Positions 1-64,000 of a DNA stretch of 64,000 nucleotides are shown one piece after another. A program made the translations under genes and the position numbers. The stretch's first letter is position 1. The number at the start of each line of letters is the position of its first letter. The notes under the pieces were generated by a model. The model was not told the DNA's origin, searched no databases, and was given only the letters and a program-made list of their open reading frames with translations. The stretch covers positions 7,527 to 71,526 of the forward strand of contig JAEYAU010000092.1 of assembly GCA_023404705.1 (NCBI GenBank). Reading direction: 5' to 3'. This DNA is from Pseudomonadota bacterium (lineage in GTDB: Bacteria > Pseudomonadota > Alphaproteobacteria > Rhizobiales > Xanthobacteraceae).

Positions 1-379
1 TCGTCGTCTGCACCACGTGGTCGAAGAAGGCGAGCGCGCGCTGCTCGCCCTTGAGCGCCATCTGCAGTGCGTGCCAGGGCGTCATCATGTAGTGCGCCTC
101 GGCGAAGTCGGCGGTCTCGGGGCTCTCGTCGTTCTTCCAGAGCGCCAGCTCGCGCGCCCGCGCGGTCACGTCGATGTCGCCCGCCATGCGGCGGATCTCT
201 TCGGCGTGAATGCCTTCGGCCCGGGCGAGGTCGCGGAAGATCTTCGCGAGCTCGGGATTGTTGTGAGCCTCCATTTGTCCAGCGAGCTGGTCGTAGCGTT
301 CGACGGCGTCCGACTCGATGCGATAGGCGATCGTGTAGAGCTCGGCGAGGTCGCCGATCGGCGGCAGGGCGGCGCTCAT
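1..379 (-). CDS. ferritin-like / rubrerythrin-like domain protein, N-terminal part (gene runs off the left edge)
   Basis: The minus-strand ATG at 379-377 overlaps the korB stop (ATGA). Hand translation gives MSAALPPIGDLAELYTIAYRIESDAVERYDQLAGQMEAHNNPELAKIFRDLARAEGIHAEEIRRMAG..., which is helical, has E/H-containing ferritin-like pairs and uses GC3-rich codons. It is missing from the ORF track only because it is open-ended. Confidence 0.55.
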   Translation of the reverse strand, partial: MSAALPPIGDLAELYTIAYRIESDAVERYDQLAGQMEAHNNPELAKIFRDLARAEGIHAEEIRRMAGDIDVTARARELALWKNDESPETADFAEAHYMMTPWHALQMALKGEQRALAFFDHVVQTT

Positions 380-1209
380 AGCACGAAATCCTCTTCCAGA
401 GCCGCGAGATCGGGCTTGTTGCGGCCGAAGGCGCCCTGATACGGCCGCCGGTTGCCGCGGAACAGCACGCCGATGTTGAAGCCGTCGTCGGTCATCAGGC
501 GGCGCGCCGCGCGGGCGGCATCGTCGGTCGCTTCCACGGGAGCGGGGCGCACCACGTTCTTCCACTCCTTCTCATCGGGGCGGAAGGTGACGCAGGGGCT
601 CAGGATCTCGATGAACGAGAAGCCCGGATGGCGGATCGCCTCCACGAGGATGTCGGCGGTCTCGTTGGGCGAGCCCGAGAAGGCGCGGGCGACGAAGTTC
701 GCGCCCGAGGCGAGGGCGATCACGAGCGGATGGAACGGGCTCACGCCGGTGCCGCCCGGTGCGAGGTCGCTGTCCCAGTCGGGCTCGGTGGTGGGCGAGG
801 GCTGGCCCTTGGTCATGCCGTAGACGCGGTTGTCCATGACGACGTAGGTCATGTCGACATTGCGCCGACAGGCGTGAAGGAAGTGGTTGCCGCCGATCGA
901 GTAGCCGTCACCGTCCCCGCTCGCGACCACGACCGTGAGATCGGGCCGCGTGACCTTCAGCCCGGCGGCGAGCGCGAGCGAGCGGCCGTGCACGCCGTGG
1001 AAGCCGTAGCAGTTGGTGTAAGCCGGGATGCGCGAGGAGCAGCCGATGCCGGAGATCACGGCGATCTGCTCGGGCGGCAAGCCCAGCTGCGCGAAGGCGC
1101 GGGTGAACGACATCAGCACGTGGTAGTCGCCGCAGCCCGGACACCAGACCGGCTGGACGTTGGACTTGTAGTCGCCTGGCTTGCAGGCGCGCATCTCGGC
1201 GGTCGACAT
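376..1209 (-). CDS. korB: 2-oxoglutarate:ferredoxin oxidoreductase, beta (TPP-binding) subunit
   Basis: This is the C-terminal 277 aa of the artefactual 376..4173 ORF. It reads MSTAEMRACKPGDYKSNVQPVWCPGCGDY... and has the TPP motif ASGDGDGYSIGGNH. The ATG at 1209 overlaps the korA stop (TGATG). Confidence 0.9.
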   Translation of the reverse strand: MSTAEMRACKPGDYKSNVQPVWCPGCGDYHVLMSFTRAFAQLGLPPEQIAVISGIGCSSRIPAYTNCYGFHGVHGRSLALAAGLKVTRPDLTVVVASGDGDGYSIGGNHFLHACRRNVDMTYVVMDNRVYGMTKGQPSPTTEPDWDSDLAPGGTGVSPFHPLVIALASGANFVARAFSGSPNETADILVEAIRHPGFSFIEILSPCVTFRPDEKEWKNVVRPAPVEATDDAARAARRLMTDDGFNIGVLFRGNRRPYQGAFGRNKPDLAALEEDFVL

Positions 1210-2942
1210 CAGGCCCTCCATTCCAGCAGTGCGCGATGAATCTCTCCGGGGGCGATGGGGAGCGGCCCGGGGCGGTTGAGCACCCGCACCTCGTCCGGCA
1301 GCTCGTAATGGGCCCGCAGATAGCGATGGAACTGCGCGCCGTGGGTCTGTTCGACCACGAGAACGCGTCTGACGCCGTCGAGCGCGGCGGCGAACTCCGC
1401 GGGCCGGATCGGATAGAGGAGGCGCGGCGCGATGAGGCGTGCGTTGACGCCGTCTGCGCGGGCGCGCGCGAGGCCTTCGCGCACCGCGCCGGTGAGCGAG
1501 CCCCAGGTCAGAATCGCGAGGTCGCCGTCTCCCTCCTGCGTTGCCCAGTGGTCGCCATAGGCAAACTGGTCGAGCTTGTCGCGCCGCTTGTCGAGCTGGG
1601 CGCGGTGATCCTCGGCGCGGCTGGTCGGAATGCCGCGCTCGGTGTGGGTGAGGCCATCCGCGGTGTACTGGCCGTTGGGCGTGCCCGGGATCGCCATGGC
1701 GGAAACGCCGTCGGCGGCGAGCGCATAGCGCTTGTAGGGGGCGGCGATCTCGTCGGCGCGGCGCCGCTGGCCGATGAAGGCGACGTCGGCCGGCCGCGCG
1801 ATCGCGGCGCGCGACTGGCCCATGAACTGGTCCGAGAGCACGATCGCGGGCACCTGCAGCGACTCGGCCAGATAGGTCGCCCACTGCGTCGTGAACAGGC
1901 AGTCGGCGACCGACTGCGGCGCCAGCACGAGGTGCGGCGCATCGCCGTGGAAACCGTAGATCGCGATGTTGAGATCGGCCTGCTCGGACTTGGTCGGGAT
2001 GCCGGTGGACGGCCCGCCGCGCATCACGTCGACGACCACCAGCGGGATCTCGGCCGCGGTGGCGAGGCCGAGCGCCTCGATCATCAGCGAGAGGCCGGGG
2101 CCCGAGGTGGCGGTGATCGATGGCGTGCCGCCGAACGAAGAGCCGATGATCATGTTGATGGAGGCGAGCTCGTCCTCGGCCTGCAGCAGCATACCGCCGG
2201 CTTTGACCAGGTTCGGCGCGAGCCATTCGAGGATCTCGGTCGCCGGCGTGATCGGGTAGGCGGCCGCGAAACGCACGCCGCCGCGAATGGCGCCGAGGCC
2301 GGTCGCCTCGTTGCCGGAGATCAGCCAGCGCTGCTCGGGCGTGCCCGTGGGCGGCGCGAGGCGCAGGCCAAGGCTGAACTCTTCCGCGGCCTCGAAGCCG
2401 GCGCGCAAGCCGGCGCGGCTCGCCGCGATCGCGGCCGCGCCTTTGCCGGCGAGGCGCTTCTCGAAGATCGTGCCGAGCGCGTCCTCGGCCATGCCGAGCA
2501 GCTTCGCCGCGATGCCGAGCGCGATCATGTTGGCGCGGCCGTCGGGCAGCGCCTTCGCGGTCTCCTTCATGGGCACGTTGATCAGGCGTGCGCCTGAGGC
2601 GAGGACGCCGGGCGGCGGCTCGCCGCCGCGCGGATCGCCGATCACCAGGCTGTCCGGGCCGAGCCGGATCTCCGCATCGAAGCGCTCGGCGTTCTGCCAG
2701 TCGATCGCGATCAGGAGGTCGAAGCGGTCCGAGAGGCATTCGATCGGCTGCGCCGCGATGCGCAGCAGCGCGGCCGCCTCGCCGCCGCGAATCTGCGGCC
2801 CGACCGTGCGGGTGAGGAGGCCGTGCCAGCCCGCGAGGCTCGCAGCCTCGAGCAGGAAATTGCCGGCCGTGAGTGCGCCGGCGCCGCCGCTGCCGACGAT
2901 CGCCAGCGATATGCTGGTCGCTTCCTTGGGATTCTCGCGCAT
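1209..2942 (-). CDS. korA: 2-oxoglutarate:ferredoxin oxidoreductase, alpha subunit
   Basis: ORF 1209..3011. The likely start is MRENPKEATSISLAIVGSGGAG at 2942, preceded by GGGAGCAGG. It has the pyruvate/2-oxoacid:ferredoxin oxidoreductase alpha/gamma architecture (GIPTKSEQADL, YPITPATEILEW). Confidence 0.88.
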   Translation of the reverse strand: MRENPKEATSISLAIVGSGGAGALTAGNFLLEAASLAGWHGLLTRTVGPQIRGGEAAALLRIAAQPIECLSDRFDLLIAIDWQNAERFDAEIRLGPDSLVIGDPRGGEPPPGVLASGARLINVPMKETAKALPDGRANMIALGIAAKLLGMAEDALGTIFEKRLAGKGAAAIAASRAGLRAGFEAAEEFSLGLRLAPPTGTPEQRWLISGNEATGLGAIRGGVRFAAAYPITPATEILEWLAPNLVKAGGMLLQAEDELASINMIIGSSFGGTPSITATSGPGLSLMIEALGLATAAEIPLVVVDVMRGGPSTGIPTKSEQADLNIAIYGFHGDAPHLVLAPQSVADCLFTTQWATYLAESLQVPAIVLSDQFMGQSRAAIARPADVAFIGQRRRADEIAAPYKRYALAADGVSAMAIPGTPNGQYTADGLTHTERGIPTSRAEDHRAQLDKRRDKLDQFAYGDHWATQEGDGDLAILTWGSLTGAVREGLARARADGVNARLIAPRLLYPIRPAEFAAALDGVRRVLVVEQTHGAQFHRYLRAHYELPDEVRVLNRPGPLPIAPGEIHRALLEWRA

Positions 2943-3002
2943 GGGCCTGCTCCCGGATCGCGGCCCTCTGAGCGCGGTTGCTCCGCGCCGGAGCCTTAAA
3001 AC

Positions 3003-3023
3003 AGCATTCAAGTACTAAATTAC
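3003..3023. promoter_or_regulatory. conserved AT-rich motif AGCATTcaaGTACTaAATTAC (candidate repressor operator, copy 1 of 3)
   Basis: It matches 16835..16855 at 17 of 21 positions and the reverse strand of 14417..14438 at 16 of 20. It lies in the korA/had divergent intergenic region beside an FNR-type box. Confidence 0.4.
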
Positions 3024-3039
3024 GTTTTTTCGGCGCTCC

Positions 3040-3053
3040 TTGTCCTAAATCAA
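3040..3053. promoter_or_regulatory. FNR/FixK-type box TTGTC-ctaa-ATCAA
   Basis: It has one mismatch to TTGAT-N4-ATCAA and is embedded in the inverted repeat ccttg-N8-caagg. It sits between the divergent korA (ATG 2942) and had (ATG 3145). Confidence 0.5.
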
Positions 3054-3144
3054 GGCGGCAAGCGGTCCCCGCCGCCGATGATCGCGCCACAACAAAGGTT
3101 CGCTGAGCCACGCGGTATCGGCGGACGAACCGAGGGAAACGCAA

Positions 3145-4212
3145 ATGAGCGAGCATCCGGTTCGTTGGATGATGACCGGCAAGGGCGAGCCCCTGGTGCC
3201 GGTCGCTTTCGAGGTGGGCGAGCCCGGACCGGACGAGGTCGTCGTCGAAATCGCGGGCTGCGGCGTCTGTCACACGGATCTCGGCTACTACTACGACGGC
3301 GTGCGCACCAAGCACGAACTGCCGCTCACGCTCGGCCACGAGATCAGCGGTCACGTGATCGCGGCGGGCGCCAATGCGGTCTGGTGGACCGACCGCGCAG
3401 TGATCGTCCCGGCCGTGATCCCCTGCGGCCACTGCGATGCCTGCAAGCGCGGCAAGCCGACGATCTGCCCGAATCAGAAGATGCCCGGCAACGACATTCA
3501 TGGCGGCTTCGCGACGCACATCATCGTGCCGGCGCACGGGCTCTGCGCGGTCGACGAAGTGCGGCTCAACGCGGTCGGCATTGAGCTCGCGGACCTCTCG
3601 GTGATCGCTGACGCCGTGACCACGCCTTACCAGGCCGTGACCCAGGCCGGCGTGCGGGAGGGCGATCTCGTGATCGTCAACGGCGTTGGCGGCGTCGGCG
3701 GCTATGCGGTTCAGGTCGCCCGGGCGCTCGGCGGCACCGTGGTCGCGATCGACGTCAGCGCGGACAAGCTCGAGGCCATCGCGACACAGGGCGCGGCGCT
3801 CACGCTCAACGCGCGCGAGCTCTCGCCGCGCGATCTCAAGGCCGCGATCCAGACCTTCGCCAAGCAGCGCGGGCTGCGGCAGACCGAATGGATCATCCTG
3901 GAATGCTCCGGCACGCGCGCCGGGCAGGAGACCGCCTTCGGCCTGATCAACCACGGCGCCACGCTCGGCGTTGTCGGCTTCACCATGGACAAGGTCGAGG
4001 TGCGGCTCTCCAACCTGATGGCGTTCCACGCGCGCGCCATCGGCAACTGGGGCTGCCCGCCGGAGCTCTATCCGGCCGCGCTCGAGCTGGTGCTCAACGG
4101 CAAGGTCAAGGTGGTGCCGTTCGTCGAGAAGCACCCGCTGAGCGAGATCAATCAGGTGTTCGAAGCCGCACATGCGGGCGCGCTCAAGCGCCGCGCGGTG
4201 CTCGTGCCATAG
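3145..4212 (+). CDS. had: 6-hydroxycyclohex-1-ene-1-carbonyl-CoA dehydrogenase (Zn-dependent MDR alcohol dehydrogenase family)
   Basis: ORF 3145..4212. It has the Zn-ADH motifs [15 protein letters not shown] and [10 protein letters not shown] and the Rossmann motif [11 protein letters not shown]. It sits immediately upstream of oah and dch. The RBS is GAGGGA. Confidence 0.8.
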
Positions 4213-4241
4213 CGCAGACGCAATCGATCAGGGAGCAGGTC

Positions 4242-5354
4242 ATGAACGCGAAGGATCACGGGCTCGTCGCCGAGGCGGTGCGCGAGACGGTCAGCAAGGG
4301 CGTGCACTTCGAGAAGCGGCCCGTGAAGGACTGGAACGGCAATCCGGTCGCCGGCCTCTACAACGCCTGGATCACGCTCGACAACCCGTCGCAGTTCAAC
4401 TCCTACACGACCGACATGGTGAAGGGCACGATCCTCGCCTTCCGCGCCGCGAGCGCGGCGCGCGACGTGGTCGCGGTGGTGTTCACGGGAGCGGGCGACA
4501 AGGCCTTCTGCACCGGCGGCAACACCAAGGAATACGCCGAGTATTACGCTGGCAATCCGCAGGAATATCGCGGCTACATGCGGCTCTTCAACGACATGGT
4601 CTCGGCGATCCTCGCCTGCGACAAGCCGGTGGTGTGCCGCGTCAACGGCATGCGCATCGGCGGCGGCCAGGAAATCGGAATGGCCTGCGACTTCTCCCTA
4701 GCGCAGGACCTGGCCCGCTTCGGTCAAGCGGGTCCCAAGCACGGCTCGGCCCCGATCGGCGGCGCGACGGATTTCCTGCCCGTCGTCATCGGAGCCGAGC
4801 GTGCCATGGCGGCTTGCGTGCTGTGCGAGCCGTTCTCGGCGCACGAGGCCTATTCGTGGGGCATGCTCACCGACATCGTTCCGGCGCTGAAGGTGGACGG
4901 CAAGTTCGTCGCCAATCCGCTGGTGGAGACGAGCCGGAGCTTCGACGAGTACGGCCGCAATGTCTTCGGTAAGCCGAAGACCGGCGAGGCGCTCAAGGCC
5001 GGCCAGGAGCTGATGAAGCGCGGCACCGTGGACCTGAGCCTGCTCGACGAGAAGGTCGAGTCGCTCTGCACCAAGCTGCTCTACACGTTCCCGGACTGCA
5101 CGACCAAGACGGTCGAGGAGCTGCGCAAGCCGAAGCTCGACGCCTGGAACCGCAACAAGGAGAACGCGCGCGCCTGGCTCGCCCTCAACATGATGACCGA
5201 GGCGCGCGCCGGCTTCCGCGCCTTCAACGAGGGCACGCGCGAGAGCGGCCGCGAGGTCGACTTCGTGGCGCTGCGCCGCGCGCTCGCAGCCAATACGCCG
5301 TGGAGCGACGGCCTCACCGACAGCATCCAACCGCTGGCCCGGAAGGCGTCATGA
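4242..5354 (+). CDS. oah: 6-oxocyclohex-1-ene-1-carbonyl-CoA hydrolase (ring-cleaving crotonase, Oah/BamA type)
   Basis: In-frame ATG at 4242 (MNAKDHGLVAEAV...) inside ORF 3888..5354, with RBS GGGAGCAGG. It is a ~370-aa crotonase with the long C-terminal extension typical of Oah (FTGAGDKAFCTGGN, NGMRIGGGQE). Confidence 0.85.
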   Translation: MNAKDHGLVAEAVRETVSKGVHFEKRPVKDWNGNPVAGLYNAWITLDNPSQFNSYTTDMVKGTILAFRAASAARDVVAVVFTGAGDKAFCTGGNTKEYAEYYAGNPQEYRGYMRLFNDMVSAILACDKPVVCRVNGMRIGGGQEIGMACDFSLAQDLARFGQAGPKHGSAPIGGATDFLPVVIGAERAMAACVLCEPFSAHEAYSWGMLTDIVPALKVDGKFVANPLVETSRSFDEYGRNVFGKPKTGEALKAGQELMKRGTVDLSLLDEKVESLCTKLLYTFPDCTTKTVEELRKPKLDAWNRNKENARAWLALNMMTEARAGFRAFNEGTRESGREVDFVALRRALAANTPWSDGLTDSIQPLARKAS

Positions 5355-6118
5355 GCGCGCCGCTCAAGATCTGGTTCGAGGCCGAAGGTCGGCTGCTGCG
5401 GCTGCGGCTGAGCCGGCCCAAGGCGAACCTGATCGACGCCGCCATGATCGCGGCGCTCGACCAGGCGCTCGCGCTGCATCTGGAGAACCGCAACCTCGCG
5501 GCCGTGCTGATCGACGCGGAAGGCCCGCATTTCAGCTTCGGGGCCAGCGTCGAAGAACACATGCCGGAGCAGTGCGCCGACATGCTGCGTGGCCTGCACG
5601 GCCTGGTGCTGCGCATGGTCGAGTCGCATGTGCCGATCCTGGTCGCGGTGCAGGGACAGTGTCTCGGCGGCGGACTCGAGGTCGCGCTCGCCTGTCACCT
5701 GATGTTCGTCGCGGCGGACGCGAGGCTCGGCCAGCCCGAGATGAAGCTCGGCGTGTTCGCGCCGGCGGCTTCATGCCTGCTGCCCGAGGTGGTCGGGCCG
5801 GTGCGGGCGCTGGACCTGCTGCTCTCGGGCCGCAGCATCACGGGCGCGGACGCGGTCGCGATGGGGCTCGCGCAGGGCGCGAGCGACGACCCTCAGGCCG
5901 CGGCGCTCGCCTGGTTCACCGAGCATCTCGCGGCGAAGAGCGCGAGCTCGCTGCGCTACGCCACGACGGCCGCCCGTTTCGACTACGCGGTGCGCGTGCG
6001 GGCGAAGATCGAGGCCGTGGAGCGGATGTACCTCCACGAGCTGATGAAAACTCACGACGCAGTCGAGGGCCTCGAGGCCTTCATGGAGAAGAGGGCGGCG
6101 CAATGGCAGCATCGCTGA
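5351..6118 (+). CDS. dch: cyclohexa-1,5-diene-1-carbonyl-CoA hydratase
   Basis: MSAPLKIWFEAEGRLLRLRLSRPKANL..., a crotonase fold (GQCLGGGLEVALACH). The ATG at 5351 overlaps the oah stop (ATGA). Confidence 0.8.
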   Translation: MSAPLKIWFEAEGRLLRLRLSRPKANLIDAAMIAALDQALALHLENRNLAAVLIDAEGPHFSFGASVEEHMPEQCADMLRGLHGLVLRMVESHVPILVAVQGQCLGGGLEVALACHLMFVAADARLGQPEMKLGVFAPAASCLLPEVVGPVRALDLLLSGRSITGADAVAMGLAQGASDDPQAAALAWFTEHLAAKSASSLRYATTAARFDYAVRVRAKIEAVERMYLHELMKTHDAVEGLEAFMEKRAAQWQHR

Positions 6119-7326
6119 ACCACAATGGGCATGCCAATGGCGCGAACGGCGCCTCGCATGCCGGCACGGCGGCAATCGTGGAACGCGCGCAGGCGTTGTT
6201 CGACGATCTCTCCTTCACGGCCGCACGGGCGTGGAAGGACGCGGCGCCGGGACGCAAGGTGGTCGGCTACATGCCGATCTACGTGCCACGTGAGCTGATC
6301 CACGCGGCAGGCTTCCTGCCGCTCGGGATCGTCGGCGGCGGCGACCAGCTCGAGGTGATCCACGGCGACGCCTATTACCAGAGCTATATCTGCCGCATCC
6401 CGCGCTCGACCATCGAGCTCGGCGTCTCGGGCCGGCTCGACTTCACGGACGGCATGCTGTTCCCGTCGATCTGCGACGTGATCCGCAATCTTTCGGGCAT
6501 GTGGAAGACGATGTTCCCGGATGTCTATGTGCGCTACTTCGACGTGCCGCAGAACTACCGCGACGACATCGGCGGCAACTATTACGTCAATGAGCTCTCC
6601 GAGCTGCTGCACGATCTCGGCACGTTGCGCGGGCGGCCCATCACTGACGACGAGCTGCGCGCCTCGATCGCGGTCTACAACGAGAACCGCAAGCTGGTGC
6701 GCGCCCTCTACGAGCTGCGCGCGCGGCGGCCCTGGCAGGTGCCGGCCGCGGAGGCCTACCTGATTCTGCGCGCCGGCCTGGTGCTCCCCGTCGAGGAGCA
6801 CTCGCAGATGCTGCGCGATTACCTGGCGGCGGCAGCCGCCGAGGAGCGGCCGAAGCGCGACAACTGCCGCGTAGTCGTCACCGGCGTCTTCTGCGAGCAA
6901 CCGCCGCTCAACCTGATCAAGTCGCTCGAGCTCGCCGGCTGCTACGTGGTGGACGACGACCTCTTGCTGGTGACGCGCTGGCTCACCGAGGACGTGCCGC
7001 TCGAGGGCAATCCGCTGCAGAACTTGGCGCTCGCCTTCCTGCACCACTCCGAGTCGACGGCCGCGAAATACGAGCCGAACCTGAAGGAGAAGGGACAGCA
7101 CCTGGTGCGCGCCGTGCAACGCTCCGGCGCCGAAGGCGTGATCTTCGCCTCGCCGAGCTTCTGCGATCCGGCGCTGCTCGACCGGCCGATGCTGCAGCAC
7201 GTCCTCAAGGACGCAGGCATCCCCTACATCGCGTTCAAATACGCGGAGAACTCCGGCCAGATGCAGCCGATCCGCGAGCAGGCCGGCACATTCGCAGATT
7301 CGATCAAGCTGTGGAGCGGAGCATGA
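6103..7326 (+). CDS. bcrC: benzoyl-CoA reductase subunit C (BcrC/BadD)
   Basis: ATG at 6103 (MAASLNHNG...) within ORF 5572..7326. It belongs to the BcrC/2-hydroxyacyl-CoA dehydratase family (YMPIYVPRELIHAAG, CDPALLDRP). It is followed by bcrB, bcrA and bcrD. Confidence 0.88.
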   Translation: MAASLNHNGHANGANGASHAGTAAIVERAQALFDDLSFTAARAWKDAAPGRKVVGYMPIYVPRELIHAAGFLPLGIVGGGDQLEVIHGDAYYQSYICRIPRSTIELGVSGRLDFTDGMLFPSICDVIRNLSGMWKTMFPDVYVRYFDVPQNYRDDIGGNYYVNELSELLHDLGTLRGRPITDDELRASIAVYNENRKLVRALYELRARRPWQVPAAEAYLILRAGLVLPVEEHSQMLRDYLAAAAAEERPKRDNCRVVVTGVFCEQPPLNLIKSLELAGCYVVDDDLLLVTRWLTEDVPLEGNPLQNLALAFLHHSESTAAKYEPNLKEKGQHLVRAVQRSGAEGVIFASPSFCDPALLDRPMLQHVLKDAGIPYIAFKYAENSGQMQPIREQAGTFADSIKLWSGA

Positions 7327-8636
7327 CGACGATCACGACACCGAAGGCTGCGCCTGCCAAGGACGTCGTCAAGGACGACTCCATGCTGAAGCAGAAGGAG
7401 ATGATGGCGGCGCATTACGACCGCCTGACGAGCACCGCCGAGACCGGCAAGAAGGTGGTGTCCACCTTCGTGCCCGGCAATCTCAACGAGCTCATCATGT
7501 GCTTCGACCTCCTCAACAACCTGCCGGAGGTCAACGCGATCCAGAGCGGCCTGCGGCGCCAGAGCGGGGCCTATGTGCTGGAAGCCGAGAAGATCGGCCA
7601 CTCCGAGGACGTCTGCACCTATGTGAAGTCCGACGTCGGCATGATGGCCAAGGGCAATATCGGCCCGAACGGCAAGAAGCTGCCGAACCCGGACGCGCTG
7701 CTGCTCTCCTACACGGGCTGCTTCACCTTCATGAAGTGGTTCGAGCTGCTGCGCGAGCAGTACAAGTGCGAGACCATCATGTTGCACACGCCCTATATGG
7801 GCGACGGCAAGATCACGCCGAACATGGTCGAGTACATGGTCAAGCAGCTCAAGGAGGAGGTGATTCCGAAACTGGAGCGGATCTCGGGCGTCAAGTTCGA
7901 CATCGACCGGCTGCGCGAGTATCTGAAGAAGTCGGTGAAGGCCGAGGACGATCTCGTCTATGTGCTGAAGACCGCGAAGAACAAGCCGTCGCCGATCGAC
8001 GCCTATTTCGGCGGTATCTACTACATCGGCCCGATCTTCGGCGCCTTCCGCGGCACCGATGACGCGATCGACTACTACCGCTTCCTGCGCGCGGAATGCG
8101 ACGCGCGGCTGGCCGAAGGCAAGGGGCCGGTGACGCCGGACGGCGACATGGGCAAGGAGCGCTATCGGCTCGTGGTCGAGGGCCCGCCGAACTACACGAA
8201 CTTCCGTCAGTTCTGGAAGATGTTCTACGACGAGGGCGCGGTCGTCGTCGCCTCCAGCTACACCAAGGTGGGCGGCGTCTACGATCTCGGCTTCCGCCAC
8301 GATCCCGACAAGCCGCTGGAGACGCTCGCCGAGTATTGCCTCGGCGTCTACACCAACCGCAGCCTGCCGATGCGCATCGACATGCTGACGAATTACATCA
8401 ACGAGTACGAGGCCGACGGGCTGCTGATCAACTCGATCAAGAGCTGCAACAGCTTCTCGGCCGGCCAGCTCCTGATCATGCGCGAGGTCGAGAAGCGAAC
8501 CGGCAAGCCGGCGGCGTTCGTCGAGTCCGACTTGGTCGACCCGCGCTACTTCTCGGCGGCCAACATCAAGAACCGCCTGGAGAGCTACTTCCAGATGATC
8601 GAGCAGAAGCGCGCCGGCGGGCGCGCGGCTGCCTGA
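7323..8636 (+). CDS. bcrB: benzoyl-CoA reductase subunit B (BcrB/BadE)
   Basis: The ATG at 7323 ([10 protein letters not shown]...) follows GGAGCGGAG and overlaps the bcrC stop (ATGA). It is a BcrB-type sequence ([23 protein letters not shown]). Confidence 0.88.
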
Positions 8637-8647
8637 GGGAGCGCGCC

Positions 8648-9982
8648 ATGAAGACCTTCGTCGGCATCGATCTCGGCTCGACCACCACCAAGGCGATTCT
8701 CCTCGACGAGAACCGCGACGTGATCGGGCGGGGCATCACCAACTCGCGCTCCAACTACGCGACCGCCGCACGCGTCGCCAGCGAGGAGGCGCGGGTGGAC
8801 GGACGCTTCACCCTGTTCCGCCGGGCGCTCGCCGAGGCGCAAGGGCTCGGCATGCGGCTGGACGACTTCCTGGGCGCGCTGGAACGCGCGTTCCGGCTGG
8901 AGCAGTTCCTCGAGCAGCTCGAGGACCTGCAGCAGACCTGCGTCGGCCTGGTGCAGGGCGAGCGCTTCGCGGGCCGCGAGGCGGGCGTCAAGGAGGCGCT
9001 CGGCGAGGTATTCGCGCGGCTGCGCGCCGAGGCGCCGGAGCTGTATGCGCCGGGTGCCAAGCGCAAGTCGGACTTCTTCCGCGACATCGCGGGCTCGCGC
9101 TATCACGCCCAGGCCGAGGAGGTCGCGCGCGACGCGGGTCTTCCCTACGACTTGCTGCTGAACGTTTACGACAAGTCGATCATCGACGTGGAGAACCGGC
9201 CGCCGGCCGGCGGGCTGAGCGACAAGTTCCGCCGCGCCATGGTGCGCGTGCTGGAGGGCGATCCGACCCTGAAGTCCGCGAGCCGCGACGTGCTGCCCGT
9301 GATCGAGCGCACGCTCGCGATCGAGCTCGAGGAGACCTACCTGGTCGGCACCGGCTACGGCCGCGTCACGCTGCCCTTCTCCAAGGAGCACATCCGCTCC
9401 GAGATCCTCTGCCACGGGCTCGGCGCCCACATGATGTATCCGAAGACCCGTACGGTGCTCGACATCGGCGGCCAGGATACCAAGGGCATCCAAGTCGACG
9501 AGAGCGGCATCGTCGCGAACTTCCAGATGAACGACCGCTGCGCGGCCGGCTGCGGACGCTATCTCGGCTACATCGCGGACGAGATGAATATGGGCCTGCA
9601 CGAGCTCGGGCCGCTCGCCATGAAGTCCGACCGGCCGGCGCGCATCAACTCGACCTGCACGGTGTTCGCGGGCGCCGAGCTGCGCGACCGGCTCTCGCTC
9701 GGCGAGAAGCGCGAGGACATCCTGGCGGGGCTGCATCGCGCCATCATCCTGCGCGCGATCTCGATCATCTCGCGCTCCGGCGGGGTCACCGACGAGTTCA
9801 CCTTCACGGGCGGCGTCGCCAAGAACGAGGCGGCGGTGCGCGAGCTGCGCAAGCTCATCAAGGAGAACTACGGCGAGGTGACGATCAACATCAATCCGGA
9901 GTCCATCTACACGGGCGCGCTCGGGGCGGCGGAGTTCGCACGGCGCGCCCATAACGGGCAGATCCAGGGAGTCGAACCATGA
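8648..9982 (+). CDS. bcrA: benzoyl-CoA reductase subunit A (ATP-binding, BcrA/BadF)
   Basis: [20 protein letters not shown]... is a BcrAD_BadFG ATPase fold with the long insertion typical of BcrA. The cluster-bridging Cys region is [13 protein letters not shown]. Confidence 0.88.
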
Positions 9983-10824
9983 CGATTGCGGCCGGAATCG
10001 ACGTCGGCACGGGCGCCGTCAAGGCGGCGCTGTTCCGAGTGAACGGCGACGAGACCGAGTGGCTCTCGCGCGCCACCCTGCGCATCCGCCAGCGCGACCC
10101 CATGGAGCTCGCCCGCGTCGTCTACGACCAGATCCTGGCCGATGCGGGCGTCGCCGAGAAGGACGTGGACTATGTGGCGACGACGGGCGAGGGCGAAGGC
10201 ATCCCGTTCCACACGGGCCACTTCTACTCGATGACGACGCACGCGCGGGGCGCCATCTACCTCGATCCGGAGTCTCGCTCCGCGCTCGACGTCGGCGCCC
10301 TGCACGGCCGCGCCATCGCGATCGACGAGCGCGGCAAGGTGCTGAGCTACAAGATGACCAGCCAATGCGCCTCGGGCTCGGGCCAGTTCCTCGAGAACAT
10401 CGCGCGCTATCTCGGCATCGCCCAGGACGAGATCGGCGCGCTCTCGCGGCAGGCCGACAATCCGGAGGTGGTGAGCAGCATCTGCGCGGTGCTGGCCGAG
10501 ACCGACGTCATAAACATGGTCTCGCGCGGCATCACGGCGCCGAACATCCTCAAGGGCATCCATCTCTCGATGGCGGGCCGGCTCTCCAAGCTGCTCAAGT
10601 CGATCGGCGCCACCACGGGCGTCGTGATGATGACGGGCGGCCTCGCGCTCGACAAAGGCTTGGTCGCGGCGCTGGAGGAGGACATCGCCAAGATGAAGGA
10701 CATGAAGGCGGTGGTGCGCAGCCATCCGGACGCGATTTATGCGGGCGCGATCGGCGCCGCGCTCTGGGGCGCCTACCGCTTCGAAAAGCTCGCTGCGCTC
10801 GACAAGCTGTCAACCGCGGCCTGA
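9979..10824 (+). CDS. bcrD: benzoyl-CoA reductase subunit D (ATP-binding, BcrD/BadG)
   Basis: [19 protein letters not shown]..., with [13 protein letters not shown]. The ATG overlaps the bcrA stop (ATGA). Confidence 0.88.
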
Positions 10825-10835
10825 AGGAGGGACCC

Positions 10836-11081
10836 ATGGCACTGATGATCACCGAAGGCTGCACCGCGTGCGACGCCTGCGAGCCGGTGTGCCCGAACAA
10901 GGCCATCACGGCAGGCGATCCGCTCTACGTCATCGATCCGATGAAGTGCACCGAATGCGTCGGCGCCGAGGAGGAGCCGCAGTGCAAGCTGGTCTGCCCG
11001 GCCGACTGCATCGTTTCCAACCCTGATTGGGTCGAGAGCAACGACGAACTCCTGGCCAAATACCAGCAGCTGCACGCGTGA
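10836..11081 (+). CDS. fdx: 2x[4Fe-4S] ferredoxin (electron donor of benzoyl-CoA reductase)
   Basis: An 81-aa protein, MALMITEGCTACDACEPVCPNKAI...CTECVGAEEEPQCKLVCPADC. The RBS AAGGAGGGA lies upstream. Confidence 0.85.
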   Translation: MALMITEGCTACDACEPVCPNKAITAGDPLYVIDPMKCTECVGAEEEPQCKLVCPADCIVSNPDWVESNDELLAKYQQLHA

Positions 11082-11087
11082 CGCGCC

Positions 11088-11585
11088 ATGTTCACCAACC
11101 GCGTGAGCCAGACGCTGCATGACGAGCATCGCGCGACCGTCGCGCTGATGGAGCGGCTCGAGGGCCTGATCGCGCGCCATGCGCGCGGGCTGCCGGATAC
11201 GAGCGACCGCACGGTGGCGCAACTCCTGGCGGAGCTCGCGACCGCGGTGGAAGCCGATGTGGCGCACCACTTCGACTTCGAGGAGCAGCGGCTGTTCACC
11301 TTTCTCGAGGAGGTCGGCGATGCCGCGATCGGCGCGCATCTGACCGACGAGCATCAGGCGATGCGCCCGCTCGGCGCGCGCGTGGCGGCGCTCGCGCGCG
11401 AGGCGAGCGCCCGCGGTTTCGAGGCCGGGAGCTGGGAGGAATTCCGGCGTGTCGGACAGGAGCTGTGCGAGCGCATGCTGATGCATGTGCAGAAGGAAGA
11501 GATGGCGCTGCTGCCGCTGCTCGAGGAATCGATGGATTCCGAGACCGAGGCGCGGCTCCACCAGGAGTATCTCGAAACCACGTGA
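11088..11585 (+). CDS. hemerythrin HHE cation-binding domain protein
   Basis: It has repeated H/E motifs: LHDEHRAT, HHFDFEEQRLF, LTDEHQAM and HVQKEEMALLP. It starts 7 nt after the fdx stop on the same strand. Confidence 0.7.
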   Translation: MFTNRVSQTLHDEHRATVALMERLEGLIARHARGLPDTSDRTVAQLLAELATAVEADVAHHFDFEEQRLFTFLEEVGDAAIGAHLTDEHQAMRPLGARVAALAREASARGFEAGSWEEFRRVGQELCERMLMHVQKEEMALLPLLEESMDSETEARLHQEYLETT

Positions 11586-11594
11586 GGTGCTGCC

Positions 11595-12086
11595 ATGGAT
11601 TCGCGTCCCACCCCGTCCGATCGCGGCGCGCGCCCGCTCGGCGCGTCCGACATCGAGTGCATCAGCGACATCGATCGCGCGCTGACGGGCCGTCAGCGGC
11701 GCCATTTTTTCGAGAAGCGGCTGGCGGCGGCGGCGCGGCAGCCGGAGGCCTATGTCCATATCGGCATCGCGCGCGGCGGCGCCTTGCGCGGCTTCGCGCT
11801 CGCCCATGTGCTGCGGGGCGAGTTCGGCCGCGCACAGGCGGTCGGCGTGCTCGATGCGCTGGGCGTCGAGCCGCAGAGCCAGGAGCGCGGCGTCGGCCAA
11901 GCGCTGCTGCAGGAGCTTGCCGCCGAGCTGCGCCGCAAGGGCGTGCGCACGCTGCAGTCGGAGGCCGGCTGGGCCAACCACGATCTGACGCGCTTCTTCG
12001 ATGCGTCCGGCTTCGAGCTGGCGCCGCGGATGGCGCTGGAGCGCTCCGTCGCGGAGCCGCTGCGCGAGCCCGTCGAGGAGGTTTGA
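11595..12086 (+). CDS. GNAT family N-acetyltransferase (paralog 1)
   Basis: The acetyl-CoA binding region is LGVEPQSQERGVGQALLQEL. The RBS GAGGTG lies upstream. Confidence 0.7.
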   Translation: MDSRPTPSDRGARPLGASDIECISDIDRALTGRQRRHFFEKRLAAAARQPEAYVHIGIARGGALRGFALAHVLRGEFGRAQAVGVLDALGVEPQSQERGVGQALLQELAAELRRKGVRTLQSEAGWANHDLTRFFDASGFELAPRMALERSVAEPLREPVEEV

Positions 12087-12089
12087 GCC

Positions 12090-12635
12090 ATGGCAAGGAA
12101 GACCAGCATGACGATCCCGCAGCGCGCCGGCGAGGGGACGGAAGTGAACTACGGCCAGCCTGCGGCGCCTGATTTCGGGCCGTTGGCTCGCGACCGCATC
12201 CCGGTGCGCAGCATGACCGAACGAGACTTGTACGCGCTGGTCGCGATCGATCGCCGCATCACGGGACGGAACCGCTCGGAGTATTTCGCGCGCCGGCTCG
12301 AGGAGGCGCTCTACGACAGCGACGTGCGCGTCTCGCTGGTAGCCGAGATGGACGGCGTGCCGGTGGGCTTCATCATGGCGCGCGTCGATCTCGGCGAATT
12401 CGGCCGCGTCGAGGCGACCGCCGTGATGGACACGATCGGTGTCGACCCCGACTACCGCGGCCGGGGCGTCGGGCGCGCGCTGCTCTCGCAGCTCCTCGTC
12501 AATCTGGCGACACTGCGGGTGGAGCGCATCCGCACCGAGGTGGACTGGGACGATCGCGCGCTGGCCGCTTTCCTGGACCATTGCGGCTTCCGGCCCTCGC
12601 AGCGGCTCTGCTTCGACCTCGCACTCGCGTCGTGA
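12090..12635 (+). CDS. GNAT family N-acetyltransferase (paralog 2)
   Basis: IGVDPDYRGRGVGRALLSQL. It aligns with paralog 1 (GEFGR..A..V.D..GV.P). The RBS GAGGAGG lies 9 nt upstream of the ATG at 12090. Confidence 0.7.
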   Translation: MARKTSMTIPQRAGEGTEVNYGQPAAPDFGPLARDRIPVRSMTERDLYALVAIDRRITGRNRSEYFARRLEEALYDSDVRVSLVAEMDGVPVGFIMARVDLGEFGRVEATAVMDTIGVDPDYRGRGVGRALLSQLLVNLATLRVERIRTEVDWDDRALAAFLDHCGFRPSQRLCFDLALAS

Positions 12636-12666
12636 GCGAGGCGCCGCTTCCGGACGGGAGTGCTTT

Positions 12667-12797
12667 GTAGGGTGTGCTCGGCGGCCCGAGAGCTGCAGTC
12701 ATGTGAGGCGCAAGCATCCGCCGAGCGCACGCGTGCGCTCAGCGCGATCGAAATCATTGCCCAACCGAACGGCCTAGGCGCGCTGAGCACACCCTAC
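12667..12797 (-). repeat. MITE/REP-like palindromic element, copy 1 (terminal inverted repeats GTAGGGTGTGCTCrGCG)
   Basis: On the minus strand both copies (this one and 54233..54395) begin GTAGGGTGTGCTC[A/G]GCGCGCC[T/G]AGGC and share an internal GAGCGCACGCG block. Both lie between convergent genes. Confidence 0.6.
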
Positions 12798-12805
12798 AGC
12801 ACTCT

Positions 12806-14077
12806 CTAGGCGCGTTGCGCCGCGACAACGCGGCCGAGGATGCGCGCCGCGAAACCCGCGAAGGCGAGCGCGCCGACGAGGCCGATCGCACTGCCGGCCT
12901 GCGCCAGCCAGACGGTGTCGCTCGCAATTCCCGCGAGCAGCAGCGCCATGCCGAGCCCATGACAGAGCGCATGCAGCCGGAGCGGCTCGGAGGCCGCGAT
13001 CTCGGACATCATCATGGGCGCGCCGCTCTTGGCCGTGTGCATGGAGGCGAGGAACGGCAGGATCCGCTGCAGCACCCCCATCAGGAAGGTGAGCAGCCAG
13101 CCGCCGATCAGCAGGGCGCCGAAGAGCGTCGCGCCGTTCGGGCCTGCCTTGCCATAAAGCGCCGCCAGGCCGGTGAGCACCGTGAGGGGCAGCATCAGCC
13201 AGGAGGCGCGGATCAGCACGAAGGAGAGGCCAAGGCGCTTGCGCATACCCGTCGCGAGTGTGCGGTACATCAGCCAGAGATGGGTGGCGGCCGCCGCGAG
13301 GCCGAGCAGGCCCGCGAGCGTGAGCCCGATGCGGTCGCCGAAGAGGGCGCTCGCGCCGCCGAGCGTCACGGCCGCGGCCGCCAGGGCAAAGCCCAAATAC
13401 GAAACCTGCGGCGACGGGTTCGAGGAGAGCGCGAACATCGGCACCAGCACATGGCTGAAGCCGAGCACCAGCAGCCCCATGAAGCCAAACCCGCCCATGA
13501 TCATGTGGGCGAGGCCGATGCCCGCGTGGTCGGGCAGCCAGCCGCGGTCGTAGTTCGATGCGAGCGCGAGGCCGAGACCAAGCAGCACGACCAGAGCCGC
13601 GAGCGCGGCCCAGCCATAGGCCGCGACGACCGGCATGTTGGAGGCGCGGCGCAGGTTGTCGGCCGTGACGACCGCGAACACCAGCAAGCCTGCGCTGGTG
13701 AGGACCGCTGCGGGCAGCAGCAGCGGGATCCAGGCGAGATACATGCCAGTGACGAGCGCCAGGAGGCCCGGGACCGTGAGCCAGAACACCAGGCGGATCG
13801 GCCAGACGGCCGCGAGCGCGCGTCGCGTCGCGACGGGAAGGAGCTGCGCCGACGCGCCGATCGCCACGGTGGTCATGACGCCGAGAGTCAACAGATGGAT
13901 CGCGCTGAGTGCCGGCCCGAGGCCGCCGCGGAAGCTCACGGCCTGACTCGCAGCGACCAGCAGGGCGAGCCACATCAGCACGTGAAACAATGCGCCTGCG
14001 GCGAAGAACCCGAACGGGATCGCGGCCGGCAGCAGCCGGCCCTTGGCGCCGGCGAGGAAGCTCGCGGCCGTGCTCAT
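12806..14077 (-). CDS. polytopic (about 12 TM) His-rich integral membrane protein, family unknown
   Basis: ATG at 14077 (MSTAASFLAGAKGR...) within ORF 12806..14341, overlapping the stop of the upstream DUF2249 gene (ATGA). The sequence is uniformly hydrophobic with GC3-rich codons. Confidence 0.65.
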   Translation of the reverse strand: MSTAASFLAGAKGRLLPAAIPFGFFAAGALFHVLMWLALLVAASQAVSFRGGLGPALSAIHLLTLGVMTTVAIGASAQLLPVATRRALAAVWPIRLVFWLTVPGLLALVTGMYLAWIPLLLPAAVLTSAGLLVFAVVTADNLRRASNMPVVAAYGWAALAALVVLLGLGLALASNYDRGWLPDHAGIGLAHMIMGGFGFMGLLVLGFSHVLVPMFALSSNPSPQVSYLGFALAAAAVTLGGASALFGDRIGLTLAGLLGLAAAATHLWLMYRTLATGMRKRLGLSFVLIRASWLMLPLTVLTGLAALYGKAGPNGATLFGALLIGGWLLTFLMGVLQRILPFLASMHTAKSGAPMMMSEIAASEPLRLHALCHGLGMALLLAGIASDTVWLAQAGSAIGLVGALAFAGFAARILGRVVAAQRA

Positions 14078-14355
14078 GGCGCAAGCCGCACGAGACGGAG
14101 CTGGACGTCGCCGCAATGGGAGCCGCACGAGCTCTCCACGATCTCGTGGGCCCAGCCGCGGTCGTCGAGCTCCGGGTAGAGGAAGATCGGCTCGCGATCG
14201 AGATGCGCGATCAGCGCCGTGTCGACCTGGCCGCTGTCGATCAACGAGAGGATCGCGACCATGGGCTCGGGCGGCTGCAGGTCGCGCACGTCGATATGGA
14301 TGGCATCCGGCGTGCGCCACACGCGCTCGCCCTTCTCGCACCCCATGCAGGACAT
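14074..14355 (-). CDS. DUF2249 domain protein
   Basis: MSCMGCEKGERVWRTPDAIHIDVRDLQPPEPMVAILSLIDSGQ...LDREPIFLYPELDDRGW matches my recollection of the DUF2249 core (L.PPEPM....L...REP..LYP.L..RG). The RBS GGAGAA lies 7 nt upstream. Confidence 0.6.
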   Translation of the reverse strand: MSCMGCEKGERVWRTPDAIHIDVRDLQPPEPMVAILSLIDSGQVDTALIAHLDREPIFLYPELDDRGWAHEIVESSCGSHCGDVQLRLVRLAP

Positions 14356-14416
14356 GGTGTGGTTCTCCGTGGGGGCGAGGGGGTACCGCCTCAGTACTAG
14401 GCCGAAGCGGCGTTTT

Positions 14417-14438
14417 GCATATTTTAGTACTACAATGC
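14417..14438 (-). promoter_or_regulatory. conserved motif copy 3 (reverse strand GCATTgtaGTACTaAAATATGC), itself near-palindromic
   Basis: It matches 3004..3023 at 16 of 20 positions. It lies in the AT-rich divergent region between DUF2249 (ATG 14355) and the GNAT-Rrf2 pair. Confidence 0.35.
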
Positions 14439-14515
14439 CGATATTACGACTAGGGTGCTTTGCGGATATGCCGCGGACCCCGCTGCCGGGTCCCGGCGGC
14501 TTGCCGGCGAAGGGC

Positions 14516-14974
14516 ATGGCGGAAGACCAGGCGATCAGGATCAGGCGGGTCAAGACGGCCGACGTGCCGCAGATCATCGCGCTCGACGCGCGGGTGACGC
14601 GGCTCGCCAAGCCGGACTATTGGCGCGACCTGTTCGCGCGCTACGGCAGGCGCCGGCTCGGCGAGCGCTTCTTCCTGATCGCGGAGGCCGGCAAGCCGGC
14701 GGCGCTTCTCGGCTTCATCATCGGCGAGGTACGCGCCTGGGAGTTCGGCTCGGCACCGTGCGGCTGGGTGTTCGGGCTCTCGGTTGATCCGGATGCGCGG
14801 CTGCGGGGCGTGGGCGAAGCCTTGTTCGAGGCGGTCTCGGCCGAGTTCCGCAAGGCCGGCATGGACAAGATGCGCACCATGGTGGCCCGGGACGATCTTC
14901 TGCCGCTGCGCTTCTTCCGCGGCGAGGGGATGATGGCCGGGCCCTATATCCAGCTCGAGAAGGATCTCGAATGA
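14516..14974 (+). CDS. GNAT family N-acetyltransferase (paralog 3, BadL-like position next to an Rrf2 regulator)
   Basis: MAEDQAIRIRRVKTADVPQIIALD...LSVDPDARLRGVGEALFEAV. An alternative in-frame ATG at 14468 has no obvious RBS. Confidence 0.65.
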   Translation: MAEDQAIRIRRVKTADVPQIIALDARVTRLAKPDYWRDLFARYGRRRLGERFFLIAEAGKPAALLGFIIGEVRAWEFGSAPCGWVFGLSVDPDARLRGVGEALFEAVSAEFRKAGMDKMRTMVARDDLLPLRFFRGEGMMAGPYIQLEKDLE

Positions 14975-14984
14975 GGGCGGCGCG

Positions 14985-15422
14985 ATGAGACTGCAGATCT
15001 CCAGCCAGCTCGCAGTGTTCGCGGTGCTCGAGCTCTCGGCTGCGCCTGAGCGCCAGCTCTCGGTCGCCGAGATCGGCGACAAGTACGGCATCTCGAGTCA
15101 TCACCTCGCCAAGGTGATGCACGTGCTCGGCCGAGCCGGGCTGGTGCGCGCGGTGCGCGGTGCGCGCGGCGGCTATCAGTTCAGCGGCAATGCCCGCCGC
15201 GTCACGCTGCTCGACGTGATCCAGCTGTTCGAGGACCTGGGATCAGCGGACGCCGAGGCGGCGGGCAACGGCACCGACGAAGCTCGCGCGTTGCGCCAGG
15301 TGCTCGGCGAGGTGGACGCCATCGCGCGCGCGACGCTCGGCTCCATCACGCTCGCGACCATGCGCAAGATCGTCGAGCGGCAGCAGGCGCAGCCGGTCCG
15401 GCGCGCTCGGCGCGCGGGCTGA
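14985..15422 (+). CDS. Rrf2 family transcriptional regulator without cysteines (BadM-like)
   Basis: MRLQISSQLAVFAVLELS...LSVAEIGDKYGISSHHLAKVMHVLGRAGLVRAVRGARGGY is a canonical Rrf2 winged-helix N-terminus. The whole 145-aa protein contains no Cys. Confidence 0.8.
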   Translation: MRLQISSQLAVFAVLELSAAPERQLSVAEIGDKYGISSHHLAKVMHVLGRAGLVRAVRGARGGYQFSGNARRVTLLDVIQLFEDLGSADAEAAGNGTDEARALRQVLGEVDAIARATLGSITLATMRKIVERQQAQPVRRARRAG

Positions 15423-15431
15423 CATTTCGGC

Positions 15432-15445
15432 TTGATCCGGATCAA
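15432..15445. promoter_or_regulatory. perfect FNR-type box TTGAT-ccgg-ATCAA upstream of gcdH
   Basis: It matches the consensus exactly and is centred 74 nt upstream of the gcdH ATG. That is compatible with a class II (-41.5) promoter and a ~33-nt leader. Confidence 0.65.
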
Positions 15446-15512
15446 GCACGCGAGGCATGCGTGCGCTTACGTTGCTGCATGCGCGATTGCGCGCCGTGCA
15501 GCGAGGTCGGAC

Positions 15513-16733
15513 ATGAGCCAGCAAGCCGTCGAAATGCGCCCGCATGCGCCAGCCTCGCTGAAGGACGCGAGCTTCTCCTGGGACGATCCGCTCGATCTCG
15601 ACGGCGAGCTCAGCGAGGACGAGCGCATGGTGCGCGACACGGCGCAGGGCTATGCGCAGGACAGGCTGATGCCGCGCGTGCTCGATGCTTATCGGAGTGA
15701 GACCTTCGAGCGTGCGATCATGCGCGAGATGGGCGAGCTCGGGCTGCTCGGGGCGACGATCCCCGAGACCTATGGGGGTGCCGGGCTCGGCTATGTGGCC
15801 TATGGTCTGATCGCGCGCGAGGTCGAGCGTGTCGATTCCGGATATCGCTCGGCCATGTCGGTGCAGTCCTCGCTGGTGATGCACCCGATCTACGCCTACG
15901 GCTCCGAGGCGCAGCGCCGCAAGTATCTGCCGAAGCTCGCAAGCGGCGAGCTCGTCGGCTGCTTCGGCCTCACCGAACCGGACCACGGCTCCGATCCCGG
16001 CAGCATGGTGACGCGCGCCGAGCGGGTCGCCGGCGGCTATCGTCTCACGGGCGCCAAAATGTGGATCACCAACGCGCCGATCGCCGACCTCGCGATCGTG
16101 TGGGGGAAGCTCGACGGCAAGATCCGCGGCTTCATCGTCGAGCGCGGCACCAAGGGCTTCTCGACGCCGAAGATCGAGGGCAAGCTCTCGCTGCGGGCGT
16201 CGATCACGGGTGAGATCGTGCTCGATGAAGCCGTGGTGCCGGAGGATGCGCTGCTGCCGAATGTGTCGGGGCTGTCGGGCCCGTTCGGCTGTCTCAACAT
16301 GGCGCGCTACGGCATCGCCTGGGGCGCCATGGGCGCGGCCGAGTTCAGCTGGCATCGCGCGCGGCAATACGTGCTCGATCGCAAGCAGTTCGGCCGTCCG
16401 CTCGCCGCCAATCAATTGGTGCAGAAGAAGCTCGCCGACATGCAGACCGAGATCGCGCTCGGCCTCGCGGGTGCGTTGCGCTTGGGTCGACTGATCGAAG
16501 CCGGAAAAGCCGCGCCCGCCATGATCTCCCTGATGAAGCGCAACAACTGCGGCAAGGCGCTCGACATCGCCCGGACGGCACGCGACATGCACGGCGGCAA
16601 CGGTATCTCGGACGAATTCCACGTCATGCGCGTGATGTGCAACCTCGAGACCGTCAACACCTATGAGGGCACGCACGACGTCCACGCGCTGATCCTCGGC
16701 CGCGCGCAGACCGGCATCCAGGCGTTTTTCTGA
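15513..16733 (+). CDS. gcdH: glutaryl-CoA dehydrogenase
   Basis: ATG at 15513 ([10 protein letters not shown]...) in ORF 15432..16733. It is an acyl-CoA dehydrogenase with GcdH-type blocks ([37 protein letters not shown]). Confidence 0.88.
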
Positions 16734-16778
16734 CCCGCGGCACGCCGAAGGCACGGCCGCAGCCCGCGTGGGCGGAGC

Positions 16779-16792
16779 TTGATTTCGATCAG
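16779..16792. promoter_or_regulatory. FNR-type box TTGAT-ttcg-ATCAG
   Basis: It has one mismatch and is centred 107 nt upstream of the ligase ATG at 16893. Confidence 0.45.
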
Positions 16793-16834
16793 GTACAGCA
16801 GTCTGGAGCAGTGCTAATTCAAGAAAAAAGAAAA

Positions 16835-16855
16835 GAGCATTGCGGTACTGAATTA
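16835..16855. promoter_or_regulatory. conserved motif copy 2 AGCATTgcgGTACTgAATTAC
   Basis: It matches 3003..3023 at 17 of 21 positions. If the adjacent box acts at -41.5, the motif lies about +8 to +28 from the start site, a repressor-like position. Confidence 0.4.
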
Positions 16856-16892
16856 CACATAACCGATCTGCAGGCGAAAGAGGGATGCAGCC

Positions 16893-18514
<1,622 letters not shown>

Positions 18515-18518
<4 letters not shown>

Positions 18519-19705
18519 TGACCACACTTTCACGCCGCCACTTTCTCGCCACCTCGAGCGCGGCAGGCATGGCCGCGGCCACGCTGCCGGCACGCTTCGC
18601 GATCGGCCAGAACGCCAAGGTTCGCGTCGGCCTGCTGCTCCCGTATAGCGGCACTTACGCGGCGCTCGGCCACAACATCACGGATGCGATGAAGCTCGCT
18701 TTCGCGGCCGCCGGCAACAAACTGGGCGGGCGCGAGATCGAGCTCGTGCAGGTCGACAGCGAAGCCGACCCCGCCAAGGCGCCCGCGAACACCAACAAGC
18801 TGATCGTCGGCGAGAAGGTCGACTTCATCACGGGCCCGGTGCATTCCGGCGTCGCCATGGCGATGGTCAAGATCGCGCGCGAGGAGGGCACGATCGCGGT
18901 CGTCTCCAATGCGGGCGCCAATGCGGTGACGCGCGAGATGTGCGCGCCCAACATCTTCCGCACCTCGTTCAGCAACTGGCAGGTGTGCTACCCGATGGGC
19001 GCCGAGATGGCGCGGCGCGGTCTCAAGCGCGTGGTGTCGGTGACCTGGAACTACGCGGCCGGCAAGGAGATGGTCGGTGCTTTCCGGGAAGGCTTCGAGA
19101 AGGCCGGTGGATCGGTCGTCAAGGAGATCCTGGTTCCGTTCCCGAACGTCGAATTCCAGGCGAACCTCACCGAGATCGCGGCGCTCAAGCCAGACGCGGT
19201 CTATGCGTTCTTCGCGGGCGCCGGCGCCGTGAAGTTCGTCAAGGACTATGCGGACTCGGGCCTCAAGGCGCGTGTCCCGCTCTACGGCGCGGGGTTCCTG
19301 ACCGACGGCACGCTGCGCGCGCAGGGTGCTGCGGCCGAGGGCCTGTTCACGACGCTGCACTACGCCGACAGTCTCGACACGGCGGTCAACCGCAGCTTCC
19401 GCGATGCCTTCAAGAAGGCCACCAGCCGCGACGCCGATGTGTATGCGGTGCAGGGCTACGACACGGCTCAGCTTCTGATCCAGGCCATGGCCAAGGTGCA
19501 GGGCGATACCAAGGCCACGAAGGCGCTGATCGCCGCGATGGAAGCCGTGCGCTTCGACAGTCCGCGCGGGCCCTGGACCTTCTCGAAGTCGCACAATCCC
19601 GTGCAAGACGTCTATCTGCGCGAGGTGAAGAACGGCGACAACGCCGTGATCGGCGTTGCCGAAAAGGCGGTGGCGGATCCCGCCAAGGGCTGCGGCGTCG
19701 CCTGA
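18515..19705 (+). CDS. ABC transporter substrate-binding protein (LivK/branched-chain type fold; probable aromatic-acid binding), Tat-like signal
   Basis: MMTTLSRRHFLATSSAAGMAAATLPARFAIG is followed by a type I periplasmic binding fold. It lies between the ligase and the permeases. Confidence 0.82.
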
Positions 19706-19715
19706 TCGCACTCCG

Positions 19716-20582
19716 ATGGATCCGGCCTCGTTCGCGATACAGCTCCTCAACGGCGTCCAGTACGGCTTCCTGCTGTTCCTGGTCGCCGCGGGGCTGACGC
19801 TGATCTTCGGCATCCTCGGCGTCATCAACCTGGCGCACGGATCCTTCTACATGATCGGCGCCTATCTGGCCTACTGGCTCTCGGCCAAGACCGGCAGCTT
19901 CCCGCTCGCGGTGGCGCTCGCGCTGCCGCTTGCGGCGCTGCTCGGCTGGGCGGTCGAGCGTTTCGCCATCGCGTATCTCTATGAGCGCGACCACCTGCAC
20001 CAGGTGCTGCTCACCTATGGCCTGATCCTCATCTTCAACGAGCTGCAGCGCATCCTCTGGGGCAACGACGTGCACGGCATCGTTCTGCCGGACATGCTGG
20101 CCGGGACGCTGCCGCTGACGGAATTGCAGTCCTATCCGGTCTATCGTCTCGTCGTGTCGGCGCTGTGCGTCGCGGTGGCACTGGCGATGTATGCCGTCAT
20201 TCACGGCACCCGGCTCGGCATGATGATCCGCGCCGGGGCGAGCAATCGCGAGATGGTGCGGCTGCTCGGGATCGATGTCGGCCGGCTGTTCGCGATCGTG
20301 TTCAGCGCCGGCGCGGCTCTCACCGCGCTCGCCGGCATGCTCTCGGCGCCGGTCAGTTCCGTCTATCCCGGCATGGGCGAGAACGTCCTGATCATCTCCT
20401 TCGTCGTGGTGGTGATCGGCGGCATCGGCTCGATCAAGGGCGCGTTCCTGGGCGCCATGCTGATCGGGATCTCGGACACGTTCGGCAAGGTGTTGCTGCC
20501 CGATCAGGCCGGCATGGTGGTCTACGCGCTCATGGCCGCGGTGCTGCTCTGGCGCCCGCGCGGCCTGTTCGGGGTGGCGTGA
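19716..20582 (+). CDS. ABC transporter permease (LivH type)
   Basis: MDPASFAIQLLNGVQYGFLLFLVAAGLTLIFG..., ATG at 19716 within ORF 19656..20582. Confidence 0.85.
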   Translation: MDPASFAIQLLNGVQYGFLLFLVAAGLTLIFGILGVINLAHGSFYMIGAYLAYWLSAKTGSFPLAVALALPLAALLGWAVERFAIAYLYERDHLHQVLLTYGLILIFNELQRILWGNDVHGIVLPDMLAGTLPLTELQSYPVYRLVVSALCVAVALAMYAVIHGTRLGMMIRAGASNREMVRLLGIDVGRLFAIVFSAGAALTALAGMLSAPVSSVYPGMGENVLIISFVVVVIGGIGSIKGAFLGAMLIGISDTFGKVLLPDQAGMVVYALMAAVLLWRPRGLFGVA

Positions 20583-22351
20583 TGCTGCACCTGCCGCGCC
20601 CGGTCGTGCTGGTCCTCCTGCTCGCCGCGGTGGCGATCGCGGCCGTGCCCTGGGTCGGCGAGCGCTTCCACGTCCAGCTCGTCACCCAGATGATGGTGCT
20701 GGCGATCTTCGCCATGAGCCTCGACCTGCTGGTCGGCTTCACGGGGCTGGTGAGCTTCGGCCACGCGGCCTTCTACGGCATCGCCGGCTATGGCCTGGCG
20801 ATCCTCACCCGAGACGCCGGACTGACCTCAATCGCCGCGACCTTGCCGCTCACGCTCGCGGCGTGCGGGCTCGCGGCGCTTGCCATCGGCGCGCTCGCGA
20901 TTCGAACCACCGGCATCTACTTCATCATGGTGACGCTCGCCTTCGCGCAGATGATCTATTTCTACTTCAATGATGCGCGCGACTATGGCGGCTCCGACGG
21001 GCTGGCGATCAACACGCGGCCGCTGCTGGCTGTCGGCGACGTTACGCTTCTCAACCTGCAGAACCGCACCACGTTCTTCTATGTCGCCTTCGCCGCGCTG
21101 GTCGGCACCTTCCTGTTTCTCCGCGCGCTGCTGCGCTCGCCTTTCGGCCAAGTGATCACGGCGATCCGCGTCAACGAGCCGCGCACGCGCGCGCTCGGCT
21201 TTCCGGTCGCACGCTACAAGCTGGTGAGCTTCGTGATCGCGGGGATGCTCGCCGGGCTTGCGGGTTATCTCGGCGCGGCGCAGTTCGGCATCGTCAATCC
21301 GGCCCATCTCGGCTGGCGCGAGTCGGGGCGCGCGCTCATGGTCGTGATCCTGGGCGGCACCGGCACGCTGTTCGGCCCAGCGCTCGGCGCCTTTGTCTTC
21401 GTCCTGCTGGAGGACTGGTTCTCGAGCCTGACCGAGCACTGGCTGCTGCTGATGGGCGGTTTCGTCATCGGCGTCGTGCTGCTGCTGCCGAACGGCATCG
21501 CGGGCCTGCTGCTGCGGCTGGCGCACGATCGTCCACAGCCCGCGCAGCCGGAGGCGCCTGCGCCGACCGCGGAGCTGCGCATCATCGCGCCGCGCGACAC
21601 CTCGATCCTCGAGACCGAGGGACTCGGCAAACGGTTTGCCGGCCTCGTGGCCGTGAAGTTCGTGTCGCTGCGCTTCACGCCCGGGCATGTGCACGCCGTG
21701 ATCGGGCCGAACGGCGCCGGCAAGACCACCTTGATCAATCTGCTGTCCGGTGAGCTCCCGCCGACCTCGGGCCGGATCCTCTTCAAGGGCGAGGATGTCA
21801 CGGGCCTTTCGCCCGACAGCCTGTCGCGCCTCGGGATCGGGCGCAGCTTCCAGATCACCAATCTCTATCCTTCGCTGACCTGCCTGCAGAACTGCTGGGT
21901 CGCGGCGCAGTCGCGCATGCCGAGCTCGATGCGCTTCTTCCGTTCCGCGGTCCATCTCGGCGATGTGCGCGCGCGCGCCGACAGGGCGCTCGCCCGCTGC
22001 GGGCTCGCCGACCGGCGCAACGATCTCGCGGCCGCGCTCAGCCATGGCGAGCGCCGCCGCCTCGAGATCGCCATGGTGCTCGCCACCGAGCCGGAGCTGC
22101 TCCTGCTCGACGAGCCGCTGGCCGGCATGGGCCCGCAGGAGAGCCGCGAGATCGTCGATCTCCTCGCGGCGCTGGCGGGCGAGCATACGCTGATCCTGAT
22201 CGAGCACGACATGGACGCAGTGTTCGCGATCGCGGACACGCTCACGGTGCTGGTCAACGGCGAGGTGATCGCGAGCGGTCCGGTCGCGCAGGTGCGCGCC
22301 GATCCGGCGGTGCAGCAGGCCTATCTCGGGCATCAGGAGGCCGCCGCATGA
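20582..22351 (+). CDS. fused ABC permease (LivM type) / ATP-binding protein (LivG type)
   Basis: A single ORF. The N-terminal ~320 aa form a polytopic permease. After a Pro/Ala linker (RPQPAQPEAPAPTAE) comes an ABC ATPase with GPNGAGKTT, LSHGERRRLEIA and LLLLDEP. The ATG overlaps the previous stop (TGATG). Confidence 0.85.
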   Translation: MLHLPRPVVLVLLLAAVAIAAVPWVGERFHVQLVTQMMVLAIFAMSLDLLVGFTGLVSFGHAAFYGIAGYGLAILTRDAGLTSIAATLPLTLAACGLAALAIGALAIRTTGIYFIMVTLAFAQMIYFYFNDARDYGGSDGLAINTRPLLAVGDVTLLNLQNRTTFFYVAFAALVGTFLFLRALLRSPFGQVITAIRVNEPRTRALGFPVARYKLVSFVIAGMLAGLAGYLGAAQFGIVNPAHLGWRESGRALMVVILGGTGTLFGPALGAFVFVLLEDWFSSLTEHWLLLMGGFVIGVVLLLPNGIAGLLLRLAHDRPQPAQPEAPAPTAELRIIAPRDTSILETEGLGKRFAGLVAVKFVSLRFTPGHVHAVIGPNGAGKTTLINLLSGELPPTSGRILFKGEDVTGLSPDSLSRLGIGRSFQITNLYPSLTCLQNCWVAAQSRMPSSMRFFRSAVHLGDVRARADRALARCGLADRRNDLAAALSHGERRRLEIAMVLATEPELLLLDEPLAGMGPQESREIVDLLAALAGEHTLILIEHDMDAVFAIADTLTVLVNGEVIASGPVAQVRADPAVQQAYLGHQEAAA

Positions 22352-23058
22352 CGCCGCTGCTGGAGGCCGAAGGGCTGCAGGCCTGCTACGGGACCAGCCA
22401 CGTCCTGCATGGCGTCGATCTCCATGTCGGGCACGGCGAGGTCGTGAGCCTCATGGGCCGCAACGGCATGGGCAAGAGCACGACGCTGCGCACCATCTTC
22501 GGCCTGCTGCGGCCACGCGCCGGAACCGTCCGGATTCACGGCCGCGACATGACCGGCGCGCCGGCGCACCGCGCTTCGCGCGCGGGCCTCGCCATGGTGC
22601 CGGAGGGGCGCGGGATCTTCCCGAACCTCACGGTGCGCGAAAACCTCGTGATGGCGGCGCGGCCGGGCCGTGACGGTCGCGCGACCTGGACCCTGGACAT
22701 CGTGCTTGCCCTGTTTCCGCGCCTCGCCGAGCGCCTGCGCAACATGGGCTGTCAGCTCTCGGGCGGCGAGCAGCAGATGCTCGCGATCGGCCGCGCCCTG
22801 ATGACGAATCCGGATCTGTTGATCCTCGACGAGGCGACCGAGGGACTGGCGCCGCTGATCCGCAACGAGATCTGGGAGATCCTGATCCAGCTGAAGGCTG
22901 CGGGAGTGGCGGCGCTGATCGTCGACAAGGATGTGGCGGCGCTCGCGCGCGTCGCGGACCGCTGCATCATCCTGGCGAAGGGCCGCGTCGTCTACACGGG
23001 CGTCCCCTCAGCGCTCGCGGCCGACCGCGAGATCATGGTCCGCCATCTCGGCGTGTGA
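22348..23058 (+). CDS. ABC transporter ATP-binding protein (LivF type)
   Basis: GRNGMGKST, LSGGEQQMLAIGRAL and LILDEATEGLAP. The ATG overlaps the previous stop. Confidence 0.87.
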   Translation: MTPLLEAEGLQACYGTSHVLHGVDLHVGHGEVVSLMGRNGMGKSTTLRTIFGLLRPRAGTVRIHGRDMTGAPAHRASRAGLAMVPEGRGIFPNLTVRENLVMAARPGRDGRATWTLDIVLALFPRLAERLRNMGCQLSGGEQQMLAIGRALMTNPDLLILDEATEGLAPLIRNEIWEILIQLKAAGVAALIVDKDVAALARVADRCIILAKGRVVYTGVPSALAADREIMVRHLGV

Positions 23059-23069
23059 AGGAGACCGTC

Positions 23070-23471
23070 ATGTCTGCCGAAGTCCTGATGCCCCCCGATT
23101 GGGCCCTGCCGATCGGCTACAGCAATGGCATCGTCGTGCCGGCCGGCCGCATCGTGTTCATCGCCGGCCAGGTCGGCTGGGACGCGCAGCAGCACTTCCA
23201 GAGCGAGGAGCTGGCGCCGCAGTTCGAGCAGGCTCTGAAGAACATCCTGGCGGTGCTCGCGCAAGCCGGCGGCGCGCCGCAGCACATCTGCCGCATCACG
23301 GCTTTCTGCATCGACAAGCCCGCCTATCTCGCGGCGCGTCCGCAGCTCGGCCGCATCTGGCGTAGCCTGATGGGGACGCATTTTCCGGCCATGAGCATGA
23401 TCTTCGTCGCCGATCTGCTCGACTCCCCGGGAAAGATCGAGCTCGAGGCGACGGCGGTCATTCCGGCTTAG
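23070..23471 (+). CDS. RidA/YjgF/L-PSP family protein
   Basis: The ATG at 23070 is preceded by AAGGAG. It reads ...GRIVFIAGQVGWD...ITAFC...MSMIFVADLL..GKIELEATAV. Confidence 0.75.
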   Translation: MSAEVLMPPDWALPIGYSNGIVVPAGRIVFIAGQVGWDAQQHFQSEELAPQFEQALKNILAVLAQAGGAPQHICRITAFCIDKPAYLAARPQLGRIWRSLMGTHFPAMSMIFVADLLDSPGKIELEATAVIPA

Positions 23472-23480
23472 CCGATCCGC

Positions 23481-24458
23481 TTACGCGGCTTGCGCCTCCG
23501 CCAGCTTCGTCACCAGCCGGCGTGCCAGGCCGGACGCGGCCAGCCGCCGGTATTGCGCGGAGACGACCGTGGTGCGCATGGGCTGCACCTGCTTCTGCAC
23601 CAGGCGTTCGATCTCGTGCAGCGCGTCGGCATCGACCGGCCGGCCGATCAGGGCGTCGGTGCCGGCGAGGATGAAGGGGCGCGAGTTGGTGCCGGTGAGC
23701 GCGATGCGCAAGCGCTGCGCCACGCCGTCCGCGACCGAGAGCGCGACCGCGACGCCGGCCAGCGGATAGTCGATGGCGCCACGCACGCGCACCTTGGCGT
23801 AAGTGGAAGGCGCGGGATCCGGCGGCAGCAGCACGGTTGCGACAATCTCGTCGGGTGCGAGCGTCAGATGAGCGCGGCCGTCCTCGACATAGAGATCGGC
23901 GAGCGGAATGCGGCGGCGGCCCTGCGGACCGACGATCTCGACCTCGGCGCCGAGCACCAACAAGGCCGGCGCGAGATCGCCCGTGAAGGCAGCGTGACAG
24001 CGCTGGCCCTGGGGCGCGACATGGCAGACCTCGCCCTGCCGCTTGAGGCAGTAGCCGTTCGCGCTGCGCCACCATTCGCTCTGATTGTAGTAGACGCAGC
24101 GCGTGTCGAGGCAGAGGTTGCCGCCGACCGTACCGAGCGCGCGATGGCCCGGCCCCGCAACCGCAGAGGCGGCCTCGCAGACCGCGCGGTAGCGCTCGCA
24201 GATCAACGGCAGGCCCGAGACCTTGGCGAGCTTGACGCCCGCCCCGATGCGCAGGCCGGCGAGTGTCGCCTTCACGCAACCGAGCTCGTCGATCCCCGAG
24301 AGATCGATGAGTTGCGTCGGCTCGCCGATGCCGTGGCGCAGATTGACCAGCAGGTCGGTCCCGCCGGCGACGAAGCGGCTCTCGGGATTGTCGCGGCGGG
24401 CCGCGATCGCGGCCTGCAGATCCTTCGGCTGCACCAGCGCGAAATCGAGCGTGGTCAT
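23481..24458 (-). CDS. hcrB: 4-hydroxybenzoyl-CoA reductase beta subunit (FAD-binding, with Cys-rich insertion)
   Basis: MTTLDFALVQPKDLQAAIAA...GGTDLLVNL is a CO dehydrogenase flavoprotein fold. The insertion is CLDTRCVYYNQSEWWRSANGYCLKRQGEVCHVAPQGQRCHA. The ATG overlaps the hcrA stop (ATGA). Confidence 0.85.
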   Translation of the reverse strand: MTTLDFALVQPKDLQAAIAARRDNPESRFVAGGTDLLVNLRHGIGEPTQLIDLSGIDELGCVKATLAGLRIGAGVKLAKVSGLPLICERYRAVCEAASAVAGPGHRALGTVGGNLCLDTRCVYYNQSEWWRSANGYCLKRQGEVCHVAPQGQRCHAAFTGDLAPALLVLGAEVEIVGPQGRRRIPLADLYVEDGRAHLTLAPDEIVATVLLPPDPAPSTYAKVRVRGAIDYPLAGVAVALSVADGVAQRLRIALTGTNSRPFILAGTDALIGRPVDADALHEIERLVQKQVQPMRTTVVSAQYRRLAASGLARRLVTKLAEAQAA

Positions 24459-26755
24459 GAGGCCCTCCGGGCTTGCAGGCGCGCGCGGCGGCGGCGCTCC
24501 ACCAGCGCTTCCATCACGCGGTCGGGCGTGAGCGGCAGTGTGTCGATGTCGATGCCGATCGCATCCGCGATCGCATTGGTCAGCGCCGGCGGGAAGCCGG
24601 CGAGGGCGCCCTCGCTTGCCTCCTTGGCGCCGAACGGGCCGTTCGGATCGTGGCTCTCGACGATGTGCACCTCGATCGGCGGCGACTCGGCAATGGTCGG
24701 CACGCGATATTCCAGCATGCTCGCATGCAGCGGCAGGCCCTCGGCGTAGCGCGTCTCCTCGCACAGCGCCTGGCCCATGCCCATCCACACCGAGCCTTCG
24801 ATCTGCCCCTCGACCGCGAGCCGGTTGATGGCGTGGCCGCAGTCGAGCGCGGTCCACACCTTGTCGACCGTGACGAGGCCGGTCGCCTCGTCCACGCTCA
24901 CCTCGACGACCTGCGCCGCATAGCTGAAGCCCATGGTCGAGCCGACCGCGCCTCCACGGTGCTTGCCGCCTTGCGCGTCGGGCGGGCACGTGAAGCTGCC
25001 CGATACCGTGATGGGGCCGTTGTCCACCAGCGCGGCCCTGACGACCTCGGCGAAGGGCAGGCTCGCTTGGCCGGCATGGCCGACGCGGAACTCCTCGCCC
25101 GCGCATTCGACGTCCTCGGGCCGCGCCTCGAGCTTGCGCGCGGCCGCCTCGGTGAGCACGCGCTTGAGCCGTTGCGCGGCGTCGATCGCGGCATTGCCGA
25201 CCATGAAGGTGATGCGCGACGAATAGGCGCCGTTGTCCTTTGGGGTGAGCGCGCTGTCGCCCGCGATCACGCGGATGCGGTCGAGCGCGACGCCGAGCGT
25301 CTCGGCGACCGCGATCGCCACCATGGTGGAGGAGCCCTGGCCGATCTCGGCCGCGCCGGTGAGCGCCGTGATGCCGCCGTCGAAATCGACGCGCAGGTTC
25401 ACGACCGCGTGCGGCTCGCCGGTCCAGTGGATCGGCTTGGCGGCGCCGCTGACATAATGCGAGCAGGCCATGCCGAGGCCCTTGCCGGGCGGCAGCTTGC
25501 CGCGGCGCGCGTGCCAGCCGCTCGCGCGCTCGACGCGATCGAGGCATTCGGCGAGGCCGTAGCTGTTCACCATGAGGTCGTTGAGCGTGCGCGTCGGCGC
25601 CTGCAGCAGGTTGGCGCGGCGCACCGCGAAGGGATCGAGTTTGAGCTCCCGCGCCATCCGGTCCAGCAGGCATTCGAACGCGTGGCGCGTGTGGACGCCA
25701 CCGTGGCCGCGCATGGCGCCGCAGGGCGGCAGGTTGGCGTAGACGCGATAGCCGTCGTAGCGGATCGCCGGGATGTCGTAGAGCCCCTGTAACAGCGCGC
25801 CTGCGTAGAGGATCGTGACGATGCCGTAGCCCGCATAGGCGCCCCCGCGCTGCACGGCTTCAAGTTGGCAGGCCGTGATGCGGCCCGCCCGCGTGAGGCC
25901 GAGCTTGAGCTTGAGATCCGTGTGCGGCCGCGCGCGGTGGGTGAGGAAGGTCTCCTCGCGGGTGAGCCGCATCACCACCTTGCCGGCGGCCGCCCGCGCG
26001 AGCAGGGCCGTGACGATTTCGAAATTGAGCGCCTCGACGCGGGCGCCGAAGCCGCCGCCGACGAAGGGCTTGATCATGCGGATCTGCGAAGCATCCATCT
26101 CCAGACAGCGCGCCAGCATCAGGTGCAGGTAGTAGCCGACCTGCGAGACCGTCTGCATGGTGAGCCGCTGCGTGAGCGGATCGTAGTCGGCGAGGCAGGC
26201 ATGGGGCTCGATCTGCGCGTGATTGATCTCGGCGCAGGAGAGCTTGGCGTCGCGCACGATGTCAGCCGCCGCGAAGCCGGCCTCGACATCGCCGAAGGTG
26301 TGGTGCACCTCGCGCTCGAGATTGCCCGGCTTATTCTCGTGCAGCAGCGTCGCGCCCGGCGCGCGCGCCGAATCCGAATCGTAATAGGCCGGCAGCTCGC
26401 GGATCTCGAGCTCGATCAGGGCGAGGGCACGTTCGGCCGTCTGTGCGTCCACGGCAGCGACGGCAGCGACCGGCTCGCCGCGATAGCGCACCCGCTCGCG
26501 CGCCAAGGGATATTCGTTCATGGCGACGGGCAGCACGCCGTAGGTGTGCGCGCAGTCGGCGCCCGTGACGACCGCGATCACGCCTTCGAGCGCCTGCGCC
26601 TTCGAGATGTCGAGGCTCAGGATCTCGCCGTGGCTGACCGGGCTGCGCAGGATGCGGCCGACCAGCGCGTCCGCATGCTGCAGGTCGGCCGTATACTTCG
26701 CGCGGCCCGTGACTTTCTCGATGCCGTCGATCAGGGGAACGCGGCGATCGCTCAT
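24455..26755 (-). CDS. hcrA: 4-hydroxybenzoyl-CoA reductase alpha subunit (molybdopterin, xanthine oxidase family)
   Basis: ATG at 26755 (MSDRRVPLIDGIEKVTGRAKYTADL...) inside ORF 24455..27085. It is a 766-aa aldehyde oxidase/xanthine dehydrogenase Mo-binding subunit. Confidence 0.88.
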   Translation of the reverse strand: MSDRRVPLIDGIEKVTGRAKYTADLQHADALVGRILRSPVSHGEILSLDISKAQALEGVIAVVTGADCAHTYGVLPVAMNEYPLARERVRYRGEPVAAVAAVDAQTAERALALIELEIRELPAYYDSDSARAPGATLLHENKPGNLEREVHHTFGDVEAGFAAADIVRDAKLSCAEINHAQIEPHACLADYDPLTQRLTMQTVSQVGYYLHLMLARCLEMDASQIRMIKPFVGGGFGARVEALNFEIVTALLARAAAGKVVMRLTREETFLTHRARPHTDLKLKLGLTRAGRITACQLEAVQRGGAYAGYGIVTILYAGALLQGLYDIPAIRYDGYRVYANLPPCGAMRGHGGVHTRHAFECLLDRMARELKLDPFAVRRANLLQAPTRTLNDLMVNSYGLAECLDRVERASGWHARRGKLPPGKGLGMACSHYVSGAAKPIHWTGEPHAVVNLRVDFDGGITALTGAAEIGQGSSTMVAIAVAETLGVALDRIRVIAGDSALTPKDNGAYSSRITFMVGNAAIDAAQRLKRVLTEAAARKLEARPEDVECAGEEFRVGHAGQASLPFAEVVRAALVDNGPITVSGSFTCPPDAQGGKHRGGAVGSTMGFSYAAQVVEVSVDEATGLVTVDKVWTALDCGHAINRLAVEGQIEGSVWMGMGQALCEETRYAEGLPLHASMLEYRVPTIAESPPIEVHIVESHDPNGPFGAKEASEGALAGFPPALTNAIADAIGIDIDTLPLTPDRVMEALVERRRRARLQARRAS

Positions 26756-27231
26756 GGCACCGCCTCCGCGGCGCTCTGCACCGACTCGATGATCTTCACA
26801 TAGCCAGTACAGCGGCAGAGGTTGCCGGAGAGCGCGGAGCGGATCTCGTCCTCGCTCGGATGAGGAGTCTTCCGCAGCAGCGCCTCGGCCGCCATGATCA
26901 TGCCGGGCGTGCAGAAGCCACATTGCGTGCCGAGCTTCTCGTGGAATGCCTGTTGCAGCCGGTTGAGCCGGCCCTGCGTCGCCAAACCTTCGACGGTCTC
27001 GACGTTCGCGCCTTCGCAGCGCGCCGCCAGCACGACACAGGACGGAACCGCTTCGCCATTCACCAGCACCGTGCAGGCGCCGCACTCGCCGCCGTCGCAG
27101 CCGGCTTTGGTGCCGGTGAGCCGTGCGGTGTCACGCAGATAGTCGATGAGCAGCGTCGTGTCGGTAACCGCATCCTCGCGCCAGCGGCCGTTCACCTTCA
27201 CGCGCAGCAGACGCTTTCGAGGGCTGGTCAT
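26752..27231 (-). CDS. hcrC: 4-hydroxybenzoyl-CoA reductase gamma subunit (2x[2Fe-2S])
   Basis: MTSPRKRLLRVKVNG...GCDGGECGACTV...CGFCTPGMIM...NLCRCTGY. The likely ATG is at 27231. Confidence 0.88.
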   Translation of the reverse strand: MTSPRKRLLRVKVNGRWREDAVTDTTLLIDYLRDTARLTGTKAGCDGGECGACTVLVNGEAVPSCVVLAARCEGANVETVEGLATQGRLNRLQQAFHEKLGTQCGFCTPGMIMAAEALLRKTPHPSEDEIRSALSGNLCRCTGYVKIIESVQSAAEAVP

Positions 27232-27293
27232 GGCGGAGGCTCCACAGCGCATCGCGGTCCATGCCAGCAGGCGCCGATGTGCGCGCGCGGTCC

Positions 27294-27307
27294 ATGACCG
27301 AAATCAA
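27294..27307. promoter_or_regulatory. FNR-type half-consensus box ATGAC-cgaa-ATCAA (hcrC side)
   Basis: It is centred 69 nt upstream of the hcrC ATG and shares the 13-mer TGACCGAAATCAA with the box at 27359. Confidence 0.4.
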
Positions 27308-27358
27308 GCGCAGCACACGAGTTCTCGCTGCGCCGCAGTAACGAACGCGCCGTCGTGC

Positions 27359-27372
27359 CTGACCGAAATCAA
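27359..27372. promoter_or_regulatory. FNR-type half-consensus box CTGAC-cgaa-ATCAA (ligase side)
   Basis: It is centred 67 nt upstream of the ligase ATG at 27433. It is a direct repeat of the previous box, 65 bp away. Confidence 0.4.
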
Positions 27373-27432
27373 GGAGATGCGCGTGCCATTCGCGGCTTAA
27401 TCATGCATCGATGCATCGGAGCGCGCCGCATC

Positions 27433-29007
27433 ATGAGCACTGCGCGTGATTACAACGCCGCCGTCGATTTCGTCGATCGCAATGTCAGCGAGGGACGAGG
27501 CGACAAGACCGCCTTCATCGATGCTTCGCGCCATCTCACTTATGGCGAGCTGCGCGATGCCGCTTCGCGGGTCGGGCCGATGCTGCGGCGCCTCGGTGTC
27601 GAGCGCGAGAACCGCGTCGCACTGGTGATGCTCGACACCGTCGAGTTCCCGATCCTGTTCTGGGGCGCGATCCGCGCCGGCGTGGTGCCGGTGCTGCTCA
27701 ACACGCGCCTGACCGTGGATCAGTATCGCTACCTGCTCGAGGACTCGCGCGCCAAGGTCGTGTTCGTCTCGACCGCGCTGTTGCCGGACCTGCAGGAGGC
27801 GGCGGCGCGGTTGATCGGCCACGTCCACGTGGTGGCGGTCGGCGGCGCGCCGGATGGTGTCCCACGCTTCGAGCGGCTGCTCGCCGCCGAGAACGACGGG
27901 ATGGCGCCCGCGATGACGAGCGCCGACGAGGTCGCCTACTGGCTCTATTCCTCGGGGACCACGGGCAATCCGAAGGGCGTGATGCACGTGCATTCGAGCC
28001 CGCGCGTGATGGCGCAGGGCGCCGGGCAGGACCGCATCGGCATTCGCGAAGACGATGTGGTGTTCTCGGCCGCGAAGCTGTTCTTCTCCTACGGCCTCGG
28101 CAACGCGATGATCTGCCCGATGTGGGTCGGCGCCACGACGGTGCTCTATCCGGAACGGCCGACGCCGCAGACCGTGTTCGAGACGCTGCGCGCGCATCAA
28201 CCCACCATGTTCTATGCGGTGCCGACGCTCTACGCCGCGATTCTCGCGGACGCGGATTGCGCGCCCGAAAGGGGATCGCAACGGCTGCGCCTCTGCTTCT
28301 CGGCAGGTGAGCCGCTCCCGCCGCATATCGGCGAGAACTGGAAGGCGCGCTACGGGCTCGACATCGTCAATGGCGTCGGTTCTACCGAGATGGGCCACCT
28401 CTTTGTCACCAACCTGCCGGACGCGGTCGAGTACGGCACCGCGGGACGGCCCGTGAAGGGTTACGAGCTCAAGCTCGTGGACGAGCGCAACCACGATGTC
28501 GTGGACGGTGAGATCGGCGAGTTGCTCGTGCGCGGAGATTCCGCGGCGGCCGGCTACTGGAACCAGCGCGAGAAGTCGCGCCGCACCTTCGAGGGCGAGT
28601 GGACGCGCACGGGCGACAAGTATCTGCGGCGCGCGGATGGCACCTATATCTACTGCGGGCGCACCGACGACATGTTCAAGGTGAGCGGCATCTGGGTCTC
28701 GCCCTTCGAGGTGGAGGCAGCTCTGAGCGCGCATCCGCATGTGCTCGAGGCTGCCGTGGTGCCGGCGGAGGACCGCGACGGCCTGGTGAAGCCGAAGGCC
28801 TATGTGGTCCTGAAGAACGGGCATGGCGGCGAGACGGGCCGCGCCATGTATGACGAGCTCAAAGTCCACGTGAAGCGCGCGATCGGGCCGTGGAAATATC
28901 CGCGGTGGATCGAGTTCGTGGACAGCCTCCCGAAGACCGCGAGCGGCAAGATCCAGCGCTTCATGCTGCGCGGCAACGGCGTCGAGCAGCGAGCCGGAGA
29001 CGTGTGA
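27433..29007 (+). CDS. benzoate-CoA ligase family aryl-CoA ligase (candidate 4-hydroxybenzoate-CoA ligase by adjacency to hcrCAB)
   Basis: ATG at 27433 ([13 protein letters not shown]...). Motifs are [18 protein letters not shown] and [23 protein letters not shown]. It is a clear paralog of 16893..18518. Confidence 0.85.
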
Positions 29008-30203
29008 TGCCGGGCCCTGCGCACCTCGCCTGGCCGTTCTTCGACGAGCCGCAGCGCGCATTTGCGCGCTCGGTCGCGGAGCTAGCGCCAAGCCTGATGC
29101 GGCACATCGATCACGGCGACGTCGATCAGAGCTGCCGCCGGCTGGTGCGCGCGCTCGGCGATGCCGGCATCCTGGCTGCCGTGGTGCCCGCCGCCTATGG
29201 CGGCCGTTCCGCCACGCTTGACGTGCGCACGCTTTGCCTCGCCCGCGAGATCCTCGCCTGGCACGACGGGCTGGCCGACTTTGCCTTTGCGATGCAGGGG
29301 CTCGGCACCGGCGCGATCTCCCTTTTCGGCAGCGACGCGCTGAAGGCGCGCTACCTGCCGCCGGTGCGCGAAGGCCGGCACATCGCGGCCTTCGCCCTGA
29401 GCGAGCCCGAGGCCGGATCGGACGTGAGCGCTCTCGCCACCACGGCAACACGCGACGGACCGGCTCATGTGCGGCTCGACGGCGTGAAGACCTGGATCTC
29501 CAACGGCGGCATCGCGGACCACTATGCCGTGTTCGCACGTACAAGCGAAGGGCCGGGCGCCAAGGGCCTCTCGGCCTTCGTGGTGGACGCCGACGCGCCC
29601 GGCCTGACGGTGGCGGGGCGCATCGAGGTGATCGCGCCGCATCCGCTGGCGACGCTGCGGTTCACGGGATGCCGCGTGCCGGTCGCAAACCGGCTGGGAG
29701 CGCCGGGCGAGGGCTTCCGCGTCGCAATGGCGACTCTCGATATCTTCCGCACCACCGTTGCGGCGGCGGCGCTCGGGCTGGCGCGCCGCGCTCTCGACGA
29801 AGCGCTCACACGCGCCGCGAACCGCAAGCTGTTCGGCGGCGCGCTCGGCGACCTGCAGCTTACCCAGGCCTCGCTCGCCGACAGTGCCGCCGAGGTCGAT
29901 GCGGCTGCGCTGCTGGTCTATCGCTCGGCCTGGACCAAGGACCAGGGCGCCGCGCGCGTCACGCGCGAGTCGTCGATGGCGAAGCTCTACGCCACCGAGG
30001 CCGCGCAGCGCGTCGTCGACCGCGCCGTGCAGCTCTTCGGCGGCAATGGCGTGCGCGTCGGCAGCAAGGTGGAGGCGCTTTATCGCGAGGTGCGGGCGCT
30101 GCGGATCTACGAGGGCGCCAGCGAGGTGCAGAAGCTCGTGATCGCGCGCGACCTGCTCAAGTCGCACGCGCCGGAGCCCGGGAGGGTGCGATGCTCGGCC
30201 TGA
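29007..30203 (+). CDS. acyl-CoA dehydrogenase
   Basis: [14 protein letters not shown]...[13 protein letters not shown]...[15 protein letters not shown]. The ATG overlaps the ligase stop (TGATG). Confidence 0.85.
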
Positions 30204-30952
30204 CGATCGCAAGCGGCATCGCGACGCTCACGCTCAGCCGGGCGCCCGTGAATGCGATCTCGGCCGAGTGGGTCCGCCGGTTCGATGCGGCGCTCGACGA
30301 GATAGCGGATGCATCGGTCAGAGTCCTGCATATCCGCTCGGACCAGAAGGTGTTCTGCGCCGGCGCCGATCTCTCGGAGGTGCGCGCGCGCATGGAGGCC
30401 GCCGACGGGCCCGACCGCATGTACGCCTATGTGGCGGGGCTGCAGCGCCTCTATGCGCGCATCGAGTCGCTGCCTTACGTCACCCTCGCGGAGATCGGCG
30501 GCGCCGCCATGGGCGGCGGCCTGGAGCTCGCGCTCGCCTGCGACCTACGGGTTGCGGCGGACGAGGCGAAGCTCGGGCTCCCGGAGGTGCGGCTGGGCCT
30601 GATCCCGGGCGCCGGCGGCACGCAGCGCCTGACGCGCCTGTGCGGCGCCGGCGTCGCCCGCCGCTTGATCCTGAGTGCCGAGGTGGTCGACGGTGCCGCG
30701 GCGCGCAGCCTCGGCATCGTGCAGTGGTCGATGCCCCGTGCGCGGCTGGCCGAAGGCACGGCCGAGATCGCGCGCTCGATCGCACGCCTCCCGGCCGCCG
30801 CGCTCGCGGCGAGCAAGAGCTGCATCGCGGCCGCGGCGCGTCCGGGGCGCGGCGGGTATGGCGACGAGCTCGAGGCGACACGCGCGCTGATGACCGACAC
30901 GGAGACGCGCGAGCGTGTCACGGCGTTTCTCGCGGGCACGAGACTGAACTAG
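30191..30952 (+). CDS. enoyl-CoA hydratase/isomerase family protein
   Basis: [22 protein letters not shown]...FCAGADL...[16 protein letters not shown]. It overlaps the ACAD end by 13 nt. Confidence 0.8.
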
Positions 30953-30967
30953 ATACGGGAGCGGATC

Positions 30968-31714
30968 ATGGATCTCGAGGGCAGGACGGCGCTGGTCACG
31001 GGCGGAGCCTCGGGGATCGGCAAGGCGACGGTGTTCGAGCTCGCGCGCTGCGGCGCGACCGTGATCTGCGCCGATGTGGACGAGGCGCGCGGCGCGGAGC
31101 TGGTGCGCGAGGCCGCCCGCACCAACTACTGGGTCGAGTTCGTACCCGTGGATCTCTCCGATCCGGCTTCGACGCGGCGCTGCGCCGCCGAGGTGCTCAA
31201 GCATCACCCGGGCCTGGACATCCTCGTGAATGCAGCAGGATGGAACGACATCCAGCCCTTCGTCGAGAACGCGCCCGATTACATGGACCGGGTGGTTGCG
31301 ATCAATCTCGGCGGCACGCTGCATCTCACGCAGGCGCTGCTCCCCGCCATGATCGCGGCCGGCAAGGGCAAGATCGTCAACGTCTCGAGCGACGCGGGCC
31401 GAGTGGGCAGCAGCGGCGAGACCACCTATGCGGCCGCCAAGGGCGGCGTGATCGCCTTCACCAAGTCGCTCGCACGCGAGGTCGCACGCCATTCGATCAA
31501 CGTGAACTGCGTGTGCCCGGGGCCGACCGACACGCCGATGCTGCAGTCGCGACCCGACAAGCTGAAAGAGGCGTTCGTTCGCGCGATCCCGTTCAAGCGT
31601 TTCGCGCAGCCGCAGGAGATCGCCGAGGCGATCGTGTTCTTCGCGGGTCCGCGCTCGGACTACATCACGGGCCAGGTGCTGAGCGTCAGCGGCGGCCTGA
31701 CTTTCGCAGGTTGA
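30968..31714 (+). CDS. short-chain dehydrogenase/reductase, BadH-like (2-hydroxycyclohexanecarboxyl-CoA dehydrogenase-like)
   Basis: [47 protein letters not shown] and a C-terminal [16 protein letters not shown]. From memory these blocks match the BadH subfamily. This needs alignment. Confidence 0.8.
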
Positions 31715-31724
31715 GGAGATCTCC

Positions 31725-32621
31725 ATGTCGAAACCAATTCCCGCCGCATGGCCTGCCGACGCGAATGTCGACACCGCGGAGCGCTTCCGTCCGCCGCGGG
31801 CGAGCCTTGCCGCGGCGACGCCGCGTCACTTCCTGATGCAGCGGGCCGGGAAGGTCGTCACCATCACGCTCAACCGGCCGGAGCGGAAGAACCCGCTGAC
31901 GCTCGAATCCTATGCCGAGCTGCGCGACACGTTCCGCGACCTCGTCTATGCGGACGACGTGAAGGCCGTGGTGATCACCGGAGCGGGCGGCAATTTCTGC
32001 TCCGGCGGCGACGTGCACGAGATCATCGGCCCGCTGGTCGAGATGCAGCGCAAGGGCGACATGGCGGGGCTTCTCGCCTTCACGCGCATGACGGGCGATC
32101 TCGTCAAGGCGATGCGCGCCTGTCCGCAACCGATCATCGCCGCGGTCGACGGGATCTGCGCGGGCGCCGGCGCGATCCTCGCCATGGCGTCCGACCTGCG
32201 CGTCGGCACGGCGCGCAGCAAGGTCGCCTTCCTGTTCGTGCGCGTCGGCCTCGCGGGCGCCGACATGGGAGCCTGCAACATGCTCCCGCGCATCATCGGC
32301 GCCGGCCGCGCGGCGGAGCTGCTCTATACGGGCCGTGCCATGGACGGCACGGAGGCCGCGCAGTGGGGCTTCTACAATCGGCTCACCGAGCCCGAGCAGG
32401 TGCTGGCCGAGGCGCAGGCCATGGCGAAGACGCTGGCGGAGGGCCCGACCTTCGCGCATGCCATGACCAAGCGCTGCATCCACCAGGAGTGGAGCATGGG
32501 CATCGACGACTCGATCGAGGCCGAGGCGCAGGCGCAGGCGATCTGCATGCAGACCAAGGACTACGAACGGGCCTATGAAGCCTTCGTGCAGAAGAGTAAA
32601 CCTGTCTTCGCGGGAGATTGA
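31725..32621 (+). CDS. enoyl-CoA hydratase/isomerase (crotonase) family protein
   Basis: [14 protein letters not shown]...[14 protein letters not shown]...[15 protein letters not shown]. The RBS GAGGAG lies upstream. Confidence 0.8.
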
Positions 32622-32636
32622 AGACAGGGCGCGTCA

Positions 32637-32924
32637 ATGGATGCCGAGGTGCTGGATGCGTTGCGGCCGATCCTCGATCCCGAGATCGGCGTCAGCATCG
32701 TCGACCTCGGGCTCGTCTATCGCGCGGAACGCAGTGACGAGATCGACGTCGCGATCACGCTGACGACGCGTGCGTGCCCGCTGGGCGAGATGATCGTGGA
32801 ACAGGCGCGTGCGGCACTGTCCGAGCGGTACCCAGACGTCAGGGACATCCGCGTCGATCTCGTCTGGGATCCGCCCTGGACGCCGGACATGATGAGCCCG
32901 GAGGCGCGGCGGCTGCTGGGGTAG
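32637..32924 (+). CDS. DUF59 (MIP18/SufT/PaaD-like) Fe-S assembly-related small protein
   Basis: LRPILDPEIGVSIVDLGLVY...TLTTRACPLGEMI...LVWDPPWTPDMMSPEARRLLG. Confidence 0.72.
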   Translation: MDAEVLDALRPILDPEIGVSIVDLGLVYRAERSDEIDVAITLTTRACPLGEMIVEQARAALSERYPDVRDIRVDLVWDPPWTPDMMSPEARRLLG

Positions 32925-32946
32925 GGCGGCGCTTCCGCGGGCGGAA

Positions 32947-34089
32947 TTGACCCCCGTCAAGGCTGCGCTTCCCGCACGAACGCATTCTGGCGCGCAAATG
33001 TCATCCGCTCGGCAGGTCACACCTCCCGCAACGGCGCGCGTGTCGGCGCGGCCCTGGGCCCGGCTCGCGCTGCTTGCCTTTGCGCCGGTGGCGCTGGTCA
33101 CGGGCCTGCTCGGCGGCCTGGTACGGCTCGGCTGGGAGCTGCCGGGCATCGGGCTCGCCGAGCTCCACGGCGGGCTGATGATCTCGGGCCTGTTCGGGAT
33201 CGTGATCGGTCTCGAGCGTGCGGTTGCGCTGGGGCATCCGGCCGCCTACGGGGCGCCGGCGCTGGCGGTGGCCGGAACCGTGGGGCTGCTCGCCGGGGCG
33301 ACCGGGCTCGGCACATTATTATATGTGGGCGCCGCGGCCGTGCTGGCCGCCGTCTCGGGCGACATTCTGCGGCGGCAGCCGGCCGTGTTCACGGCAACGA
33401 TGCTCGCGGGCGCGGCCGCCTGGCTTGTCGGCAATCTGCTGTGGTTCGCCGGCTTCCCGATCTTCGACCTGGTCGGCTGGTGGCTCGCCTTTCTGGTGCT
33501 CACCATCGCGGGCGAGCGCCTGGAGCTGAGCCGCTTGCTGGCGCCGAAGCGCGGCAGCCTGCCCCTGTTCGGCGTGGCGGTCGGCCTCATCCTCGCCGGG
33601 GCGGGCTTCGGCCTGGTCGAGCAACCGGCTGTGTTCGGCGCAGGGCTGCTGGTCGCGGCCCTCTGGCTCGCGCGCCACGACATCGCCCGCCGCAGCATCC
33701 GCGCCCATGGCGCGCCGCGTTTCTTCGCGAGCTGCATGCTGAGCGGCTATGCCTGGCTCGCGATCGCGGGCGCGCTGCTCCTGGTCGCGCCGCCCAAGAC
33801 GGCGAGCTTCGGCTACGATCTCGTGTTGCACAGCGTGCTGATCGGCTTCGTGCTCTCGATGGTGTTCGGGCACGCGCTGATCATTCTGCCGGCGGTCGCC
33901 CGGATCAGGATGGTCTATACGTCCTGGCTGTACGGTCCCCTGGTCCTGCTGCACCTCTCACTCGTGCTGCGCGCCGCGGGCGGGCTCATGGGCGCGCCGG
34001 AGCTTCGCGCATGGAGCGGCGTGATCACGGTGATCGCGCTGGTCTCGTTCGCCGGCGTTGCCGCCTATGGCGCGTTGCGCCGATCCTAG
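32947..34089 (+). CDS. polytopic integral membrane protein, family unknown
   Basis: ORF 32947..34089 with a TTG start as given. An alternative ATG is at 32998. It has about 10 hydrophobic segments and conserved-looking His ([20 protein letters not shown]). Its stop overlaps the ctaA stop (CTAG). Confidence 0.55.
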
Positions 34090-35198
34090 CTGCCGAGCGT
34101 GGCGGTCGGCGAGGCGAGGGCGGCTTGCGGCAGCGGATATTGCGCGCTCGCCCGGATGCCGAGCCTGGCCGCGTGCATGGTGGCGATCGTCAGCACGAGG
34201 ATCGCGCCTCCCTGGTGCAGAAGCGCCAGCGAGATCGGCACCATGTAGAGCAGCGTGAGAATGCCGAGTGCGGCCTGCAGCGTCATCGCCAGGGCGAGTG
34301 CGAGCGCGCCGGCGGTCACCCGCGCGCTGGCGCGGCTGCGCAGGGCGTCCGCCGCATGCAGCAGGGCCGCGAACCACAGCAGATAGGCCATCATGCGGTG
34401 ATTGAACTGCACGGTGAGCACGTTCTCGAACAGATTTCGCCAGGCGGGCTCATGCATCAGGAGCTCAGAGGCCGGCGGCAGCAGATCGCCGTCCATCAGC
34501 GGCCAGGTGTTGTAGATGAGGCCCGCGTCGAGACCGGCGACCAGCGCCCCGAGATAGATCTGCAGCAGCACAAGCCCGAGCAGCACGACGGCGCTCACGC
34601 GTAAGCGGTCCGGAGCCCGTGACGGCCTCGAAGGCGTCATGCTTTGCGCGGTCCAGACGAGGGCCGTGAAGATCACGCAGGCGATCGTCAGATGCACGGC
34701 GAGCCGATACTGCGAGACGTCGACCCGGTGGGCCAGGCCGGAGGCGACCATCCACCAGCCGATCCCCCCCTGCAGAGCGCCGAGCGCGAAGATGCCCCAG
34801 AGCCGGCCCTTCAGACCCGGCCCGATCCAGCCCTTCCAGAGGAAGAAGAGAAACGGGAGCAGGAAGGCCGCGCCGATCGAGCGCCCGAGCAGCCGGTGTC
34901 CCCATTCCCACCAGAAGATCACCTTGAACTCGTCGAGCGTCATCCGCGCGTTCACCTTCTCGAACTGCGGGATGGTCTTGTACTTGTCGAACTCCGCCTG
35001 CCAGGCCGACTCGCTCAGCGGCGGCAGGGTGCCGGTGATCGGCTTCCATTCGACGATGGAAAGGCCGGATTCCGTGAGGCGGGTCGCGCCGCCGACCAGC
35101 ACGATGGCGAAGACCAGCGCGGCGACAACATAGAGCCACAGTCTGACGACGCGGCGGGAGGTCTCGGTTGGCTCGCTCATCTCAGGATCCTGCGACAT
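34086..35198 (-). CDS. ctaA: heme A synthase (COX15/CtaA)
   Basis: [18 protein letters not shown]..., [15 protein letters not shown] and QFNHRMMAY are COX15/CtaA hallmarks. The start is 35198 or 35180. Confidence 0.85.
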
Positions 35199-35261
35199 GG
35201 CACGGGCACATCGTAGGAATGTTGCCGGGCAAGCTCGTTGATGTAGCGCAAGTTCCCGGGG

Positions 35262-35696
35262 CTAGAATTGCTGCCTGGCCACGGGCATCGACTGCTCCGC
35301 CGCGGCGTTGATGATCAGCACGGCGATCTGGTCCATGCTGTCGATGTGCCCGCGAACGATCGGCGGCAATGCGCGGCGCAGAATGCTGCGCGCGGTCCGC
35401 GGCTTGCGCTCAGATTGGGCCAGCGCCTCGTCGCAGATCGCGATCATCTCGTCATGCTCCTGCCGATGGCAGCGGCAAAAGGCGGTGCCCGCGGCCTCGA
35501 CCAGCGCGGCCTCGTTCTCGAAATGCGTCCGCATCACCTTACGCAGCCGCGCGATGCGCAACGGCAGTGCGATGGGCGCACTGTGCATCACGCTCGCCCA
35601 GGCCTCGGCGATCGCGAAGTGATCGACGTCGATCGCGGTATGGCCCAGAGCGTGGCGCGGACCGATCAAGGGGCGCGCCGTCGTGACAGTCGACAT
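35262..35696 (-). CDS. hemerythrin-like metal-binding protein
   Basis: The ATG at 35696 follows GGAGAT. Motifs are GHTAIDVDHFAI, THFENEAALVE, HRQEHDEMI and RGHIDSMD, the bacteriohemerythrin pattern. Confidence 0.65.
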   Translation of the reverse strand: MSTVTTARPLIGPRHALGHTAIDVDHFAIAEAWASVMHSAPIALPLRIARLRKVMRTHFENEAALVEAAGTAFCRCHRQEHDEMIAICDEALAQSERKPRTARSILRRALPPIVRGHIDSMDQIAVLIINAAAEQSMPVARQQF

Positions 35697-35747
35697 GGGA
35701 TCTCCGATCCAGGGGCAGGACGCTGGCATGGCCTCGCGCCCCGCGGC

Positions 35748-35761
35748 CTAACCGAAATCAA
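35748..35761. promoter_or_regulatory. FNR-type box (minus strand TTGAT-ttcg-GTTAG)
   Basis: It is centred 58 nt upstream of the hemerythrin ATG at 35696 and shares ACCGAAATCAAGG with the boxes at 27.3 kb. Confidence 0.45.
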
Positions 35762-35786
35762 GGCGGTGTGCCCGCCGGCTCGGCTG

Positions 35787-36533
35787 TCAGGGCGTCGGCG
35801 GCAGATCCGGCCCGTTTCCTCCGGCGAGCTCCTCCAGCACGCGAGCGTCGGCGATATCCAGCTTGCGGCCTCGCACCGTCACGCCGAGGCCGCTGAGGCG
35901 GGCGAGCTCGCGCGACAGGGTCTCGGGCGCCATCGCGAGCCGTGCCGCGAGCACCGCCTTGTCATAGGGAAGCTGGATCGGCCCGCGGACCTCGCGATGC
36001 ATCGCGAGAATCCATCCAACCAGCCGTTGGAAGCTGGTGCGTGCGCGCAGGTTCTTCACCTCCCGCAGCAGGTCGTCCCAGCGCGCCGCGAGGTGCCGGT
36101 TCACGAAATCAGCGAATTCCCGCTCGGTCGCGAACAGCCTGCGGGCATCCGCGAGGCCGATGCGGCCCACGCAGGTTCTCTGCAGAACTCGCGCCGAGGT
36201 GAGCAGCGGTCCATCGCGGCAGATCGCGTCGACCGGCAGCAGAGTCGGTGCACGCTGGATGGTCAGCGTGATCTGCCGGCCCTCTGCGCTCGTGAAGATC
36301 TGGACGAGTCCTTCCAGCACCAGGAACAATGACTCGGCGGGCTCGCCTTCGCGGAGCAGCAGGCTACGCGCCGGGGCCTGCTCGATCGACGTTACGGCCA
36401 GAAGTGCATCAACCACCTTCGGTGACAAGGCGGCCAGCATCGGGCTGGCGCGGACCAGTTCGGACTTGCAATGCTCGGACGGACCGATGGGCGGTCCCGC
36501 GGCACTACGCATGAGGTGGAATCCGCGATCCAT
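35787..36533 (-). CDS. Crp/Fnr family transcriptional regulator (no N-terminal Cys cluster)
   Basis: It has a cNMP-binding-like domain (LLLREGEPAESLFLVLEGLVQIF) and an HTH with the E--SR recognition motif (MAPETLSRELARL). The start is uncertain: 36533, 36512 or 36440. Confidence 0.75.
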   Translation of the reverse strand: MDRGFHLMRSAAGPPIGPSEHCKSELVRASPMLAALSPKVVDALLAVTSIEQAPARSLLLREGEPAESLFLVLEGLVQIFTSAEGRQITLTIQRAPTLLPVDAICRDGPLLTSARVLQRTCVGRIGLADARRLFATEREFADFVNRHLAARWDDLLREVKNLRARTSFQRLVGWILAMHREVRGPIQLPYDKAVLAARLAMAPETLSRELARLSGLGVTVRGRKLDIADARVLEELAGGNGPDLPPTP

Positions 36534-36635
36534 GGTCCCTGGAAGTGGTGCTGGTAGGCAATATGCCCGTGCCGCGGCGTCACACGCTTGACCGCGGTCA
36601 ATCGCAATGCACGTCGGAGGCGGTCGGTGGCGAGT

Positions 36636-36649
36636 TTGACCTAGATCAA
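36636..36649. promoter_or_regulatory. FNR-type box TTGAC-ctag-ATCAA between the two divergent Crp/Fnr genes
   Basis: It has one mismatch to the consensus and is centred 90 nt from the 36733 ATG and about 110 nt from the 36533 ATG. Confidence 0.55.
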
Positions 36650-36732
36650 CGAATGCGTTGTCACGCCGCCTATATTGCGATGACCTGGGGGAAAGCGTGA
36701 ACCGCCCCCGAAGCGCGATCGAGAGAGCATTC

Positions 36733-37512
36733 ATGACCCGACGCGTCGAGCATTCTTCGAGTGTCCCGACACCCGTGGACCTGGCCGTCGTCTCCCGGAT
36801 CGCGGTGTTCCGTGGTTTGAAGCCGGATACGATCCAGCGGATCGTGGCCCCCGCGACGGTCGCGACACTGCGCGAACGTGAGGTGCTGTTCCGGCAGGGC
36901 GATCCCGCGGCGGCCTTCTTCATCGTCGTGGAAGGCTGGGTGAAGCTCTATCGGATCACGCTTTCGGGCGAGGAGACCGTGATTCACGTCCTCACCAAGG
37001 GCGACAGCTTCGCCGAGGCGGTCGCGTTCACGGGAGCCTCCTATCCGGCCACCGCCGAAGCGGTGAGCGACGCTCGCGTCGTGCGTATCCCGGCCGACCA
37101 CGTGGTGCGCTGCATCCGCGAGATGCCGGACATCGCGCTCGCCATGATCGCCTCCACCTCGCAGCATCTGCACCACCTGGTGCAACAGGTCGAGCAGCTC
37201 AAGGCGCAGAGCGGCGTGCAGCGCGTGGCGGAGTTCCTCGCCGGGCTCTGTCCCGCCGAGCAGGGCTCCGGCACGATCGCGCTGCCTTACGACAAGGTGC
37301 TGATCGCCGCGCGCCTCGGTCTCAAACCCGAATCGCTGTCGCGCGCCTTCGCCAAGCTGAGATCGTTCGGGGTCGACGTGCGGGCCTCGCATGTCGCGGT
37401 GCGCGACATCGCCAAGCTGCGGCAACTCGCGGCGGACGATCGCGGCGCGATCCGCGGCACGCTGCGGCTTCCCCAGCGCTCCGCCGAGCCGCTTGCGGCG
37501 CGTGGATCCTGA
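36733..37512 (+). CDS. Crp/Fnr family transcriptional regulator, FixK-like (no Cys cluster)
   Basis: The ATG at 36733 follows GAGAGAG. Motifs are VLFRQGDPAAAFFIVVEGWVKLYR and an HTH with LKPESLSRAFAKL (E--SR). Confidence 0.8.
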   Translation: MTRRVEHSSSVPTPVDLAVVSRIAVFRGLKPDTIQRIVAPATVATLREREVLFRQGDPAAAFFIVVEGWVKLYRITLSGEETVIHVLTKGDSFAEAVAFTGASYPATAEAVSDARVVRIPADHVVRCIREMPDIALAMIASTSQHLHHLVQQVEQLKAQSGVQRVAEFLAGLCPAEQGSGTIALPYDKVLIAARLGLKPESLSRAFAKLRSFGVDVRASHVAVRDIAKLRQLAADDRGAIRGTLRLPQRSAEPLAARGS

Positions 37513-37517
37513 GGGTG

Positions 37518-37540
37518 TGCGCCGCGCCAGGCGCGGCGCA
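37518..37540. terminator. GC-rich perfect hairpin between convergent genes (possible bidirectional terminator, no U-tract)
   Basis: TGCGCCGCGCC-a-GGCGCGGCGCA has 11-nt perfect inverted arms. It lies between the Crp/Fnr stop (37512) and the cytochrome c stop (37549). Confidence 0.3.
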
Positions 37541-37548
37541 TGGGTTCG

Positions 37549-37935
37549 TCACTTCTTCTTTCCGTCTGCGCCATACTGCGCCAGGAAGGACCAGAGGTCA
37601 TCGGCCTCCTTTTCGTTCTTGATGCCCGCAAAGACCATCTTGGTGCCCGGAATCTTCGCCTTCGGGTCCTTGATGTATTCCTTGAAGCTCGCTTCGTTCC
37701 AGGTGATGCCCGAGTTCTTGTTGGCATCCGTGTAGTTGTAGTTCGCGACGGTGCCGGACTTGCGGTCTTGGAGGCCGTTGAGAATCGGCCCGACCTTGTT
37801 CTTGGCGGTCTCGCCGACATCGTGGCACGCCGAGCACTTCTTGAACGACGTGGCCCCGGCGGTCACGTCGCCCGCGAGGGCCGTGGCGGCCGAGGCCACC
37901 AGCGCGAACGAAACGGTTGCTGCAATCTTGAACAT
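37549..37935 (-). CDS. class I c-type cytochrome (c2/c550-like), signal peptide
   Basis: MFKIAATVSFALVASAATALA signal peptide, heme motif CSACH and distal Met region GTKMVFAG. The RBS is GGAGAAGG. Confidence 0.85.
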   Translation of the reverse strand: MFKIAATVSFALVASAATALAGDVTAGATSFKKCSACHDVGETAKNKVGPILNGLQDRKSGTVANYNYTDANKNSGITWNEASFKEYIKDPKAKIPGTKMVFAGIKNEKEADDLWSFLAQYGADGKKK

Positions 37936-37971
37936 CTCTTTGCCTTCTCCTCTTGCTTGACGGTGAAACGG

Positions 37972-38376
37972 TCAGTGCGGGTGCGCGCCGAGCTTCTTGT
38001 GCAGGCGCGCGTCATGAGTCTCGAAGTGCCGCGCGAACCAGGCTTCGAGCCGGGTCGCGAGCGTGTCGCTGTCGAGCACCTCGGCATCCGCGAAGTCGTC
38101 CATGATGTCGCGGATCTCGTCAAGCAGACGCTCGTGGTCGGTCTTGTGCTGCGTGAGCTGATCATAGCTTCGCTCGCGCATGAAGCGCTCCTCGAGCGCG
38201 AAATGCATCGAGATGCCCTTGAACAGGTCGCCGAAAAACGCCTCCACCCGGATCTTCTCGTTCTTTCCGGCGAGCTCGTCATAGAGCCGGTTGATGAGCT
38301 CGATCAGCTCCTGATGCTCGTGATCGACCGCTTCGATCCCGACGCTGTACTGGGGCTTCCATTGCAGCAGTGGCAT
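37972..38376 (-). CDS. bacteriohemerythrin
   Basis: MPLLQWKPQYSVGIEAVDHEHQELIELIN..., HFALEERFM, HKTDHERLL and FARHFETHDARL. The ATG is at 38376. Confidence 0.8.
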   Translation of the reverse strand: MPLLQWKPQYSVGIEAVDHEHQELIELINRLYDELAGKNEKIRVEAFFGDLFKGISMHFALEERFMRERSYDQLTQHKTDHERLLDEIRDIMDDFADAEVLDSDTLATRLEAWFARHFETHDARLHKKLGAHPH

Positions 38377-38447
38377 GAGACCCTCGGGTCCTTTGGTTGA
38401 CGCATGTTCTTGCCGGCCGACCGGTGGCCGCTTCGGCGGAACATGCG

Positions 38448-38951
38448 CTAGCGAAAGATGAACTCGCCGCTCTCTGCGCGGAAATCGATCACGAAAAGCT
38501 GGTCCGGAACAAGAGCGACGCGGCCGGCGCGCTGGTGGTCGAAGCCTTCCTGGCGCGGCGTGTCGCGCATGCGCACCGCGATCTCGTGGGCGCCGGCCGG
38601 CACCACGAAGCGCTCGTAGACGCGCGAGGGCCCGTCGCCCGCGATGCCGGTGGGCGGCAGCGCGGCGCGCAGCACCGACTTGCCGTCGATGTCGAGCTCG
38701 ACATGCAGCGGGCGGCGGCCGCGCGGGCACTCCTCGACGCGGCGCATGTTGGGCGGCAGCTTGGCGATCTCGGCGGGTGAGAGGCGCCGGCATTCGGCCT
38801 TGCGGTCGGCGCCGTGCACGAAGGTGAGCATGACGATCGCCGTGTCGGGCGGCGTCTGCCGGTAGACGGGGCGGTTAGCGAAGGCCGTTACGCCCGCGAA
38901 CAGTGCGAGGATGATGAGGAACTGGGCGAGCGTGCGCGCCATACCGATCAT
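38448..38951 (-). CDS. hypothetical membrane-anchored protein
   Basis: It has an N-terminal TM (LAQFLIILALFAGVTAF) followed by a ~140-aa soluble part. The ATG overlaps the stop of the upstream cytochrome b fusion (ATGA). Codons are GC3-rich. Confidence 0.55.
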   Translation of the reverse strand: MIGMARTLAQFLIILALFAGVTAFANRPVYRQTPPDTAIVMLTFVHGADRKAECRRLSPAEIAKLPPNMRRVEECPRGRRPLHVELDIDGKSVLRAALPPTGIAGDGPSRVYERFVVPAGAHEIAVRMRDTPRQEGFDHQRAGRVALVPDQLFVIDFRAESGEFIFR

Positions 38952-40540
38952 GGCGCGGTTCCTTCCGGCACGCGTTGCGGGGCGCTCGCCGGGGCGGGCG
39001 CGACCGAGGGCCGCGACTTGTGCATGACCGGCGGCGGCAGGGCCGCGACCTCTGCCGTGAAGGCGGCGCGCTCGCGCTCGAAGCGGGCGATCTCCAGGGC
39101 GGAGGCCCAGATCGTCTTCAGCCGCTCGCGCGGCACGCGGGCGCGCAAATAAGGATCGCGCGTTCCGGCGAAGCGCTGCTCGGTCCAGGCGACGCCGAGC
39201 CGGTTGTAACAGGCGCTCTCCGAGCAGCCCGCGACCACCACGCCCTCGGCGAGCTTGCGGCTGAGCACGTAGTCGATCATCGAGGGCGGCACCATGGCGA
39301 CGCAGGGGACCGGCACGACACCATCGGTGCCGCCGGCGCCGCCGCCGTGCTCACAGGCGAACACCAGCGCGCGGGCAGGGCCGGTGAGCTGGTCGGACGC
39401 TGCATGGGTGCGCTCGCGCAGCTCGCGCAGCGAATATTCCGGCAGGTCGATGCCGGTCTTGAGCTCCGCGGTGCGTCGGAACGGCGTCGAGGAGGGGCAG
39501 GAGCCGGTGCAGATGCCGCAGGAGACGCAGAGCGAGGGATTGACCTGGGCTTCCGTCGGGAAGGGCAGGTCATCGCTGCGCTTCACCATGCGGATCGCCT
39601 CGTAGGGGCAATCCTCGGCGCAGCGTCCGCAGCCGTTGCAGTGCTCGAGCGTGACCTCGGCGGCTTTAGCTCGCCGCAGCGGCGGCAGCCAGGGCATGAG
39701 ACCGAGCATGACCGAGAAGGCGGCGAGGAAGCCCCAGACCGCGCCTTTGCCCCAGAGATCCGTGAGCGGGTAGAGCGGCAGGAAGAACCAGTCGAGTCCG
39801 ACCTCGACGGGTGCGCGCGCGAGATCGACCTGGCCTTGCGAGAGCGCGGGCTTCCACAGCGAGACCGCGACCAGCGCGGCGAGCGTCATCAGCGCGAGCG
39901 CGCGCGGCGGATTCACCTTCGGGCGCGAGATGCGCAGGATGTGCACCCACATGATGAACAGCAGGAACAGCGGCACCGCGATGTGCATGAACACCATGAG
40001 GCTGAAGAAGCGGCTGGTGAGCGTGCCGGTGGCGACGAAATTACGCGCGATCGGCTCGCCGAAGATCGGCAGCCAGTCGAGCAGCTCGGAGGTGACGAGG
40101 GCGACGTACTGGGCGAGCTTGTCCCAGACCAGCCAATAGCCCGTGATGCCCGAGGCATAGAGCAGCCAGATGATCGGCAGGCCGGTGAGCCAGGAGAAGA
40201 AGCGGGCGCCGCGGTAATGGTCGTAGGCGAACTCGCGCAACAGATGCGTCACCACCATCACGACCATCAGGTCGGAGGCGTAGCGGTGCAGGCTGCGCAT
40301 CACGCCGGCGTGGAACCAGTAGTTCCGGCTGATGGTCTCGACCGACTGATAGGCCTGCTCGATGCCGGTATCGAAGAAGATGAACAGATAGATGCCGGTG
40401 ACCGCGACCACCCAGAAGAAGAAGAAGCCGAGCGCGCCGAGCTGCGCCAGCGGATTGAGGGCGGGGCCGAACAGGCGTTCGAACGGCCGTTCGATCGCCT
40501 CGAAGCCGTAGCGGAGGACCTTGCGTAGGAAAGCGATCAC
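38948..40540 (-). CDS. fusion protein: dihaem cytochrome b (N-terminal domain type) + 2x[4Fe-4S] ferredoxin + MvhD/FlpD-like domain
   Basis: Two H-x13-H pairs lie in TM helices (LHRYASDLMVVMVVTH and MHIAVPLFLLFIMWVH). The ferredoxin motifs are CNGCGRCAEDCP and CVSCGICTGSCP. The C-terminus is ALVFACEHGG...PCVAMV...VVVAGCSESACYNRLG. I prefer the GTG at 40540, which is preceded by GGAGA. The ORF track's longest start (GTG 40594) would overlap senC by 29 nt. Confidence 0.72.
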   Translation of the reverse strand: MIAFLRKVLRYGFEAIERPFERLFGPALNPLAQLGALGFFFFWVVAVTGIYLFIFFDTGIEQAYQSVETISRNYWFHAGVMRSLHRYASDLMVVMVVTHLLREFAYDHYRGARFFSWLTGLPIIWLLYASGITGYWLVWDKLAQYVALVTSELLDWLPIFGEPIARNFVATGTLTSRFFSLMVFMHIAVPLFLLFIMWVHILRISRPKVNPPRALALMTLAALVAVSLWKPALSQGQVDLARAPVEVGLDWFFLPLYPLTDLWGKGAVWGFLAAFSVMLGLMPWLPPLRRAKAAEVTLEHCNGCGRCAEDCPYEAIRMVKRSDDLPFPTEAQVNPSLCVSCGICTGSCPSSTPFRRTAELKTGIDLPEYSLRELRERTHAASDQLTGPARALVFACEHGGGAGGTDGVVPVPCVAMVPPSMIDYVLSRKLAEGVVVAGCSESACYNRLGVAWTEQRFAGTRDPYLRARVPRERLKTIWASALEIARFERERAAFTAEVAALPPPVMHKSRPSVAPAPASAPQRVPEGTAP

Positions 40541-40565
40541 CTGTGTCTCCGGTGCGATGCGGGGG

Positions 40566-41375
40566 TCATGCGGCGCCTCGCGCGCGCCCGGCACGTCGCC
40601 ATTCGCGCAGGAGCAGGCCGCCCATCAGCAAGAGGGAAATGGCCGCGATCACGCTGCCGAACGTCAGGCCGTAGTCGATGCGGTAGCGCCCCAATCCCGG
40701 ATCGTAGATCGTGCAGATGAACTTGATGCGGTCGATCAAGCCGTTGAACGTGAAGCTTGTCGTGGTGCCGTAGACCACGTCCTTGAGCGGCTCCATGAAC
40801 ATCTGGATGGGGAAATCCTCGCCGTAGACGTGGCGATAGATCCTGCCGTCGCGATCGAGGATCGTGGTCTGCGTCACGTGGTCGAAGCCGCCGGCGGCGG
40901 TCGCATAGCTGAAGCCGAGCTCGCGCAGCAGCACCGCGATGGTCGCGGGATCGCCGCTCGCGAGGCGCCAGTTGTCGAAGCGCACGCCCTGGGCGGACGC
41001 GAACTGGGTGAGACGGGCCGGCGTGTCGTTGCGGGCGTCGAAGCCGATGGTGAGGACAGTGAACTGATCGGCGCCGAACATGCGGCGCGCCTCGCCGACC
41101 GCGTCGATCAGGTGCTGGGTCGTGACCGGGCAGACCGAGGCGCACGCCGTGTAGACGAGGCTGATCACCAGCGGCTTGCCGCGCAGGCTGTCGAGCCGCA
41201 GGGGCGCGCCCTTCTGGTCGGTCAAGACGTGGTTGCCGAGGGTGCGGCCGATGGCGGCCTGGCTGCGCTCGACGGCCTGACGCGGATCGAGGCGCGCCTC
41301 GCGCGGCTCCGCCGCGTACGCAATGCCGGCGAGCCCGAGAACGAGCCCGGCCGCGACCGCGAGTGCGCGTGTCAT
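40566..41375 (-). CDS. senC: SCO1/SenC family copper chaperone with extra C-terminal TM extension
   Basis: It has a signal peptide MTRALAVAAGLVLGLAGIAYA, a thioredoxin fold with CASVCP and a downstream His (GFDHVTQTT), and a C-terminal hydrophobic tail FGSVIAAISLLLMGGLLL. The ATG overlaps the ctaB stop (ATGA). Confidence 0.78.
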   Translation of the reverse strand: MTRALAVAAGLVLGLAGIAYAAEPREARLDPRQAVERSQAAIGRTLGNHVLTDQKGAPLRLDSLRGKPLVISLVYTACASVCPVTTQHLIDAVGEARRMFGADQFTVLTIGFDARNDTPARLTQFASAQGVRFDNWRLASGDPATIAVLLRELGFSYATAAGGFDHVTQTTILDRDGRIYRHVYGEDFPIQMFMEPLKDVVYGTTTSFTFNGLIDRIKFICTIYDPGLGRYRIDYGLTFGSVIAAISLLLMGGLLLREWRRAGRARGAA

Positions 41376-42244
41376 GGCCGGGTCCCGAAGATCCCGTCGA
41401 GCACGACGCCGAGCACCAGCAATGCGAGCTGCAGCAGGGAGGCGAAGAAGTTCGCCATGGCGTTCTGCTTGGTCGGTGCGCGGTGCAACTGGATGCTCTT
41501 CCAGAGGAAGAATGCGCCGCCGCTCGCGGCGCCGAGGCCATAGAGCGCGCCGAGGCCGTACCAGAGCGGCACCAGCGAGATTGCGGTCAGCGCGGCCGTG
41601 TGGCTGAGCACCGCCGATGTCCAGGCGCGCGCCGGCACCACGATCGGCAGCATCGGCACGCCTGCCTTGGCATAGTCCTCGCCCTTCGCGGCGGCCAAGC
41701 TCCAGAAGTGCGGCGGCGTCCACAGGAACAGCACGACGGCGAGGACCACCGGCACGAGCTGCGGCGCCGGGTCGACGGCCGCCGCGCCGGCCAGCACCGC
41801 GAAGCTGCCGGCGAGTCCGCCGACCACGATGTTCCAGGTGCTGCGGCGCTTCAGCCACACCGTGTAGACGATGCCGTACGTGAAGGCGCCGAGAAAGACG
41901 AAAGCGGCCGCCATGCCGCCGCCGACCGCCCAGGCGAGGGCGAGGGAGGCTGCGAGCAGCGCGAGGAAGGCGGCGAGCCACCAGGGACTCGCCGCAAAGG
42001 CGCCGCTCGCGAAGGGACGCGACTTCGTCCGCCGCATGTGACGGTCGAGGTCGCGGTCATAGTAGTGATTGAAGGCGCCGGCTGCGCCGGACGCGCCGAG
42101 CACGGCGAGCGACAGGCCGAGCGCCTGCCACCAGGTCGGGGCAGGGCCGCTTGTCGCTGCCATGCCAGCGAGCGCGCTCGCCGCGATCGCTATTCCGATC
42201 CTGAGCTTCAGGAGCGAAACCGTCATGCGGACCGCGGCGAGCAT
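41372..42244 (-). CDS. ctaB: protoheme IX farnesyltransferase (heme O synthase)
   Basis: UbiA family motifs NHYYDRDLDRHMRRTKSRP and WTPPHFWSLA. The RBS is GGAGAAG. Confidence 0.85.
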   Translation of the reverse strand: MLAAVRMTVSLLKLRIGIAIAASALAGMAATSGPAPTWWQALGLSLAVLGASGAAGAFNHYYDRDLDRHMRRTKSRPFASGAFAASPWWLAAFLALLAASLALAWAVGGGMAAAFVFLGAFTYGIVYTVWLKRRSTWNIVVGGLAGSFAVLAGAAAVDPAPQLVPVVLAVVLFLWTPPHFWSLAAAKGEDYAKAGVPMLPIVVPARAWTSAVLSHTAALTAISLVPLWYGLGALYGLGAASGGAFFLWKSIQLHRAPTKQNAMANFFASLLQLALLVLGVVLDGIFGTRP

Positions 42245-42281
42245 TTGTCTTCTCCGTCATCAATCGGGGGTGCAGGAAAGA

Positions 42282-44003
42282 TCAGCGGAACAGCCAGAGT
42301 TCCGAGAGATATTTCCAGTTGATGAAGTAGTAGAGGACGAACGACACGAAGAAGATGGTGACGAGCACGATCGTGCCCGGCAGCTTCACCGTGGCGTGGC
42401 TCCCGTAGTGCGAGGCGGCGGCGCCGCCGCCCTGATGGAGCGGGAAGGTGAGCTTGTGCCCGGCCGTGATCTTCTTGCCGAACAGCACGGTGCCGACCAC
42501 CACCACCACGTAGATGACGCCGCCCGCCGCCGCGAGGATCGCGAACACGCCGTTCAGTCCCATCATCAGGAAGGCGCCGGCCGAGTGCGCGAAGGAGATC
42601 GTCGCGTCACTGAAGGTGATGTCCCAGTGACGGCGTGGCACGCCGAGGGTGCCCGCGCCCATCATGAACATCGAGATGCCGGCGGCGCCGATGCCGAACA
42701 CATAGGGCTGCAGCTTGGCGAGCTTCGGCCACACGATCTCGCGCTGGAAGATCAAGGGGAGCACCAGGTAGGTGCCGCCCATGAAGGCGAGCGTGGTGCC
42801 GGCGACGACCGTGCCGTGGAAGTGGCCCGGCACGTAGATCGTGTTGTGCATCAGCACGTTGAGCTGCTCGGTGCCGAGCACCACGCCGGAGATGCCGCCG
42901 ATGAAGCCGAACATCACGAGCGAGAGGAACATGGCCGCGAAGGCCGGGTTGCCCCACGGTGCCTTGCGCAGCCACTCGAACACGCCCTTGGTGTAGCCGT
43001 TCTTGCGCTGGGCGGCTTCGATCGCGCCCGGCACGGTGAGGCCGTGGATCATCGATCCGAGCACCGCGAGATACATCATGTAGCTGGTATTGACGATCTT
43101 CCAGCTCGCCGTCATGCCGGGCTCGGCGAGCAGGTGATGCGCCGAGGCGAGCTGCAGGAACAGGATGTAGAGGAAGAACGCGGTGCGGCTCACCTTCTCG
43201 GAGAGCGGCTTGGCGCCGAGCAGCAGGGCCACCGTGAGATACCAGATCGAGACATGCGCCGAGACGTTGATCTGTTGCGACGAGTGACCCATCGCCCACC
43301 AGACGACCTTGTACATCAGCGGGTCGATGTCGCCGATCCATCCGAGCGACCAGAGCCAGGTCGGGATCAGGATGATGGCGCCGGACGCGATGGTGAAGAC
43401 TGCGATGATCGCGGCCGTCAGCGCGCCGAAGGTCACGAGCGGCATGGAGCCCTGATAGGTCTGCTCCTCCTTGGCGACCGCGAGGGTCGCGAAGAAGATG
43501 CCGACACCGATCAGCGCGCCGACGGCGAACAGGATCAGCCCCAGATAGAAGTTGGATTTCGCCATCATCGGCGGATAGGACGTGAACATCACGCTCGATT
43601 CGCCGCGCAGCACCTCGACATTGGTGAGCACGGCACCCACCACCATCAGCACGAAGCCGAGCCAGGCGATCTTCGGTGCGGGCAGGCGGCAGTTGAGCAG
43701 GACCGCGGAGGCGAAGTAGAGCACCGCGATCTCGAAGAAGATGATCCAGAACAGCAGCACATTGGCGCCGTGTCCGGTGAGCACGAGGTAGAACCACTCG
43801 GCCGGCAGCAGGTGAACGGCCGGCCAGCGTGTGAGCGCGACCAGCAGGCCCATGAGGCCGCCGAGCGCCAGGAAGATCACGGCCGCGACCGCATTGGCCT
43901 TGATCAGCGCTTGCGCCGCGGCGTCGACTTTGAGTCCCGTGTAGGGACAGGTGCGGAAATCCGCGGCTCTGCCGCCGACACCGACGATGGTTTCAGCAGT
44001 CAT
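42282..44003 (-). CDS. heme-copper oxidase superfamily subunit I, B-family-like, lacking the cross-link Tyr (candidate NO reductase-type enzyme)
   Basis: LTGHGANVLLF (low-spin heme His), WWAMGHSSQQ (CuB His, with Gln where A/B-family oxidases have Tyr at His+4), LASAHHLL (CuB His pair) and PGHFHGTVV (heme His pair). Confidence 0.82.
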   Translation of the reverse strand: MTAETIVGVGGRAADFRTCPYTGLKVDAAAQALIKANAVAAVIFLALGGLMGLLVALTRWPAVHLLPAEWFYLVLTGHGANVLLFWIIFFEIAVLYFASAVLLNCRLPAPKIAWLGFVLMVVGAVLTNVEVLRGESSVMFTSYPPMMAKSNFYLGLILFAVGALIGVGIFFATLAVAKEEQTYQGSMPLVTFGALTAAIIAVFTIASGAIILIPTWLWSLGWIGDIDPLMYKVVWWAMGHSSQQINVSAHVSIWYLTVALLLGAKPLSEKVSRTAFFLYILFLQLASAHHLLAEPGMTASWKIVNTSYMMYLAVLGSMIHGLTVPGAIEAAQRKNGYTKGVFEWLRKAPWGNPAFAAMFLSLVMFGFIGGISGVVLGTEQLNVLMHNTIYVPGHFHGTVVAGTTLAFMGGTYLVLPLIFQREIVWPKLAKLQPYVFGIGAAGISMFMMGAGTLGVPRRHWDITFSDATISFAHSAGAFLMMGLNGVFAILAAAGGVIYVVVVVGTVLFGKKITAGHKLTFPLHQGGGAAASHYGSHATVKLPGTIVLVTIFFVSFVLYYFINWKYLSELWLFR

Positions 44004-44006
44004 ATC

Positions 44007-44582
44007 TTATCTCCCATCGGCGAGGCGTTCGCCGGCCTCGGCCCGCTTCGGTTCCGTGACGTAGATCTTGCCGGTCATCGTGTGATGACCGATCCCGCAG
44101 AACTCGTTGCAGACGATCCCGAACTCGCCGGACTCCGTCGGCGTCAGGGTGATCACGTGCTCGTAGCCGGGATGGACCTGGATGTTGATGTTGGTCGGCT
44201 GCAGCGAGAAGCCGTGCTGCCAGTCGATCGAGGAGAGATGGAAGCGATAGCTCTTGCCCTTCTCGAGCTCGAGAATCGGCCACCAGTTCCACAGCCGGCC
44301 CAGCATGTAGACGTCGGTATTGGCGGGCGGCTTGACCACCGGCACGCCCTTTTCCTCGCGTACCGTGTACTTCTTGGTGAATTCCTCGACCTTCGTCTCA
44401 TAGCGCGAAGGCGCGATGCGATAGGCCTCGCGGCTCAGATTCTGGCCACCGATGAAGTGCCAGGCGATCATGAAGCCGAACATGAACAGGCCCCAGAGAA
44501 AGGCGATGACCGTCCAGGTCAGCTCGACTCTCTCGATGGGTTCGTTCCACCAGACTCGTTGTTCGGGTGGTGTGACGGCCAT
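44007..44582 (-). CDS. heme-copper oxidase subunit II with intact CuA site
   Basis: It has one N-terminal TM and a cupredoxin domain with WQHGF...CNEFCGIGHHTM (H, C, C, H and M ligands). Its stop lies 3 nt before the subunit I ATG. Confidence 0.82.
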   Translation of the reverse strand: MAVTPPEQRVWWNEPIERVELTWTVIAFLWGLFMFGFMIAWHFIGGQNLSREAYRIAPSRYETKVEEFTKKYTVREEKGVPVVKPPANTDVYMLGRLWNWWPILELEKGKSYRFHLSSIDWQHGFSLQPTNINIQVHPGYEHVITLTPTESGEFGIVCNEFCGIGHHTMTGKIYVTEPKRAEAGERLADGR

Positions 44583-44619
44583 TGCGGTCCCCCGTCGTGC
44601 GATGAAAGGAAGGGTGTGA

Positions 44620-44784
44620 TCAGTTCGCGAGCGGGATGGATGCGACTTCCATCACGCCCCAGAGGATGTAGAGGACCGTCGGAATGGTGACGCCGACGAA
44701 GAGCAGCAGGAACGGATTGTCGAGAATCTGCTGCATCATGGGGATGCGCGCTTGCGTCTGGTCCGTCGGATTTGGCGTCGTCAT
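44620..44784 (-). CDS. small single-TM protein (possible accessory oxidase subunit)
   Basis: ATG at 44784 (MTTPNPTDQTQARIPMMQQILDNPFLLLFVGVTIPTVLYILWGV...). It is the first gene of the operon. The RBS is AGAGGGG. Confidence 0.45.
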   Translation of the reverse strand: MTTPNPTDQTQARIPMMQQILDNPFLLLFVGVTIPTVLYILWGVMEVASIPLAN

Positions 44785-44844
44785 GGGCAGCCCCTCTGGT
44801 GGCGAATGACTGCCGAAAAATATGTCCGTGTCGCACGGGTAGGT

Positions 44845-44858
44845 TTGACTATGGTCAA
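44845..44858. promoter_or_regulatory. palindromic FNR/Dnr/NnrR-type box TTGAC-tatg-GTCAA
   Basis: A perfect dyad centred 67 nt upstream of the 44784 ATG, the first gene of the oxidase operon. It lies in the divergent region shared with the 44893 gene. Confidence 0.5.
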
Positions 44859-44892
44859 GGTTTGTGCGGTGCACGCATAAATAATCAACAGC

Positions 44893-45354
44893 ATGCGTAT
44901 TTCACCCGAACCGTTTTGGATGAAACCATTCGGGGCGATGTCGCCGCGCTTGCGCTGGAGCGCTGCCGGTCTCTCGGCGGTAGTCGCGCTCGCGCTCGCG
45001 AGCGTTGCGCTGTGGCCGATTCCGGCGAAACCGAAGGAGCTTCTGCTGCTCTATGTCGGCGCCGAGGACTGCGCGCCGTGCCGAGCCTGGCAAAAAGGCG
45101 AGGGCGCGCAATTCCGCGCCACGTCCGAGTTCGCGCGCGTGCCCTATCGCGAGGTGAAGTCGGCGACCTTGCGCGATCTGCTCAAGGACGAGAACTGGCC
45201 GGAGGATCTGCGGATCTACCGCGATCAGCTCGGTGCCGGCGCGGGCGTGCCGATGTGGCTCGTCATTGCCGACAATCGAATCATCGAACGCAGCTTCGGC
45301 GAAAGCCAATGGCGAACGAACACATTGCCGAAGGTCAGGGCGCTGCTGCGCTGA
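44893..45354 (+). CDS. membrane-anchored thioredoxin-fold protein with CxxC (CAPC)
   Basis: Signal anchor LSAVVALALASVALW followed by LLLLYVGAEDCAPCRAW. The start is uncertain: 44893, 44920 or 44938. Confidence 0.5.
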   Translation: MRISPEPFWMKPFGAMSPRLRWSAAGLSAVVALALASVALWPIPAKPKELLLLYVGAEDCAPCRAWQKGEGAQFRATSEFARVPYREVKSATLRDLLKDENWPEDLRIYRDQLGAGAGVPMWLVIADNRIIERSFGESQWRTNTLPKVRALLR

Positions 45355-45400
45355 ACGCGTCCTAGTTCTGAAGGCGCGACCTCCAGGACCCGAGGAAACC

Positions 45401-45414
45401 TTAACCTAGATCAA
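45401..45414. promoter_or_regulatory. FNR-type box TTAAC-ctag-ATCAA in a gene-free region
   Basis: It shares ACCTAGATCAA with the box at 36636 and lies 35-50 nt upstream of a structured region that ends in a strong terminator. Confidence 0.45.
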
Positions 45415-45448
45415 TGCGGCTCGTCGTGTTCAGGCGCATGAGTGGCAT

Positions 45449-45533
45449 CTCCGGACGAGCTCTCATCCTCCCCGAGACAATGTCTGGCCCTGAACCCCGC
45501 AAGCCAGCGCGCTTGGCGGGGTTCATTTTTTTT
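45449..45533 (+). ncRNA. candidate FNR-box-dependent small RNA with anti-Shine-Dalgarno loop
   Basis: The start is predicted from the -41.5 rule. A hairpin CCGGAC...GUCUGG encloses UCUC-[AUCCUCCCC]-GAGA. A 13-bp GC-rich terminator stem plus U8 follows. The overlapping 82-aa ORF looks non-coding. Confidence 0.35.
45492..45533 (+). terminator. Rho-independent terminator
   Basis: GAACCCCGCAAGC-cagcgc-GCTTGGCGGGGTTC forms a 13-bp stem with one bulge. It is followed by A and eight T on the + strand only. Confidence 0.75.
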
Positions 45534-45565
45534 GCGGCTCGGGGTCATCCTCGAACCGCACCTGA

Positions 45566-48127
45566 TCACAACTGCAGGCGGCGCCGCCAGAGCGGCTTGA
45601 TCAGCTCGAGGATCAGCAAGAGTGCGAGCCCGGCACCGAGGGTGAGCGCGAGATCATCGTGATGCAACGGGCCGAACCGGAACAGAGTGCTCGCCGCGGG
45701 CCAGACCAGCGTCAGGCCGAGGGTCGTGGCGACCACCAGCAGGATCAACGCGAGGATGGGATTCGGACGTCTGAATGCCGCCAGCAGTGACGTGCTGAAG
45801 GAGCGGTTGATCAGAATAAGACTGACGATGCAGACCACGAGAGAGAAGAAGGTGATCGCGCGCGCCTCGTCCGGCGGCATGCCGCGCGCGAGCGCCACGA
45901 CATAGATCGCCGCGCACAGGGCAAAGGCCAGCGCGCCTTGCAGGACACTCCAGGCGATCAGCGGCCAGGAAAAGAGCGGCTCGTCAGGCGGGCGAGGCGG
46001 ACGGTTCATGACGTCCGCTTCTTCGGTCTCGGCTTCGAAAACCAGCGTGCACACCGGGTCGATCACCATCTCGAGAAACGCGATATGAATCGGACCGAAG
46101 ATGATAGGCAGTCCGAACACGAGCGGCAGAAGGGCGAGGCCGGCGATCGGCACATGCACCGCGAAGATGAATGCCATGGCCTTGCGCAGATTGTCGTAGA
46201 TGCGACGGCCGAGGCGCACCGCGGTCACAATCGATCCAAAATCGTCGTCGAGCAGAACGATGGCGGAGGCCTCGCGCGCCACGTCGGTCCCGCGGCCACC
46301 CATGGCCACGCCGATGTGGGCGGCCTTGAGGGATGGCGCGTCGTTCACGCCGTCGCCCGTCATGGCGACGATATCGCCTCGGCCCTTCAGGGCCTGAACG
46401 ATGCGCAGCTTCTGCTCCGGCATGATGCGCGCGAACACGCTGGTGCGTCCGGCACGGCGCGCAAGCTCGCCGTCGGATAGAGCCTCCACATCCTCCCCGG
46501 TCACGACCTCGGCGGCATCGATCCCGGCCTCGGCCGCAATGGCGCGCGCGGTGGCCGGATAGTCCCCGGTGATCATCACGACGCGGATGCCGGCGGAACG
46601 GCATTCGCGAACGGCCGCGGGCACACTTGGCCGCAACGGATCGGCAAGCCCGACAAGACCGAGAAAGTCGAAACGAAAGCCAAGGGGCGACGCGGGAAGG
46701 CTCTCGCCCACATGGGTCGCCTTCGCCACGGCCAGCACACGTAACCCTTCGCGGGCCATGGCATCGACGGCGTGATGCATCGCGTCTGTGGCGGCACTGT
46801 CGAGACCGCAAAGTCGCGCAATGCTCTCCGGCGCCCCCTTGCTTGCAATCGCCAAGCCGGACTCGTTGTCGTCTCCCTTCCAGGCATGCGTCACGGCGAG
46901 GAGTTCGGGCCGAAGACCGTACCCGTGCACGAGCTTCCATTGAGAATCCAGTGCTCGCGCGGACCCAAGCCCGTCGCGCGCGAAGGCATGAAAGGCCTTC
47001 TCCATCGGATCGAACGGCTCGGGGGCGCTTGCCAGCAAGCCATAAGTGGCCAGCTCGTGGAACGGGCCGGGAATGCCCGCCGCCATGCCGTCGCGGGACC
47101 GGAAGACATTGCCGTCCGGCAGCCGGAGCTCCACGATCGACATCCGGTTTTCGGTGAGGGTGCCGGTCTTGTCCGTGCAGAGCACGGTGGCAGAGCCGAG
47201 CGTCTCGATCGACGCGGCGCGTCGCGTCAGCACGCGTGCGCGCGATATTCGCCAGGCGCCCATCGCCATGAACACGGTCAGCACGACCGGAAATTCCTCC
47301 GGCAGCATCGACATGCCAATGGCGATGCCCGCAAGGAGCGCTTCCAGCCAGCCGCCGCGCAACGTGCAGTAGAGGACGATTGCGACCAGGCTCACGGCCG
47401 CGCCTCCAAGGGCGGCAAGCCGCACCAGGCGCCTGGTCTGGAGCTGCAGCCGCGGCGGCTCCGCTTCAAGCCCGTGAAGCGATTGCCCGATCTTGCCGAT
47501 CTCACTGCGCGCGCCTGTCGACAGGACCTCGGCGAGGCCGCTTCCCCGCACGACCAATGATCCCGAATAGACGAACGGCAAGTCATCGCCGCCAGGCCGC
47601 GCCGGGCCGGCCGGCAGGGTCGTGGCCGCAACCTTGCGGACAGGCACCGATTCTCCGGTGAGCAGGGATTCATCCACTTGGACGTCGTGGCTCTCGCGCA
47701 GCGCGGCATCGGCAGGAACCCGGTCGCCCTCGGAAAGGACCACGAGGTCGCCGCGCACCACCTCGCGGCCGGGGATGCGCTTGCGCTCCCCATCGCGAAC
47801 CACCAGGGCACGCGGGCTTGTGAGATCTCGGAGCGCCTCGAGCACCCGTTCGGTGCGCGTCTCTTGCACGACCGTGATCGCGACCGACAGCATCGCGAAG
47901 GTGAGGAGGATCAGCGATTCCTTGAGGTCGCCGAGCAGGAGATAGATGAGCCCTGCGCCGAGCAGGAGGAGGAGCATCGGCTCGCGCAAGACCTCCAGGA
48001 CGATCCGCAGCGCCGTGCGCCGGTCGGCTCGCGGCAACTCATTGAAGCCCTCGGATTTGAGGCGCAGCTCGGCCTCGGCCACGCTGAGGCCGAGCCTGTT
48101 CGGGGGCGCGTCCTCGTCATTGCTCAT
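45566..48127 (-). CDS. cation-transporting P-type ATPase (P2-type, Ca2+/Mg2+-like)
   Basis: An 853-aa protein with TGESVPV, CTDKTGTLTEN, MITGD and TGDGVNDAPSLK. The ATG overlaps the FNT gene stop (ATGA). Confidence 0.88.
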   Translation of the reverse strand: MSNDEDAPPNRLGLSVAEAELRLKSEGFNELPRADRRTALRIVLEVLREPMLLLLLGAGLIYLLLGDLKESLILLTFAMLSVAITVVQETRTERVLEALRDLTSPRALVVRDGERKRIPGREVVRGDLVVLSEGDRVPADAALRESHDVQVDESLLTGESVPVRKVAATTLPAGPARPGGDDLPFVYSGSLVVRGSGLAEVLSTGARSEIGKIGQSLHGLEAEPPRLQLQTRRLVRLAALGGAAVSLVAIVLYCTLRGGWLEALLAGIAIGMSMLPEEFPVVLTVFMAMGAWRISRARVLTRRAASIETLGSATVLCTDKTGTLTENRMSIVELRLPDGNVFRSRDGMAAGIPGPFHELATYGLLASAPEPFDPMEKAFHAFARDGLGSARALDSQWKLVHGYGLRPELLAVTHAWKGDDNESGLAIASKGAPESIARLCGLDSAATDAMHHAVDAMAREGLRVLAVAKATHVGESLPASPLGFRFDFLGLVGLADPLRPSVPAAVRECRSAGIRVVMITGDYPATARAIAAEAGIDAAEVVTGEDVEALSDGELARRAGRTSVFARIMPEQKLRIVQALKGRGDIVAMTGDGVNDAPSLKAAHIGVAMGGRGTDVAREASAIVLLDDDFGSIVTAVRLGRRIYDNLRKAMAFIFAVHVPIAGLALLPLVFGLPIIFGPIHIAFLEMVIDPVCTLVFEAETEEADVMNRPPRPPDEPLFSWPLIAWSVLQGALAFALCAAIYVVALARGMPPDEARAITFFSLVVCIVSLILINRSFSTSLLAAFRRPNPILALILLVVATTLGLTLVWPAASTLFRFGPLHHDDLALTLGAGLALLLILELIKPLWRRRLQL

Positions 48128-49008
48128 GCGTCGGAAGGCGTCCGGCTCGGGCTGGGTCGGAGGTAGACAAACCAGTAGACGACGCCGACAAGGACACCGC
48201 CACCCACAACATTACCGATCGTCACCGGGATCAAGCTCCAGAAGAATGCGGGCCAGCTCAGATCAGCCACATGGGCAGTCGAGACCGAGCCCAGGGCGCT
48301 CGGTCCCCAATCCCTGATCATCATGCCGAGCGGTATGAGGTACATGTTCGCCACCGAGTGCTCAAATCCGGCGGCGACAAACGCTGCGACCGGAAACAGA
48401 ACCGCGAGCACCTTGTCGGCGGTCGTGCGCGCGCCGATGGACAGCCAGACCGCGAGGCAGACTAGAACATTGCAGAGGATGCCCAGGAAGAATGCCCGGC
48501 CGAATGGAAGGGCGGCTTTGGAGGACGCGATCGATACGGCGATCTCGGCGACGACACCATCACCCGACAAGTGCTGACCCGAAAGGAAGACGAGGACCGC
48601 GGTTCCGAACGCGCCGACAAAGTTGCCGACATAGACGATGAGCCATGCCCGCAGCATTTCCAGGCCGGTGATCTTGCGCGCAGCCAAGGCCATGACCATC
48701 AGTGTGTTGCCGGTGAACAATTCGGCTCCGCCGACAACCACCAGGATCAGCCCCAGCGAGAACACGAGCCCGGCGAAGAGTCGCGTGATGCCGAACGGAA
48801 GCACCCCATCGGCGCCGGCCATGACGGTGGTGGCGAACATCGCTCCAAGGCCGATGAACGCCCCCGCCAACATCGACAGAACGACAAGTCTCGAGAGGTC
48901 CAGGCGCGCCTTTTGGGCGCCGATCGTCTCTGCCTTCTGCGCGATCTCGGCCGGAAGAAGCGCATCGATCACGAAGCGTGGTTCTGGAGGGCGCATATTC
49001 TCATCCAT
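48124..49008 (-). CDS. formate/nitrite transporter (FNT) family channel
   Basis: GAELFTGN, FFLGILCNVLVCLAVW and AAGFEHSVANMY are FNT signatures. The substrate cannot be told from the sequence alone. Confidence 0.85.
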   Translation of the reverse strand: MDENMRPPEPRFVIDALLPAEIAQKAETIGAQKARLDLSRLVVLSMLAGAFIGLGAMFATTVMAGADGVLPFGITRLFAGLVFSLGLILVVVGGAELFTGNTLMVMALAARKITGLEMLRAWLIVYVGNFVGAFGTAVLVFLSGQHLSGDGVVAEIAVSIASSKAALPFGRAFFLGILCNVLVCLAVWLSIGARTTADKVLAVLFPVAAFVAAGFEHSVANMYLIPLGMMIRDWGPSALGSVSTAHVADLSWPAFFWSLIPVTIGNVVGGGVLVGVVYWFVYLRPSPSRTPSDA

Positions 49009-49176
49009 CGGGTCTTCCCTTGAGCGACGCGTTCGTGGAGGGGGCGGCTGTCGGAGGAAGGAAGCTTACGCCAGTTGCAAGTGACTCGAGAACTTCTCGG
49101 TTCGCGCGCGGTCGATTGAACGCGCGCCGCGCCGGCTGCGACAGAGACATGTCGGACCGCATCCCGAGAGCCGTTC

Positions 49177-49773
49177 ATGCACCCCAGAATCACGGACGTT
49201 CAGGCGACGCTGAGATACAGCCGCGAGAAGATGGGCCTGAAGCAGCTCGCCATCGGCGTGGTCGCCTTGTTCCTCGGCCTCGCCATCGTGATGTACAGCA
49301 CGGACCGCCAGCTCCTGCTGCCGGGCTATGTGGCGCTGATCCTCGGCGCCGGCCTCACGGCCTACGAGTTCTACAAGACCGCCAATCCCGGTAAGCCGCC
49401 GCTCGAGCTCACCCCGCAGGGCATCTTCTTCCGCATCGAAGGCCTGAAGGAGATCGTCATCCCGTGGCACCAGGTGCGTGGTGTCGAGACCGTCGATGTC
49501 GAGCGCAATGGCACCACCTTTCGCGACGTGACGGTCGCGCTGGTGTCGAAGCGCTTTTACGATCGGGCCATCCACACGGACTCGATTCTGCGCGGCCCGG
49601 GCTGGGAAAGCACGTTCATTCCGGTGGGCGACATGGTGCGGGTCGCATTTCACACCGAGCTCCTGCCGGCGACGCGGGAGGAGCTGCGCGCCGCCATCGA
49701 GACGCGCTGGCTCGCTTTCCGCGACGCCAAGCCTGCAGCGGCCGCCCCACGGTCCTCCGGCGAAGCCGCCTAG
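49177..49773 (+). CDS. hypothetical membrane protein (two TM + soluble C-terminal domain)
   Basis: ORF 49177..49773 with GC3-rich codons. The TM segments are LAIGVVALFLGLAIVMY and LLLPGYVALILGAGLTAY. Confidence 0.5.
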   Translation: MHPRITDVQATLRYSREKMGLKQLAIGVVALFLGLAIVMYSTDRQLLLPGYVALILGAGLTAYEFYKTANPGKPPLELTPQGIFFRIEGLKEIVIPWHQVRGVETVDVERNGTTFRDVTVALVSKRFYDRAIHTDSILRGPGWESTFIPVGDMVRVAFHTELLPATREELRAAIETRWLAFRDAKPAAAAPRSSGEAA

Positions 49774-49860
49774 GCCTGCCGGACCCAATCCCTTCTCCCG
49801 GCGTTGATGCGTCGTGGCGGTGCGGCATGGGACCGCCACCTGACCTTCAAAGGAGGGACC

Positions 49861-51045
49861 TTGAGCAGGCCAGCAGCGCGCCTCCTGATCGTGGCGCTGA
49901 TCGCCATCTTTGCGGTGGCGGGCGGATATATGTGGCTGCGGCGCGACACCGGCCGGGCCGCGCCGGCGCCTGCCGCCGCGCAGCCGCCCGAGGTCGGCGT
50001 CACGCAGGTGCAGGCCGCCGAAGTGCCGCTGCCGGCCGAATATGCGGGCCGTGTCGTGGGTCTGCGCAACGTGGAGGTGCGAGCGCGGGTCGGAGGTGTC
50101 CTGCTGGAGCGCGCCTTCCAGGAGGGCACGCGGGTGAAGCAGGGCGACGCGCTGTTTCGCCTCGATCCCGCGCCCTATCGGGTCGCGCTCGACCGCGCCA
50201 ATGCGCAGCTCGCGCAGGCGCAGGCGACGCAGCGCCAGGCGGTGGAGAATTTCGCGCGCATCGAGGAGCTCTCCCGCCGCAATGTCGCGACCGAAAAGCA
50301 GCTCGATGATGCACGCGCCGCGCGCGATCAGGCTGACGCTTCGGTGAAGCTCGCCCGGGCCGAGGTCGAAGCCGCCAATCTCAATCTCGGCTACACCACC
50401 ATCACGGCGCCGGTTGCGGGCAGCACCAGCCTCGATGTGCCGGCGGTCGGCACGCTGGTGCAGGCGCAGCAGACGCTGCTCACGACCATCACGCCGCTCG
50501 ATCCCGCCTATGTGAGCTTCTCCGTCACGGACGAGGAATATCGCGGCTTCCGGGCGATGAACGAGACGCGTGCCACGCCTATTCGCGCAGAAGATTTGTC
50601 GGTCACGCTGACCTTCGGAGCCGGCGCGCCTTATGCGCAGCGCGGACGCATCGACGTCTCGGCGAACAATGTCGATGCCAGCACCGGCACGATCCAGATC
50701 CGGGCGACCTTTCCCAATCCCGACGGTGTGCTGCTGCCGGGCCAGTTCGTGCGGCTGCAGATCAGCGGTGTGACGCTGCCGGATGCGATCAGCATTCCCA
50801 AGCGCGCCGTCTCGCAGGGGCCGCAAGGTCCGTTCGTCTACGTCCTGGATGCCGGCGACATCGCGCGGGCGCGGCCGATCCGGCTCGGGCAGGAGCTCGC
50901 GACCGACTGGGTCGTGCAGGACGGCCTCAAGAGCGGCGAGCGCGTCGTGGTGGACGGCCTGATCCGCGTGCGCCCGGGCGCGCCCGTCAAGCCGGCCGCA
51001 GTGGCCGAACGGGCCGGGCAGGGCACCACCGGAGCCGCGCAGTGA
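49861..51045 (+). CDS. RND efflux periplasmic adaptor (membrane fusion protein)
   Basis: Typical MFP coiled-coil and lipoyl motifs ([28 protein letters not shown]). I prefer the TTG at 49861, directly preceded by AAGGAGGG. The ORF track start is 49804. Confidence 0.85.
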
Positions 51046-54000
51046 TCTCGCGCTTCTTCATCGACCGGCCGGTTTTCGCCTCGGTGCTGTCGATCGTCAT
51101 CGTGCTCGTCGGCCTGGTGGCGATGCGCGTGCTGCCGGTCGCGCAGTATCCGCAGATCGTGCCGCCGACCGTCGTCGTCTCGGCGAGCTATCCGGGGGCG
51201 AGCGCGCAGACTATCGCCGAGACGGTGGCGGCGCCGCTCGAGCAGCAGATCAACGGCGTCGAGCGCATGATCTACATGCAATCGACCTCGACGGGCTCGG
51301 GCACCATGCGGATCACGATCTCCTTCGAGATCGGCACCAATCCCGACCAGGCCGTGATCAACGTCAACAACCGGGTGCAGCGCGCGGCGCCGCTGCTGCC
51401 CGCCGAGGTCTCGCGCCAGGGCGTGACGGTGCAGAGCCGCTCGGGCTCGATCCTGGAGATCGTCGCGCTGTCCTCGCCGGGCGGGCGCTACGATCCGAAG
51501 TTCATGAGCAATTATGCGCTCGTGAACATCATCGACGAGCTGCGCCGCGTGCCGGGCGTGGGCGACGCCTCGCTGTTCGGCGCCACGGACTACTCGATGC
51601 GCGTCTGGCTGCGGCCCGACAAGGTCGCGCAATACCGGCTCACGCCGAGCGACGTCGCGGCCGCGATCCGGGAGCAGAACGCGCAGTTCGCGGCCGGCCG
51701 CTTCGCCGAGGAGCCGATGAGCGCGAACGAGCCGTTCACTTATTCCGTGACCACCCGCGGGCGCCTGGCTGATCCCCGCGAGTTCGAGAACATCATTCTG
51801 CGCTCGGACGAGAACGGCGCCGCCCTGCGGCTCAAGGACGTGGCGAGCGTAGAGCTTGGCTCGCTGACCTACTCGTTCTCGGCGACCCTGAACGGCGATC
51901 CCGTGGTGCCGATCGGCGTCTACCTGCAGTCGGGCGCGAACGCCCTCGATGTCTCGGCGCGCGTCAAGGAGGCCATGGATGCCATGGCGACGCGCTTCCC
52001 CGAGGGGCTGCGTTACGATGTGCCGTTCACGACCACACGCTTCGTCGAGGTGTCGATCCAGGAGGTGATCCGCACCTTCATCGAGGCGCTCGTGCTGGTC
52101 GTCCTGGTCGTCTTCGTCTTCCTGCAGAACTGGCGCGCGACCTTGATCCCGGTGCTCGCCGTGCCGGTGTCGATCATCGGCTCCTTCGCGGGCATGTATC
52201 TGCTCGGTTTCTCGATCAACCTGCTCACGCTGTTTGGGCTCGTGCTCGCCATCGGCATCGTGGTGGACGATGCCATCGTGGTGATCGAGAACGTCGAGCG
52301 CATCATGCGCAGCGAAGGAAAGTCGCCGCGCGACGCGGCGATCAAGGCGATGGAGGAGGTGAGCGGGCCCGTCATCGCCATCGTGCTGGTGCTGTGCGCG
52401 GTGTTCATCCCGGTGTCGTTCCTGGGCGGGCTCGCGGGCGAGCTCTACCGGCAGTTCGCGGTGACGATCGCGGTGTCGGTCGTCGTTTCGGGCATCGTCG
52501 CGCTCACGCTCTCGCCGGCGCTCGCCGCGCTGCTGCTCAAGCCCACGCATGCGGAGCCGTGGGCTCCCTTCCGCTGGTTCAACCGCGGCTTCGACTGGCT
52601 CGCCGAGCGCTACACCATGGGTGTCGCGCTGTTCATGCGCCGCGGACTGGTCTCGCTCGCGATCGTCGCCGTGATGCTGGGCGCGACCTGGCTCCTGTTC
52701 CAGCGCGTGCCCGGCGGGCTGGTGCCGCAGGAAGACCAGGGCAGCGTGTTCCTGGTCACGACGCTGCCGCCCGCCGCCTCGCTCGACCGCACGCGGGCCG
52801 TGACCGAGAAGGTGACACAGGGCGCGATGGCGAACCCGGCGGTCGCCAATGTGGTGACGCTGTCCGGCTTCGATCTGCTGGCGGGCGCGCAGCAGACCTA
52901 TGCGGGCGTTTCCTTCGTCAGCCTCAAGGACTGGTCCGAGCGCACCGATCCGGCGCAAGACGCCCGCCGCCTCGCGCCGGCCTTCGCGGGCCTCAATGCG
53001 GGCCTGCGCGACGGAATGGTGATCGGCTTCAATCCGCCGCCGATCCAGGGCATCAGTACGACCGGCGGCGTCGAAGCCTTCCTGCAGGACCGCACCGGCG
53101 GCACGCTCGAAAGCCTCGCCGACGCCGCGAACCGTGTGGTCGCGGCGGCGAGCCAGCGCTCCGAGCTCACGGGTGTGCGCACCACCTTCAGCACCGCGGT
53201 GCCGCAATATCGCGTCGACGTCGACCGCGAGAAAGCGAAGGCGCTCGGCGTGCCGATCCCTACCGTGTTCGAGGCGATGCAGAGCACCTTCGGCAGCCTC
53301 TACGTGAACGACTTCACCCTGTTCGGCCGCACCTATCGGGTCAGCCAGTCCTCCGAGGAGCAGTTCCGCCGCTCGCCCGAGGATCTGCGTCACGTGTTCG
53401 TGCGCTCAGCGAGCGGCGCGATGGTGCCGCTGAACGTGCTGGTGAAGGCCGAGCGGATCGTCGGCCCCGACGCGGTCGATCGCTTCAACATCTTCCCGGC
53501 CGCCAAGATCATGGCCAATCCGGCGCCCGGGATCTCGTCCGGCCAGGCGATCGCGGCGATGCAGGATGTGGTGAGCAAGACGCTGCCGGCCGGCTACACC
53601 ATCGCGTGGACGGGATCCGCCTATCAGGAGCTCGCGAGCGCCGGCACCGGCTATCAGGGATTTCTGCTCGGTGTGCTGATGGTGTTCCTCATCCTGGCGG
53701 CGCTCTACGAGCGCTGGTCGCTGCCGCTCGCCGTGGTGACGGCCGTGCCCTTCGCGGTGTTCGGCGCGATCGTCGCGATCTGGCTGCGCGGCATCGAGAA
53801 CGACATCTATTTCCAGGTCGGGCTCGTCACGCTGATCGGGCTCTCGGCCAAGAACGCCATTCTGATCGTGGAGTTTGCGCTCGAGCGCTACCGCGCCGGC
53901 ATGAGCGCCTACGACTCCGCGATCGAGGCGGCCCGCCTGCGTTTCCGTCCCATCATCATGACCTCGCTCGCCTTCATCCTCGGCGTGCTGCCGCTCGCCA

Positions 54001-54173
54001 TCAGCAGCGGCGCTGGGTCGGCCAGCCGACATTCGATCGGCACCGGCGTCGTCGGCGGCATGCTGGCCGCGACCGGCCTCGCGATCCTCTTCGTTCCCTA
54101 CTTCTTCACGCTGCTCACGCGGCGACGCCGCGGCGAAGCGCCGGCGCAGCAGGTGAATGCGCCCGCGGAGTAG
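51042..54173 (+). CDS. RND multidrug efflux transporter (AcrB/MexB family)
   Basis: A 1043-aa protein starting [23 protein letters not shown], with 12 TM segments and two large periplasmic loops. Its GTG start overlaps the adaptor stop. Confidence 0.9.
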
Positions 54174-54232
54174 AGGAACATTCCTCCGCGCCTGCAATCG
54201 CGTGGCCGTGCCTAAAGGGCGCTAAGCCCTTC

Positions 54233-54395
54233 GTAGGGTGTGCACGTCGGCCCAGGCCTGTCGGTTATCGATTGAAGTTGCGTCCGACGTGCGCGCGCGT
54301 CGGGCTTCCCAGCTTGCGCCGACGCCGCGCGTGCGCTCGGCGCGAGCAGGGCTCTCGAGAGCTCGCGACGCCTCGGCGCGCCGAGCACACCCTAC
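54233..54395 (-). repeat. MITE/REP-like palindromic element, copy 2
   Basis: It has the same terminal inverted repeats GTAGGGTGTGC...GAGCACACCCTAC as 12667..12797. On the minus strand it starts on the nucleotide after the hydrolase stop codon. Confidence 0.6.
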
Positions 54396-55394
54396 TCAGC
54401 CCCGATACACCGGCGCGGGCTGGGTGAAGAAGCTCCAGAGGATGTGATAGACCAACTGGTAGTTCTTCTGCTGGAAGCTCGCATGCGCGATGCCGGGCAT
54501 CACGGCGAAGTGCTTGTCCGGGTTGGGCAGGCGTTTGAAGAACTCCACCAGGTCATCGAAGCTTGCGATGCCATCCCATTGGCCCCGCATGATCATGGTC
54601 GGCACCGTGATCTTCTCGGGGTCGACCACGGGCAGCTTCGAGGTCATGTCCACATAGGTCCCGGTCGGCACCGAGTTGTCGAGCGCGAGGATCGCATCCG
54701 CGAAGGCTTCGACGGTCTCCTTGTCCGCCGTGCCCGGATGGTCGCGGTTGAAGATCGAGTGCACGAAGGCGCGGTCGATCGGTCGGCGGTTCTTGGCCTG
54801 ATACTCGGGCAGGCGCTTCTTGCGGTCCGCGAGGGTGGGGCTGCCTTCGCCGGTCCACACCATGGCGTCGAGCGCGAGGCGCGCCACAAGCTCCGGATGG
54901 CGCTGCGCAAACAAGGCTGCGCGCAAGGCGCCTGACGAGATGCCGTAGACCATGAGCGGGCGGCCGCCGAGCTTGCCGATATAGCTCGCGGCGGCGGCGC
55001 AATCGTCGGCGCCGCGGGAGATGTCCGCATTGTTGTCGCGGTCCTTGGTGGAGCGGCCATAGCCCTCCACGTCAACGCTCCAGCATTCGAAGCCGCGCCG
55101 GGCGAACCAGTCCATGGCGGAGGAATCGGGCCGCCCCGGGACCACCAGGTCGAAGGTCGGCTGCGAGGCCATGGAGGAGCCGTGCACGAAGAGAATCGTG
55201 CCGGCGCTGCGGTCCGGCCCCTGTTTCTGCCAGAGGAACAGCCGCGCGCCATCGCGCTCGGTGAAGTGCTCGGCGCCTTTGATGGGCTCGCTCATGGGGG
55301 ATCCTCGGGTATCGGCGGCAGCAGACTTGGCGCCGGCCCAGGCGGCGGCGAGCGCCGCGGCTTTCAGCACGGCACGACGATGCCAAGGGGTCAT
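54396..55394 (-). CDS. alpha/beta hydrolase with twin-arginine signal
   Basis: The ATG at 55394 follows [29 protein letters not shown] is followed by HGSSM and the nucleophile elbow GISSGA. Confidence 0.72.
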
Positions 55395-55694
55395 GACATC
55401 CTCCCTTGTGACGGGCGCTGCTTGCACCTCTTGTTGCGTCAGGCCCGCCATGATCGTGGCGCCTGCAGGCCGCTGTCAATCGGGGGTCAGAGGCCCGTGC
55501 GCATGCGGCCGGCCACTGAAATACTGCACATTTTTGCATGCGCGTCGGCTTGCCACCCCTTGTGCGCTGCGCTAATCCACGCGCACTCGCCCTGGACCGA
55601 ATCCAAACTGGAAAAGGGGCGATTCCATTGGGGGTTGGCGGGTCCCGATGGCGTTCTCGGCCGGACCCGTCCGGCCCTCGAATCGAGGTCGGCG

Positions 55695-56060
55695 ATGAGC
55701 GAGCTTCTGCAGGCCTATCTGCCCCTCGTGGTGTTCATCGGCGTCTCTGCCGCCATCGGCCTCGCGCTGCTGATCGCGCCCTTCATCGTCGCCTACAAGC
55801 AGCCCGATCCCGAGAAGCTCTCGGCCTACGAGTGCGGCTTCAACGCGTTCGACGATGCGCGCATGAAGTTCGACGTGCGGTTCTATCTCGTCGCCATCCT
55901 CTTCATCATCTTCGACCTCGAGGTGTCGTTCCTGTTCCCCTGGGCGGTGGCCTTCGGCGAGCTCGGCACCTTCGGCTTCTGGTCGATGATGATCTTCCTT
56001 GCGGTGCTGACGATCGGGTTTATCTACGAATGGAAGAAGGGGGCGCTCGAATGGGATTGA
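55695..56060 (+). CDS. nuoA: NADH-quinone oxidoreductase subunit A
   Basis: [22 protein letters not shown]...YECGF...[14 protein letters not shown]. Confidence 0.9.
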
Positions 56061-56067
56061 CGAGCGC

Positions 56068-56631
56068 ATGAGCACAGTCGTCGCACCGGCCCCGAAGGGC
56101 ATTCTGGATCCGCGTACGGGAAAACCCGTAGGCGCGGACGATCCGTATTTCGTCGGCCTCAACAACGAGCTCGCCGACAAGGGCTTCCTGGTCACGGCTA
56201 CGGATGAGCTGATCACCTGGGCGCGCACCGGCTCGCTCATGTGGATGACATTCGGTCTCGCCTGCTGCGCGGTCGAGATGATGCAGATGTCGATGCCGCG
56301 CTACGACGCCGAGCGTTTCGGCTTCGCGCCGCGCGCGAGCCCGCGCCAGTCCGACGTGATGATCGTCGCGGGCACGCTCACCAACAAGATGGCTCCCGCT
56401 CTCCGCAAGGTCTACGACCAGATGCCGGAGCCGCGCTACGTCATCTCCATGGGCAGCTGCGCCAACGGCGGCGGTTACTACCATTACTCCTATTCGGTGG
56501 TGCGCGGCTGCGATCGCATCGTGCCGATCGACATCTATGTGCCGGGCTGTCCGCCGACCGCCGAGGCGCTGCTCTACGGCGTGCTGCTCCTGCAGAAGAA
56601 GATCCGCCGCATCGGCACCATCGAGCGGTGA
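56068..56631 (+). CDS. nuoB: NADH-quinone oxidoreductase subunit B
   Basis: [22 protein letters not shown] and GCPP are the N2 cluster ligand motifs. Confidence 0.92.
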
Positions 56632-56640
56632 GGGATTTCC

Positions 56641-57252
56641 ATGGACGAGACTCTCAAGGAACTCGGCGAGGCGATCCTTGCTGCGCTGCCTGACGCGGTT
56701 CTCGGCTATCAGGTCGCTTTCGGCGAGCTGACGGTCAGCGCCAAGGCCGCCGCAATTCCGAAGGTCGCGAAATTCCTGCGCGACGACGGACGCTGCCAGT
56801 TCTGGAGCATCATTGACGTGACGGCCGTGGACTGGCCGGCACGCGAGAAGCGCTTCGACGTCGTCTATCACTTCCTCTCGCCGAAGCAGAACCTGCGCAT
56901 CCGCGTGAAGATCGAGACCGACGAGGTCACGGCGGTGCCGTCGCTGATCGGCGTCTTCCCGGGTGCCGACTGGTTCGAGCGCGAGGCCTACGACCTCTAC
57001 GGCGTGCTGTTCACGGGCCATCCCGACATGCGCCGCCTGCTCACGGATTACGGCTTCGAGGGTTATCCGCTGCGCAAAGACTTCCCGCTCACTGGCTTCG
57101 TCGAGGTGCGCTACGACGACGAGCAGAAGCGCGTGGTCTACGAGCCGGTGCGGCTCGCCCAGGAATTCCGCAACTTCGACTTCCTGTCGCCGTGGGAAGG
57201 GCCGGACTATCCGCTGCCCGGGGACGAGAAGGCCGAGCAGAAGCCGGGCTGA
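56641..57252 (+). CDS. nuoC: NADH-quinone oxidoreductase subunit C
   Basis: [44 protein letters not shown]. Confidence 0.92.
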
Positions 57253-57254
57253 CC

Positions 57255-57692
57255 ATGAAACCGACGCTCACGGCCGGCCTCACGCACCGCTTCACCTACG
57301 TGGTGCCCGAGAACAAGACGGTGCCGCACCTCTATCCGGAGGCCGCGGATTTCCAGGCCATGCCGGATGTGTTCGCGACCGGCTTCATGGTCGGCCTGAT
57401 GGAGTGGACCTGCATCCAGCTGATGGCGCCGCATCTCGACGCGGGCGAGGGCAGCCTCGGCATCCACATCGACGTCAGCCACAGCGCCGCCACGCCGCCC
57501 GGGCTCACCGTCACGGTGGAGGCCGAGTGCGTCGAGGTGAAGGGCCGCAAGATCTCGTTCCGCGTGCGCGCCCATGACGGCGTCGACCAGATCGGCGAAG
57601 GCCGGCACGAGCGCGCCGTCGTCGCCTGGGACAAGTTCAACGCCCGCGTCGCCGAGAAGGCGCAGACGCTGGTGAGCGGGGGCGGGCCGTGA
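57255..57692 (+). CDS. hotdog-fold thioesterase (inserted between nuoC and nuoD)
   Basis: The ATG at 57255 is 3 nt after the nuoC stop. MKPTLTAGLTHRFTYVVPENKTV...ATGFMVGLMEWTC...GEGRHERAVV has a thioesterase-superfamily pattern. Confidence 0.65.
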   Translation: MKPTLTAGLTHRFTYVVPENKTVPHLYPEAADFQAMPDVFATGFMVGLMEWTCIQLMAPHLDAGEGSLGIHIDVSHSAATPPGLTVTVEAECVEVKGRKISFRVRAHDGVDQIGEGRHERAVVAWDKFNARVAEKAQTLVSGGGP

Positions 57693-57720
57693 TCATGGCA
57701 GCGCGCCTCAACATTCGATC

Positions 57721-57859
57721 CGTCACCCTGAGGTGCTCGCCACGCAGTGGCGAGCCTCGAAGGGCGACAGCCGCTGAGTCGCAGCATACTCGTTGCGCGG
57801 CCCGGGCCGTTCATCCTTCGAGGCTCGCGGACTTCGTCCGCTCGCACCTCAGGATGACG
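57721..57859. repeat. nested palindromic intergenic element (RIME/REP-like) inside the nuo operon
   Basis: The outer arms are CGTCACCCTGAGGTG (57721-) and CACCTCAGGATGACG (-57859). The inner arms are GGCGAGCCTCGAAGG (57749-) and CCTTCGAGGCTCGC (57815-). Confidence 0.55.
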
Positions 57860-57894
57860 GGTCTTGGGCCGCGGCAAGCAAGGACGAACCGCGT

Positions 57895-59085
57895 ATGACC
57901 GAAGCCTCCGTCCGTAACTTCACGCTCAACTTCGGGCCGCAGCATCCGGCGGCGCATGGCGTGCTGCGCCTGGTGCTCGACCTCGACGGCGAGGTGGTGG
58001 AGCGCGTCGATCCGCATATCGGGCTGCTGCATCGCGGCACCGAGAAGCTGATCGAGGCGAAGACCTATCTGCAGGCGATCCCCTATTTCGACCGGCTCGA
58101 CTACGTCGCGCCGATGAACCAGGAGCACGCCTTCTGCCTCGCGGCCGAGAAGCTGCTCGGGCTGACGGTGCCGCGCCGCGCGCAGCTAATCCGCGTGCTC
58201 TATTGCGAGATCGGCCGGCTGCTCTCGCATCTCCTCAACGTGACGACGCAGGCGATGGACGTCGGCGCGCTGACGCCGCCGCTCTGGGGCTTCGAGGAGC
58301 GCGAGAAGCTGATGGTGTTCTATGAGCGCGCCTCTGGCTCGCGCATGCACGCGGCCTATTTCCGCGTCGGCGGCGTGCACCAGGATCTGCCGCCCCAGCT
58401 CATCGACGATATCGAGGCGTTCTGCGATCCGTTTCTCAGGGTCTGCGACGAGCTCGAGGTCCTGCTCACCGACAACCGCATCTTCAAGCAGCGCAACGTC
58501 GATATCGGCGTGGTGAAGCTCGACGACGCCTGGGCCTGGGGCTTCTCGGGCGTCATGGTGCGCGGCTCGGGCGCGGCCTGGGACCTGCGCAAGGCGCAGC
58601 CCTACGAGTGCTATGCCGAGATGGATTTCGACATTCCGATCGGCAAGAACGGCGACTGCTACGACCGCTATCTCATCCGCATGGAGGAGATGCGCCAGTC
58701 GGTCCGGATCATGAAGCAGTGCATCGCCAAGCTGCGCGAGCCGGAGGGGCAGGGGCCCGTCACGGTCGACGACAACAAGGTGGTGCCGCCGAAGCGCGGG
58801 CAGATGAAGAAGTCGATGGAGGCCCTGATCCATCACTTCAAGCTCTACACCGAGGGCTTCCACGTGCCGGCCGGCGAGGTCTATGCCGCCGTCGAGGCGC
58901 CGAAGGGCGAGTTCGGCGTCTACCTGGTCGCCGACGGCACCAACAAGCCCTACAAGTGCAAGATTCGCGCGCCCGGCTTCGCGCATCTGCAGGCCATGGA
59001 CTTCATCTGCCGCGGCCACATGTTGGCCGACGTATCCGCGATCCTCGGCTCGCTCGACATCGTGTTCGGGGAGGTGGATCGGTGA
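57895..59085 (+). CDS. nuoD: NADH-quinone oxidoreductase subunit D
   Basis: ATG at 57895 ([28 protein letters not shown]...). The upstream part of ORF 57793 is a translation of the repeat. Confidence 0.92.
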
Positions 59086-59369
59086 GAAGCGTCCTGACCG
59101 CCACTTGCGCGCTGAGCGTCGCGAGCCCGGCCGTCGTCATGGCCGCGCCGGCGAATTGCGGCCGCTACGAGGCGCATGTCGGGCTGCCGGATCGCTTCAT
59201 CGAGATCGCGCGCGGCTCGCTCGGCAATGTCGAGATGGTCTGGTTCTCGGACGGACGCTGCACCTGCGAGAACGGTCCCGCCGTGGACCGTTTCTTCGGC
59301 CGCGCGGCGCCGAAAGGCATCAACTGGTCGTGCCGCAAGGCGAGCGCGGAAGACCGCAGGAGCAACTGA
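59082..59369 (+). CDS. small Cys-containing secreted protein (inserted between nuoD and nuoE)
   Basis: The GTG at 59082 overlaps the nuoD stop (GTGA). It has a signal-like N-terminus [22 protein letters not shown], four further Cys and strong GC3 bias. Its stop lies 2 nt before the nuoE ATG. Confidence 0.45.
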
Positions 59370-59371
59370 TC

Positions 59372-60109
59372 ATGTCCGTCCGCCGTCTCGCACCGATCGA
59401 GCAGCAGCCGAAGAGCTTCGCGTTCACGCCGGAGAACCTCACCTGGGTGAAGCAGCAGATCGCGAAGTATCCGGAAGGCCGTGAAGCCTCGGCCGTGATC
59501 CCGCTGCTGTGGCGGGCGCAGGAGCAGGCGGGCGGCTGGCTGCCGCAGAAGGCGATCGAGCATGTCGCCGAGGTGCTCGGCATGGCCAATATCCGCGTGC
59601 TCGAGGTCGCGACCTTCTACACGATGTTCAATCTCGAGCCGGTGGGGCAGTTCTACGTGCAGCTCTGCGGCACGACGCCCTGCGCGTTGCGCGGCGCGAA
59701 CGAGCTGAAGAAGGTCTGCCACGAGAAGATCGGCGAGCCGGGTCACGTCACGGCCGACGGCAAGCTCTCCTGGCTCGAGGTCGAATGCCTCGGCGCTTGC
59801 GTGAACGCGCCGATGGTGCAGATCAACTACGACTTCTACGAGGACCTCACGGCCGAGAGCTTCGCCCACATCCTCGACGAGCTCAAAGCCGGCCGCGTGC
59901 CGAAGCCGGGTCCGCAGGTCGACCGCCAATTTTCGGCGCCGCAGGGCGGGCTGACCACGCTGACCTCGGCCGGGCTCTATGCGAGCACGCCGCGCACCGG
60001 CGGCGGCCCGGCGCTCACCGACCGTGACGCGAAGAAGCCGGGCGAAGCCGCGAACGTGACCGAATCTCCAGTTCCGAAGCCGCCCGTCGGCGACAGCACG
60101 AGGCAGTGA
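59372..60109 (+). CDS. nuoE: NADH-quinone oxidoreductase subunit E
   Basis: [23 protein letters not shown]..., with the [2Fe-2S] motif CGTTPC...CLGAC and a Pro-rich C-terminal tail. Confidence 0.9.
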
Positions 60110-61413
60110 TGCTCGACGACAAGGACCGCATCTTCAAGAACCTCTACGGCATCCACGATTGGGGCCTCGAGGGCGCACGCGCACGCGGCGCCTGGGACGG
60201 CACCAAGGAGATCCTGGCCAAGGGGCGCGATGGCATCATCAACGAGGTGAAGGCCTCAGGGCTCCGCGGCCGCGGCGGCGCCGGCTTCCCGACCGGGCTG
60301 AAGTGGTCGTTCATGCCGAAGCAGAACGACGGCCGGCCGCATTATCTCGTGGTCAATGCCGACGAGTCCGAGCCGGGCACCTGCAAGGACCGGGAGATCA
60401 TGCGGCACGATCCGCATCTCCTGATCGAGGGCTGCCTGCTCGCCGGTTTCTCGATGGGCGCCAATGCCGGCTACATCTACGTGCGCGGCGAATTCATCCG
60501 CGAGCGCGAGCGCCTGCAGGCCGCGATCGACCAGGCCTACGAGGCCGGGCTGATCGGCAAGAATGCCTGCGGCTCGGGCTACGACTTCGACCTCTATGTT
60601 CATCACGGCGCCGGCGCGTATATCTGCGGCGAGGAGACCGCGCTGCTCGAGAGCCTCGAAGGCAAGAAGGGCATGCCGCGCCTCAAGCCGCCGTTCCCGG
60701 CCAATGTCGGCCTCTACGGCTGCCCGACCACGGTGAACAATGTCGAGAGCATCGCGGTTGCGCCGGACATCATGCGGCGCGGCGCGGCGTGGTTCGCCGG
60801 CATCGGCCGGCCGAACAACACGGGCACGAAGCTCTTTTGCATCTCGGGTCACGTGAACAAGCCCTGCAATGTCGAAGAGGCGATGGGCATCACGTTCCGC
60901 GAGCTGATCGACAAGCACTGCGGCGGCATTCGCGGCGGCTGGGACAATCTGCTCGCCGTCATCCCGGGCGGCTCCTCGGTGCCGCTGCTGCCGGCCTCGC
61001 AGTGCGAAGACCTCTATATGGACTTCGACACGCTGCGGAACCTGAAGTCCGGCCTCGGCACTGCGGCCGTGATCGTGATGGACAAGTCGACCGACATCGT
61101 CCGCGCCATTGCGCGCATCTCCTACTTCTACAAGCACGAGAGCTGCGGCCAGTGCACGCCGTGCCGCGAAGGAACGGGGTGGATGTGGCGCGTGCTCTCG
61201 CGCATGGCCGAGGGCCGCGCGCAGAAGCGCGAGATCGGCATGCTGCTCGACGTCACGACGCAGGTCGAAGGCCACACGATCTGCGCGCTCGGCGACGCAG
61301 CAGCCTGGCCGATCCAGGGCCTGATCCGGCACTTCCGGCACGAGATCGAGCGGCGCATCGACGAGTATGCGGCGCGGCCGCACGATACGCCCGTTCCGGT
61401 GGCGGCGGAGTGA
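60109..61413 (+). CDS. nuoF: NADH-quinone oxidoreductase subunit F
   Basis: [24 protein letters not shown] and [12 protein letters not shown]. The ATG at 60109 overlaps the nuoE stop. Confidence 0.92.
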
Positions 61414-61415
61414 TC

Positions 61416-61694
61416 ATGGCCTGGCGCGGGCAACAGCGAGGCTTCCATTCGCTGCTCTGCATCGGGGCAGCGCTGTGGGCCTTCTATCTCGGGCTGGTGG
61501 ATCAGCCCGGCTCGCGCGCGAGCCCGCTCTTCGTGCTGTTCGGGGTCGCGCTGCTCGGCCTCGCGCCGCTTGTCGCGCCGATCGAGAGCTGGAGCGGGGC
61601 CCTGCCGCTGCGGATCATCGGCGGGCTGATCATGCTGATCGGACTGATCGGGATCGTGCACCTCTATGTCACGGCGGAGGCGACCCAGCCATGA
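61416..61694 (+). CDS. small three-TM membrane protein (inserted after nuoF)
   Basis: The ATG at 61416 is 3 nt after the nuoF stop. MAWRGQQRGFHSLLCIGAALWAFYLGL...LIMLIGLIGIVHLY. Confidence 0.5.
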   Translation: MAWRGQQRGFHSLLCIGAALWAFYLGLVDQPGSRASPLFVLFGVALLGLAPLVAPIESWSGALPLRIIGGLIMLIGLIGIVHLYVTAEATQP

Positions 61695-62158
61695 TGCGCC
61701 ACCTCGCGGAAGTGAACATCGGCCGGCTGCGCTATCCGCTCGACGATCCGCGCATGGCGGACTTCGTCGACAATCTCGACCTGGTGAACGGCATCGCGGA
61801 GCGCAGCGAAGGCTTTGTCTGGCGCCTCAAGGATGACAGCGGCAACGCCACCTCGATCCAGGCCTTCGCGGATCCGCAGATCATCGTGAACCTCTCGGTC
61901 TGGGAGAACATCGAAGCGCTCGAGCGCTATGTCTGGCAGACCGTGCACAAGCGCTTCTACGGCCGCCGCACCGAGTGGTTCGAGCACTTGGCGGGTCCCC
62001 ATCTCGCGATGTGGTGGATCGGCGCCGGACACCGGCCGACAGCGGCGGAAGCGCGCGAGCGGCTGGAGCGGCTCGCGGCCGATGGACCGACCGAATTCGC
62101 ATTCGGATGGGAGAGCATCCCATCTGCGCAGCTCTGGAAGACAGCGCGCTGCGCATAG
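61691..62158 (+). CDS. DUF3291 domain protein
   Basis: MMRHLAEVNIGRLRYPLDDPRMADFVDNLDLVNGIAERSEGFVWRLKDD matches my recollection of DUF3291. The ATG overlaps the previous stop (ATGA). Confidence 0.6.
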   Translation: MMRHLAEVNIGRLRYPLDDPRMADFVDNLDLVNGIAERSEGFVWRLKDDSGNATSIQAFADPQIIVNLSVWENIEALERYVWQTVHKRFYGRRTEWFEHLAGPHLAMWWIGAGHRPTAAEARERLERLAADGPTEFAFGWESIPSAQLWKTARCA

Positions 62159-62169
62159 GGGACCGCACG

Positions 62170-62379
62170 ATGGCAACAGAACCTGACAATGTTGTTCTCG
62201 CCATGCTGCGGCGGATCGACGAGCGCACTGCGCGCATGGCAGATGACCTCGCCGATCTCAAAACGCGCGTGACCTCTGTTGAGGAAGGGCTGGCCGGTGT
62301 CAATCGCGGGCTGGACCGACTTGAACTTCGTGTCGAACGAATTGAACGTCGCCTCGAGCTCTCGGACGCGACGCATTAG
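62170..62379 (+). CDS. small coiled-coil protein
   Basis: MATEPDNVVLAMLRRIDERTARMADDLADLKTRVTSVEEGLAGVNRGLDRLELRVERIERRLEL has a heptad-like pattern. Its third-position GC is visibly lower than in its neighbours. Confidence 0.4.
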   Translation: MATEPDNVVLAMLRRIDERTARMADDLADLKTRVTSVEEGLAGVNRGLDRLELRVERIERRLELSDATH

Positions 62380-62389
62380 GTAACAACGC

Positions 62390-64000
62390 ATGGCCAAGCT
62401 GATCATCGACGGCAAAGAGATCGACGTTCCGCCGGAGTACACGCTCTTACAGGCGTGCGAGGCGGCGGGCGCCGAGATCCCGCGCTTCTGCTTCCACGAG
62501 CGGCTGTCGATCGCGGGCAATTGCCGCATGTGTCTGGTCGAGCTGGTCGGCTCGCCGAAGCCGGTCGCGAGCTGCGCCTGGGGCGTGCGCGACTGTCGCC
62601 CGGGACCGAAGGGCGAGCCGCCGGTCGTGAACACGCGCACGCCGATGGTGAAGAAGGCGCGCGAAGGCGTGATGGAGTTCCTGCTGATCAACCATCCGCT
62701 CGACTGCCCGATCTGCGACCAGGGCGGCGAGTGCGACCTGCAGGACCAGGCCATGGCCTATGGCGTGGACCAGAGCCGCTACCACGAGAACAAGCGCGCG
62801 GTCGAAGACAAGTATGTCGGCGCGCTGGTGAAGACCATCATGAACCGGTGCATCCACTGCACCCGGTGCATCCGCTTCGCGACCGAGGTCGCGGGCGTGC
62901 CGGAGCTCGGCGCCATCGGCCGCGGCGAGGACATGGAGATCACCACCTATCTCGAGCAGGCGATGACCTCGGAGCTGCAGAGCAACGTGGTCGACCTCTG
63001 CCCGGTGGGGGCGCTCACGTCCAAGCCCTACGCCTTCGTGGCGCGACCCTGGGAGCTCGGCAAGACCGAGTCCGTGGACGTGATGGATGCGGTCGGCTCG
63101 GCGATCCGCGTCGATACGCGCGGGCGTGAGGTGATGCGCATCCTGCCGCGCATCAACGAGGACGTGAACGAGGAGTGGATCTCCGACAAGACCCGCCACA
63201 TCGTCGACGGGTTGCGCGTGCAGCGGCTCGACCAACCCTATCTGCGCGAGGGCGGGCGGCTGCGGCCCTGCTCCTGGGGCGAAGCGTTCAACGCCATAGC
63301 GCTGCGCCTGAAGAGCACGCGACCCGAGCGCGTCGGCGCGATCGCGGGCGATCTCGCGACCGTCGAGGAGATGTTCGCGCTCAAGGAGCTGATGGGACGC
63401 TTCAACGTCGCGAACCTCGATTGCCGCCAGGACGGCGCCGCGCTTGATCCCTCGCACGGCCGCGCGAGCTATCTGTTCAATCCGGGCATCGCGGGCATCG
63501 ACCGTGCCGATGCGCTGCTGATCATCGGCGCCAATCCGCGCAAGGAAGCCGCGGTGCTCAATGCGCGCATCCGCAAACGCTGGCGCGCCGGCAATTTCCC
63601 GATCGCCGTCATCGGCGAGAAGCTCGATCTGACCTACGGCTACGACTATCTGGGCGCCGGTCCGGAGACGCTGGCCGATCTCGCGGCCGGCCGTCACGCC
63701 TTCGCGGAGACGCTGAAGGGTGCCGAGCGGCCGCTGATCCTGGTCGGCATGGGCGCGCTGTCGCGTCCCGATGGCGCGGCGGTCGCGGCGCTGGCCGCCA
63801 AGGCGGCGCTCGACTTCGGCGGGGCGGAGGGCTGGAACGGCTATGCGGTGCTGCATACGGCGGCGTCGCGCGTGGGCGGCCTCGACATCGGCTTCGTGCC
63901 GGGGGCGGGTGGCCGCACGGCCGCCGAGATGGCGCGGGCCGGCGGGCTCGACCTTCTGGTCCTGCTCGGCGCCGACGAGCTCGACGTCGCGCCGGGCGCC
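62390..64000 (+). CDS. nuoG: NADH-quinone oxidoreductase subunit G (N-terminal 537 codons; runs off the right edge)
   Basis: Hand translation from the ATG at 62390 gives MAKLIIDGKEIDVPPEYTLLQACEAAGAEIPRFCFHERLSIAGNCRMCLVE...HPLDCPICDQGGECDLQD...CIHCTRCIRF. It is open to the window end, so it is absent from the ORF track. Confidence 0.9.
   Translation, partial: MAKLIIDGKEIDVPPEYTLLQACEAAGAEIPRFCFHERLSIAGNCRMCLVELVGSPKPVASCAWGVRDCRPGPKGEPPVVNTRTPMVKKAREGVMEFLLINHPLDCPICDQGGECDLQDQAMAYGVDQSRYHENKRAVEDKYVGALVKTIMNRCIHCTRCIRFATEVAGVPELGAIGRGEDMEITTYLEQAMTSELQSNVVDLCPVGALTSKPYAFVARPWELGKTESVDVMDAVGSAIRVDTRGREVMRILPRINEDVNEEWISDKTRHIVDGLRVQRLDQPYLREGGRLRPCSWGEAFNAIALRLKSTRPERVGAIAGDLATVEEMFALKELMGRFNVANLDCRQDGAALDPSHGRASYLFNPGIAGIDRADALLIIGANPRKEAAVLNARIRKRWRAGNFPIAVIGEKLDLTYGYDYLGAGPETLADLAAGRHAFAETLKGAERPLILVGMGALSRPDGAAVAALAAKAALDFGGAEGWNGYAVLHTAASRVGGLDIGFVPGAGGRTAAEMARAGGLDLLVLLGADELDVAPGA

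Follow-up and report, generated by a model that had tools for sequence, protein, structure and literature searches.

The eNOR family, whose members produce N2O, is a known offshoot of the B-type haem-copper oxidases (Hemp & Gennis 2008; Murali et al. 2024). Its sole characterized member, from Rhodothermus marinus, has been purified, carries haem As, and reduces NO but not O2, with a low turnover of 0.68 NO per second (Murali et al. 2024); in biochemical terms, an eNOR is defined by a-type (As) haem at its two sites, non-haem Fe as active-site metal, and reduction of NO but not of O2. The gene order subunit II, subunit I, haem O synthase, sco1, and a "scaffold" has been called "a very common observation" for eNOR operons, and the eNOR genes of Ferrigenium straubiae are expressed in denitrifying and micro-oxic conditions (bioRxiv 10.64898/2026.01.22.701106). 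Many eNOR operons also contain ctaA (Murali et al. 2024). The alphaproteobacterial version was earlier named "ba3-a1", with Sco in its operon (Degli Esposti), and the "cytochrome a1-like" haemoprotein of Magnetospirillum is counted among the family.

Here, we analyzed a 64-kb stretch of DNA (the window) from an uncultured Xanthobacteraceae bacterium, kin of Bradyrhizobium and Pseudolabrys, and we propose, with a probability of roughly 0.8, that it encodes an eNOR-family NO reductase along with genes to build it and feed it electrons. The initial annotation of this DNA had seen an atypical Tyr-less CuA haem-copper enzyme and a candidate NO reductase; this part of its view is upheld, and the candidate is a strong one. 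We found no literature report of eNOR in soil-type Xanthobacteraceae.

Operon organization and promoter

The ORF listing of the window holds nine co-directional, tightly packed minus-strand genes at 37549-44784 (Table 1), and independent gene calls on identical ENA contigs gave the same nine ORFs (54, 191, 573, 290, 269, 548, 167, 134, and 128 aa). By their coordinates, the small gene and subunit II are spaced by 37 nt, subunits II and I by 3 nt, and subunit I and ctaB by 37 nt, followed by overlaps of 4 nt (ctaB/senC), 29 nt (senC/cytochrome b), and 4 nt (cytochrome b/167-aa gene), and by gaps of 71 nt before the hemerythrin and 36 nt before the cytochrome c gene, in agreement with the gaps of 3-71 nt or overlaps described earlier. 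The previously given end at 44874 had to be corrected, as it belongs to a GTG ORF running through the promoter dyad; ATG 44784, which AGAGGGG precedes, is almost certainly the true start of the small gene and gives a 54-aa product. Domain matches in the operon were COX1 (4e-63), UbiA, SCO1-SenC, Cytochrome_B with Fer4 and FlpD, Hemerythrin, and Cytochrom_C.

Table 1. Features of the eNOR locus and its surroundings, with positions in the window.
Feature	Position	Strand	Basis or remark
Haem A synthase ctaA	34086-35198	-	linked unit 34086..36479
Imperfect box TTGATGTAGCGCAA	35238-35251		just upstream of ctaA
Hemerythrin-like protein	35262-35729	-	linked unit 34086..36479
Crp/Fnr regulator	35787-36479	-	linked unit 34086..36479
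Two perfect FNR-type boxes	36588-36601, 36636-36649		ahead of second Crp/Fnr regulator
Second Crp/Fnr regulator (ORF)	36658-37512	+	convergent with eNOR operon end
Exported mono-haem cytochrome c	37549..37935	-	PF00034; signal peptide, CSACH motif
Cytoplasmic bacteriohemerythrin, 134 aa	37972..38376	-	NF033749, 101 bits vs cutoff 84
TM-anchored periplasmic beta-sandwich protein, 167 aa	38448..38951	-	AF2 model
Cytochrome b-2x[4Fe-4S]-MvhD/FlpD membrane redox protein	38948..40594	-	domain matches
Sco1/SenC copper chaperone	40566..41375	-	PF02630, 8.7e-16
Haem O synthase ctaB/cyoE	41372..42244	-	TIGR01473, 243 bits vs cutoff 210
eNOR subunit I, 573 aa	42282..44003	-	all six canonical His, Gln244, Glu91
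eNOR subunit II, one TM helix and CuA cupredoxin domain	44007..44582	-	ba3 subunit II alignment
Single-helix membrane protein, 54 aa	44620..44784	-	gene call
Candidate -10 hexamer TATTTT	44817..44822	-	direct sequence reading; 22 nt after dyad
FNR/FixK/Dnr-type dyad TTGAC-N4-GTCAA, TTGACTATGGTCAA	44845-44858	.	pattern match
Exported protein with CAPC motif, 144 aa	44920..45354	+	gene call; divergent

The perfect dyad that had been noted ahead of the operon is indeed there, halfway along the ~135 bp that separate the small eNOR gene from the divergent CxxC ORF, and the pattern TTGAY-N4-RTCAA matched five times in the window versus 0.03 matches expected. Counted from ATG 44784, the dyad lies 60 nt upstream of the small gene, and because the candidate hexamer is placed 22 nt after the dyad, the dyad centre would fall near -41.5, a candidate class II FNR geometry. 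The homologous operons of a Hyphomicrobiaceae MAG (L089) and of Defluviimonas (L004) are preceded by an identical and a related box, respectively, and B. arachidis and locus L086 have versions with one or two mismatches. Between the end of the second Crp/Fnr regulator and the stop codon of the cytochrome c gene lie 36 nt, and a homologue of this regulator adjoins the operon in three Bradyrhizobium genomes. A Crp/Fnr-family regulator may drive the operon from a class II-type promoter, that is, in micro-oxic or NO conditions. FNR/FixK-type boxes also drive micro-oxic oxidases, as in fixNOQP regulation in Bradyrhizobium, so that the box does not discriminate against an oxidase as had been argued.

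Probable placement of subunit I in the eNOR family

The small TM protein, the CuA subunit II, and subunit I make up a B-family-derived haem-copper-type core. Subunit I keeps all its His ligands (H78, H240, H289, H290, H394, and H396; three active-site and three haem-ligand residues) and is closest among solved structures to T. thermophilus ba3 (B family, 1e-42), with a weaker best A-family match in the PDB (8e-9; 6kob, aa3-600 quinol oxidase). GHPIVY of ba3 aligns to GHSSQQ in helix VI, and since this alignment is gapless from the CuB His to the helix end, the cross-link Tyr237 is replaced by Gln244, bearing out the earlier reading that the Tyr is missing. Gln stands at this position in 9 of 9 clade members compared and is the published eNOR diagnostic, with Asn in sNOR and bNOR (PMC8756737 section 2.7.1, Table A4) and Glu in cNOR/qNOR (PMC8756737 Table A4). 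Two residues past the Tyr position, Asn246 is invariant in the clade; ba3 has Val and Trp at the positions of Gln243 and Asn246, and every bona fide B-family sequence aligned with them reads V-Y-x-W. Helix II has a family-wide invariant Glu91, at a position where ba3 has Gln and the other B-family sequences aligned have Ile or Ala, and the clade shares HxxQQxN plus this Glu.

Residues resembling the K channel are Tyr255 (=Y248), Ser268 (=S261), Ser317 (=S309), and Thr323 (=T315). Ser317 is invariant in the clade, as is His320 at the position of ba3 Thr312; the Ser309 equivalent is reported as kept in B1, eNOR, and bNOR but lost from sNOR, where a Glu at another place in the channel region is conserved (PMC11214002). 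In an NJ tree, subunit I grouped with Rhodothermales and Balneolaceae MAG sequences, haloarchaeal sequences, and the Thermus-plasmid sequence; Thermomicrobium (T. roseum) also belongs to the clade. With the type enzymes, R. marinus eNOR and N. europaea NorY, outside this tree, we base the eNOR placement on diagnostic residues from the literature, on the taxa in the clade, and on the gene content of the operon. The Thermus clade member has Lys in place of His at the low-spin haem ligand, a His/Lys variant described for "some eNORs", and a Tyr-retaining sister clade lies next to that of subunit I, which fits the published statement that "K and eNOR cluster closely".

A B-family O2 reductase was rejected by motif, as GHPxVY is absent and Tyr is changed to Gln. 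A cNOR or qNOR would be related to the C family, carry Glu where the Tyr stands, and pair with a cytochrome c or a quinol-binding partner in place of a CuA protein; both were rejected because subunit II is a CuA cupredoxin and no cNOR or qNOR structure was among the PDB matches of subunit I at E<=0.001.

The redox-active Tyr, held necessary for four-electron O2 reduction, is Gln in all clade members examined, which makes it unlikely that the enzyme is a high-affinity or otherwise specialized O2 reductase expressed in micro-oxia, even if its B-family ancestry, its retained K-channel-like path, and a type of box shared with micro-oxic oxidases would suit that role, and ctaA and the hemerythrin imply that O2 is present. 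Sedlacek et al. argued likewise for a related Tyr-less enzyme (sNOR, N. europaea), but the R. marinus eNOR showed no O2 reduction with any donor tested, and in genomes such loci are linked with nirS, nirK, and nap rather than with aerobic functions. A relative with 55% identity is flanked by nirS and napA and the Thermus copy by nirS and nirK, and in a biased sample of neighborhoods from many phyla, made up of the top 80 matches to a single relative (P0121), nirS or nirK-cyt c lies <=9 kb away in 18 loci. No nitrite reductase gene was found within the 64-kb window.

Subunit II matches that of T. thermophilus ba3 (1.5e-15), keeps all CuA ligands (H...CxxxCxxxHxxM), and is present at 76 of 76 loci. 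The 54-aa protein is probably a third small subunit, placed like ba3 subunit IIa in the order small, II, I; it had no sequence match in Pfam, NCBIfam, or the PDB, yet its motif DNP[FW]LLL-LG-P-YT-WG-E is conserved across phyla, and tblastn found a homologue at 51/70 loci. By analogy with the Rhodothermus enzyme, a periplasmic cytochrome c would pass electrons through CuA to the complex, and 2 NO would be converted to N2O at a haem/non-haem-metal site without reduction of O2. Protons could move via a K-channel-like path (Ser317, His320, Thr323, Tyr255, and Ser268), so the enzyme may conserve energy.

Assembly genes and accessory proteins

That the operon brings its own haem O synthase and Sco was confirmed by the family matches (TIGR01473 and PF02630). 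CtaB, together with CtaA encoded 2.3 kb from the operon, would supply a-type (As) haem, and Sco1/SenC, perhaps with the divergent CxxC protein, would load CuA. By sequence and hydropathy, the chaperone is anchored at its N-terminus, carries a CxxxC motif, and has a TM helix at its C-terminus; it is found at 54/67 loci. The CAPC-motif protein gave no match in a family search; it shares the FNR-box intergenic region with the operon, occupies the same position in Bradyrhizobium and L086, and possibly has a thiol-disulfide role in Sco/CuA maturation.

The membrane part of the cytochrome b-FeS protein has b6-like di-haem ligands (His103/117 and His204/218), then helices E and F with a PEWY-like "LDWF" loop between them, and its cytoplasmic part has CxxCxxCxxxCP twice (2x[4Fe-4S]) and an MvhD/FlpD-like 4-Cys domain. 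The four-His helices are shared with spinach cytochrome b6 (2.5e-19), the loop recalls bc1/b6 cytochrome b, and the MvhD/FlpD domain with two ferredoxin-type clusters resembles the C-terminal electron-transfer module of MvhD/HdrA2; unlike b6/bc1, the locus encodes no Rieske or cytochrome c1/f partner nearby. In each of the 61 loci with enough sequence, from many phyla, the gene stands downstream of subunit I, and it is absent from the Thermus and T. roseum eNOR loci. In 33 loci, a beta-sandwich is fused in-frame to its C-terminus, and only in alphaproteobacterial loci is it separate; on this comparison, the 167-aa protein is the C-terminal module of the cytochrome b-FeS protein, split off as a gene of its own, and it may be what the Ferrigenium preprint calls the "eNOR scaffold protein". 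Its AF2 model (pLDDT 84.6) shows a helix and a beta-sandwich with no specific fold match in the PDB, and Cys54 and Cys75 are kept or lost together, which suggests a disulfide. We found no characterized example of cytochrome b-FeS-MvhD with a TM helix and periplasmic beta-sandwich in the literature. The two proteins may form one membrane module, which would either connect the enzyme with the quinone pool or a cytoplasmic donor or act in cofactor maturation.

Downstream, the cytochrome c scored 204 bits against the CycA c550 model NF043008, below its cutoff of 240, and by sequence is paralogous to Bradyrhizobium CycA (c550); electron donation to CuA is its likely role, and it would be a dedicated donor. 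Its gene is present in all three Bradyrhizobium genomes and absent from the Defluviimonas locus and from all 80 loci of the broad sample, where the hemerythrin occurs once; with eNOR, the latter was seen only in alphaproteobacterial loci, including Bradyrhizobium and Defluviimonas. The nine-gene set proposed earlier recurs in the three Bradyrhizobium genomes, in the same order and followed by nirS, but not across the broad sample, and it is in Alphaproteobacteria that the hemerythrin and cytochrome c were added to the eNOR operon. The hemerythrin may buffer or sense O2/NO; O2 is needed for haem A synthesis, and the enzyme would work at very low O2.

These lineage-specific additions, the gaps before both genes, which could hold promoters, and the Thermus and T. 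roseum loci without cytochrome b-FeS would be compatible with a genuine eNOR core whose cytochrome b-FeS, beta-sandwich, hemerythrin, and cytochrome c genes are independent neighbors or separate transcripts with unrelated roles. We regard this as very improbable, given the constant position of the cytochrome b-FeS gene after subunit I, its overlapping start and stop codons here, its fusion to the beta-sandwich elsewhere, the order kept in Bradyrhizobium, and the lack of any convincing terminator within the operon.

Comparison with known systems

The earlier likening to an sNOR-type enzyme (norSY-senC-orf1-like), as in ammonia oxidizers, is very improbable: the CuA subunit II, Tyr-less subunit I, and adjacent senC are common features, and another alignment register could make the invariant Asn246 look like the sNOR "N", but the gapless ba3 alignment puts Gln at the Tyr position, the Ser309 equivalent reported absent in sNOR is present, the taxa (Rhodothermales, haloarchaea, Thermus with His/Lys) and operon content (haem O synthase, "scaffold", cytochrome b-FeS) match eNOR descriptions, and for the AOB cluster only norS-norY-senC-orf1 is described. 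The sNOR of ammonia and nitrite oxidizers, a biochemically uncharacterized enzyme, is likewise B-related and a proposed NO reductase, but forms a separate clade in published trees. T. thermophilus ba3, the closest solved structure for both subunits, shares the order small, II, I, the six His, and the CuA ligands, but has the His-Tyr cross-link (GHPIVY), reduces O2, and carries Thr312 in place of His320.

The locus is most probably neither an sNOR nor a new system, but a member of the known eNOR family, which it resembles in the Gln for the cross-link Tyr, the B-derived subunit I, the CuA subunit II, and the K-channel-like residues, as well as in an operon that includes haem O synthase, Sco, and a further accessory protein, a nearby ctaA, and, in relatives' loci, nitrite reductase linkage. 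The description of it as "not a described system" is too broad, as an eNOR has been purified and the operon type reported; it holds for the hemerythrin and cytochrome c, additions for which we found no description in the literature. These c550-type cytochrome c and bacteriohemerythrin genes set it apart from described eNOR operons, and the separate beta-sandwich gene from the many loci where it is fused to cytochrome b-FeS. The operon of Ferrigenium straubiae is alike in eNOR II, eNOR I, haem O synthase, sco1, "scaffold", and a cytochrome b-[Fe-S] protein; it differs in also encoding a longer cytochrome b-FeS protein with FAD and NADH domains, and the preprint reports neither a hemerythrin nor a dedicated cytochrome c. 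The eNOR operon is widespread and routinely mis-annotated as cytochrome oxidase, and the interest of this locus lies mainly in its hidden N2O potential in soil Xanthobacteraceae and in its conserved cytochrome b-FeS partner, of a kind considered "rather unusual" in the Ferrigenium preprint but found in every informative locus of our sample.

Results

Nine minus-strand ORFs fill the interval that the initial annotation had bounded at 37549-44874, and the gene set described there was borne out, as the gene calls on ENA metagenome contigs (matched to the window by an identical subunit I and 100% identical flanking proteins) give the same nine products and each assignment is backed by Pfam and NCBIfam. 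The spacings between the genes are, in order, 37, 3, 37, -4, -29, -4, 71, and 36 nt. Only the upper boundary needed correction, as 44874 belongs to a GTG ORF running across the dyad that precedes the operon; the small gene most likely starts at an ATG 60 nt past the dyad. Aligned with subunit II of ba3, the Thermus thermophilus B-family cytochrome c oxidase, the window subunit II keeps all CuA ligands. The 54-aa protein carries a motif strongly conserved across phyla and probably represents a true third subunit. Its gene-order slot is that of ba3 subunit IIa, a PDB search detected no sequence similarity to subunit IIa or to any other entry, and the suggested likeness is one of gene order and topology.

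Genes of the operon in order, with their occurrence among the 80 loci closest to P0121, a 55%-identical relative of subunit I (a set biased to relatives of this one query; counts over loci with enough flanking sequence)
Product	Length (aa)	Family support	Loci
Small TM protein	54		51/70
CuA subunit II	191		76/76
Subunit I	573	COX1, 4e-63 (Pfam)	
Haem O synthase (ctaB)	290	Score above curated cutoff (NCBIfam)	24/34 (anywhere in flanks)
SCO1/SenC	269	Pfam/NCBIfam match	54/67
Cytochrome b-FeS-MvhD	548	Cytochrome_B, two Fer4 motifs, FlpD (MvhD-like)	61/61
167-aa protein	167		
Bacteriohemerythrin	134	Score above cutoff (NCBIfam)	1/80
Mono-haem cytochrome c	128	Sub-threshold paralogue of Bradyrhizobium CycA	0/80

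The nearest solved structures to subunit I are ba3-type B-family oxidases (1e-42, against 8e-9 for the top A-family match). The helix VI alignment with ba3 is gap-free (G-H233-P-I-V-Y237 in ba3, G-H240-S-S-Q-Q244 in the window), placing Gln244 at the position of the cross-link Tyr, whose loss had been noted initially, and Ser317 occupies the position of ba3 Ser309. Relatives drawn from 1.8 billion cluster representatives and sorted by a motif table fell into three groups: true B-family sequences (GHPxVYFW), a group from Asgard and Thermoproteota archaea that keeps the Tyr (GHxxQY[IV]N), and the group of the window protein (GHxxQQ[IV]N). The last two share an invariant helix-II Glu (Glu91 in the window), where B-family oxidases have Ile or Ala, and His320, where ba3 has Thr312. 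Named members of the Tyr-keeping sister clade come from Hodarchaeales (Asgard) and Thermoproteota MAGs; its proteins P0128, P0133, P0134, and P0143 have Gln243 and Asn246 in common with the window group, in addition to the helix-II Glu and His320.

Members of the window clade were found in Bradyrhizobium (86% identity), on a Defluviimonas plasmid (78%), and on T. thermophilus megaplasmids (45%), along with P0121, which a genome scan placed in Myxococcota-type MAGs, and with further members in Rhodothermales, Balneolaceae, Thermomicrobium roseum, and one haloarchaeon. The Thermus plasmid member reads GHFK where the others read GHFH. A plasmid search yielded relatives in Defluviimonas, Thermus, and T. 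roseum; a Brevibacillus plasmid match was discarded, its motif (GHPLVY) being that of an ordinary B-family oxidase. A protein search from a Rhodothermales MAG sequence matched Balneolaceae and Fodinibius, with R. marinus not among the matches.

Gene neighborhoods were screened by tblastn with the window proteins in 80 species-level genome loci from Myxococcota, Verrucomicrobiota, Leptospiraceae, Bacteroidota, Planctomycetota, Nitrospirota, Gemmatimonadota, Rokubacteria, and others, a set with no ammonia oxidiser and no R. marinus. In 18 of the 80 loci, nirS or a nirK-cytochrome c fusion (nirK identity checked) lay within 9 kb. The cytochrome b-FeS gene was absent from the Thermus and T. roseum loci of the plasmid search. 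The full composition of the operon recurs, order unchanged, in three complete Bradyrhizobium genomes. In the broad sample, the hemerythrin appears in 1 of 80 loci and the cytochrome c in none. Upstream, the Bradyrhizobium loci carry the same Crp/Fnr regulator and divergent CxxC ORF as the window, and directly downstream they carry apbE, a nosR-like gene, nirS, and a TP_methylase-domain gene (nirE-like); no nitrite reductase gene was found within the 64-kb window, and no ctaA within 10 kb in the three Bradyrhizobium loci.

Several other features were seen in the loci of relatives. On T. thermophilus TTHNAR1 plasmid 4 (NZ_LR027520.1, 175603-177964), an eNOR-type small-II-I set adjoins nirS, nirK, cytochrome P460, and Rrf2 regulator genes of the NAR1 megaplasmid; the motif in this subunit I is GHGAQQVN, and the low-spin haem ligand is changed from His to Lys. 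According to a review of the NAR1 strain, this region contains no NO reductase genes (PMC7694296). Many non-alphaproteobacterial loci (22 of 80; locus L006, 5844-7337; also L014 and L063) contain, immediately ahead of small-II-I, a second paralogue of the haem-copper superfamily that is highly divergent. It has about 480-500 aa and a COX1 score of 29.8 bits (below cutoff), and its identity to eNOR subunit I is 23-29%; its motif is GGGHVLQ, and it lacks an accompanying subunit II. In two of the Bradyrhizobium loci (L003 and L090, about 7500-7740), a gene for a small DUF1858 protein lies shortly upstream of the one for the Crp/Fnr regulator adjoining the eNOR operon; it was not called in the third (L091) and is absent from the window. 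ScdA/YtfE-type iron-centre repair proteins also carry a DUF1858 domain N-terminally.

In the 548-aa protein, b6-type helices supply two pairs of His (103/117 and 204/218), and two more helices lie on either side of a PEWY-like LDWF loop. This acidic loop is predicted to face the periplasm and the Lys/Arg-rich D-E loop the cytoplasm, which would make the FeS part cytoplasmic; these 245 C-terminal residues contain two CxxCxxCxxxCP motifs and four further Cys in the FlpD/MvhD domain. In 33 loci a counterpart of the 167-aa protein is fused in-frame to the C-terminus, and the module is a gene of its own in alphaproteobacterial loci only, so genes 6 and 7 of the operon encode two halves of what is one protein elsewhere. 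Because the next TM helix crosses the membrane, the fused module would be periplasmic. The AlphaFold model of the 167-aa protein is confident (pLDDT 84.6) and consists of a helix and a beta-sandwich, for which a fold search returned generic beta-sandwich matches (TM-scores <0.4) and no specific structural relative. Close relatives conserve His46, Cys54, Cys75, and His139; across phyla, the two Cys are kept or lost jointly, a pattern that fits a periplasmic disulfide rather than a metal site, and the His residues are not conserved, so a metal or Rieske-like centre was rejected.

The perfect dyad reported ahead of the operon is present and central in a 135-bp divergent region shared with the gene for an exported CxxC protein, and a TATTTT hexamer exactly 22 nt past it gives a candidate class II FNR geometry. 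In a Hyphomicrobiaceae MAG the operon has exactly this dyad ahead of it, and degenerate ones are present in B. arachidis and another Xanthobacteraceae MAG. The pattern TTGAY-N4-RTCAA has 5 matches in the window against 0.03 expected, and the five perfect dyads jointly suggest a local low-oxygen regulon. Neither Crp/Fnr regulator could be placed in FixK, NnrR/Dnr, or FNR by NCBIfam (FtrB-like scores were weak and below cutoff), and sigma-70 and terminator scans gave no decisive match.

Features of the window and their coordinates
Feature	Position	Strand	Remark
Operon as first bounded	37549-44874	-	Nine genes
Start of small TM gene (most likely)	44784	-	ATG
Dyad ahead of operon	44845-44858		TTGACTATGGTCAA
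Divergent exported protein gene	44920-45354	+	144 aa, CAPC motif
Perfect FNR-type boxes	36588 and 36636		Between two divergent Crp/Fnr genes
Hemerythrin-like gene and ctaA	34086-35729	-	Hemerythrin-like gene directly upstream of ctaA, downstream of Crp/Fnr gene
Perfect FNR-type dyad	32947-32960		TTGACCCCCGTCAA, at start of 380-aa ORF
380-aa ORF	32947-34089	+	No family match
Rrf2 regulator gene	14985-15422		
Perfect FNR-type dyad	15432-15445		TTGATCCGGATCAA, between Rrf2 and acyl-CoA dehydrogenase genes
Acyl-CoA dehydrogenase gene	15432-16733		
Type II P-type cation ATPase gene	45566-48127	-	Upstream of operon
FNT formate/nitrite transporter gene	48124-49008	-	NirC-like; overlaps ATPase gene by 4 nt
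HGD-D family dehydratase/reductase component, several AMP-dependent ligases, acyl-CoA dehydrogenases, enoyl-CoA hydratase	7311-8636 and 27355-32621		

One Crp/Fnr gene is followed on the same strand by the hemerythrin-like gene and then ctaA, with an imperfect FNR-type box just ahead of ctaA. The 155-aa hemerythrin-like protein is at the Pfam hemerythrin threshold and below the NCBIfam cutoffs; it is suggestive that CtaA, the haem A synthase that depends on O2, is paired with a protein that binds O2. Three Bradyrhizobium genomes and one Xanthobacteraceae MAG encode the divergent CAPC protein, which had no family match, in the corresponding place, and it may act in Sco/CuA maturation as a thiol-disulfide oxidoreductase. 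The FNT/ATPase pair lies upstream of the operon on its strand, and a functional link is possible between the nitrite transporter and the adjoining NO reductase operon. The genes in the last row of the table point to acyl-CoA or aromatic metabolism of an anaerobic kind, which would suit a facultatively anaerobic host.

Discussion

We assign the locus to the eNOR family with a probability of about 0.8, judged from sequence and from a tree without the type enzymes of R. marinus and N. europaea. The residue at the Tyr position is Y in oxidases, E in cNOR and qNOR, N in sNOR and CuANOR/bNOR, Q in eNOR, and D in gNOR (PMC8756737, table modified from Hemp & Gennis 2008), and the same source uses Gln as the inclusion criterion for eNOR. 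The ba3 Ser309 equivalent is kept in B1, eNOR, and bNOR and absent in sNOR, some eNORs ligate the low-spin haem by His and Lys, and a 'K' family of O2 reductases clusters beside eNOR (Murali et al. 2024, PMC11214002); the Tyr-keeping archaeal clade may be this K family and fits the reported neighborhood. Together, the Gln, the retained Ser, the His/Lys variant, and the K-like sister group favor eNOR. The boxes and dyads support low-O2 or NO-responsive control, but by themselves they fail to tell an NO reductase from a micro-oxic oxidase. The sNOR-like identity first proposed, from a likeness to norSY-senC-orf1 clusters, is contradicted by Gln in place of Asn and by Ser317.

The core is a three-component B-type enzyme that has CuA and six His, carries Gln in place of the Tyr, and shows a Glu specific to the family. 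It is accompanied by a haem O synthase, a Sco protein, a membrane protein with two haems and several FeS clusters together with its periplasmic module, a hemerythrin, an exported cytochrome c, and an FNR-type promoter. By analogy with the R. marinus enzyme, electrons would pass from cytochrome c through CuA and the low-spin haem to a haem/non-haem-metal site, where 2 NO + 2 H+ + 2 e- -> N2O + H2O would take place with protons drawn from the cytoplasm through a K-like path; the haems would be a-type and O2 would not be reduced. Anatomy and co-occurrence suggest that the cytochrome b-FeS-MvhD/beta-sandwich protein would dock to eNOR, bringing electrons from quinol or a cytoplasmic donor or else aiding cofactor maturation, and that hemerythrins would handle trace O2, which CtaA needs, or NO.

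That the cytochrome b-FeS-MvhD/beta-sandwich protein, with its Qo-like cytochrome b part and here split into two genes, is an obligatory partner of bacterial eNOR and that hemerythrins capture O2 for haem A is, taken jointly, a tentative and rather unlikely reading. The partner could be a Rieske-less input module wiring the quinone pool or a cytoplasmic donor directly to eNOR in a supercomplex, or it could instead supply the electrons for which a donor is still missing in the maturation of haem A and Cu. Its strict conservation with eNOR in many phyla offers a testable handle on electron and cofactor supply. On this reading, the hemerythrin of the alphaproteobacterial operon and the hemerythrin-like protein encoded directly ahead of ctaA would catch trace O2 for haem A in near-anoxic denitrifying cells; if true, this would be how an O2-dependent cofactor gets made for a denitrification enzyme.

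Genomes of Bradyrhizobium, Pseudolabrys, and other Xanthobacteraceae, as well as soil metagenomes, contain abundant close homologues (85-91% identity), which are uniformly labelled 'cbb3-type cytochrome c oxidase subunit I', so that norB- or KEGG-based surveys miss NO-reducing capacity in a main soil denitrifier lineage. The eNOR product, N2O, is a potent greenhouse gas, and in Bradyrhizobium the operon directly adjoins nirS.

Among known systems, the R. marinus eNOR turns over NO at 0.68 per second, shows no O2 reduction, has a modified haem a (As) at both sites, and is produced under micro-oxic conditions only; ctaA is present in many eNOR operons, and the Magnetospirillum 'cytochrome a1-like' protein is a family member (Murali et al. 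2024). An alphaproteobacterial form with Sco within the operon was earlier named 'ba3-a1' (Degli Esposti). In Ferrigenium, eNOR II, eNOR I, haem O synthase, sco1, and a 'scaffold' protein of unknown function form an operon, a gene set called 'a very common observation', with cytochrome b-[Fe-S] genes termed 'rather unusual' and with eNOR expression in denitrifying and micro-oxic conditions (bioRxiv 10.64898/2026.01.22.701106). We found no report of eNOR in Bradyrhizobium or relatives in the literature searched. The initial annotation thus described a real locus well, placed it in the wrong family, and overstated its novelty, since the core of the composition it held to be undescribed was already known; the window locus joins the eNOR family in a lineage without earlier eNOR discussion, and in the alphaproteobacterial operon the described set is extended by a hemerythrin and a c550 paralogue.

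Follow-up and report, generated by a model that had tools for sequence, protein, structure and literature searches.

A Rieske-less bc-type cytochrome b fused to a predicted cytoplasmic Fe-S/MvhD-like wire is a widespread accessory part of eNOR and B-family haem-copper enzyme gene clusters

Results

The gene and its start codon

The window analysed here is a stretch of DNA of 64,000 nucleotides, in which the gene under study occupies positions 38948..40540 of the minus strand and encodes 530 amino acids, with a cytochrome b of six transmembrane (TM) helices, two putative [4Fe-4S] motifs and an MvhD/FlpD-like domain. The gene was confirmed to be real. Its reading frame is uninterrupted over positions 38948..40594 (minus strand) and would yield 548 amino acids if GTG 40594 were the start, which is the form present in database record P0495, derived from a contig of 84,740 bp (NCBI/Logan/ENA). 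The original prediction had left the start undecided between this codon and GTG 40540, which has a ribosome-binding site; the ambiguity was real and has now been settled towards GTG 40540 as the most likely start. This codon is favoured because it is preceded by the ribosome-binding site GGAGA, the stop codon of senC (TGA) lies at 40566-40568, the equivalent position is GTG or ATG in close relatives, an in-frame stop occurs among the 18 upstream codons in 35 of 79 loci, and most database relatives are ~527-536 aa long.

A bc-type cytochrome b without Rieske partner

Pfam Cytochrome_B (PF00033) matched residues 45-222 (548-aa numbering) with an E-value of 2.5e-20, above the gathering score, and the cytochrome b6-like four-helix core (residues 24-212; 39905..40471, minus strand) matched cytochrome b6 in the PDB (E 3e-19). 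This homologous di-haem core, shared with b6f and bc1, bears the b6-like motif MRSLHRYAS and a PWDQ-like VWDK, and carries the two predicted bis-His haem sites on helices B and D, each as an H-x13-H pair (His85/His99 and His186/His200 in 530-aa numbering); the four histidines are invariant across 33 aligned homologues of 28-51% identity. It is followed by a subunit-IV-like part (residues 213-290; 39671..39904, minus strand) comprising helices E and F and the ef loop. For residues 203-298, profile A5 showed homology with subunit IV of b6f (E 5e-5) and with residues 240-314 of the bc1 cytochrome b (E 1e-4). The segment GLDWFFLPLYP of the ef loop aligns to PEWY, with the family motif xDWF(Y/F), and D250 and W251 are conserved in at least 90% of the 33 homologues. 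By this homology, a PEWY-like loop between helices E and F is a candidate feature in common with b6f and bc1.

Several features separate the protein from b6f and bc1. Helices G and H are missing, only six helices being present, and there is no cysteine within residues 1-300 that could bind haem cn as in the b6 type. The characteristic partners, a Rieske [2Fe-2S] protein together with a c-type cytochrome subunit (c1 or f), were not found in the window's cluster, and a Rieske protein was not conserved among 80 related loci. In addition, a cytoplasmic Fe-S domain is placed where the n-side is normally free.

The AlphaFold2 model of the protein (pLDDT 88.7, pTM 0.86) retrieved bc1 cytochrome b as the top Foldseek match, over ~285-320 columns. 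The six hydrophobic helices bring the Fe-S part back to the side of the N-terminus, which by homology to cytochrome b is the predicted cytoplasmic one; helix count and the AlphaFold2 model agree on the cytoplasmic placement that the original prediction had asked to be checked. Its cytochrome b assignment is likewise borne out by Pfam, by the subunit-IV/bc1 profile homology and by Foldseek. As judged by homology, the protein is shown to be a Rieske-less bc-type cytochrome b, with two putative b-haem sites and a retained, putatively Qo-like ef loop.

The Fe-S and MvhD/FlpD-like part

The matches of Pfam Fer4/Fer4_7 to residues 314-369 (548-aa numbering), above their gathering scores, correspond to a ferredoxin-like domain (39488..39655, minus strand) with two CxxCxxCxxxCP motifs, whose cysteines (301/304/307/311 and 338/341/344/348) are all invariant in the 33 homologues. 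This domain matched MvhB and the C-terminal ferredoxin domain of HdrA. Behind it lies the MvhD/FlpD-like domain (residues 390-501; 39038..39373, minus strand), matched by Pfam FlpD (PF02662) at residues 426-519 (548-aa numbering; E 1.6e-10, 41.5 bits against a cut-off of 22.3). Its best solved relative is MvhD 5odc_D (E 1e-3), to whose cysteines Cys413, Cys439 and Cys444 align. Among the candidate [2Fe-2S] ligands Cys396, 413, 439 and 444, the first three are invariant in the 33 homologues and the fourth is conserved in at least 90%, so that both the domain score and the four cysteines place it in the MvhD/FlpD family. Residues 310-519 of the 548-aa form matched the C-terminus of the NCBIfam HdrA2 model as a single unit. 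A predicted cytoplasmic wire of three clusters, two [4Fe-4S] and one MvhD-type [2Fe-2S], is thereby shown fused to the cytochrome b. The twin CxxCxxCxxxCP motifs and the MvhD/FlpD-like C-terminus had been proposed from the start and are supported by Pfam and 5odc_D, and Pfam mapping recovered all three proposed domains above gathering scores.

The ferredoxin plus MvhD unit found at the C-terminus of HdrA2 thus recurs here as in the Mvh-Hdr relay of methanogens. The present relay differs in being set on membrane haems, without hydrogenase, HdrABC or flavin partner, and in belonging to aerobic or denitrifying Proteobacteria. No hdr, mvh or flx genes occur among the neighbours in the window or in the 80 loci, and the usual Hdr partnership of this module, invoked in the original prediction, is not supported for a cluster without Hdr or Mvh partners.

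The eNOR gene cluster

In the 80 related loci the gene belongs to a fixed module formed by a CuA subunit II, subunit I, haem O synthase, SenC, the cytochrome b/Fe-S/MvhD protein, a small protein named orf167 and a bacteriohemerythrin. Subunit II (44007..44582, minus strand; gene present in 59 of 80 loci) has the CuA motif CNEFCGIGHHTM and an upstream His, which predict CuA binding, and scored below the cut-offs of the NCBIfam CoxB and NosZ CuA-domain models. Subunit I (42282..44003, minus strand; Pfam COX1) is B-family-like and carries GHSSQQ; in its best PDB match, the ba3 oxidase of T. thermophilus, HPIVY aligns to HSSQQ, and the motif GH(S/G/A)(S/T/A)QQ was found in all 64 co-located subunit I genes in which the region was recovered. 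Replacement of the cross-link Tyr by Gln in a B-family-like subunit I is the signature (PMC8756737) of eNOR, a copper-containing nitric oxide reductase, and its presence here agrees with the original assignment to an NO-reductase-type operon and with a putative eNOR. NO reductase activity in the absence of O2 reductase activity has been shown for the R. marinus eNOR only (PMC11214002).

The haem O synthase (CtaB/CyoE; 41372..42244, minus strand; Pfam UbiA; TIGR01473 with 243 bits, cut-off 210) is encoded in 60 of the 80 loci. The SenC/Sco1 copper chaperone (40566..41375, minus strand; 269 aa; Pfam PF02630) has an N-terminal anchor, a CASVCP motif and, unusually, a conserved C-terminal extension; this contains a second TM helix, which ends on the cytoplasmic side right before the N-terminus of the cytochrome b. 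Its gene lies directly upstream of the gene under study in 78 of 80 loci, and in the window the latter begins 25 bases past the senC stop. The bacteriohemerythrin (37972..38376, minus strand; 134 aa from ATG 38376; NCBIfam NF033749 with 101.5 bits, cut-off 84) directly follows orf167 in 71 of 80 loci. A small cytochrome c comes after the module in 27 of 80 and could supply CuA with electrons in the ordinary way; denitrification genes are variable neighbours. A short distance further downstream, the window encodes a haem A synthase (CtaA) and a second hemerythrin; CtaA was not a conserved neighbour among the 80 loci.

orf167 and the four-part form

The product of orf167 (38448..38951, minus strand), whose start overlaps the stop of the preceding gene, consists of an N-terminal TM helix and a predicted periplasmic beta-sandwich. 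It is 42% identical to the C-terminus of a 692-aa homologue (P0122), and of 106 near-full-length cluster representatives, 69 have an orf167-like part fused to the C-terminus of the cytochrome b/Fe-S/MvhD protein; orf167 is present in 77 of the 80 loci. By this homology, orf167 is the detached C-terminal domain of an ancestral four-part protein, of which the present gene is the split form. The term "tripartite" used in the original prediction does not hold, the last part being the separate reading frame at 38448-38951. The AlphaFold2 model of orf167 reached a pLDDT of 94.3 and gave no informative fold match, neither a copper chaperone nor a recognisable cofactor fold. Invariant residues include H46, C54, N68, M69, R70, C75, R77 and R79.

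Distribution and variants of the family

The architecture had been regarded as unusual. More than 5000 proteins match it, with relatives in at least 593 species genomes of mostly heterotrophic Alphaproteobacteria, and the family is a widespread accessory part of the gene clusters of eNOR and of B-family haem-copper enzymes. A SenC or haem-copper subunit I gene also adjoins relatives that are 30-35% identical (L084, L086, L087); the family member in L087 accompanies a true B-family O2 reductase (GHPLVY), with directly adjacent subunit genes, and at least one homologue, that in L082, lies away from any oxidase gene. Rare fusions also occur: P0204 carries SenC at the N-terminus of the cytochrome b and is the single SenC fusion among 150 representatives. 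In a paralogue, P0153, the cytochrome b module is 55% identical, LDWFYL included, and flavodoxin-FAD-NAD(P)H domains take the place of the Fe-S/MvhD part; its neighbours are PCuAC, CtaG, SenC and NnrS. This diflavin paralogue occurs in a metagenome-derived locus (L085).

Discussion

Our preferred reading, to which we tentatively give a probability of roughly 40%, is that the protein may be a dedicated electron relay for the assembly or maintenance of the eNOR metal centres, analogous to CcoG for the cbb3 oxidase and NosR for the N2O reductase. It would form the redox core of an accessory module ordered SenC, cytochrome b/Fe-S/MvhD protein, orf167 and bacteriohemerythrin, and would pass electrons across the membrane from the quinone pool and/or a cytoplasmic donor to periplasmic copper-handling proteins (SenC, possibly orf167). 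Its role might be the assembly or redox upkeep of metal centres, e.g. maintaining Cu or Sco in the reduced state while CuA is formed, or else serving O2- and haem-A-dependent maturation steps. This relay is suggested by the position of the gene behind the two structural genes and amid cofactor-biogenesis genes (haem O synthase, SenC), and by SenC, which adjoins it upstream almost throughout and is fused to it in P0204; beside distant homologues, too, a SenC or subunit I gene is found. Diflavin modules, such as those of NOX, FRE and the STEAP metalloreductases, normally pass electrons from NAD(P)H on to an acceptor, and the exchange of the Fe-S/MvhD part for such a reductase in P0153, near copper-handling and SenC genes, points the same way. 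H46, C54, M69 and C75 of orf167 are residues of Cu(I)-binding or disulfide-forming kinds. The association with an O2 reductase in L087 argues that the job is not NO-specific. Finally, CuA could be supplied ordinarily by the small cytochrome c, and isolated R. marinus eNOR showed activity when ascorbate/TMPD served as the electron donor (PMC11214002), both of which are consistent with an accessory relay.

The architecture also parallels that of CcoG (FixG), a proven cupric reductase that has a pair of cytoplasmic [4Fe-4S] clusters and, in the periplasm, an Ig-like domain; it is encoded downstream of ccoNOQP amid assembly genes and serves cbb3 oxidase assembly (PMC7558416). Common to both are the polytopic membrane part, the two cytoplasmic [4Fe-4S] sites, the periplasmic domain and the position after the oxidase structural genes, and CrpH provides a precedent for haem-b membrane reductases in support of haem-copper enzymes (PMC13038864). 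CcoG, however, lacks haems and an MvhD domain, and no Fer4_5, Fer4_18 or FixG_C was found among the Pfam matches of the protein or of 62 orf167 homologues. This want of detectable CcoG homology and a fold of orf167 unlike any copper chaperone count against the relay. The retention of the Qo-like loop and cd helix suggests real quinol chemistry, unneeded by a pure cytoplasm-to-periplasm relay, and five redox centres are costly in an assembly factor. We know of little precedent for electron transfer from haem to disulfide. Only one SenC fusion was seen, L082 is remote from oxidase genes, and proteome detection of the likely Ferrigenium counterparts (see below) would suit a structural role equally.

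SoxC of the Sulfolobus SoxABCD quinol oxidase, whose gene accompanies those of a haem-copper enzyme, is likewise a Rieske-less cytochrome b of the bc type. A comparable quinol-oxidising subunit here, in a supercomplex with eNOR or a B-type oxidase, would create a self-contained quinol:NO oxidoreductase, with electrons passing from a Qo-like site to CuA, either straight or through orf167, SenC or the small cytochrome c, and with the Fe-S wire taking the second electron or feeding the n-side. We regard this as the main rival explanation, somewhat less probable than the relay. The bc-type character with family-wide cd-helix and PEWY-like motifs, the tight co-location with subunit I/II genes across taxa (directly adjacent in L087) and the formal resemblance of the membrane-anchored periplasmic domains of orf167 and SenC to a Rieske protein and cytochrome c1 speak for it. 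The NCBIfam SoxC model (NF041076) gave a weak match (E 4e-9) whose 35.8 bits, against a cut-off of 740, do not make the protein an equivalog; SoxC itself lacks an Fe-S domain, and eNOR subunit II keeps CuA. A supercomplex of eNOR has been proposed for Ferrigenium, with the proteins detected in the proteome (bioRxiv 10.64898/2026.01.22.701106). Nevertheless, the cluster has neither a Rieske protein nor another known high-potential acceptor for the Qo site, orf167 has no recognisable cofactor fold, and the CuA entry site with a cytochrome c in many loci makes the ordinary route from bc1 to cytochrome c sufficient. The gene stands behind ctaB/senC in 78 of 80 loci and not next to the structural genes, and both the Fe-S/MvhD wire and its diflavin replacement would be left unexplained.

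Two further schemes would send electrons inwards, and both appear improbable. In quinol-based bifurcation or reverse electron flow, the general form of the original idea, one quinol electron would go downhill to the high-potential NO reductase and the other through the b haems and low-potential Fe-S clusters to ferredoxin (NAD(P)+ in the diflavin paralogue). Homology of the n-side wire to the low-potential HdrA/MvhD relay, in combination with a Qo-like site, fits this scheme, and similar ones have reportedly been proposed for anammox bc complexes with NAD(P) oxidoreductase subunits. The same Cys motifs are present in high-potential proteins of the NarH/DmsB type, however, and do not set potentials. 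A Rieske-equivalent first acceptor is again lacking, no ferredoxin-consuming enzyme is conserved nearby among the loci, and the need is not obvious in mostly heterotrophic hosts; a diflavin paralogue is very probably present in the chemolithoautotroph Ferrigenium, where quinol:NAD+ reduction is envisaged by the preprint, and also in L085. Alternatively, quinol might be oxidised on the p-side as in NarI and both electrons led through the wire to the co-encoded bacteriohemerythrin, regenerating a ferrous O2-binding form that would supply haem A synthase with O2 or scavenge O2/NO; we likewise regard this as a remote prospect. We know of no precedent for an Fe-S/MvhD methemerythrin reductase, and the periplasmic orf167 domain, the SenC linkage and the SenC fusion would remain unaccounted for. 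The putative p-side quinol site is kept, the bacteriohemerythrin behind orf167 is nearly constant and above the NCBIfam cut-off, CtaA and a second hemerythrin follow in the window, and eNOR, which is expressed microoxically, carries a modified form of haem A that requires O2 for its synthesis (PMC11214002); yet CtaA is no conserved neighbour.

A service to benzoyl-CoA reduction had also been suggested. The protein is not supported as a low-potential ferredoxin generator for benzoyl-CoA reductase, and is probably not one: the reductase island of the window lies ~29 kb away and adjoins its own candidate ferredoxin-reducing gene, which is TPP-dependent and 2-oxoacid:ferredoxin-oxidoreductase-like. 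This distance and neighbour also weigh against bifurcation. Moreover, the conserved partners in the 80 loci are eNOR/B-type oxidase genes, SenC, orf167 and bacteriohemerythrin, with denitrification genes as the variable neighbours.

Membrane-to-cytoplasm wiring as such is known from NarI-NarH, HdrE-HdrD, QmoC and DsrMK, which combine a quinone site with a b-haem pair spanning the membrane and with an Fe-S wire in the cytoplasm, QmoC being a fusion like the present protein. Those systems have a NarI-type cytochrome b and a known cytoplasmic catalytic site; here the cytochrome b is of the bc type and no such site is evident.

The sole mention of such genes known to us is a 2026 preprint on Ferrigenium straubiae, in which 2878407319 and 2878407323 are described as cytochrome b plus [Fe-S] (plus FAD/NADH), partly similar to bc1 chain C, in an eNOR operon that also encodes haem o synthase and sco1 (bioRxiv 10.64898/2026.01.22.701106). 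Matched by description, they are very probably a member of the present family and its diflavin paralogue. The preprint considers them "rather unusual" Ferrigenium markers, detects them by proteomics in denitrifying cells and proposes a quinol:NAD+ oxidoreductase coupled to NO reduction (bioRxiv 10.64898/2026.01.22.701106), whereas in our loci such genes were general in eNOR/B-type clusters, well beyond Ferrigenium.

Domain organisation and start codon of the fused protein

The ORF at 38948–40594 of the window (minus strand) is intact, with no interruption. Pfam searches identified in its 548-aa form a Cytochrome_B domain at residues 45–222 (E 2.5e-20) and two 4Fe-4S motifs at residues 314–369, both above the gathering score, together with an FlpD/MvhD domain at residues 426–519 (41.5 bits against a cut-off of 22.3). 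In NCBIfam, the C-terminus of HdrA2 (ferredoxin plus MvhD) matched residues 310–519 as a single unit, and the families nearest to the N-terminus were cytochrome b6 and the ExtP-type cytochromes. The best solved relative of the C-terminal domain is MvhD (5odc_D), with whose cysteines Cys413, Cys439 and Cys444 align. The predicted haem ligands (530-aa numbering) are His85/99 and His186/200, each pair spaced H-x13-H, and the predicted cluster ligands are Cys301/304/307/311, Cys338/341/344/348 and Cys396/413/439/444. These residues are invariant in 33 homologues sharing 28–51% identity with the window protein, with Cys444 conserved in at least 90%. An AlphaFold2 model based on this diverse alignment (pLDDT 88.7, pTM 0.86) found its best Foldseek matches in bc1 cytochrome b, over ~285–320 columns. 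This confirms the combination of dihaem cytochrome b, two [4Fe-4S] motifs and MvhD/FlpD-like domain put forward in the original prediction. In the databases the protein carries only generic annotation, without a family model.

A profile of residues 203–298 matched subunit IV of the b6f complex (E 5e-5) and residues 240–314 of bc1 cytochrome b (E 1e-4), with DWF(Y/F) aligned with PEWY. This indicates that, in addition to cytochrome b6, the membrane part has helices E and F with a Qo-like loop, and so goes beyond a four-helix anchor. With six predicted helices and a cytochrome-b-type N-terminus inside, the Fe-S part is placed in the cytoplasm, as had been anticipated.

The start codon had been left ambiguous between GTG 40540 and GTG 40594. 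A GGAGA ribosome-binding site precedes GTG 40540, which lies 25 nt past the senC stop codon (TGA 40566–40568); in close relatives the homologous codon is GTG or ATG and is preceded by a GGAG motif, an in-frame stop occurs within 18 codons upstream of this position in 35 of 79 loci, and database relatives are mostly 527–536 aa long. On the basis of the ribosome-binding site, the conserved start codons, the upstream stops and the lengths of the relatives, GTG 40540 was taken as the start (530 aa). The 548-aa form is also on record (84,740-bp contig, NCBI/Logan/ENA).

Family size and the periplasmic domain

The protein had been described as unusual and tripartite, and neither description held. 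A word-indexed protein search retrieved 5002 proteins at E up to 1e-5; the best 120 of these, chiefly from Xanthobacteraceae, Bradyrhizobium and Hyphomicrobiales, have ~530 aa and an identical domain set (one without a precomputed FlpD match). When the representatives of clusters at 50% identity were searched exhaustively, 528 clusters matched at E < 1e-30, and relatives are encoded in at least 593 species genomes. The gene is real, widespread and well conserved.

Many representatives are 690–720 aa long, and their 170 added residues are homologous to the window ORF at 38448–38951 (minus strand, hereafter orf167), whose start overlaps the stop codon of the fused gene and whose product is 42% identical to the C-terminus of one homologue (P0122). 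This domain is fused to the cytochrome b protein in 69 of 106 near-full-length representatives, so the window contains the split version of a four-part protein. Since an extra TM helix follows the cytoplasmic MvhD domain, the orf167 domain is assigned to the periplasm. About 2900 homologues of orf167 are detectable, nearly all of them named 'hypothetical'. No Pfam or NCBIfam family was found for it, and when 62 homologues were compared with Pfam at E up to 10, sporadic CarboxypepD_reg matches were all that emerged. Its AlphaFold2 model (pLDDT 94.3) has a TM helix at the N-terminus and a beta-sandwich of eight strands, for which Foldseek returned generic beta-sandwiches only (query TM-score at most 0.38), with no cupredoxin, PCuAC, CopC or Rieske fold among the matches. 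The invariant residues H46, C54, N68-M69-R70 and C75-x-R-x-R lie in an insertion between strands 1 and 2. The target is a new variant that draws on known modules: the bc-type cytochrome b without a Rieske partner, the Fe-S relay of the Hdr/Mvh type and the sandwich in the periplasm.

The window operon encodes an eNOR-type enzyme

The genes on the strand of the target follow the order subunit II (191 aa, with a CuA motif) and haem-copper subunit I (573 aa, Pfam), both within 42282–44582 (minus strand), haem O synthase (ctaB, an NCBIfam equivalog), SenC/Sco1 (40566–41375, minus strand; CASVCP motif, ATG 41375 overlapping the ctaB stop), the target, orf167 and a 134-aa bacteriohemerythrin (NCBIfam). 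We did not adopt a RIC/YtfE-type repair role for the last of these, as it scores as bacteriohemerythrin. The SenC protein, which drew no match in NCBIfam, carries a C-terminal extension of ~55 residues ('FICTIYDPGLGRYRIDYG' plus a second TM helix), which has no Pfam or NCBIfam match and whose conservation extends to residue 247 in most of the 78 related loci where SenC lies directly upstream of the target.

Subunit I is nearest to the B-family oxidase ba3 of T. thermophilus, whose H-P-I-V-Y, with the cross-link Tyr, aligns with H-S-S-Q-Q. By the published criterion of Hemp & Gennis, applied in PMC8756737, Gln in the position of the cross-link Tyr marks an eNOR. NO reductase activity is proven for the eNOR of Rhodothermus marinus, both sites of which contain a modified haem A (PMC11214002). 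The oxidase/NO-reductase-type operon suspected initially is thus one whose subunit I carries the eNOR Gln and whose subunit II carries CuA. The sNOR of the norSY-senC cluster of nitrifiers was considered for this enzyme and rejected on account of the same Gln.

The genes downstream of the module are those for haem A synthase CtaA (34086–35198, minus strand), for a second hemerythrin-domain protein (35262–35729, minus strand) and for two Crp/Fnr-type regulators, encoded on opposite strands in ORFs that, as listed, overlap (35787–36923, minus; 36658–37512, plus). A P2-type cation ATPase (853 aa) and a formate/nitrite transporter (294 aa) are located upstream of the eNOR genes (45566–49008, minus strand). 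Recurrence of CtaA was not found in 80 related loci, nor was conservation of the ATPase and the transporter beside the module in related loci.

Conservation of the module in related loci

In these 80 loci the target relative is 51–79% identical to the window protein. The genome search used a narrower alignment, since the diverse one lacked a long conserved stretch, and the loci consequently over-represent relatives of 51% identity or more, most of them from Alphaproteobacteria. These loci share the gene order subunit II, subunit I, (ctaB), SenC, target, orf167, hemerythrin: SenC is directly upstream of the target in 78 of the 80 loci, orf167 is present in 77, subunit I and hemerythrin in 71 each and ctaB in 60, the gaps being mostly contig ends. 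The motif GH(S/G/A)(S/T/A)QQ was present in all 64 co-located subunit I genes with that region recovered. The survey thus established a fixed module with the eNOR genes, in which the target, orf167, SenC and bacteriohemerythrin are conserved to the same degree as the catalytic subunits. A scan of every ORF of the 80 loci for Rieske motifs gave just five scattered matches and no conserved Rieske gene.

The variable neighbours are denitrification genes: ApbE together with a NosR/NirI-like Fer4_5 protein of 712 aa (22 of 80 loci), NirS (18), a NirE-like methylase (15) and NnrS (13). About one locus in four has the module inside a denitrification island with such genes. A small cytochrome c gene directly follows hemerythrin in 27 loci, though not in the window, and a Crp/Fnr gene is found near the module in ~26.

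More distant relatives keep similar company. At 31% identity, the fused protein of one locus (L084) sits between an eNOR-type subunit I (GHSAQQ) and SenC; at 35%, another (L086) comes after subunit I and SenC. In a third (L087, 273–4903) a 792-aa homologue of 30% identity directly follows a true B-family oxidase with GHPLVY in subunit I and a CuA motif in subunit II, which links the family to B-type haem-copper enzymes generally and not to NO chemistry as such. The target family belongs to eNOR and B-type oxidase clusters as an integral accessory, and is a practical genomic marker for them. One homologue is an orphan adjoining mreBC (L082).

Two further fusions were found. In one protein (P0204) SenC is fused at the N-terminus of cytochrome b. 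In another (P0153) the cytochrome b module is 55% identical, LDWFYL included, and flavodoxin-FAD-NAD(P)H domains replace the Fe-S/MvhD part; its neighbours are PCuAC, CtaG, SenC and NnrS, and the cluster also contains the Fe-S version and a 167-aa ORF. In a metagenomic locus (L085) an eNOR-type cluster with the Fe-S version is directly followed by a second cluster (4020–5516 and 8001–10484), in which a 498-aa COX1-like protein (H-V-L-Q-Y, no obvious HH motif) is followed by PCuAC, CtaG, SenC, a cytochrome b-flavodoxin-FAD-NAD(P)H fusion and NnrS.

Possible function of the fused protein

No functional study of the family was found in the literature. A Chloroflexi protein that combines cytochrome b6, DMSOR-beta-like and FlpD domains appears in a neighbour-gene table of a 2022 paper. 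For Ferrigenium straubiae, a 2026 preprint reports an eNOR operon that encodes eNOR II, eNOR I, haem o synthase, sco1 and a 'scaffold protein' and, in addition, two 'rather unusual' genes, one for cytochrome b and Fe-S and the other for cytochrome b, Fe-S, FAD and NADH domains; its authors note that the proteins are in the proteome, and speculate on a supercomplex that would couple NO reduction to NAD+ reduction. In the proposal of Dibrova and colleagues, the ancestor of bc complexes was a cytochrome b with a cytoplasmic oxidoreductase (PMC5600118); the target family has this form and is a living example of it.

The sequence and locus comparisons establish the cofactor-binding residues, the topology, the occurrence of split and fused forms and the constant company of SenC, orf167, hemerythrin and B-type or eNOR enzymes; the direction and purpose of electron flow through the protein are what we infer here. 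Our leading reading, to which we give a probability of about 40%, is a dedicated electron relay that would serve the assembly or redox maintenance of the metal centres of the eNOR or B-type enzyme. It is favoured by the position of the gene with ctaB and senC, the operon's biogenesis genes, and not next to the structural genes, and by the tie to SenC, seen in adjacency, in a rare fusion and in the additional C-terminal TM helix of SenC. The NAD(P)H-driven diflavin paralogue, encoded among the copper chaperones PCuAC, CtaG and SenC, points the same way. The layout of this paralogue recalls the NOX, FRE and STEAP metalloreductases. The relay is also supported by the precedent of haem-b membrane reductases supporting haem-copper enzymes (CrpH), by the frequent co-encoding of cytochrome c, the ordinary CuA donor, and by a CcoG-like layout: in both cases a membrane part is combined with two [4Fe-4S] clusters on the cytoplasmic side and an Ig-like domain in the periplasm, and the gene comes after those of the oxidase. 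However, homology to CcoG was not detected in Pfam searches with the target and 62 orf167 homologues, and no copper site was recognisable in orf167 by fold search. CcoG is a proven cupric reductase of cbb3 oxidase assembly, with an unknown electron donor (PMC7558416).

Against an assembly relay counts the retained Qo-like loop, which, judged from the sequence, suggests genuine quinol chemistry. The same loop favours the main rival, which we regard as somewhat less probable, in which the protein would resemble SoxC, oxidise quinol and join eNOR in a quinol:NO oxidoreductase supercomplex. An electron-bifurcating counterpart of the bc complex, Rieske-less and based on copper, is improbable: quinol would be oxidised at the Qo-like site, and one electron would pass to the CuA of the NO reductase via the periplasmic orf167 and SenC domains, standing in for the Rieske protein and cytochrome c1. 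The second electron, pushed by the strongly favourable reduction of NO, would then move via the b haems to the Hdr/Mvh-type Fe-S wire, whose acceptor would be ferredoxin, or NAD(P)+ in the case of the diflavin paralogue. We likewise consider it unlikely that the protein acts as a quinol-driven reductase for the co-encoded bacteriohemerythrin, and give little credence to bifurcation or reverse electron flow towards ferredoxin or NAD(P)+.

Whether it is an electron relay or a respiratory partner, its role would reveal a new biogenesis route for copper/haem-A respiratory enzymes or a new coupling between the quinone pool and NO reduction. It bears on the assembly or electron feeding of a major, recently recognised N2O-producing enzyme class: eNOR-type enzymes belong to a set of newly recognised NO reductase families, and it is these families that make the greenhouse gas N2O and are estimated to hold a large share of natural NO reductase diversity (PMC11214002).

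The benzoyl-CoA reductase island

The original prediction also connected the protein with the low-potential ferredoxin needed for benzoyl-CoA reduction. The benzoyl-CoA reductase island is ~29 kb away from the target, and benzoyl-CoA-type genes were not found among the conserved neighbours of the related loci. The reductase genes, HGD-D (5572–7326, plus strand) and BcrAD_BadFG (8096–9982, plus strand), adjoin a 1265-aa TPP enzyme (376–4173, minus strand), a candidate 2-oxoacid:ferredoxin oxidoreductase, and thus have their own candidate ferredoxin-reducing enzyme. On these grounds, a role of the target in ferredoxin supply for benzoyl-CoA reduction is unsupported. The anaerobic aromatic-degradation island as a whole spans 376–27085 and also contains an AMP-binding CoA ligase (16893–18518, plus strand), a periplasmic binding protein with an ABC transporter (18515–22351, plus strand) and a FAD_binding_5/CO_deh_flav_C protein (23481–25673, minus strand), whose Pfam matches we take to be the flavoprotein domains typical of 4-hydroxybenzoyl-CoA reductase.

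Follow-up and report, generated by a model that had tools for sequence, protein, structure and literature searches.

A Crp/Fnr-type box, a CCUCCCC hairpin and a strong intrinsic terminator downstream of a CxxC-protein gene in an alphaproteobacterium

Genes and features of the locus

We analysed a 64-kb stretch of DNA, here called the window (G+C content 67.6%), with a focus on a 211-bp spacer (45355-45565) between two convergent genes, one for a small CxxC protein on the plus strand and one for a P-type ATPase on the minus strand. A first-pass annotation of this DNA had placed a candidate FNR-activated small RNA (sRNA) with an anti-Shine-Dalgarno loop and a strong terminator in a gap of about 210 bp between convergent genes. 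The measured length agrees with this, and every sequence feature that had been described was found in place, the statistical weight differing from one feature to the next. Coordinates are collected in Table 1.

The CxxC protein carries an N-terminal hydrophobic transmembrane segment and a CAPC motif. Its 354 homologs, 134-144 aa in length, are all annotated as hypothetical, and no Pfam, NCBIfam or PDB match was found for the protein. The gene probably starts near 44938/44950 because the ATG at 44893 coincides with the transcription start that the upstream Crp/Fnr box predicts. This box is perfect and has -10-like elements at a distance of about 18-22 nt on both strands (CATAAATAAT on the plus strand, CATATT on the minus strand), so that it may drive the CxxC gene as well as the divergent oxidase operon. 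On the minus-strand side of 44826-44858, the terminator scan also flagged a small hairpin followed by T5.

The divergent operon encodes a B-family-like heme-copper oxidase subunit I of 573 aa (42282-44582, minus strand) paired with a 191-aa CuA-like subunit II. The best solved relative of subunit I is the Thermus ba3 oxidase (1e-42), and its CtaD score is 62 bits against a cutoff of 670. Where oxidases normally have GHP(E/A)VY, subunit I reads WWAMGHSSQQ, and the cross-linked tyrosine thus appears to be missing. The enzyme could be a NOR-like offshoot of the oxidase superfamily, and the CxxC protein may serve the adjacent oxidase as a thiol-disulfide or metal-handling helper. NnrS genes adjoin the CxxC-gene homolog in one related locus (L001), and a formate/nitrite transporter gene lies near the oxidase in the window. 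The latter overlaps the start of the ATPase gene by 4 nt (ATGA, 48124-48127), for which reason the two genes are probably co-transcribed; this pairing was absent in all three of the closest ATPase homologs examined.

Table 1. Positions of the features of the spacer, its neighbours and the Crp/Fnr-type boxes in the window.
Feature	Position	Strand	Remarks
Crp/Fnr-family regulator gene	36658..37512		E-SLSR recognition helix, no N-terminal Cys cluster; FixK/FtrB-like
Perfect Crp/Fnr (FixK-type) box TTGACTATGGTCAA	44845..44858		upstream of CxxC-protein gene
Small membrane-anchored protein gene, CAPC (CxxC) motif	44893..45354	+	GC3 0.79-0.82
Synteny breakpoint	45355..45360		relative to L006; similarity ends 4 nt past the stop codon
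Near-consensus Crp/Fnr box TTAACCTAGATCAA	45401-45414		one mismatch; 9/10 specified positions match TTGAY-N4-RTCAA
Weak -10-like hexamer CATGAG	45437..45442	+	22-nt spacer from the 45401 box
Hairpin	45451..45487	+	9-nt loop AUCCUCCCC at 45465-45473
Intrinsic terminator	45491..45533	+	stem-loop 45491-45525, T8 at 45526-45533
P-type cation ATPase gene, type II, Ca2+/Mg2+-like	45566..48127	-	convergent to CxxC gene
Formate/nitrite transporter gene	48124..49008		its end overlaps the ATPase gene start by 4 nt
Crp/Fnr boxes with at most one mismatch	3040, 15432, 16779, 17127, 27294, 27359, 32947, 36588, 36636, 44845, 45401, 51354

Open reading frames are present in the spacer, namely an 82-aa frame on the plus strand (45414..45662) and frames of 41 and 52 aa on the minus strand, the GGAGG of which is the complement of the hairpin loop. 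On this strand, GGGGAGGAUG puts a Shine-Dalgarno-like sequence directly at an AUG. That one of these frames is a small protein gene is nevertheless exceedingly improbable. The GGAGG touches its AUG with zero spacer, and the 82-aa frame, just as the first-pass annotation had it, lacks a ribosome-binding site, crosses the terminator and continues antisense to the ATPase gene. It has the same third-codon phase as that gene, of whose frame it is a shadow. A search of 1.84 billion representative proteins returned no relatives of the 82-aa frame and a Pfam search no match, and the small-protein reading was rejected on these grounds.

Crp/Fnr-type boxes and the local regulator

Boxes of the form TTGAY-N4-RTCAA with at most one mismatch occur 12 times in the 64-kb window compared with 1.65 expected, an enrichment of about sevenfold; none of 100 shuffles reached 12. 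Perfect TTGA-N6-TCAA sites are found five times (0.17 expected), while the boxes with one mismatch, most of them upstream of genes, number seven (about 1.6 expected). The window is thus a dense Crp/Fnr-type regulon island. Many of its boxes lie upstream of genes for AMP-binding proteins (CoA ligases), acyl-CoA dehydrogenases, enoyl-CoA hydratases and respiratory proteins, a distribution that suggests low-oxygen control of CoA-dependent catabolism. AT-rich, -10-like hexamers (TATATT, CATATT, CTAATT, CTTAAT and CATAAATAAT) follow other boxes of the window at 17-23 nt.

A Crp/Fnr-family regulator is encoded in the window itself, and further paralogs may be encoded outside it. Because the local regulator has no N-terminal cysteine cluster, the term FixK/FtrB-type fits it better than FNR. 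The box of the proposed FNR-activated sRNA is itself very probably a Crp/Fnr-family motif. Two boxes 48 bp apart, TTGACCGCGGTCAA (36588) and TTGACCTAGATCAA (36636), precede the regulator gene and suggest autoregulation or cascade control. The start of the longest open reading frame of this gene is probably too far upstream.

The box at 45401 and its candidate promoter

The single mismatch of the box at 45401 is a G to A exchange in the left TTGA, and the G of TTGA is the best-conserved position in FNR/FixK sites. Judged from its sequence, the box is probably still a real Crp/Fnr-type site, since the motif is about sevenfold enriched and a Crp/Fnr regulator is encoded in the window; the excess of one-mismatch sites likewise makes a real site likelier than a chance occurrence. 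The box differs by a single base (13 of 14 identical) from the one at 36636 before the regulator gene. A duplication of the 36636 promoter was rejected as its origin, the flanks having no shared sequence at all.

A probably real box in intergenic DNA, with no protein gene to serve and nearly the sequence of the regulator-gene box, speaks for an independent sRNA gene activated by a Crp/Fnr (FixK-type) regulator, which we regard as possible but doubtful. Bound to 45401-45414 as a class II activator (centre at -41.5), the regulator would switch on transcription from about 45447-45449 to the U8 tract, and the resulting RNA of 85-87 nt would pair through its loop AUCCUCCCC with GGGGAGGAU-like Shine-Dalgarno regions and repress translation at low oxygen. 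The geometry that the first-pass annotation had proposed, from a box centre at -41.5 via a start at 45449 to hairpin and terminator, does yield a coherent model of an 85-nt RNA.

The promoter that such a gene would need is less clear. The CAT of the candidate -10 element CATGAG has a 22-nt spacer as found for CATTCT at 32947 and close to the 21 nt of TATATT at 36636, in favour of an sRNA start. The hexamer is correctly placed and has the A at position 2; however, it lacks the T at position 6 and agrees with local -10 elements at only 4 of 6 positions, a score that about 20% of random positions equal. Against an independent sRNA, too, the mismatch of the box hits precisely the G of TTGA. A sigma-70 promoter scan of 44600-46000 returned no promoter, and on the minus strand there is no -10 element after the 45401 box. 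An RpoN-type promoter was rejected on inspection, as TGGCAT at 45442-45447 lacks a GC at the -12 spacing. With a weak hexamer, a mismatched box and no sigma-70 match, a promoter at 45401 is possible yet not convincing.

Terminator

The terminator stem comprises 14 pairs (9 G-C, 5 A-U), is interrupted by a 1-nt bulge and closes on a loop of 6 nt. At -23.8 kcal/mol (z -5.34), none of 200 shuffles folded as well, and the stable GC-rich stem-loop with U8 right after the stem is that of a Rho-independent terminator. Its T8 is the sole A/T run of seven or more in 64 kb, and a fold-based scan of the window found no second combination of hairpin and T-run with comparable strength. A simple pattern scan missed the terminator because it permits no bulge. 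On the minus strand, the stem is followed by CAGGGCC and no U tract, so that the terminator works on the plus strand only. The strong, plus-strand-only terminator with U8 of the first-pass annotation was in this way borne out, with a bulged stem of 14 bp. A bidirectional terminator that also serves the ATPase gene was rejected for the lack of a U tract on the minus strand; the stem could protect the 3' end of the ATPase mRNA. Overall, the window holds one strong intrinsic terminator and four A/T runs of six or more in 64 kb. Canonical terminators being nearly absent, most genes of the window must end transcription by other means.

The terminator starts 137 nt beyond the stop codon of the CxxC gene, and pattern and fold-based scans found no other plus-strand terminator between the promoter of this gene (44845) and 45491. 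As the CxxC gene has its own perfect and conserved box and no other terminator, the one at 45491 is explained without an sRNA gene. It follows from the same two observations that an RNA bearing the hairpin is expected under low oxygen regardless of the second box. We therefore favour, at a probability of roughly 45%, the reading that the spacer represents 3'UTR and terminator of the CxxC gene and that no separate sRNA is made. Its likeness to an ordinary Rho-independent terminator is plain: a GC-rich stem, a short loop and U8, downstream of a plus-strand gene without any other terminator. It differs from an ordinary one in its distance from the stop codon and in being the sole canonical terminator in 64 kb.

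Several points count against the 3'UTR reading. At 137 nt, the distance is somewhat large if the terminator simply serves the gene. In addition, an orphan box lies 36 nt before the hairpin and 77 nt before the sole strong terminator, a juxtaposition with a chance probability of roughly 0.02, or a few per cent at most (12 boxes per 64 kb). Box, hairpin and terminator follow one another exactly as expected of an sRNA gene, and the uniqueness of the U8 terminator in 64 kb speaks for an independent sRNA as well. Hfq-type sRNAs typically end, as the sequence does here, in a strong stem with a long U tail.

CCUCCCC hairpin

The hairpin upstream of the terminator consists of an outer stem of seven pairs, two of them G-U (45451-45457/45481-45487), and an inner UCUC/GAGA stem (45461-45464/45474-45477). 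Its structure is identical in minimum free energy (MFE) and centroid folds in three sequence contexts, and the MFE fold is exactly the one that the first-pass annotation had drawn. Its standing as a significant seed hairpin was not upheld: at -11.9 kcal/mol and a z-score of -1.41, 21 of 200 shuffles fold equally well, which is within chance. The 85-nt RNA as a whole reaches a z-score of -3.58 compared with shuffles. This value favours an independent sRNA at first sight, but it is carried by the terminator.

The loop is predicted to be unpaired with a probability of at least 0.96, also in the context of the full mRNA. A loop that is free in all contexts would suit an independent sRNA, as would the sequences complementary to the loop that the window has where ribosomes could plausibly bind, such as GGGAGGAUGUCAUG (minus strand, 55405). 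On the other hand, we estimate that a spacer of such size and composition contains about 0.4 CCUCC motifs per strand by chance. We also noted an 11-nt exact complement, CGGGGAGGAUG, to CAUCCUCCCCG (the loop plus one stem base, 45464-45474) in the ATPase coding region at 46489-46499. Such a complement is estimated to occur by chance about 0.03-0.06 times per window, and its presence in the minus-strand ATPase mRNA is probably a coincidence; should the sRNA exist, the site would be a testable target.

The hairpin could also be released from the mRNA. In this case, the 3'UTR would be cleaved upstream of the hairpin, for example by RNase E, and give rise to an sRNA that acts in trans and has no promoter of its own. 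The conserved Crp/Fnr box of the CxxC gene, the long structured 3'UTR with its strong terminator and U8, and the loop that stays unpaired in the full mRNA would all be in keeping with such processing, for which NarS (PMC8139620) and UdsC of Rhodobacter sphaeroides (PMC9779115) are precedents of 3'UTR-derived sRNAs. We consider it quite improbable, as the hairpin is not significant, no conservation was found and no cleavage site is identifiable in the sequence.

Comparison with related loci

The closest relative of the CxxC gene is found on a soil metagenome contig (L006), with 93% identity at the protein and 89.5% at the DNA level. L006 matches the 44845 box and its flanks at every position, and equivalent perfect boxes lie upstream of the CxxC homologs in L001 (3924-3937) and L025 (291-304). 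Together with the -10-like elements at the right spacing, this perfect and recurrent box argues for the 3'UTR reading.

Downstream of the gene, the picture changes abruptly. The blastn alignment with L006 extends from 44780 to 45358, and in a MAFFT alignment identity collapses after TGAA(C/T)GC, 43 nt from the 45401 box. In L006 and likewise in L007-L009, an overlapping idi-like gene directly follows the CxxC homolog. Consequently, the present 3' end of the gene in the window is a recent acquisition, which weighs against the 3'UTR reading. Other homologs are followed by a cytochrome c gene, by an enoyl-CoA hydratase gene 27 bp away, by an EamA gene or by an unidentified plus-strand gene. At least five different downstream neighbours and the sharp breakpoint mark the junction at 45355-45360 as a recombination-prone spot. 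That the downstream neighbourhood of the gene family differs in every relative seen is in line with the 3'UTR reading.

None of the CxxC-homolog loci L001-3, L004-5, L006-9 and L025 carries the spacer. A metagenome scan with the CxxC protein yielded two distant loci only. The closest ATPase homologs (77-78% identical) lie in three unrelated contexts with dissimilar downstream spacers, and a search with the C-terminal 130 aa of the ATPase gave nothing above 73%. The spacer is absent downstream of five other CxxC-gene homologs and three ATPase homologs. The window and 11 related loci contain no second copy, as judged by blastn, nhmmer and a single-sequence covariance model, and blastn against plasmids gave no match. 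The pattern CTCATCCTCCCCGAG-N31-61-T6, which combines the loop, the inner stem and T6, had 12 hits among genome species representatives, about the number estimated for chance; they fall in unrelated phyla and include no alphaproteobacterial one. The conservation test suggested by the first-pass annotation thus turned out negative, the spacer being absent from every available relative and similarity to L006 ending at 45358. Since the collections hold no syntenic relative, this is an absence at a rearrangement breakpoint and not demonstrated drift. The lack of paralogs in the window, of homologs in the 11 loci and of an alphaproteobacterial pattern match counts for the 3'UTR reading, and the lack of any homolog or paralog tells against an independent sRNA.

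The breakpoint itself offers a further explanation. The box may have been stranded when the ATPase block joined the CxxC gene at about 45358, in which case box and hairpin would have no present function and the terminator stem may mainly stabilise both convergent 3' ends. The clean breakpoint so near the box, the at least five different downstream neighbours in the CxxC gene family, the unrelated contexts of the ATPase homologs and the lack of a -10 element after the box on the minus strand fit such a relic of rearrangement. We think it improbable, given that the terminator is strong and intact and that one half-site of the palindrome is intact as well, which points to maintenance and not decay.

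Known RNA families and analogues

An Rfam scan, named as a check in the first-pass annotation, matched no family at gathering score anywhere in the window, and the sub-threshold matches were at chance level. Those to rnk_pseudo and ctRNA_pGA1 align through the terminator only and were rejected. The Rhizobiales-2 RNA motif (RF01723; Weinberg et al. 2010, PMC2864571) was aligned by cmscan, weakly but over its full length, to 45417-45523 with three hairpins, and the middle loop CAUCCUCCCC resembles the CAUCCACCCC of the family. However, eight pairs are non-canonical, the long helix is partly deleted and the alignment begins upstream of the predicted transcription start. In a search of 451 nt, the match reached 17.8 bits (E = 9.7), where the gathering score is 40. 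This is chance level and, with helix pairs broken, we take the match for a chance one. The lack of an Rfam family agrees with the 3'UTR reading and speaks against an independent sRNA.

The first-pass annotation had also likened the loop to RNAs of the CcsR/cuckoo type. The resemblance to CcsR1-4 and the 'cuckoo' RNAs with their CCUCCUCCC loops is a C/U-rich, anti-Shine-Dalgarno-like motif in a hairpin loop. It goes no further, because those RNAs have at least two hairpins and usually tandem copies, whereas the window has one hairpin in a single copy and no Rfam match. CcsR/cuckoo RNAs are encoded behind a DUF1127 gene or within its 3'UTR; the CxxC gene, being without any Pfam family, is not this gene. 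They furthermore use RpoHI/HII, and the promoter type predicted in the window differs.

FNR-dependent sRNAs are known, namely FnrS, NarS and PcrZ, and provide precedents for an independent sRNA (PMC8139620). FnrS is an enterobacterial, FNR-activated and Hfq-dependent sRNA that represses mRNAs under low oxygen (PMC8139620). The logic proposed for the candidate would be that of FnrS, with a Crp/Fnr box at class II distance, an RNA of about 85-120 nt, a strong terminator and repression at low oxygen. It differs in that there is no similarity in sequence or structure, that the lineage is another one at phylum level and that the box in the window has a mismatch. A search of 45250-45700 with FnrS (RF01796) gave no match at E <= 10 with lax filters.

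[quoted passage not shown] Here, the likeness would be an RNA from the 3' end of an mRNA with an FNR-type promoter, with a terminator shared with that mRNA and a nitrite/formate-type transporter gene nearby in both cases. In contrast to NarS, which is processed and conserved in enterobacteria, neither a processing site nor conservation was seen in the window, and the parent gene encodes an unrelated CxxC protein. PcrZ of Rhodobacter sphaeroides is low-oxygen-induced and depends on PrrA/FnrL, where control by FnrL may be indirect (PMC8139620). The candidate would share with PcrZ the alphaproteobacterial host, action in trans, low-oxygen induction and a synthesis that depends on an Fnr-family regulator, but PcrZ has no homology to the window sequence. 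Our literature search found no report of a FixK-dependent sRNA.

Conclusion

In conclusion, the spacer downstream of the CxxC gene is tentatively best read as its 3'UTR and terminator. The 44845 box would drive plus-strand transcription of the CxxC gene under low oxygen, RNA polymerase would run on for about 180 nt beyond the end of the stop codon (45354), and transcription would stop at the single strong intrinsic terminator at 45491-45533. The CCUCCCC hairpin would then belong to the 3'UTR, with no separate function that has to be assumed for it, while the other box (45401) is probably a true Crp/Fnr-type site whose firing is putative. The highly significant terminator next to an insignificant hairpin and a weak candidate -10 element is consistent with this reading. 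The independent sRNA makes a coherent but unproven model, which did not pass the tests of family membership, hairpin significance and conservation, and the ordinary 3'UTR already explains the terminator. In its most specific form, a young and lineage-specific, FixK/Fnr-activated sRNA gene carried on a module of about 133 bp from box to terminator at the breakpoint, in a soil Hyphomicrobiales-like bacterium, it is rather unlikely.

If the spacer is only a 3'UTR with its terminator, it is ordinary and marks where a conserved gene under Crp/Fnr control ends, one that encodes an uncharacterised CxxC protein and adjoins an unusual heme-copper oxidase operon. An sRNA, if real, would be an orphan addition to the Crp/Fnr-controlled sRNAs already known (FnrS, NarS, PcrZ) and not a new kind of system and, having no homologs, an example of a very young sRNA. 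It would represent an independently evolved functional analogue of FnrS in Alphaproteobacteria and the birth or acquisition of an sRNA inside a respiratory Crp/Fnr regulon. A post-transcriptional role at low oxygen is documented for FnrS and NarS of enterobacteria and only indirectly for PcrZ of Rhodobacter (PMC8139620). If the sRNA is made, it would form a post-transcriptional arm of the Crp/Fnr low-oxygen regulon in a poorly sampled lineage of soil alphaproteobacteria.
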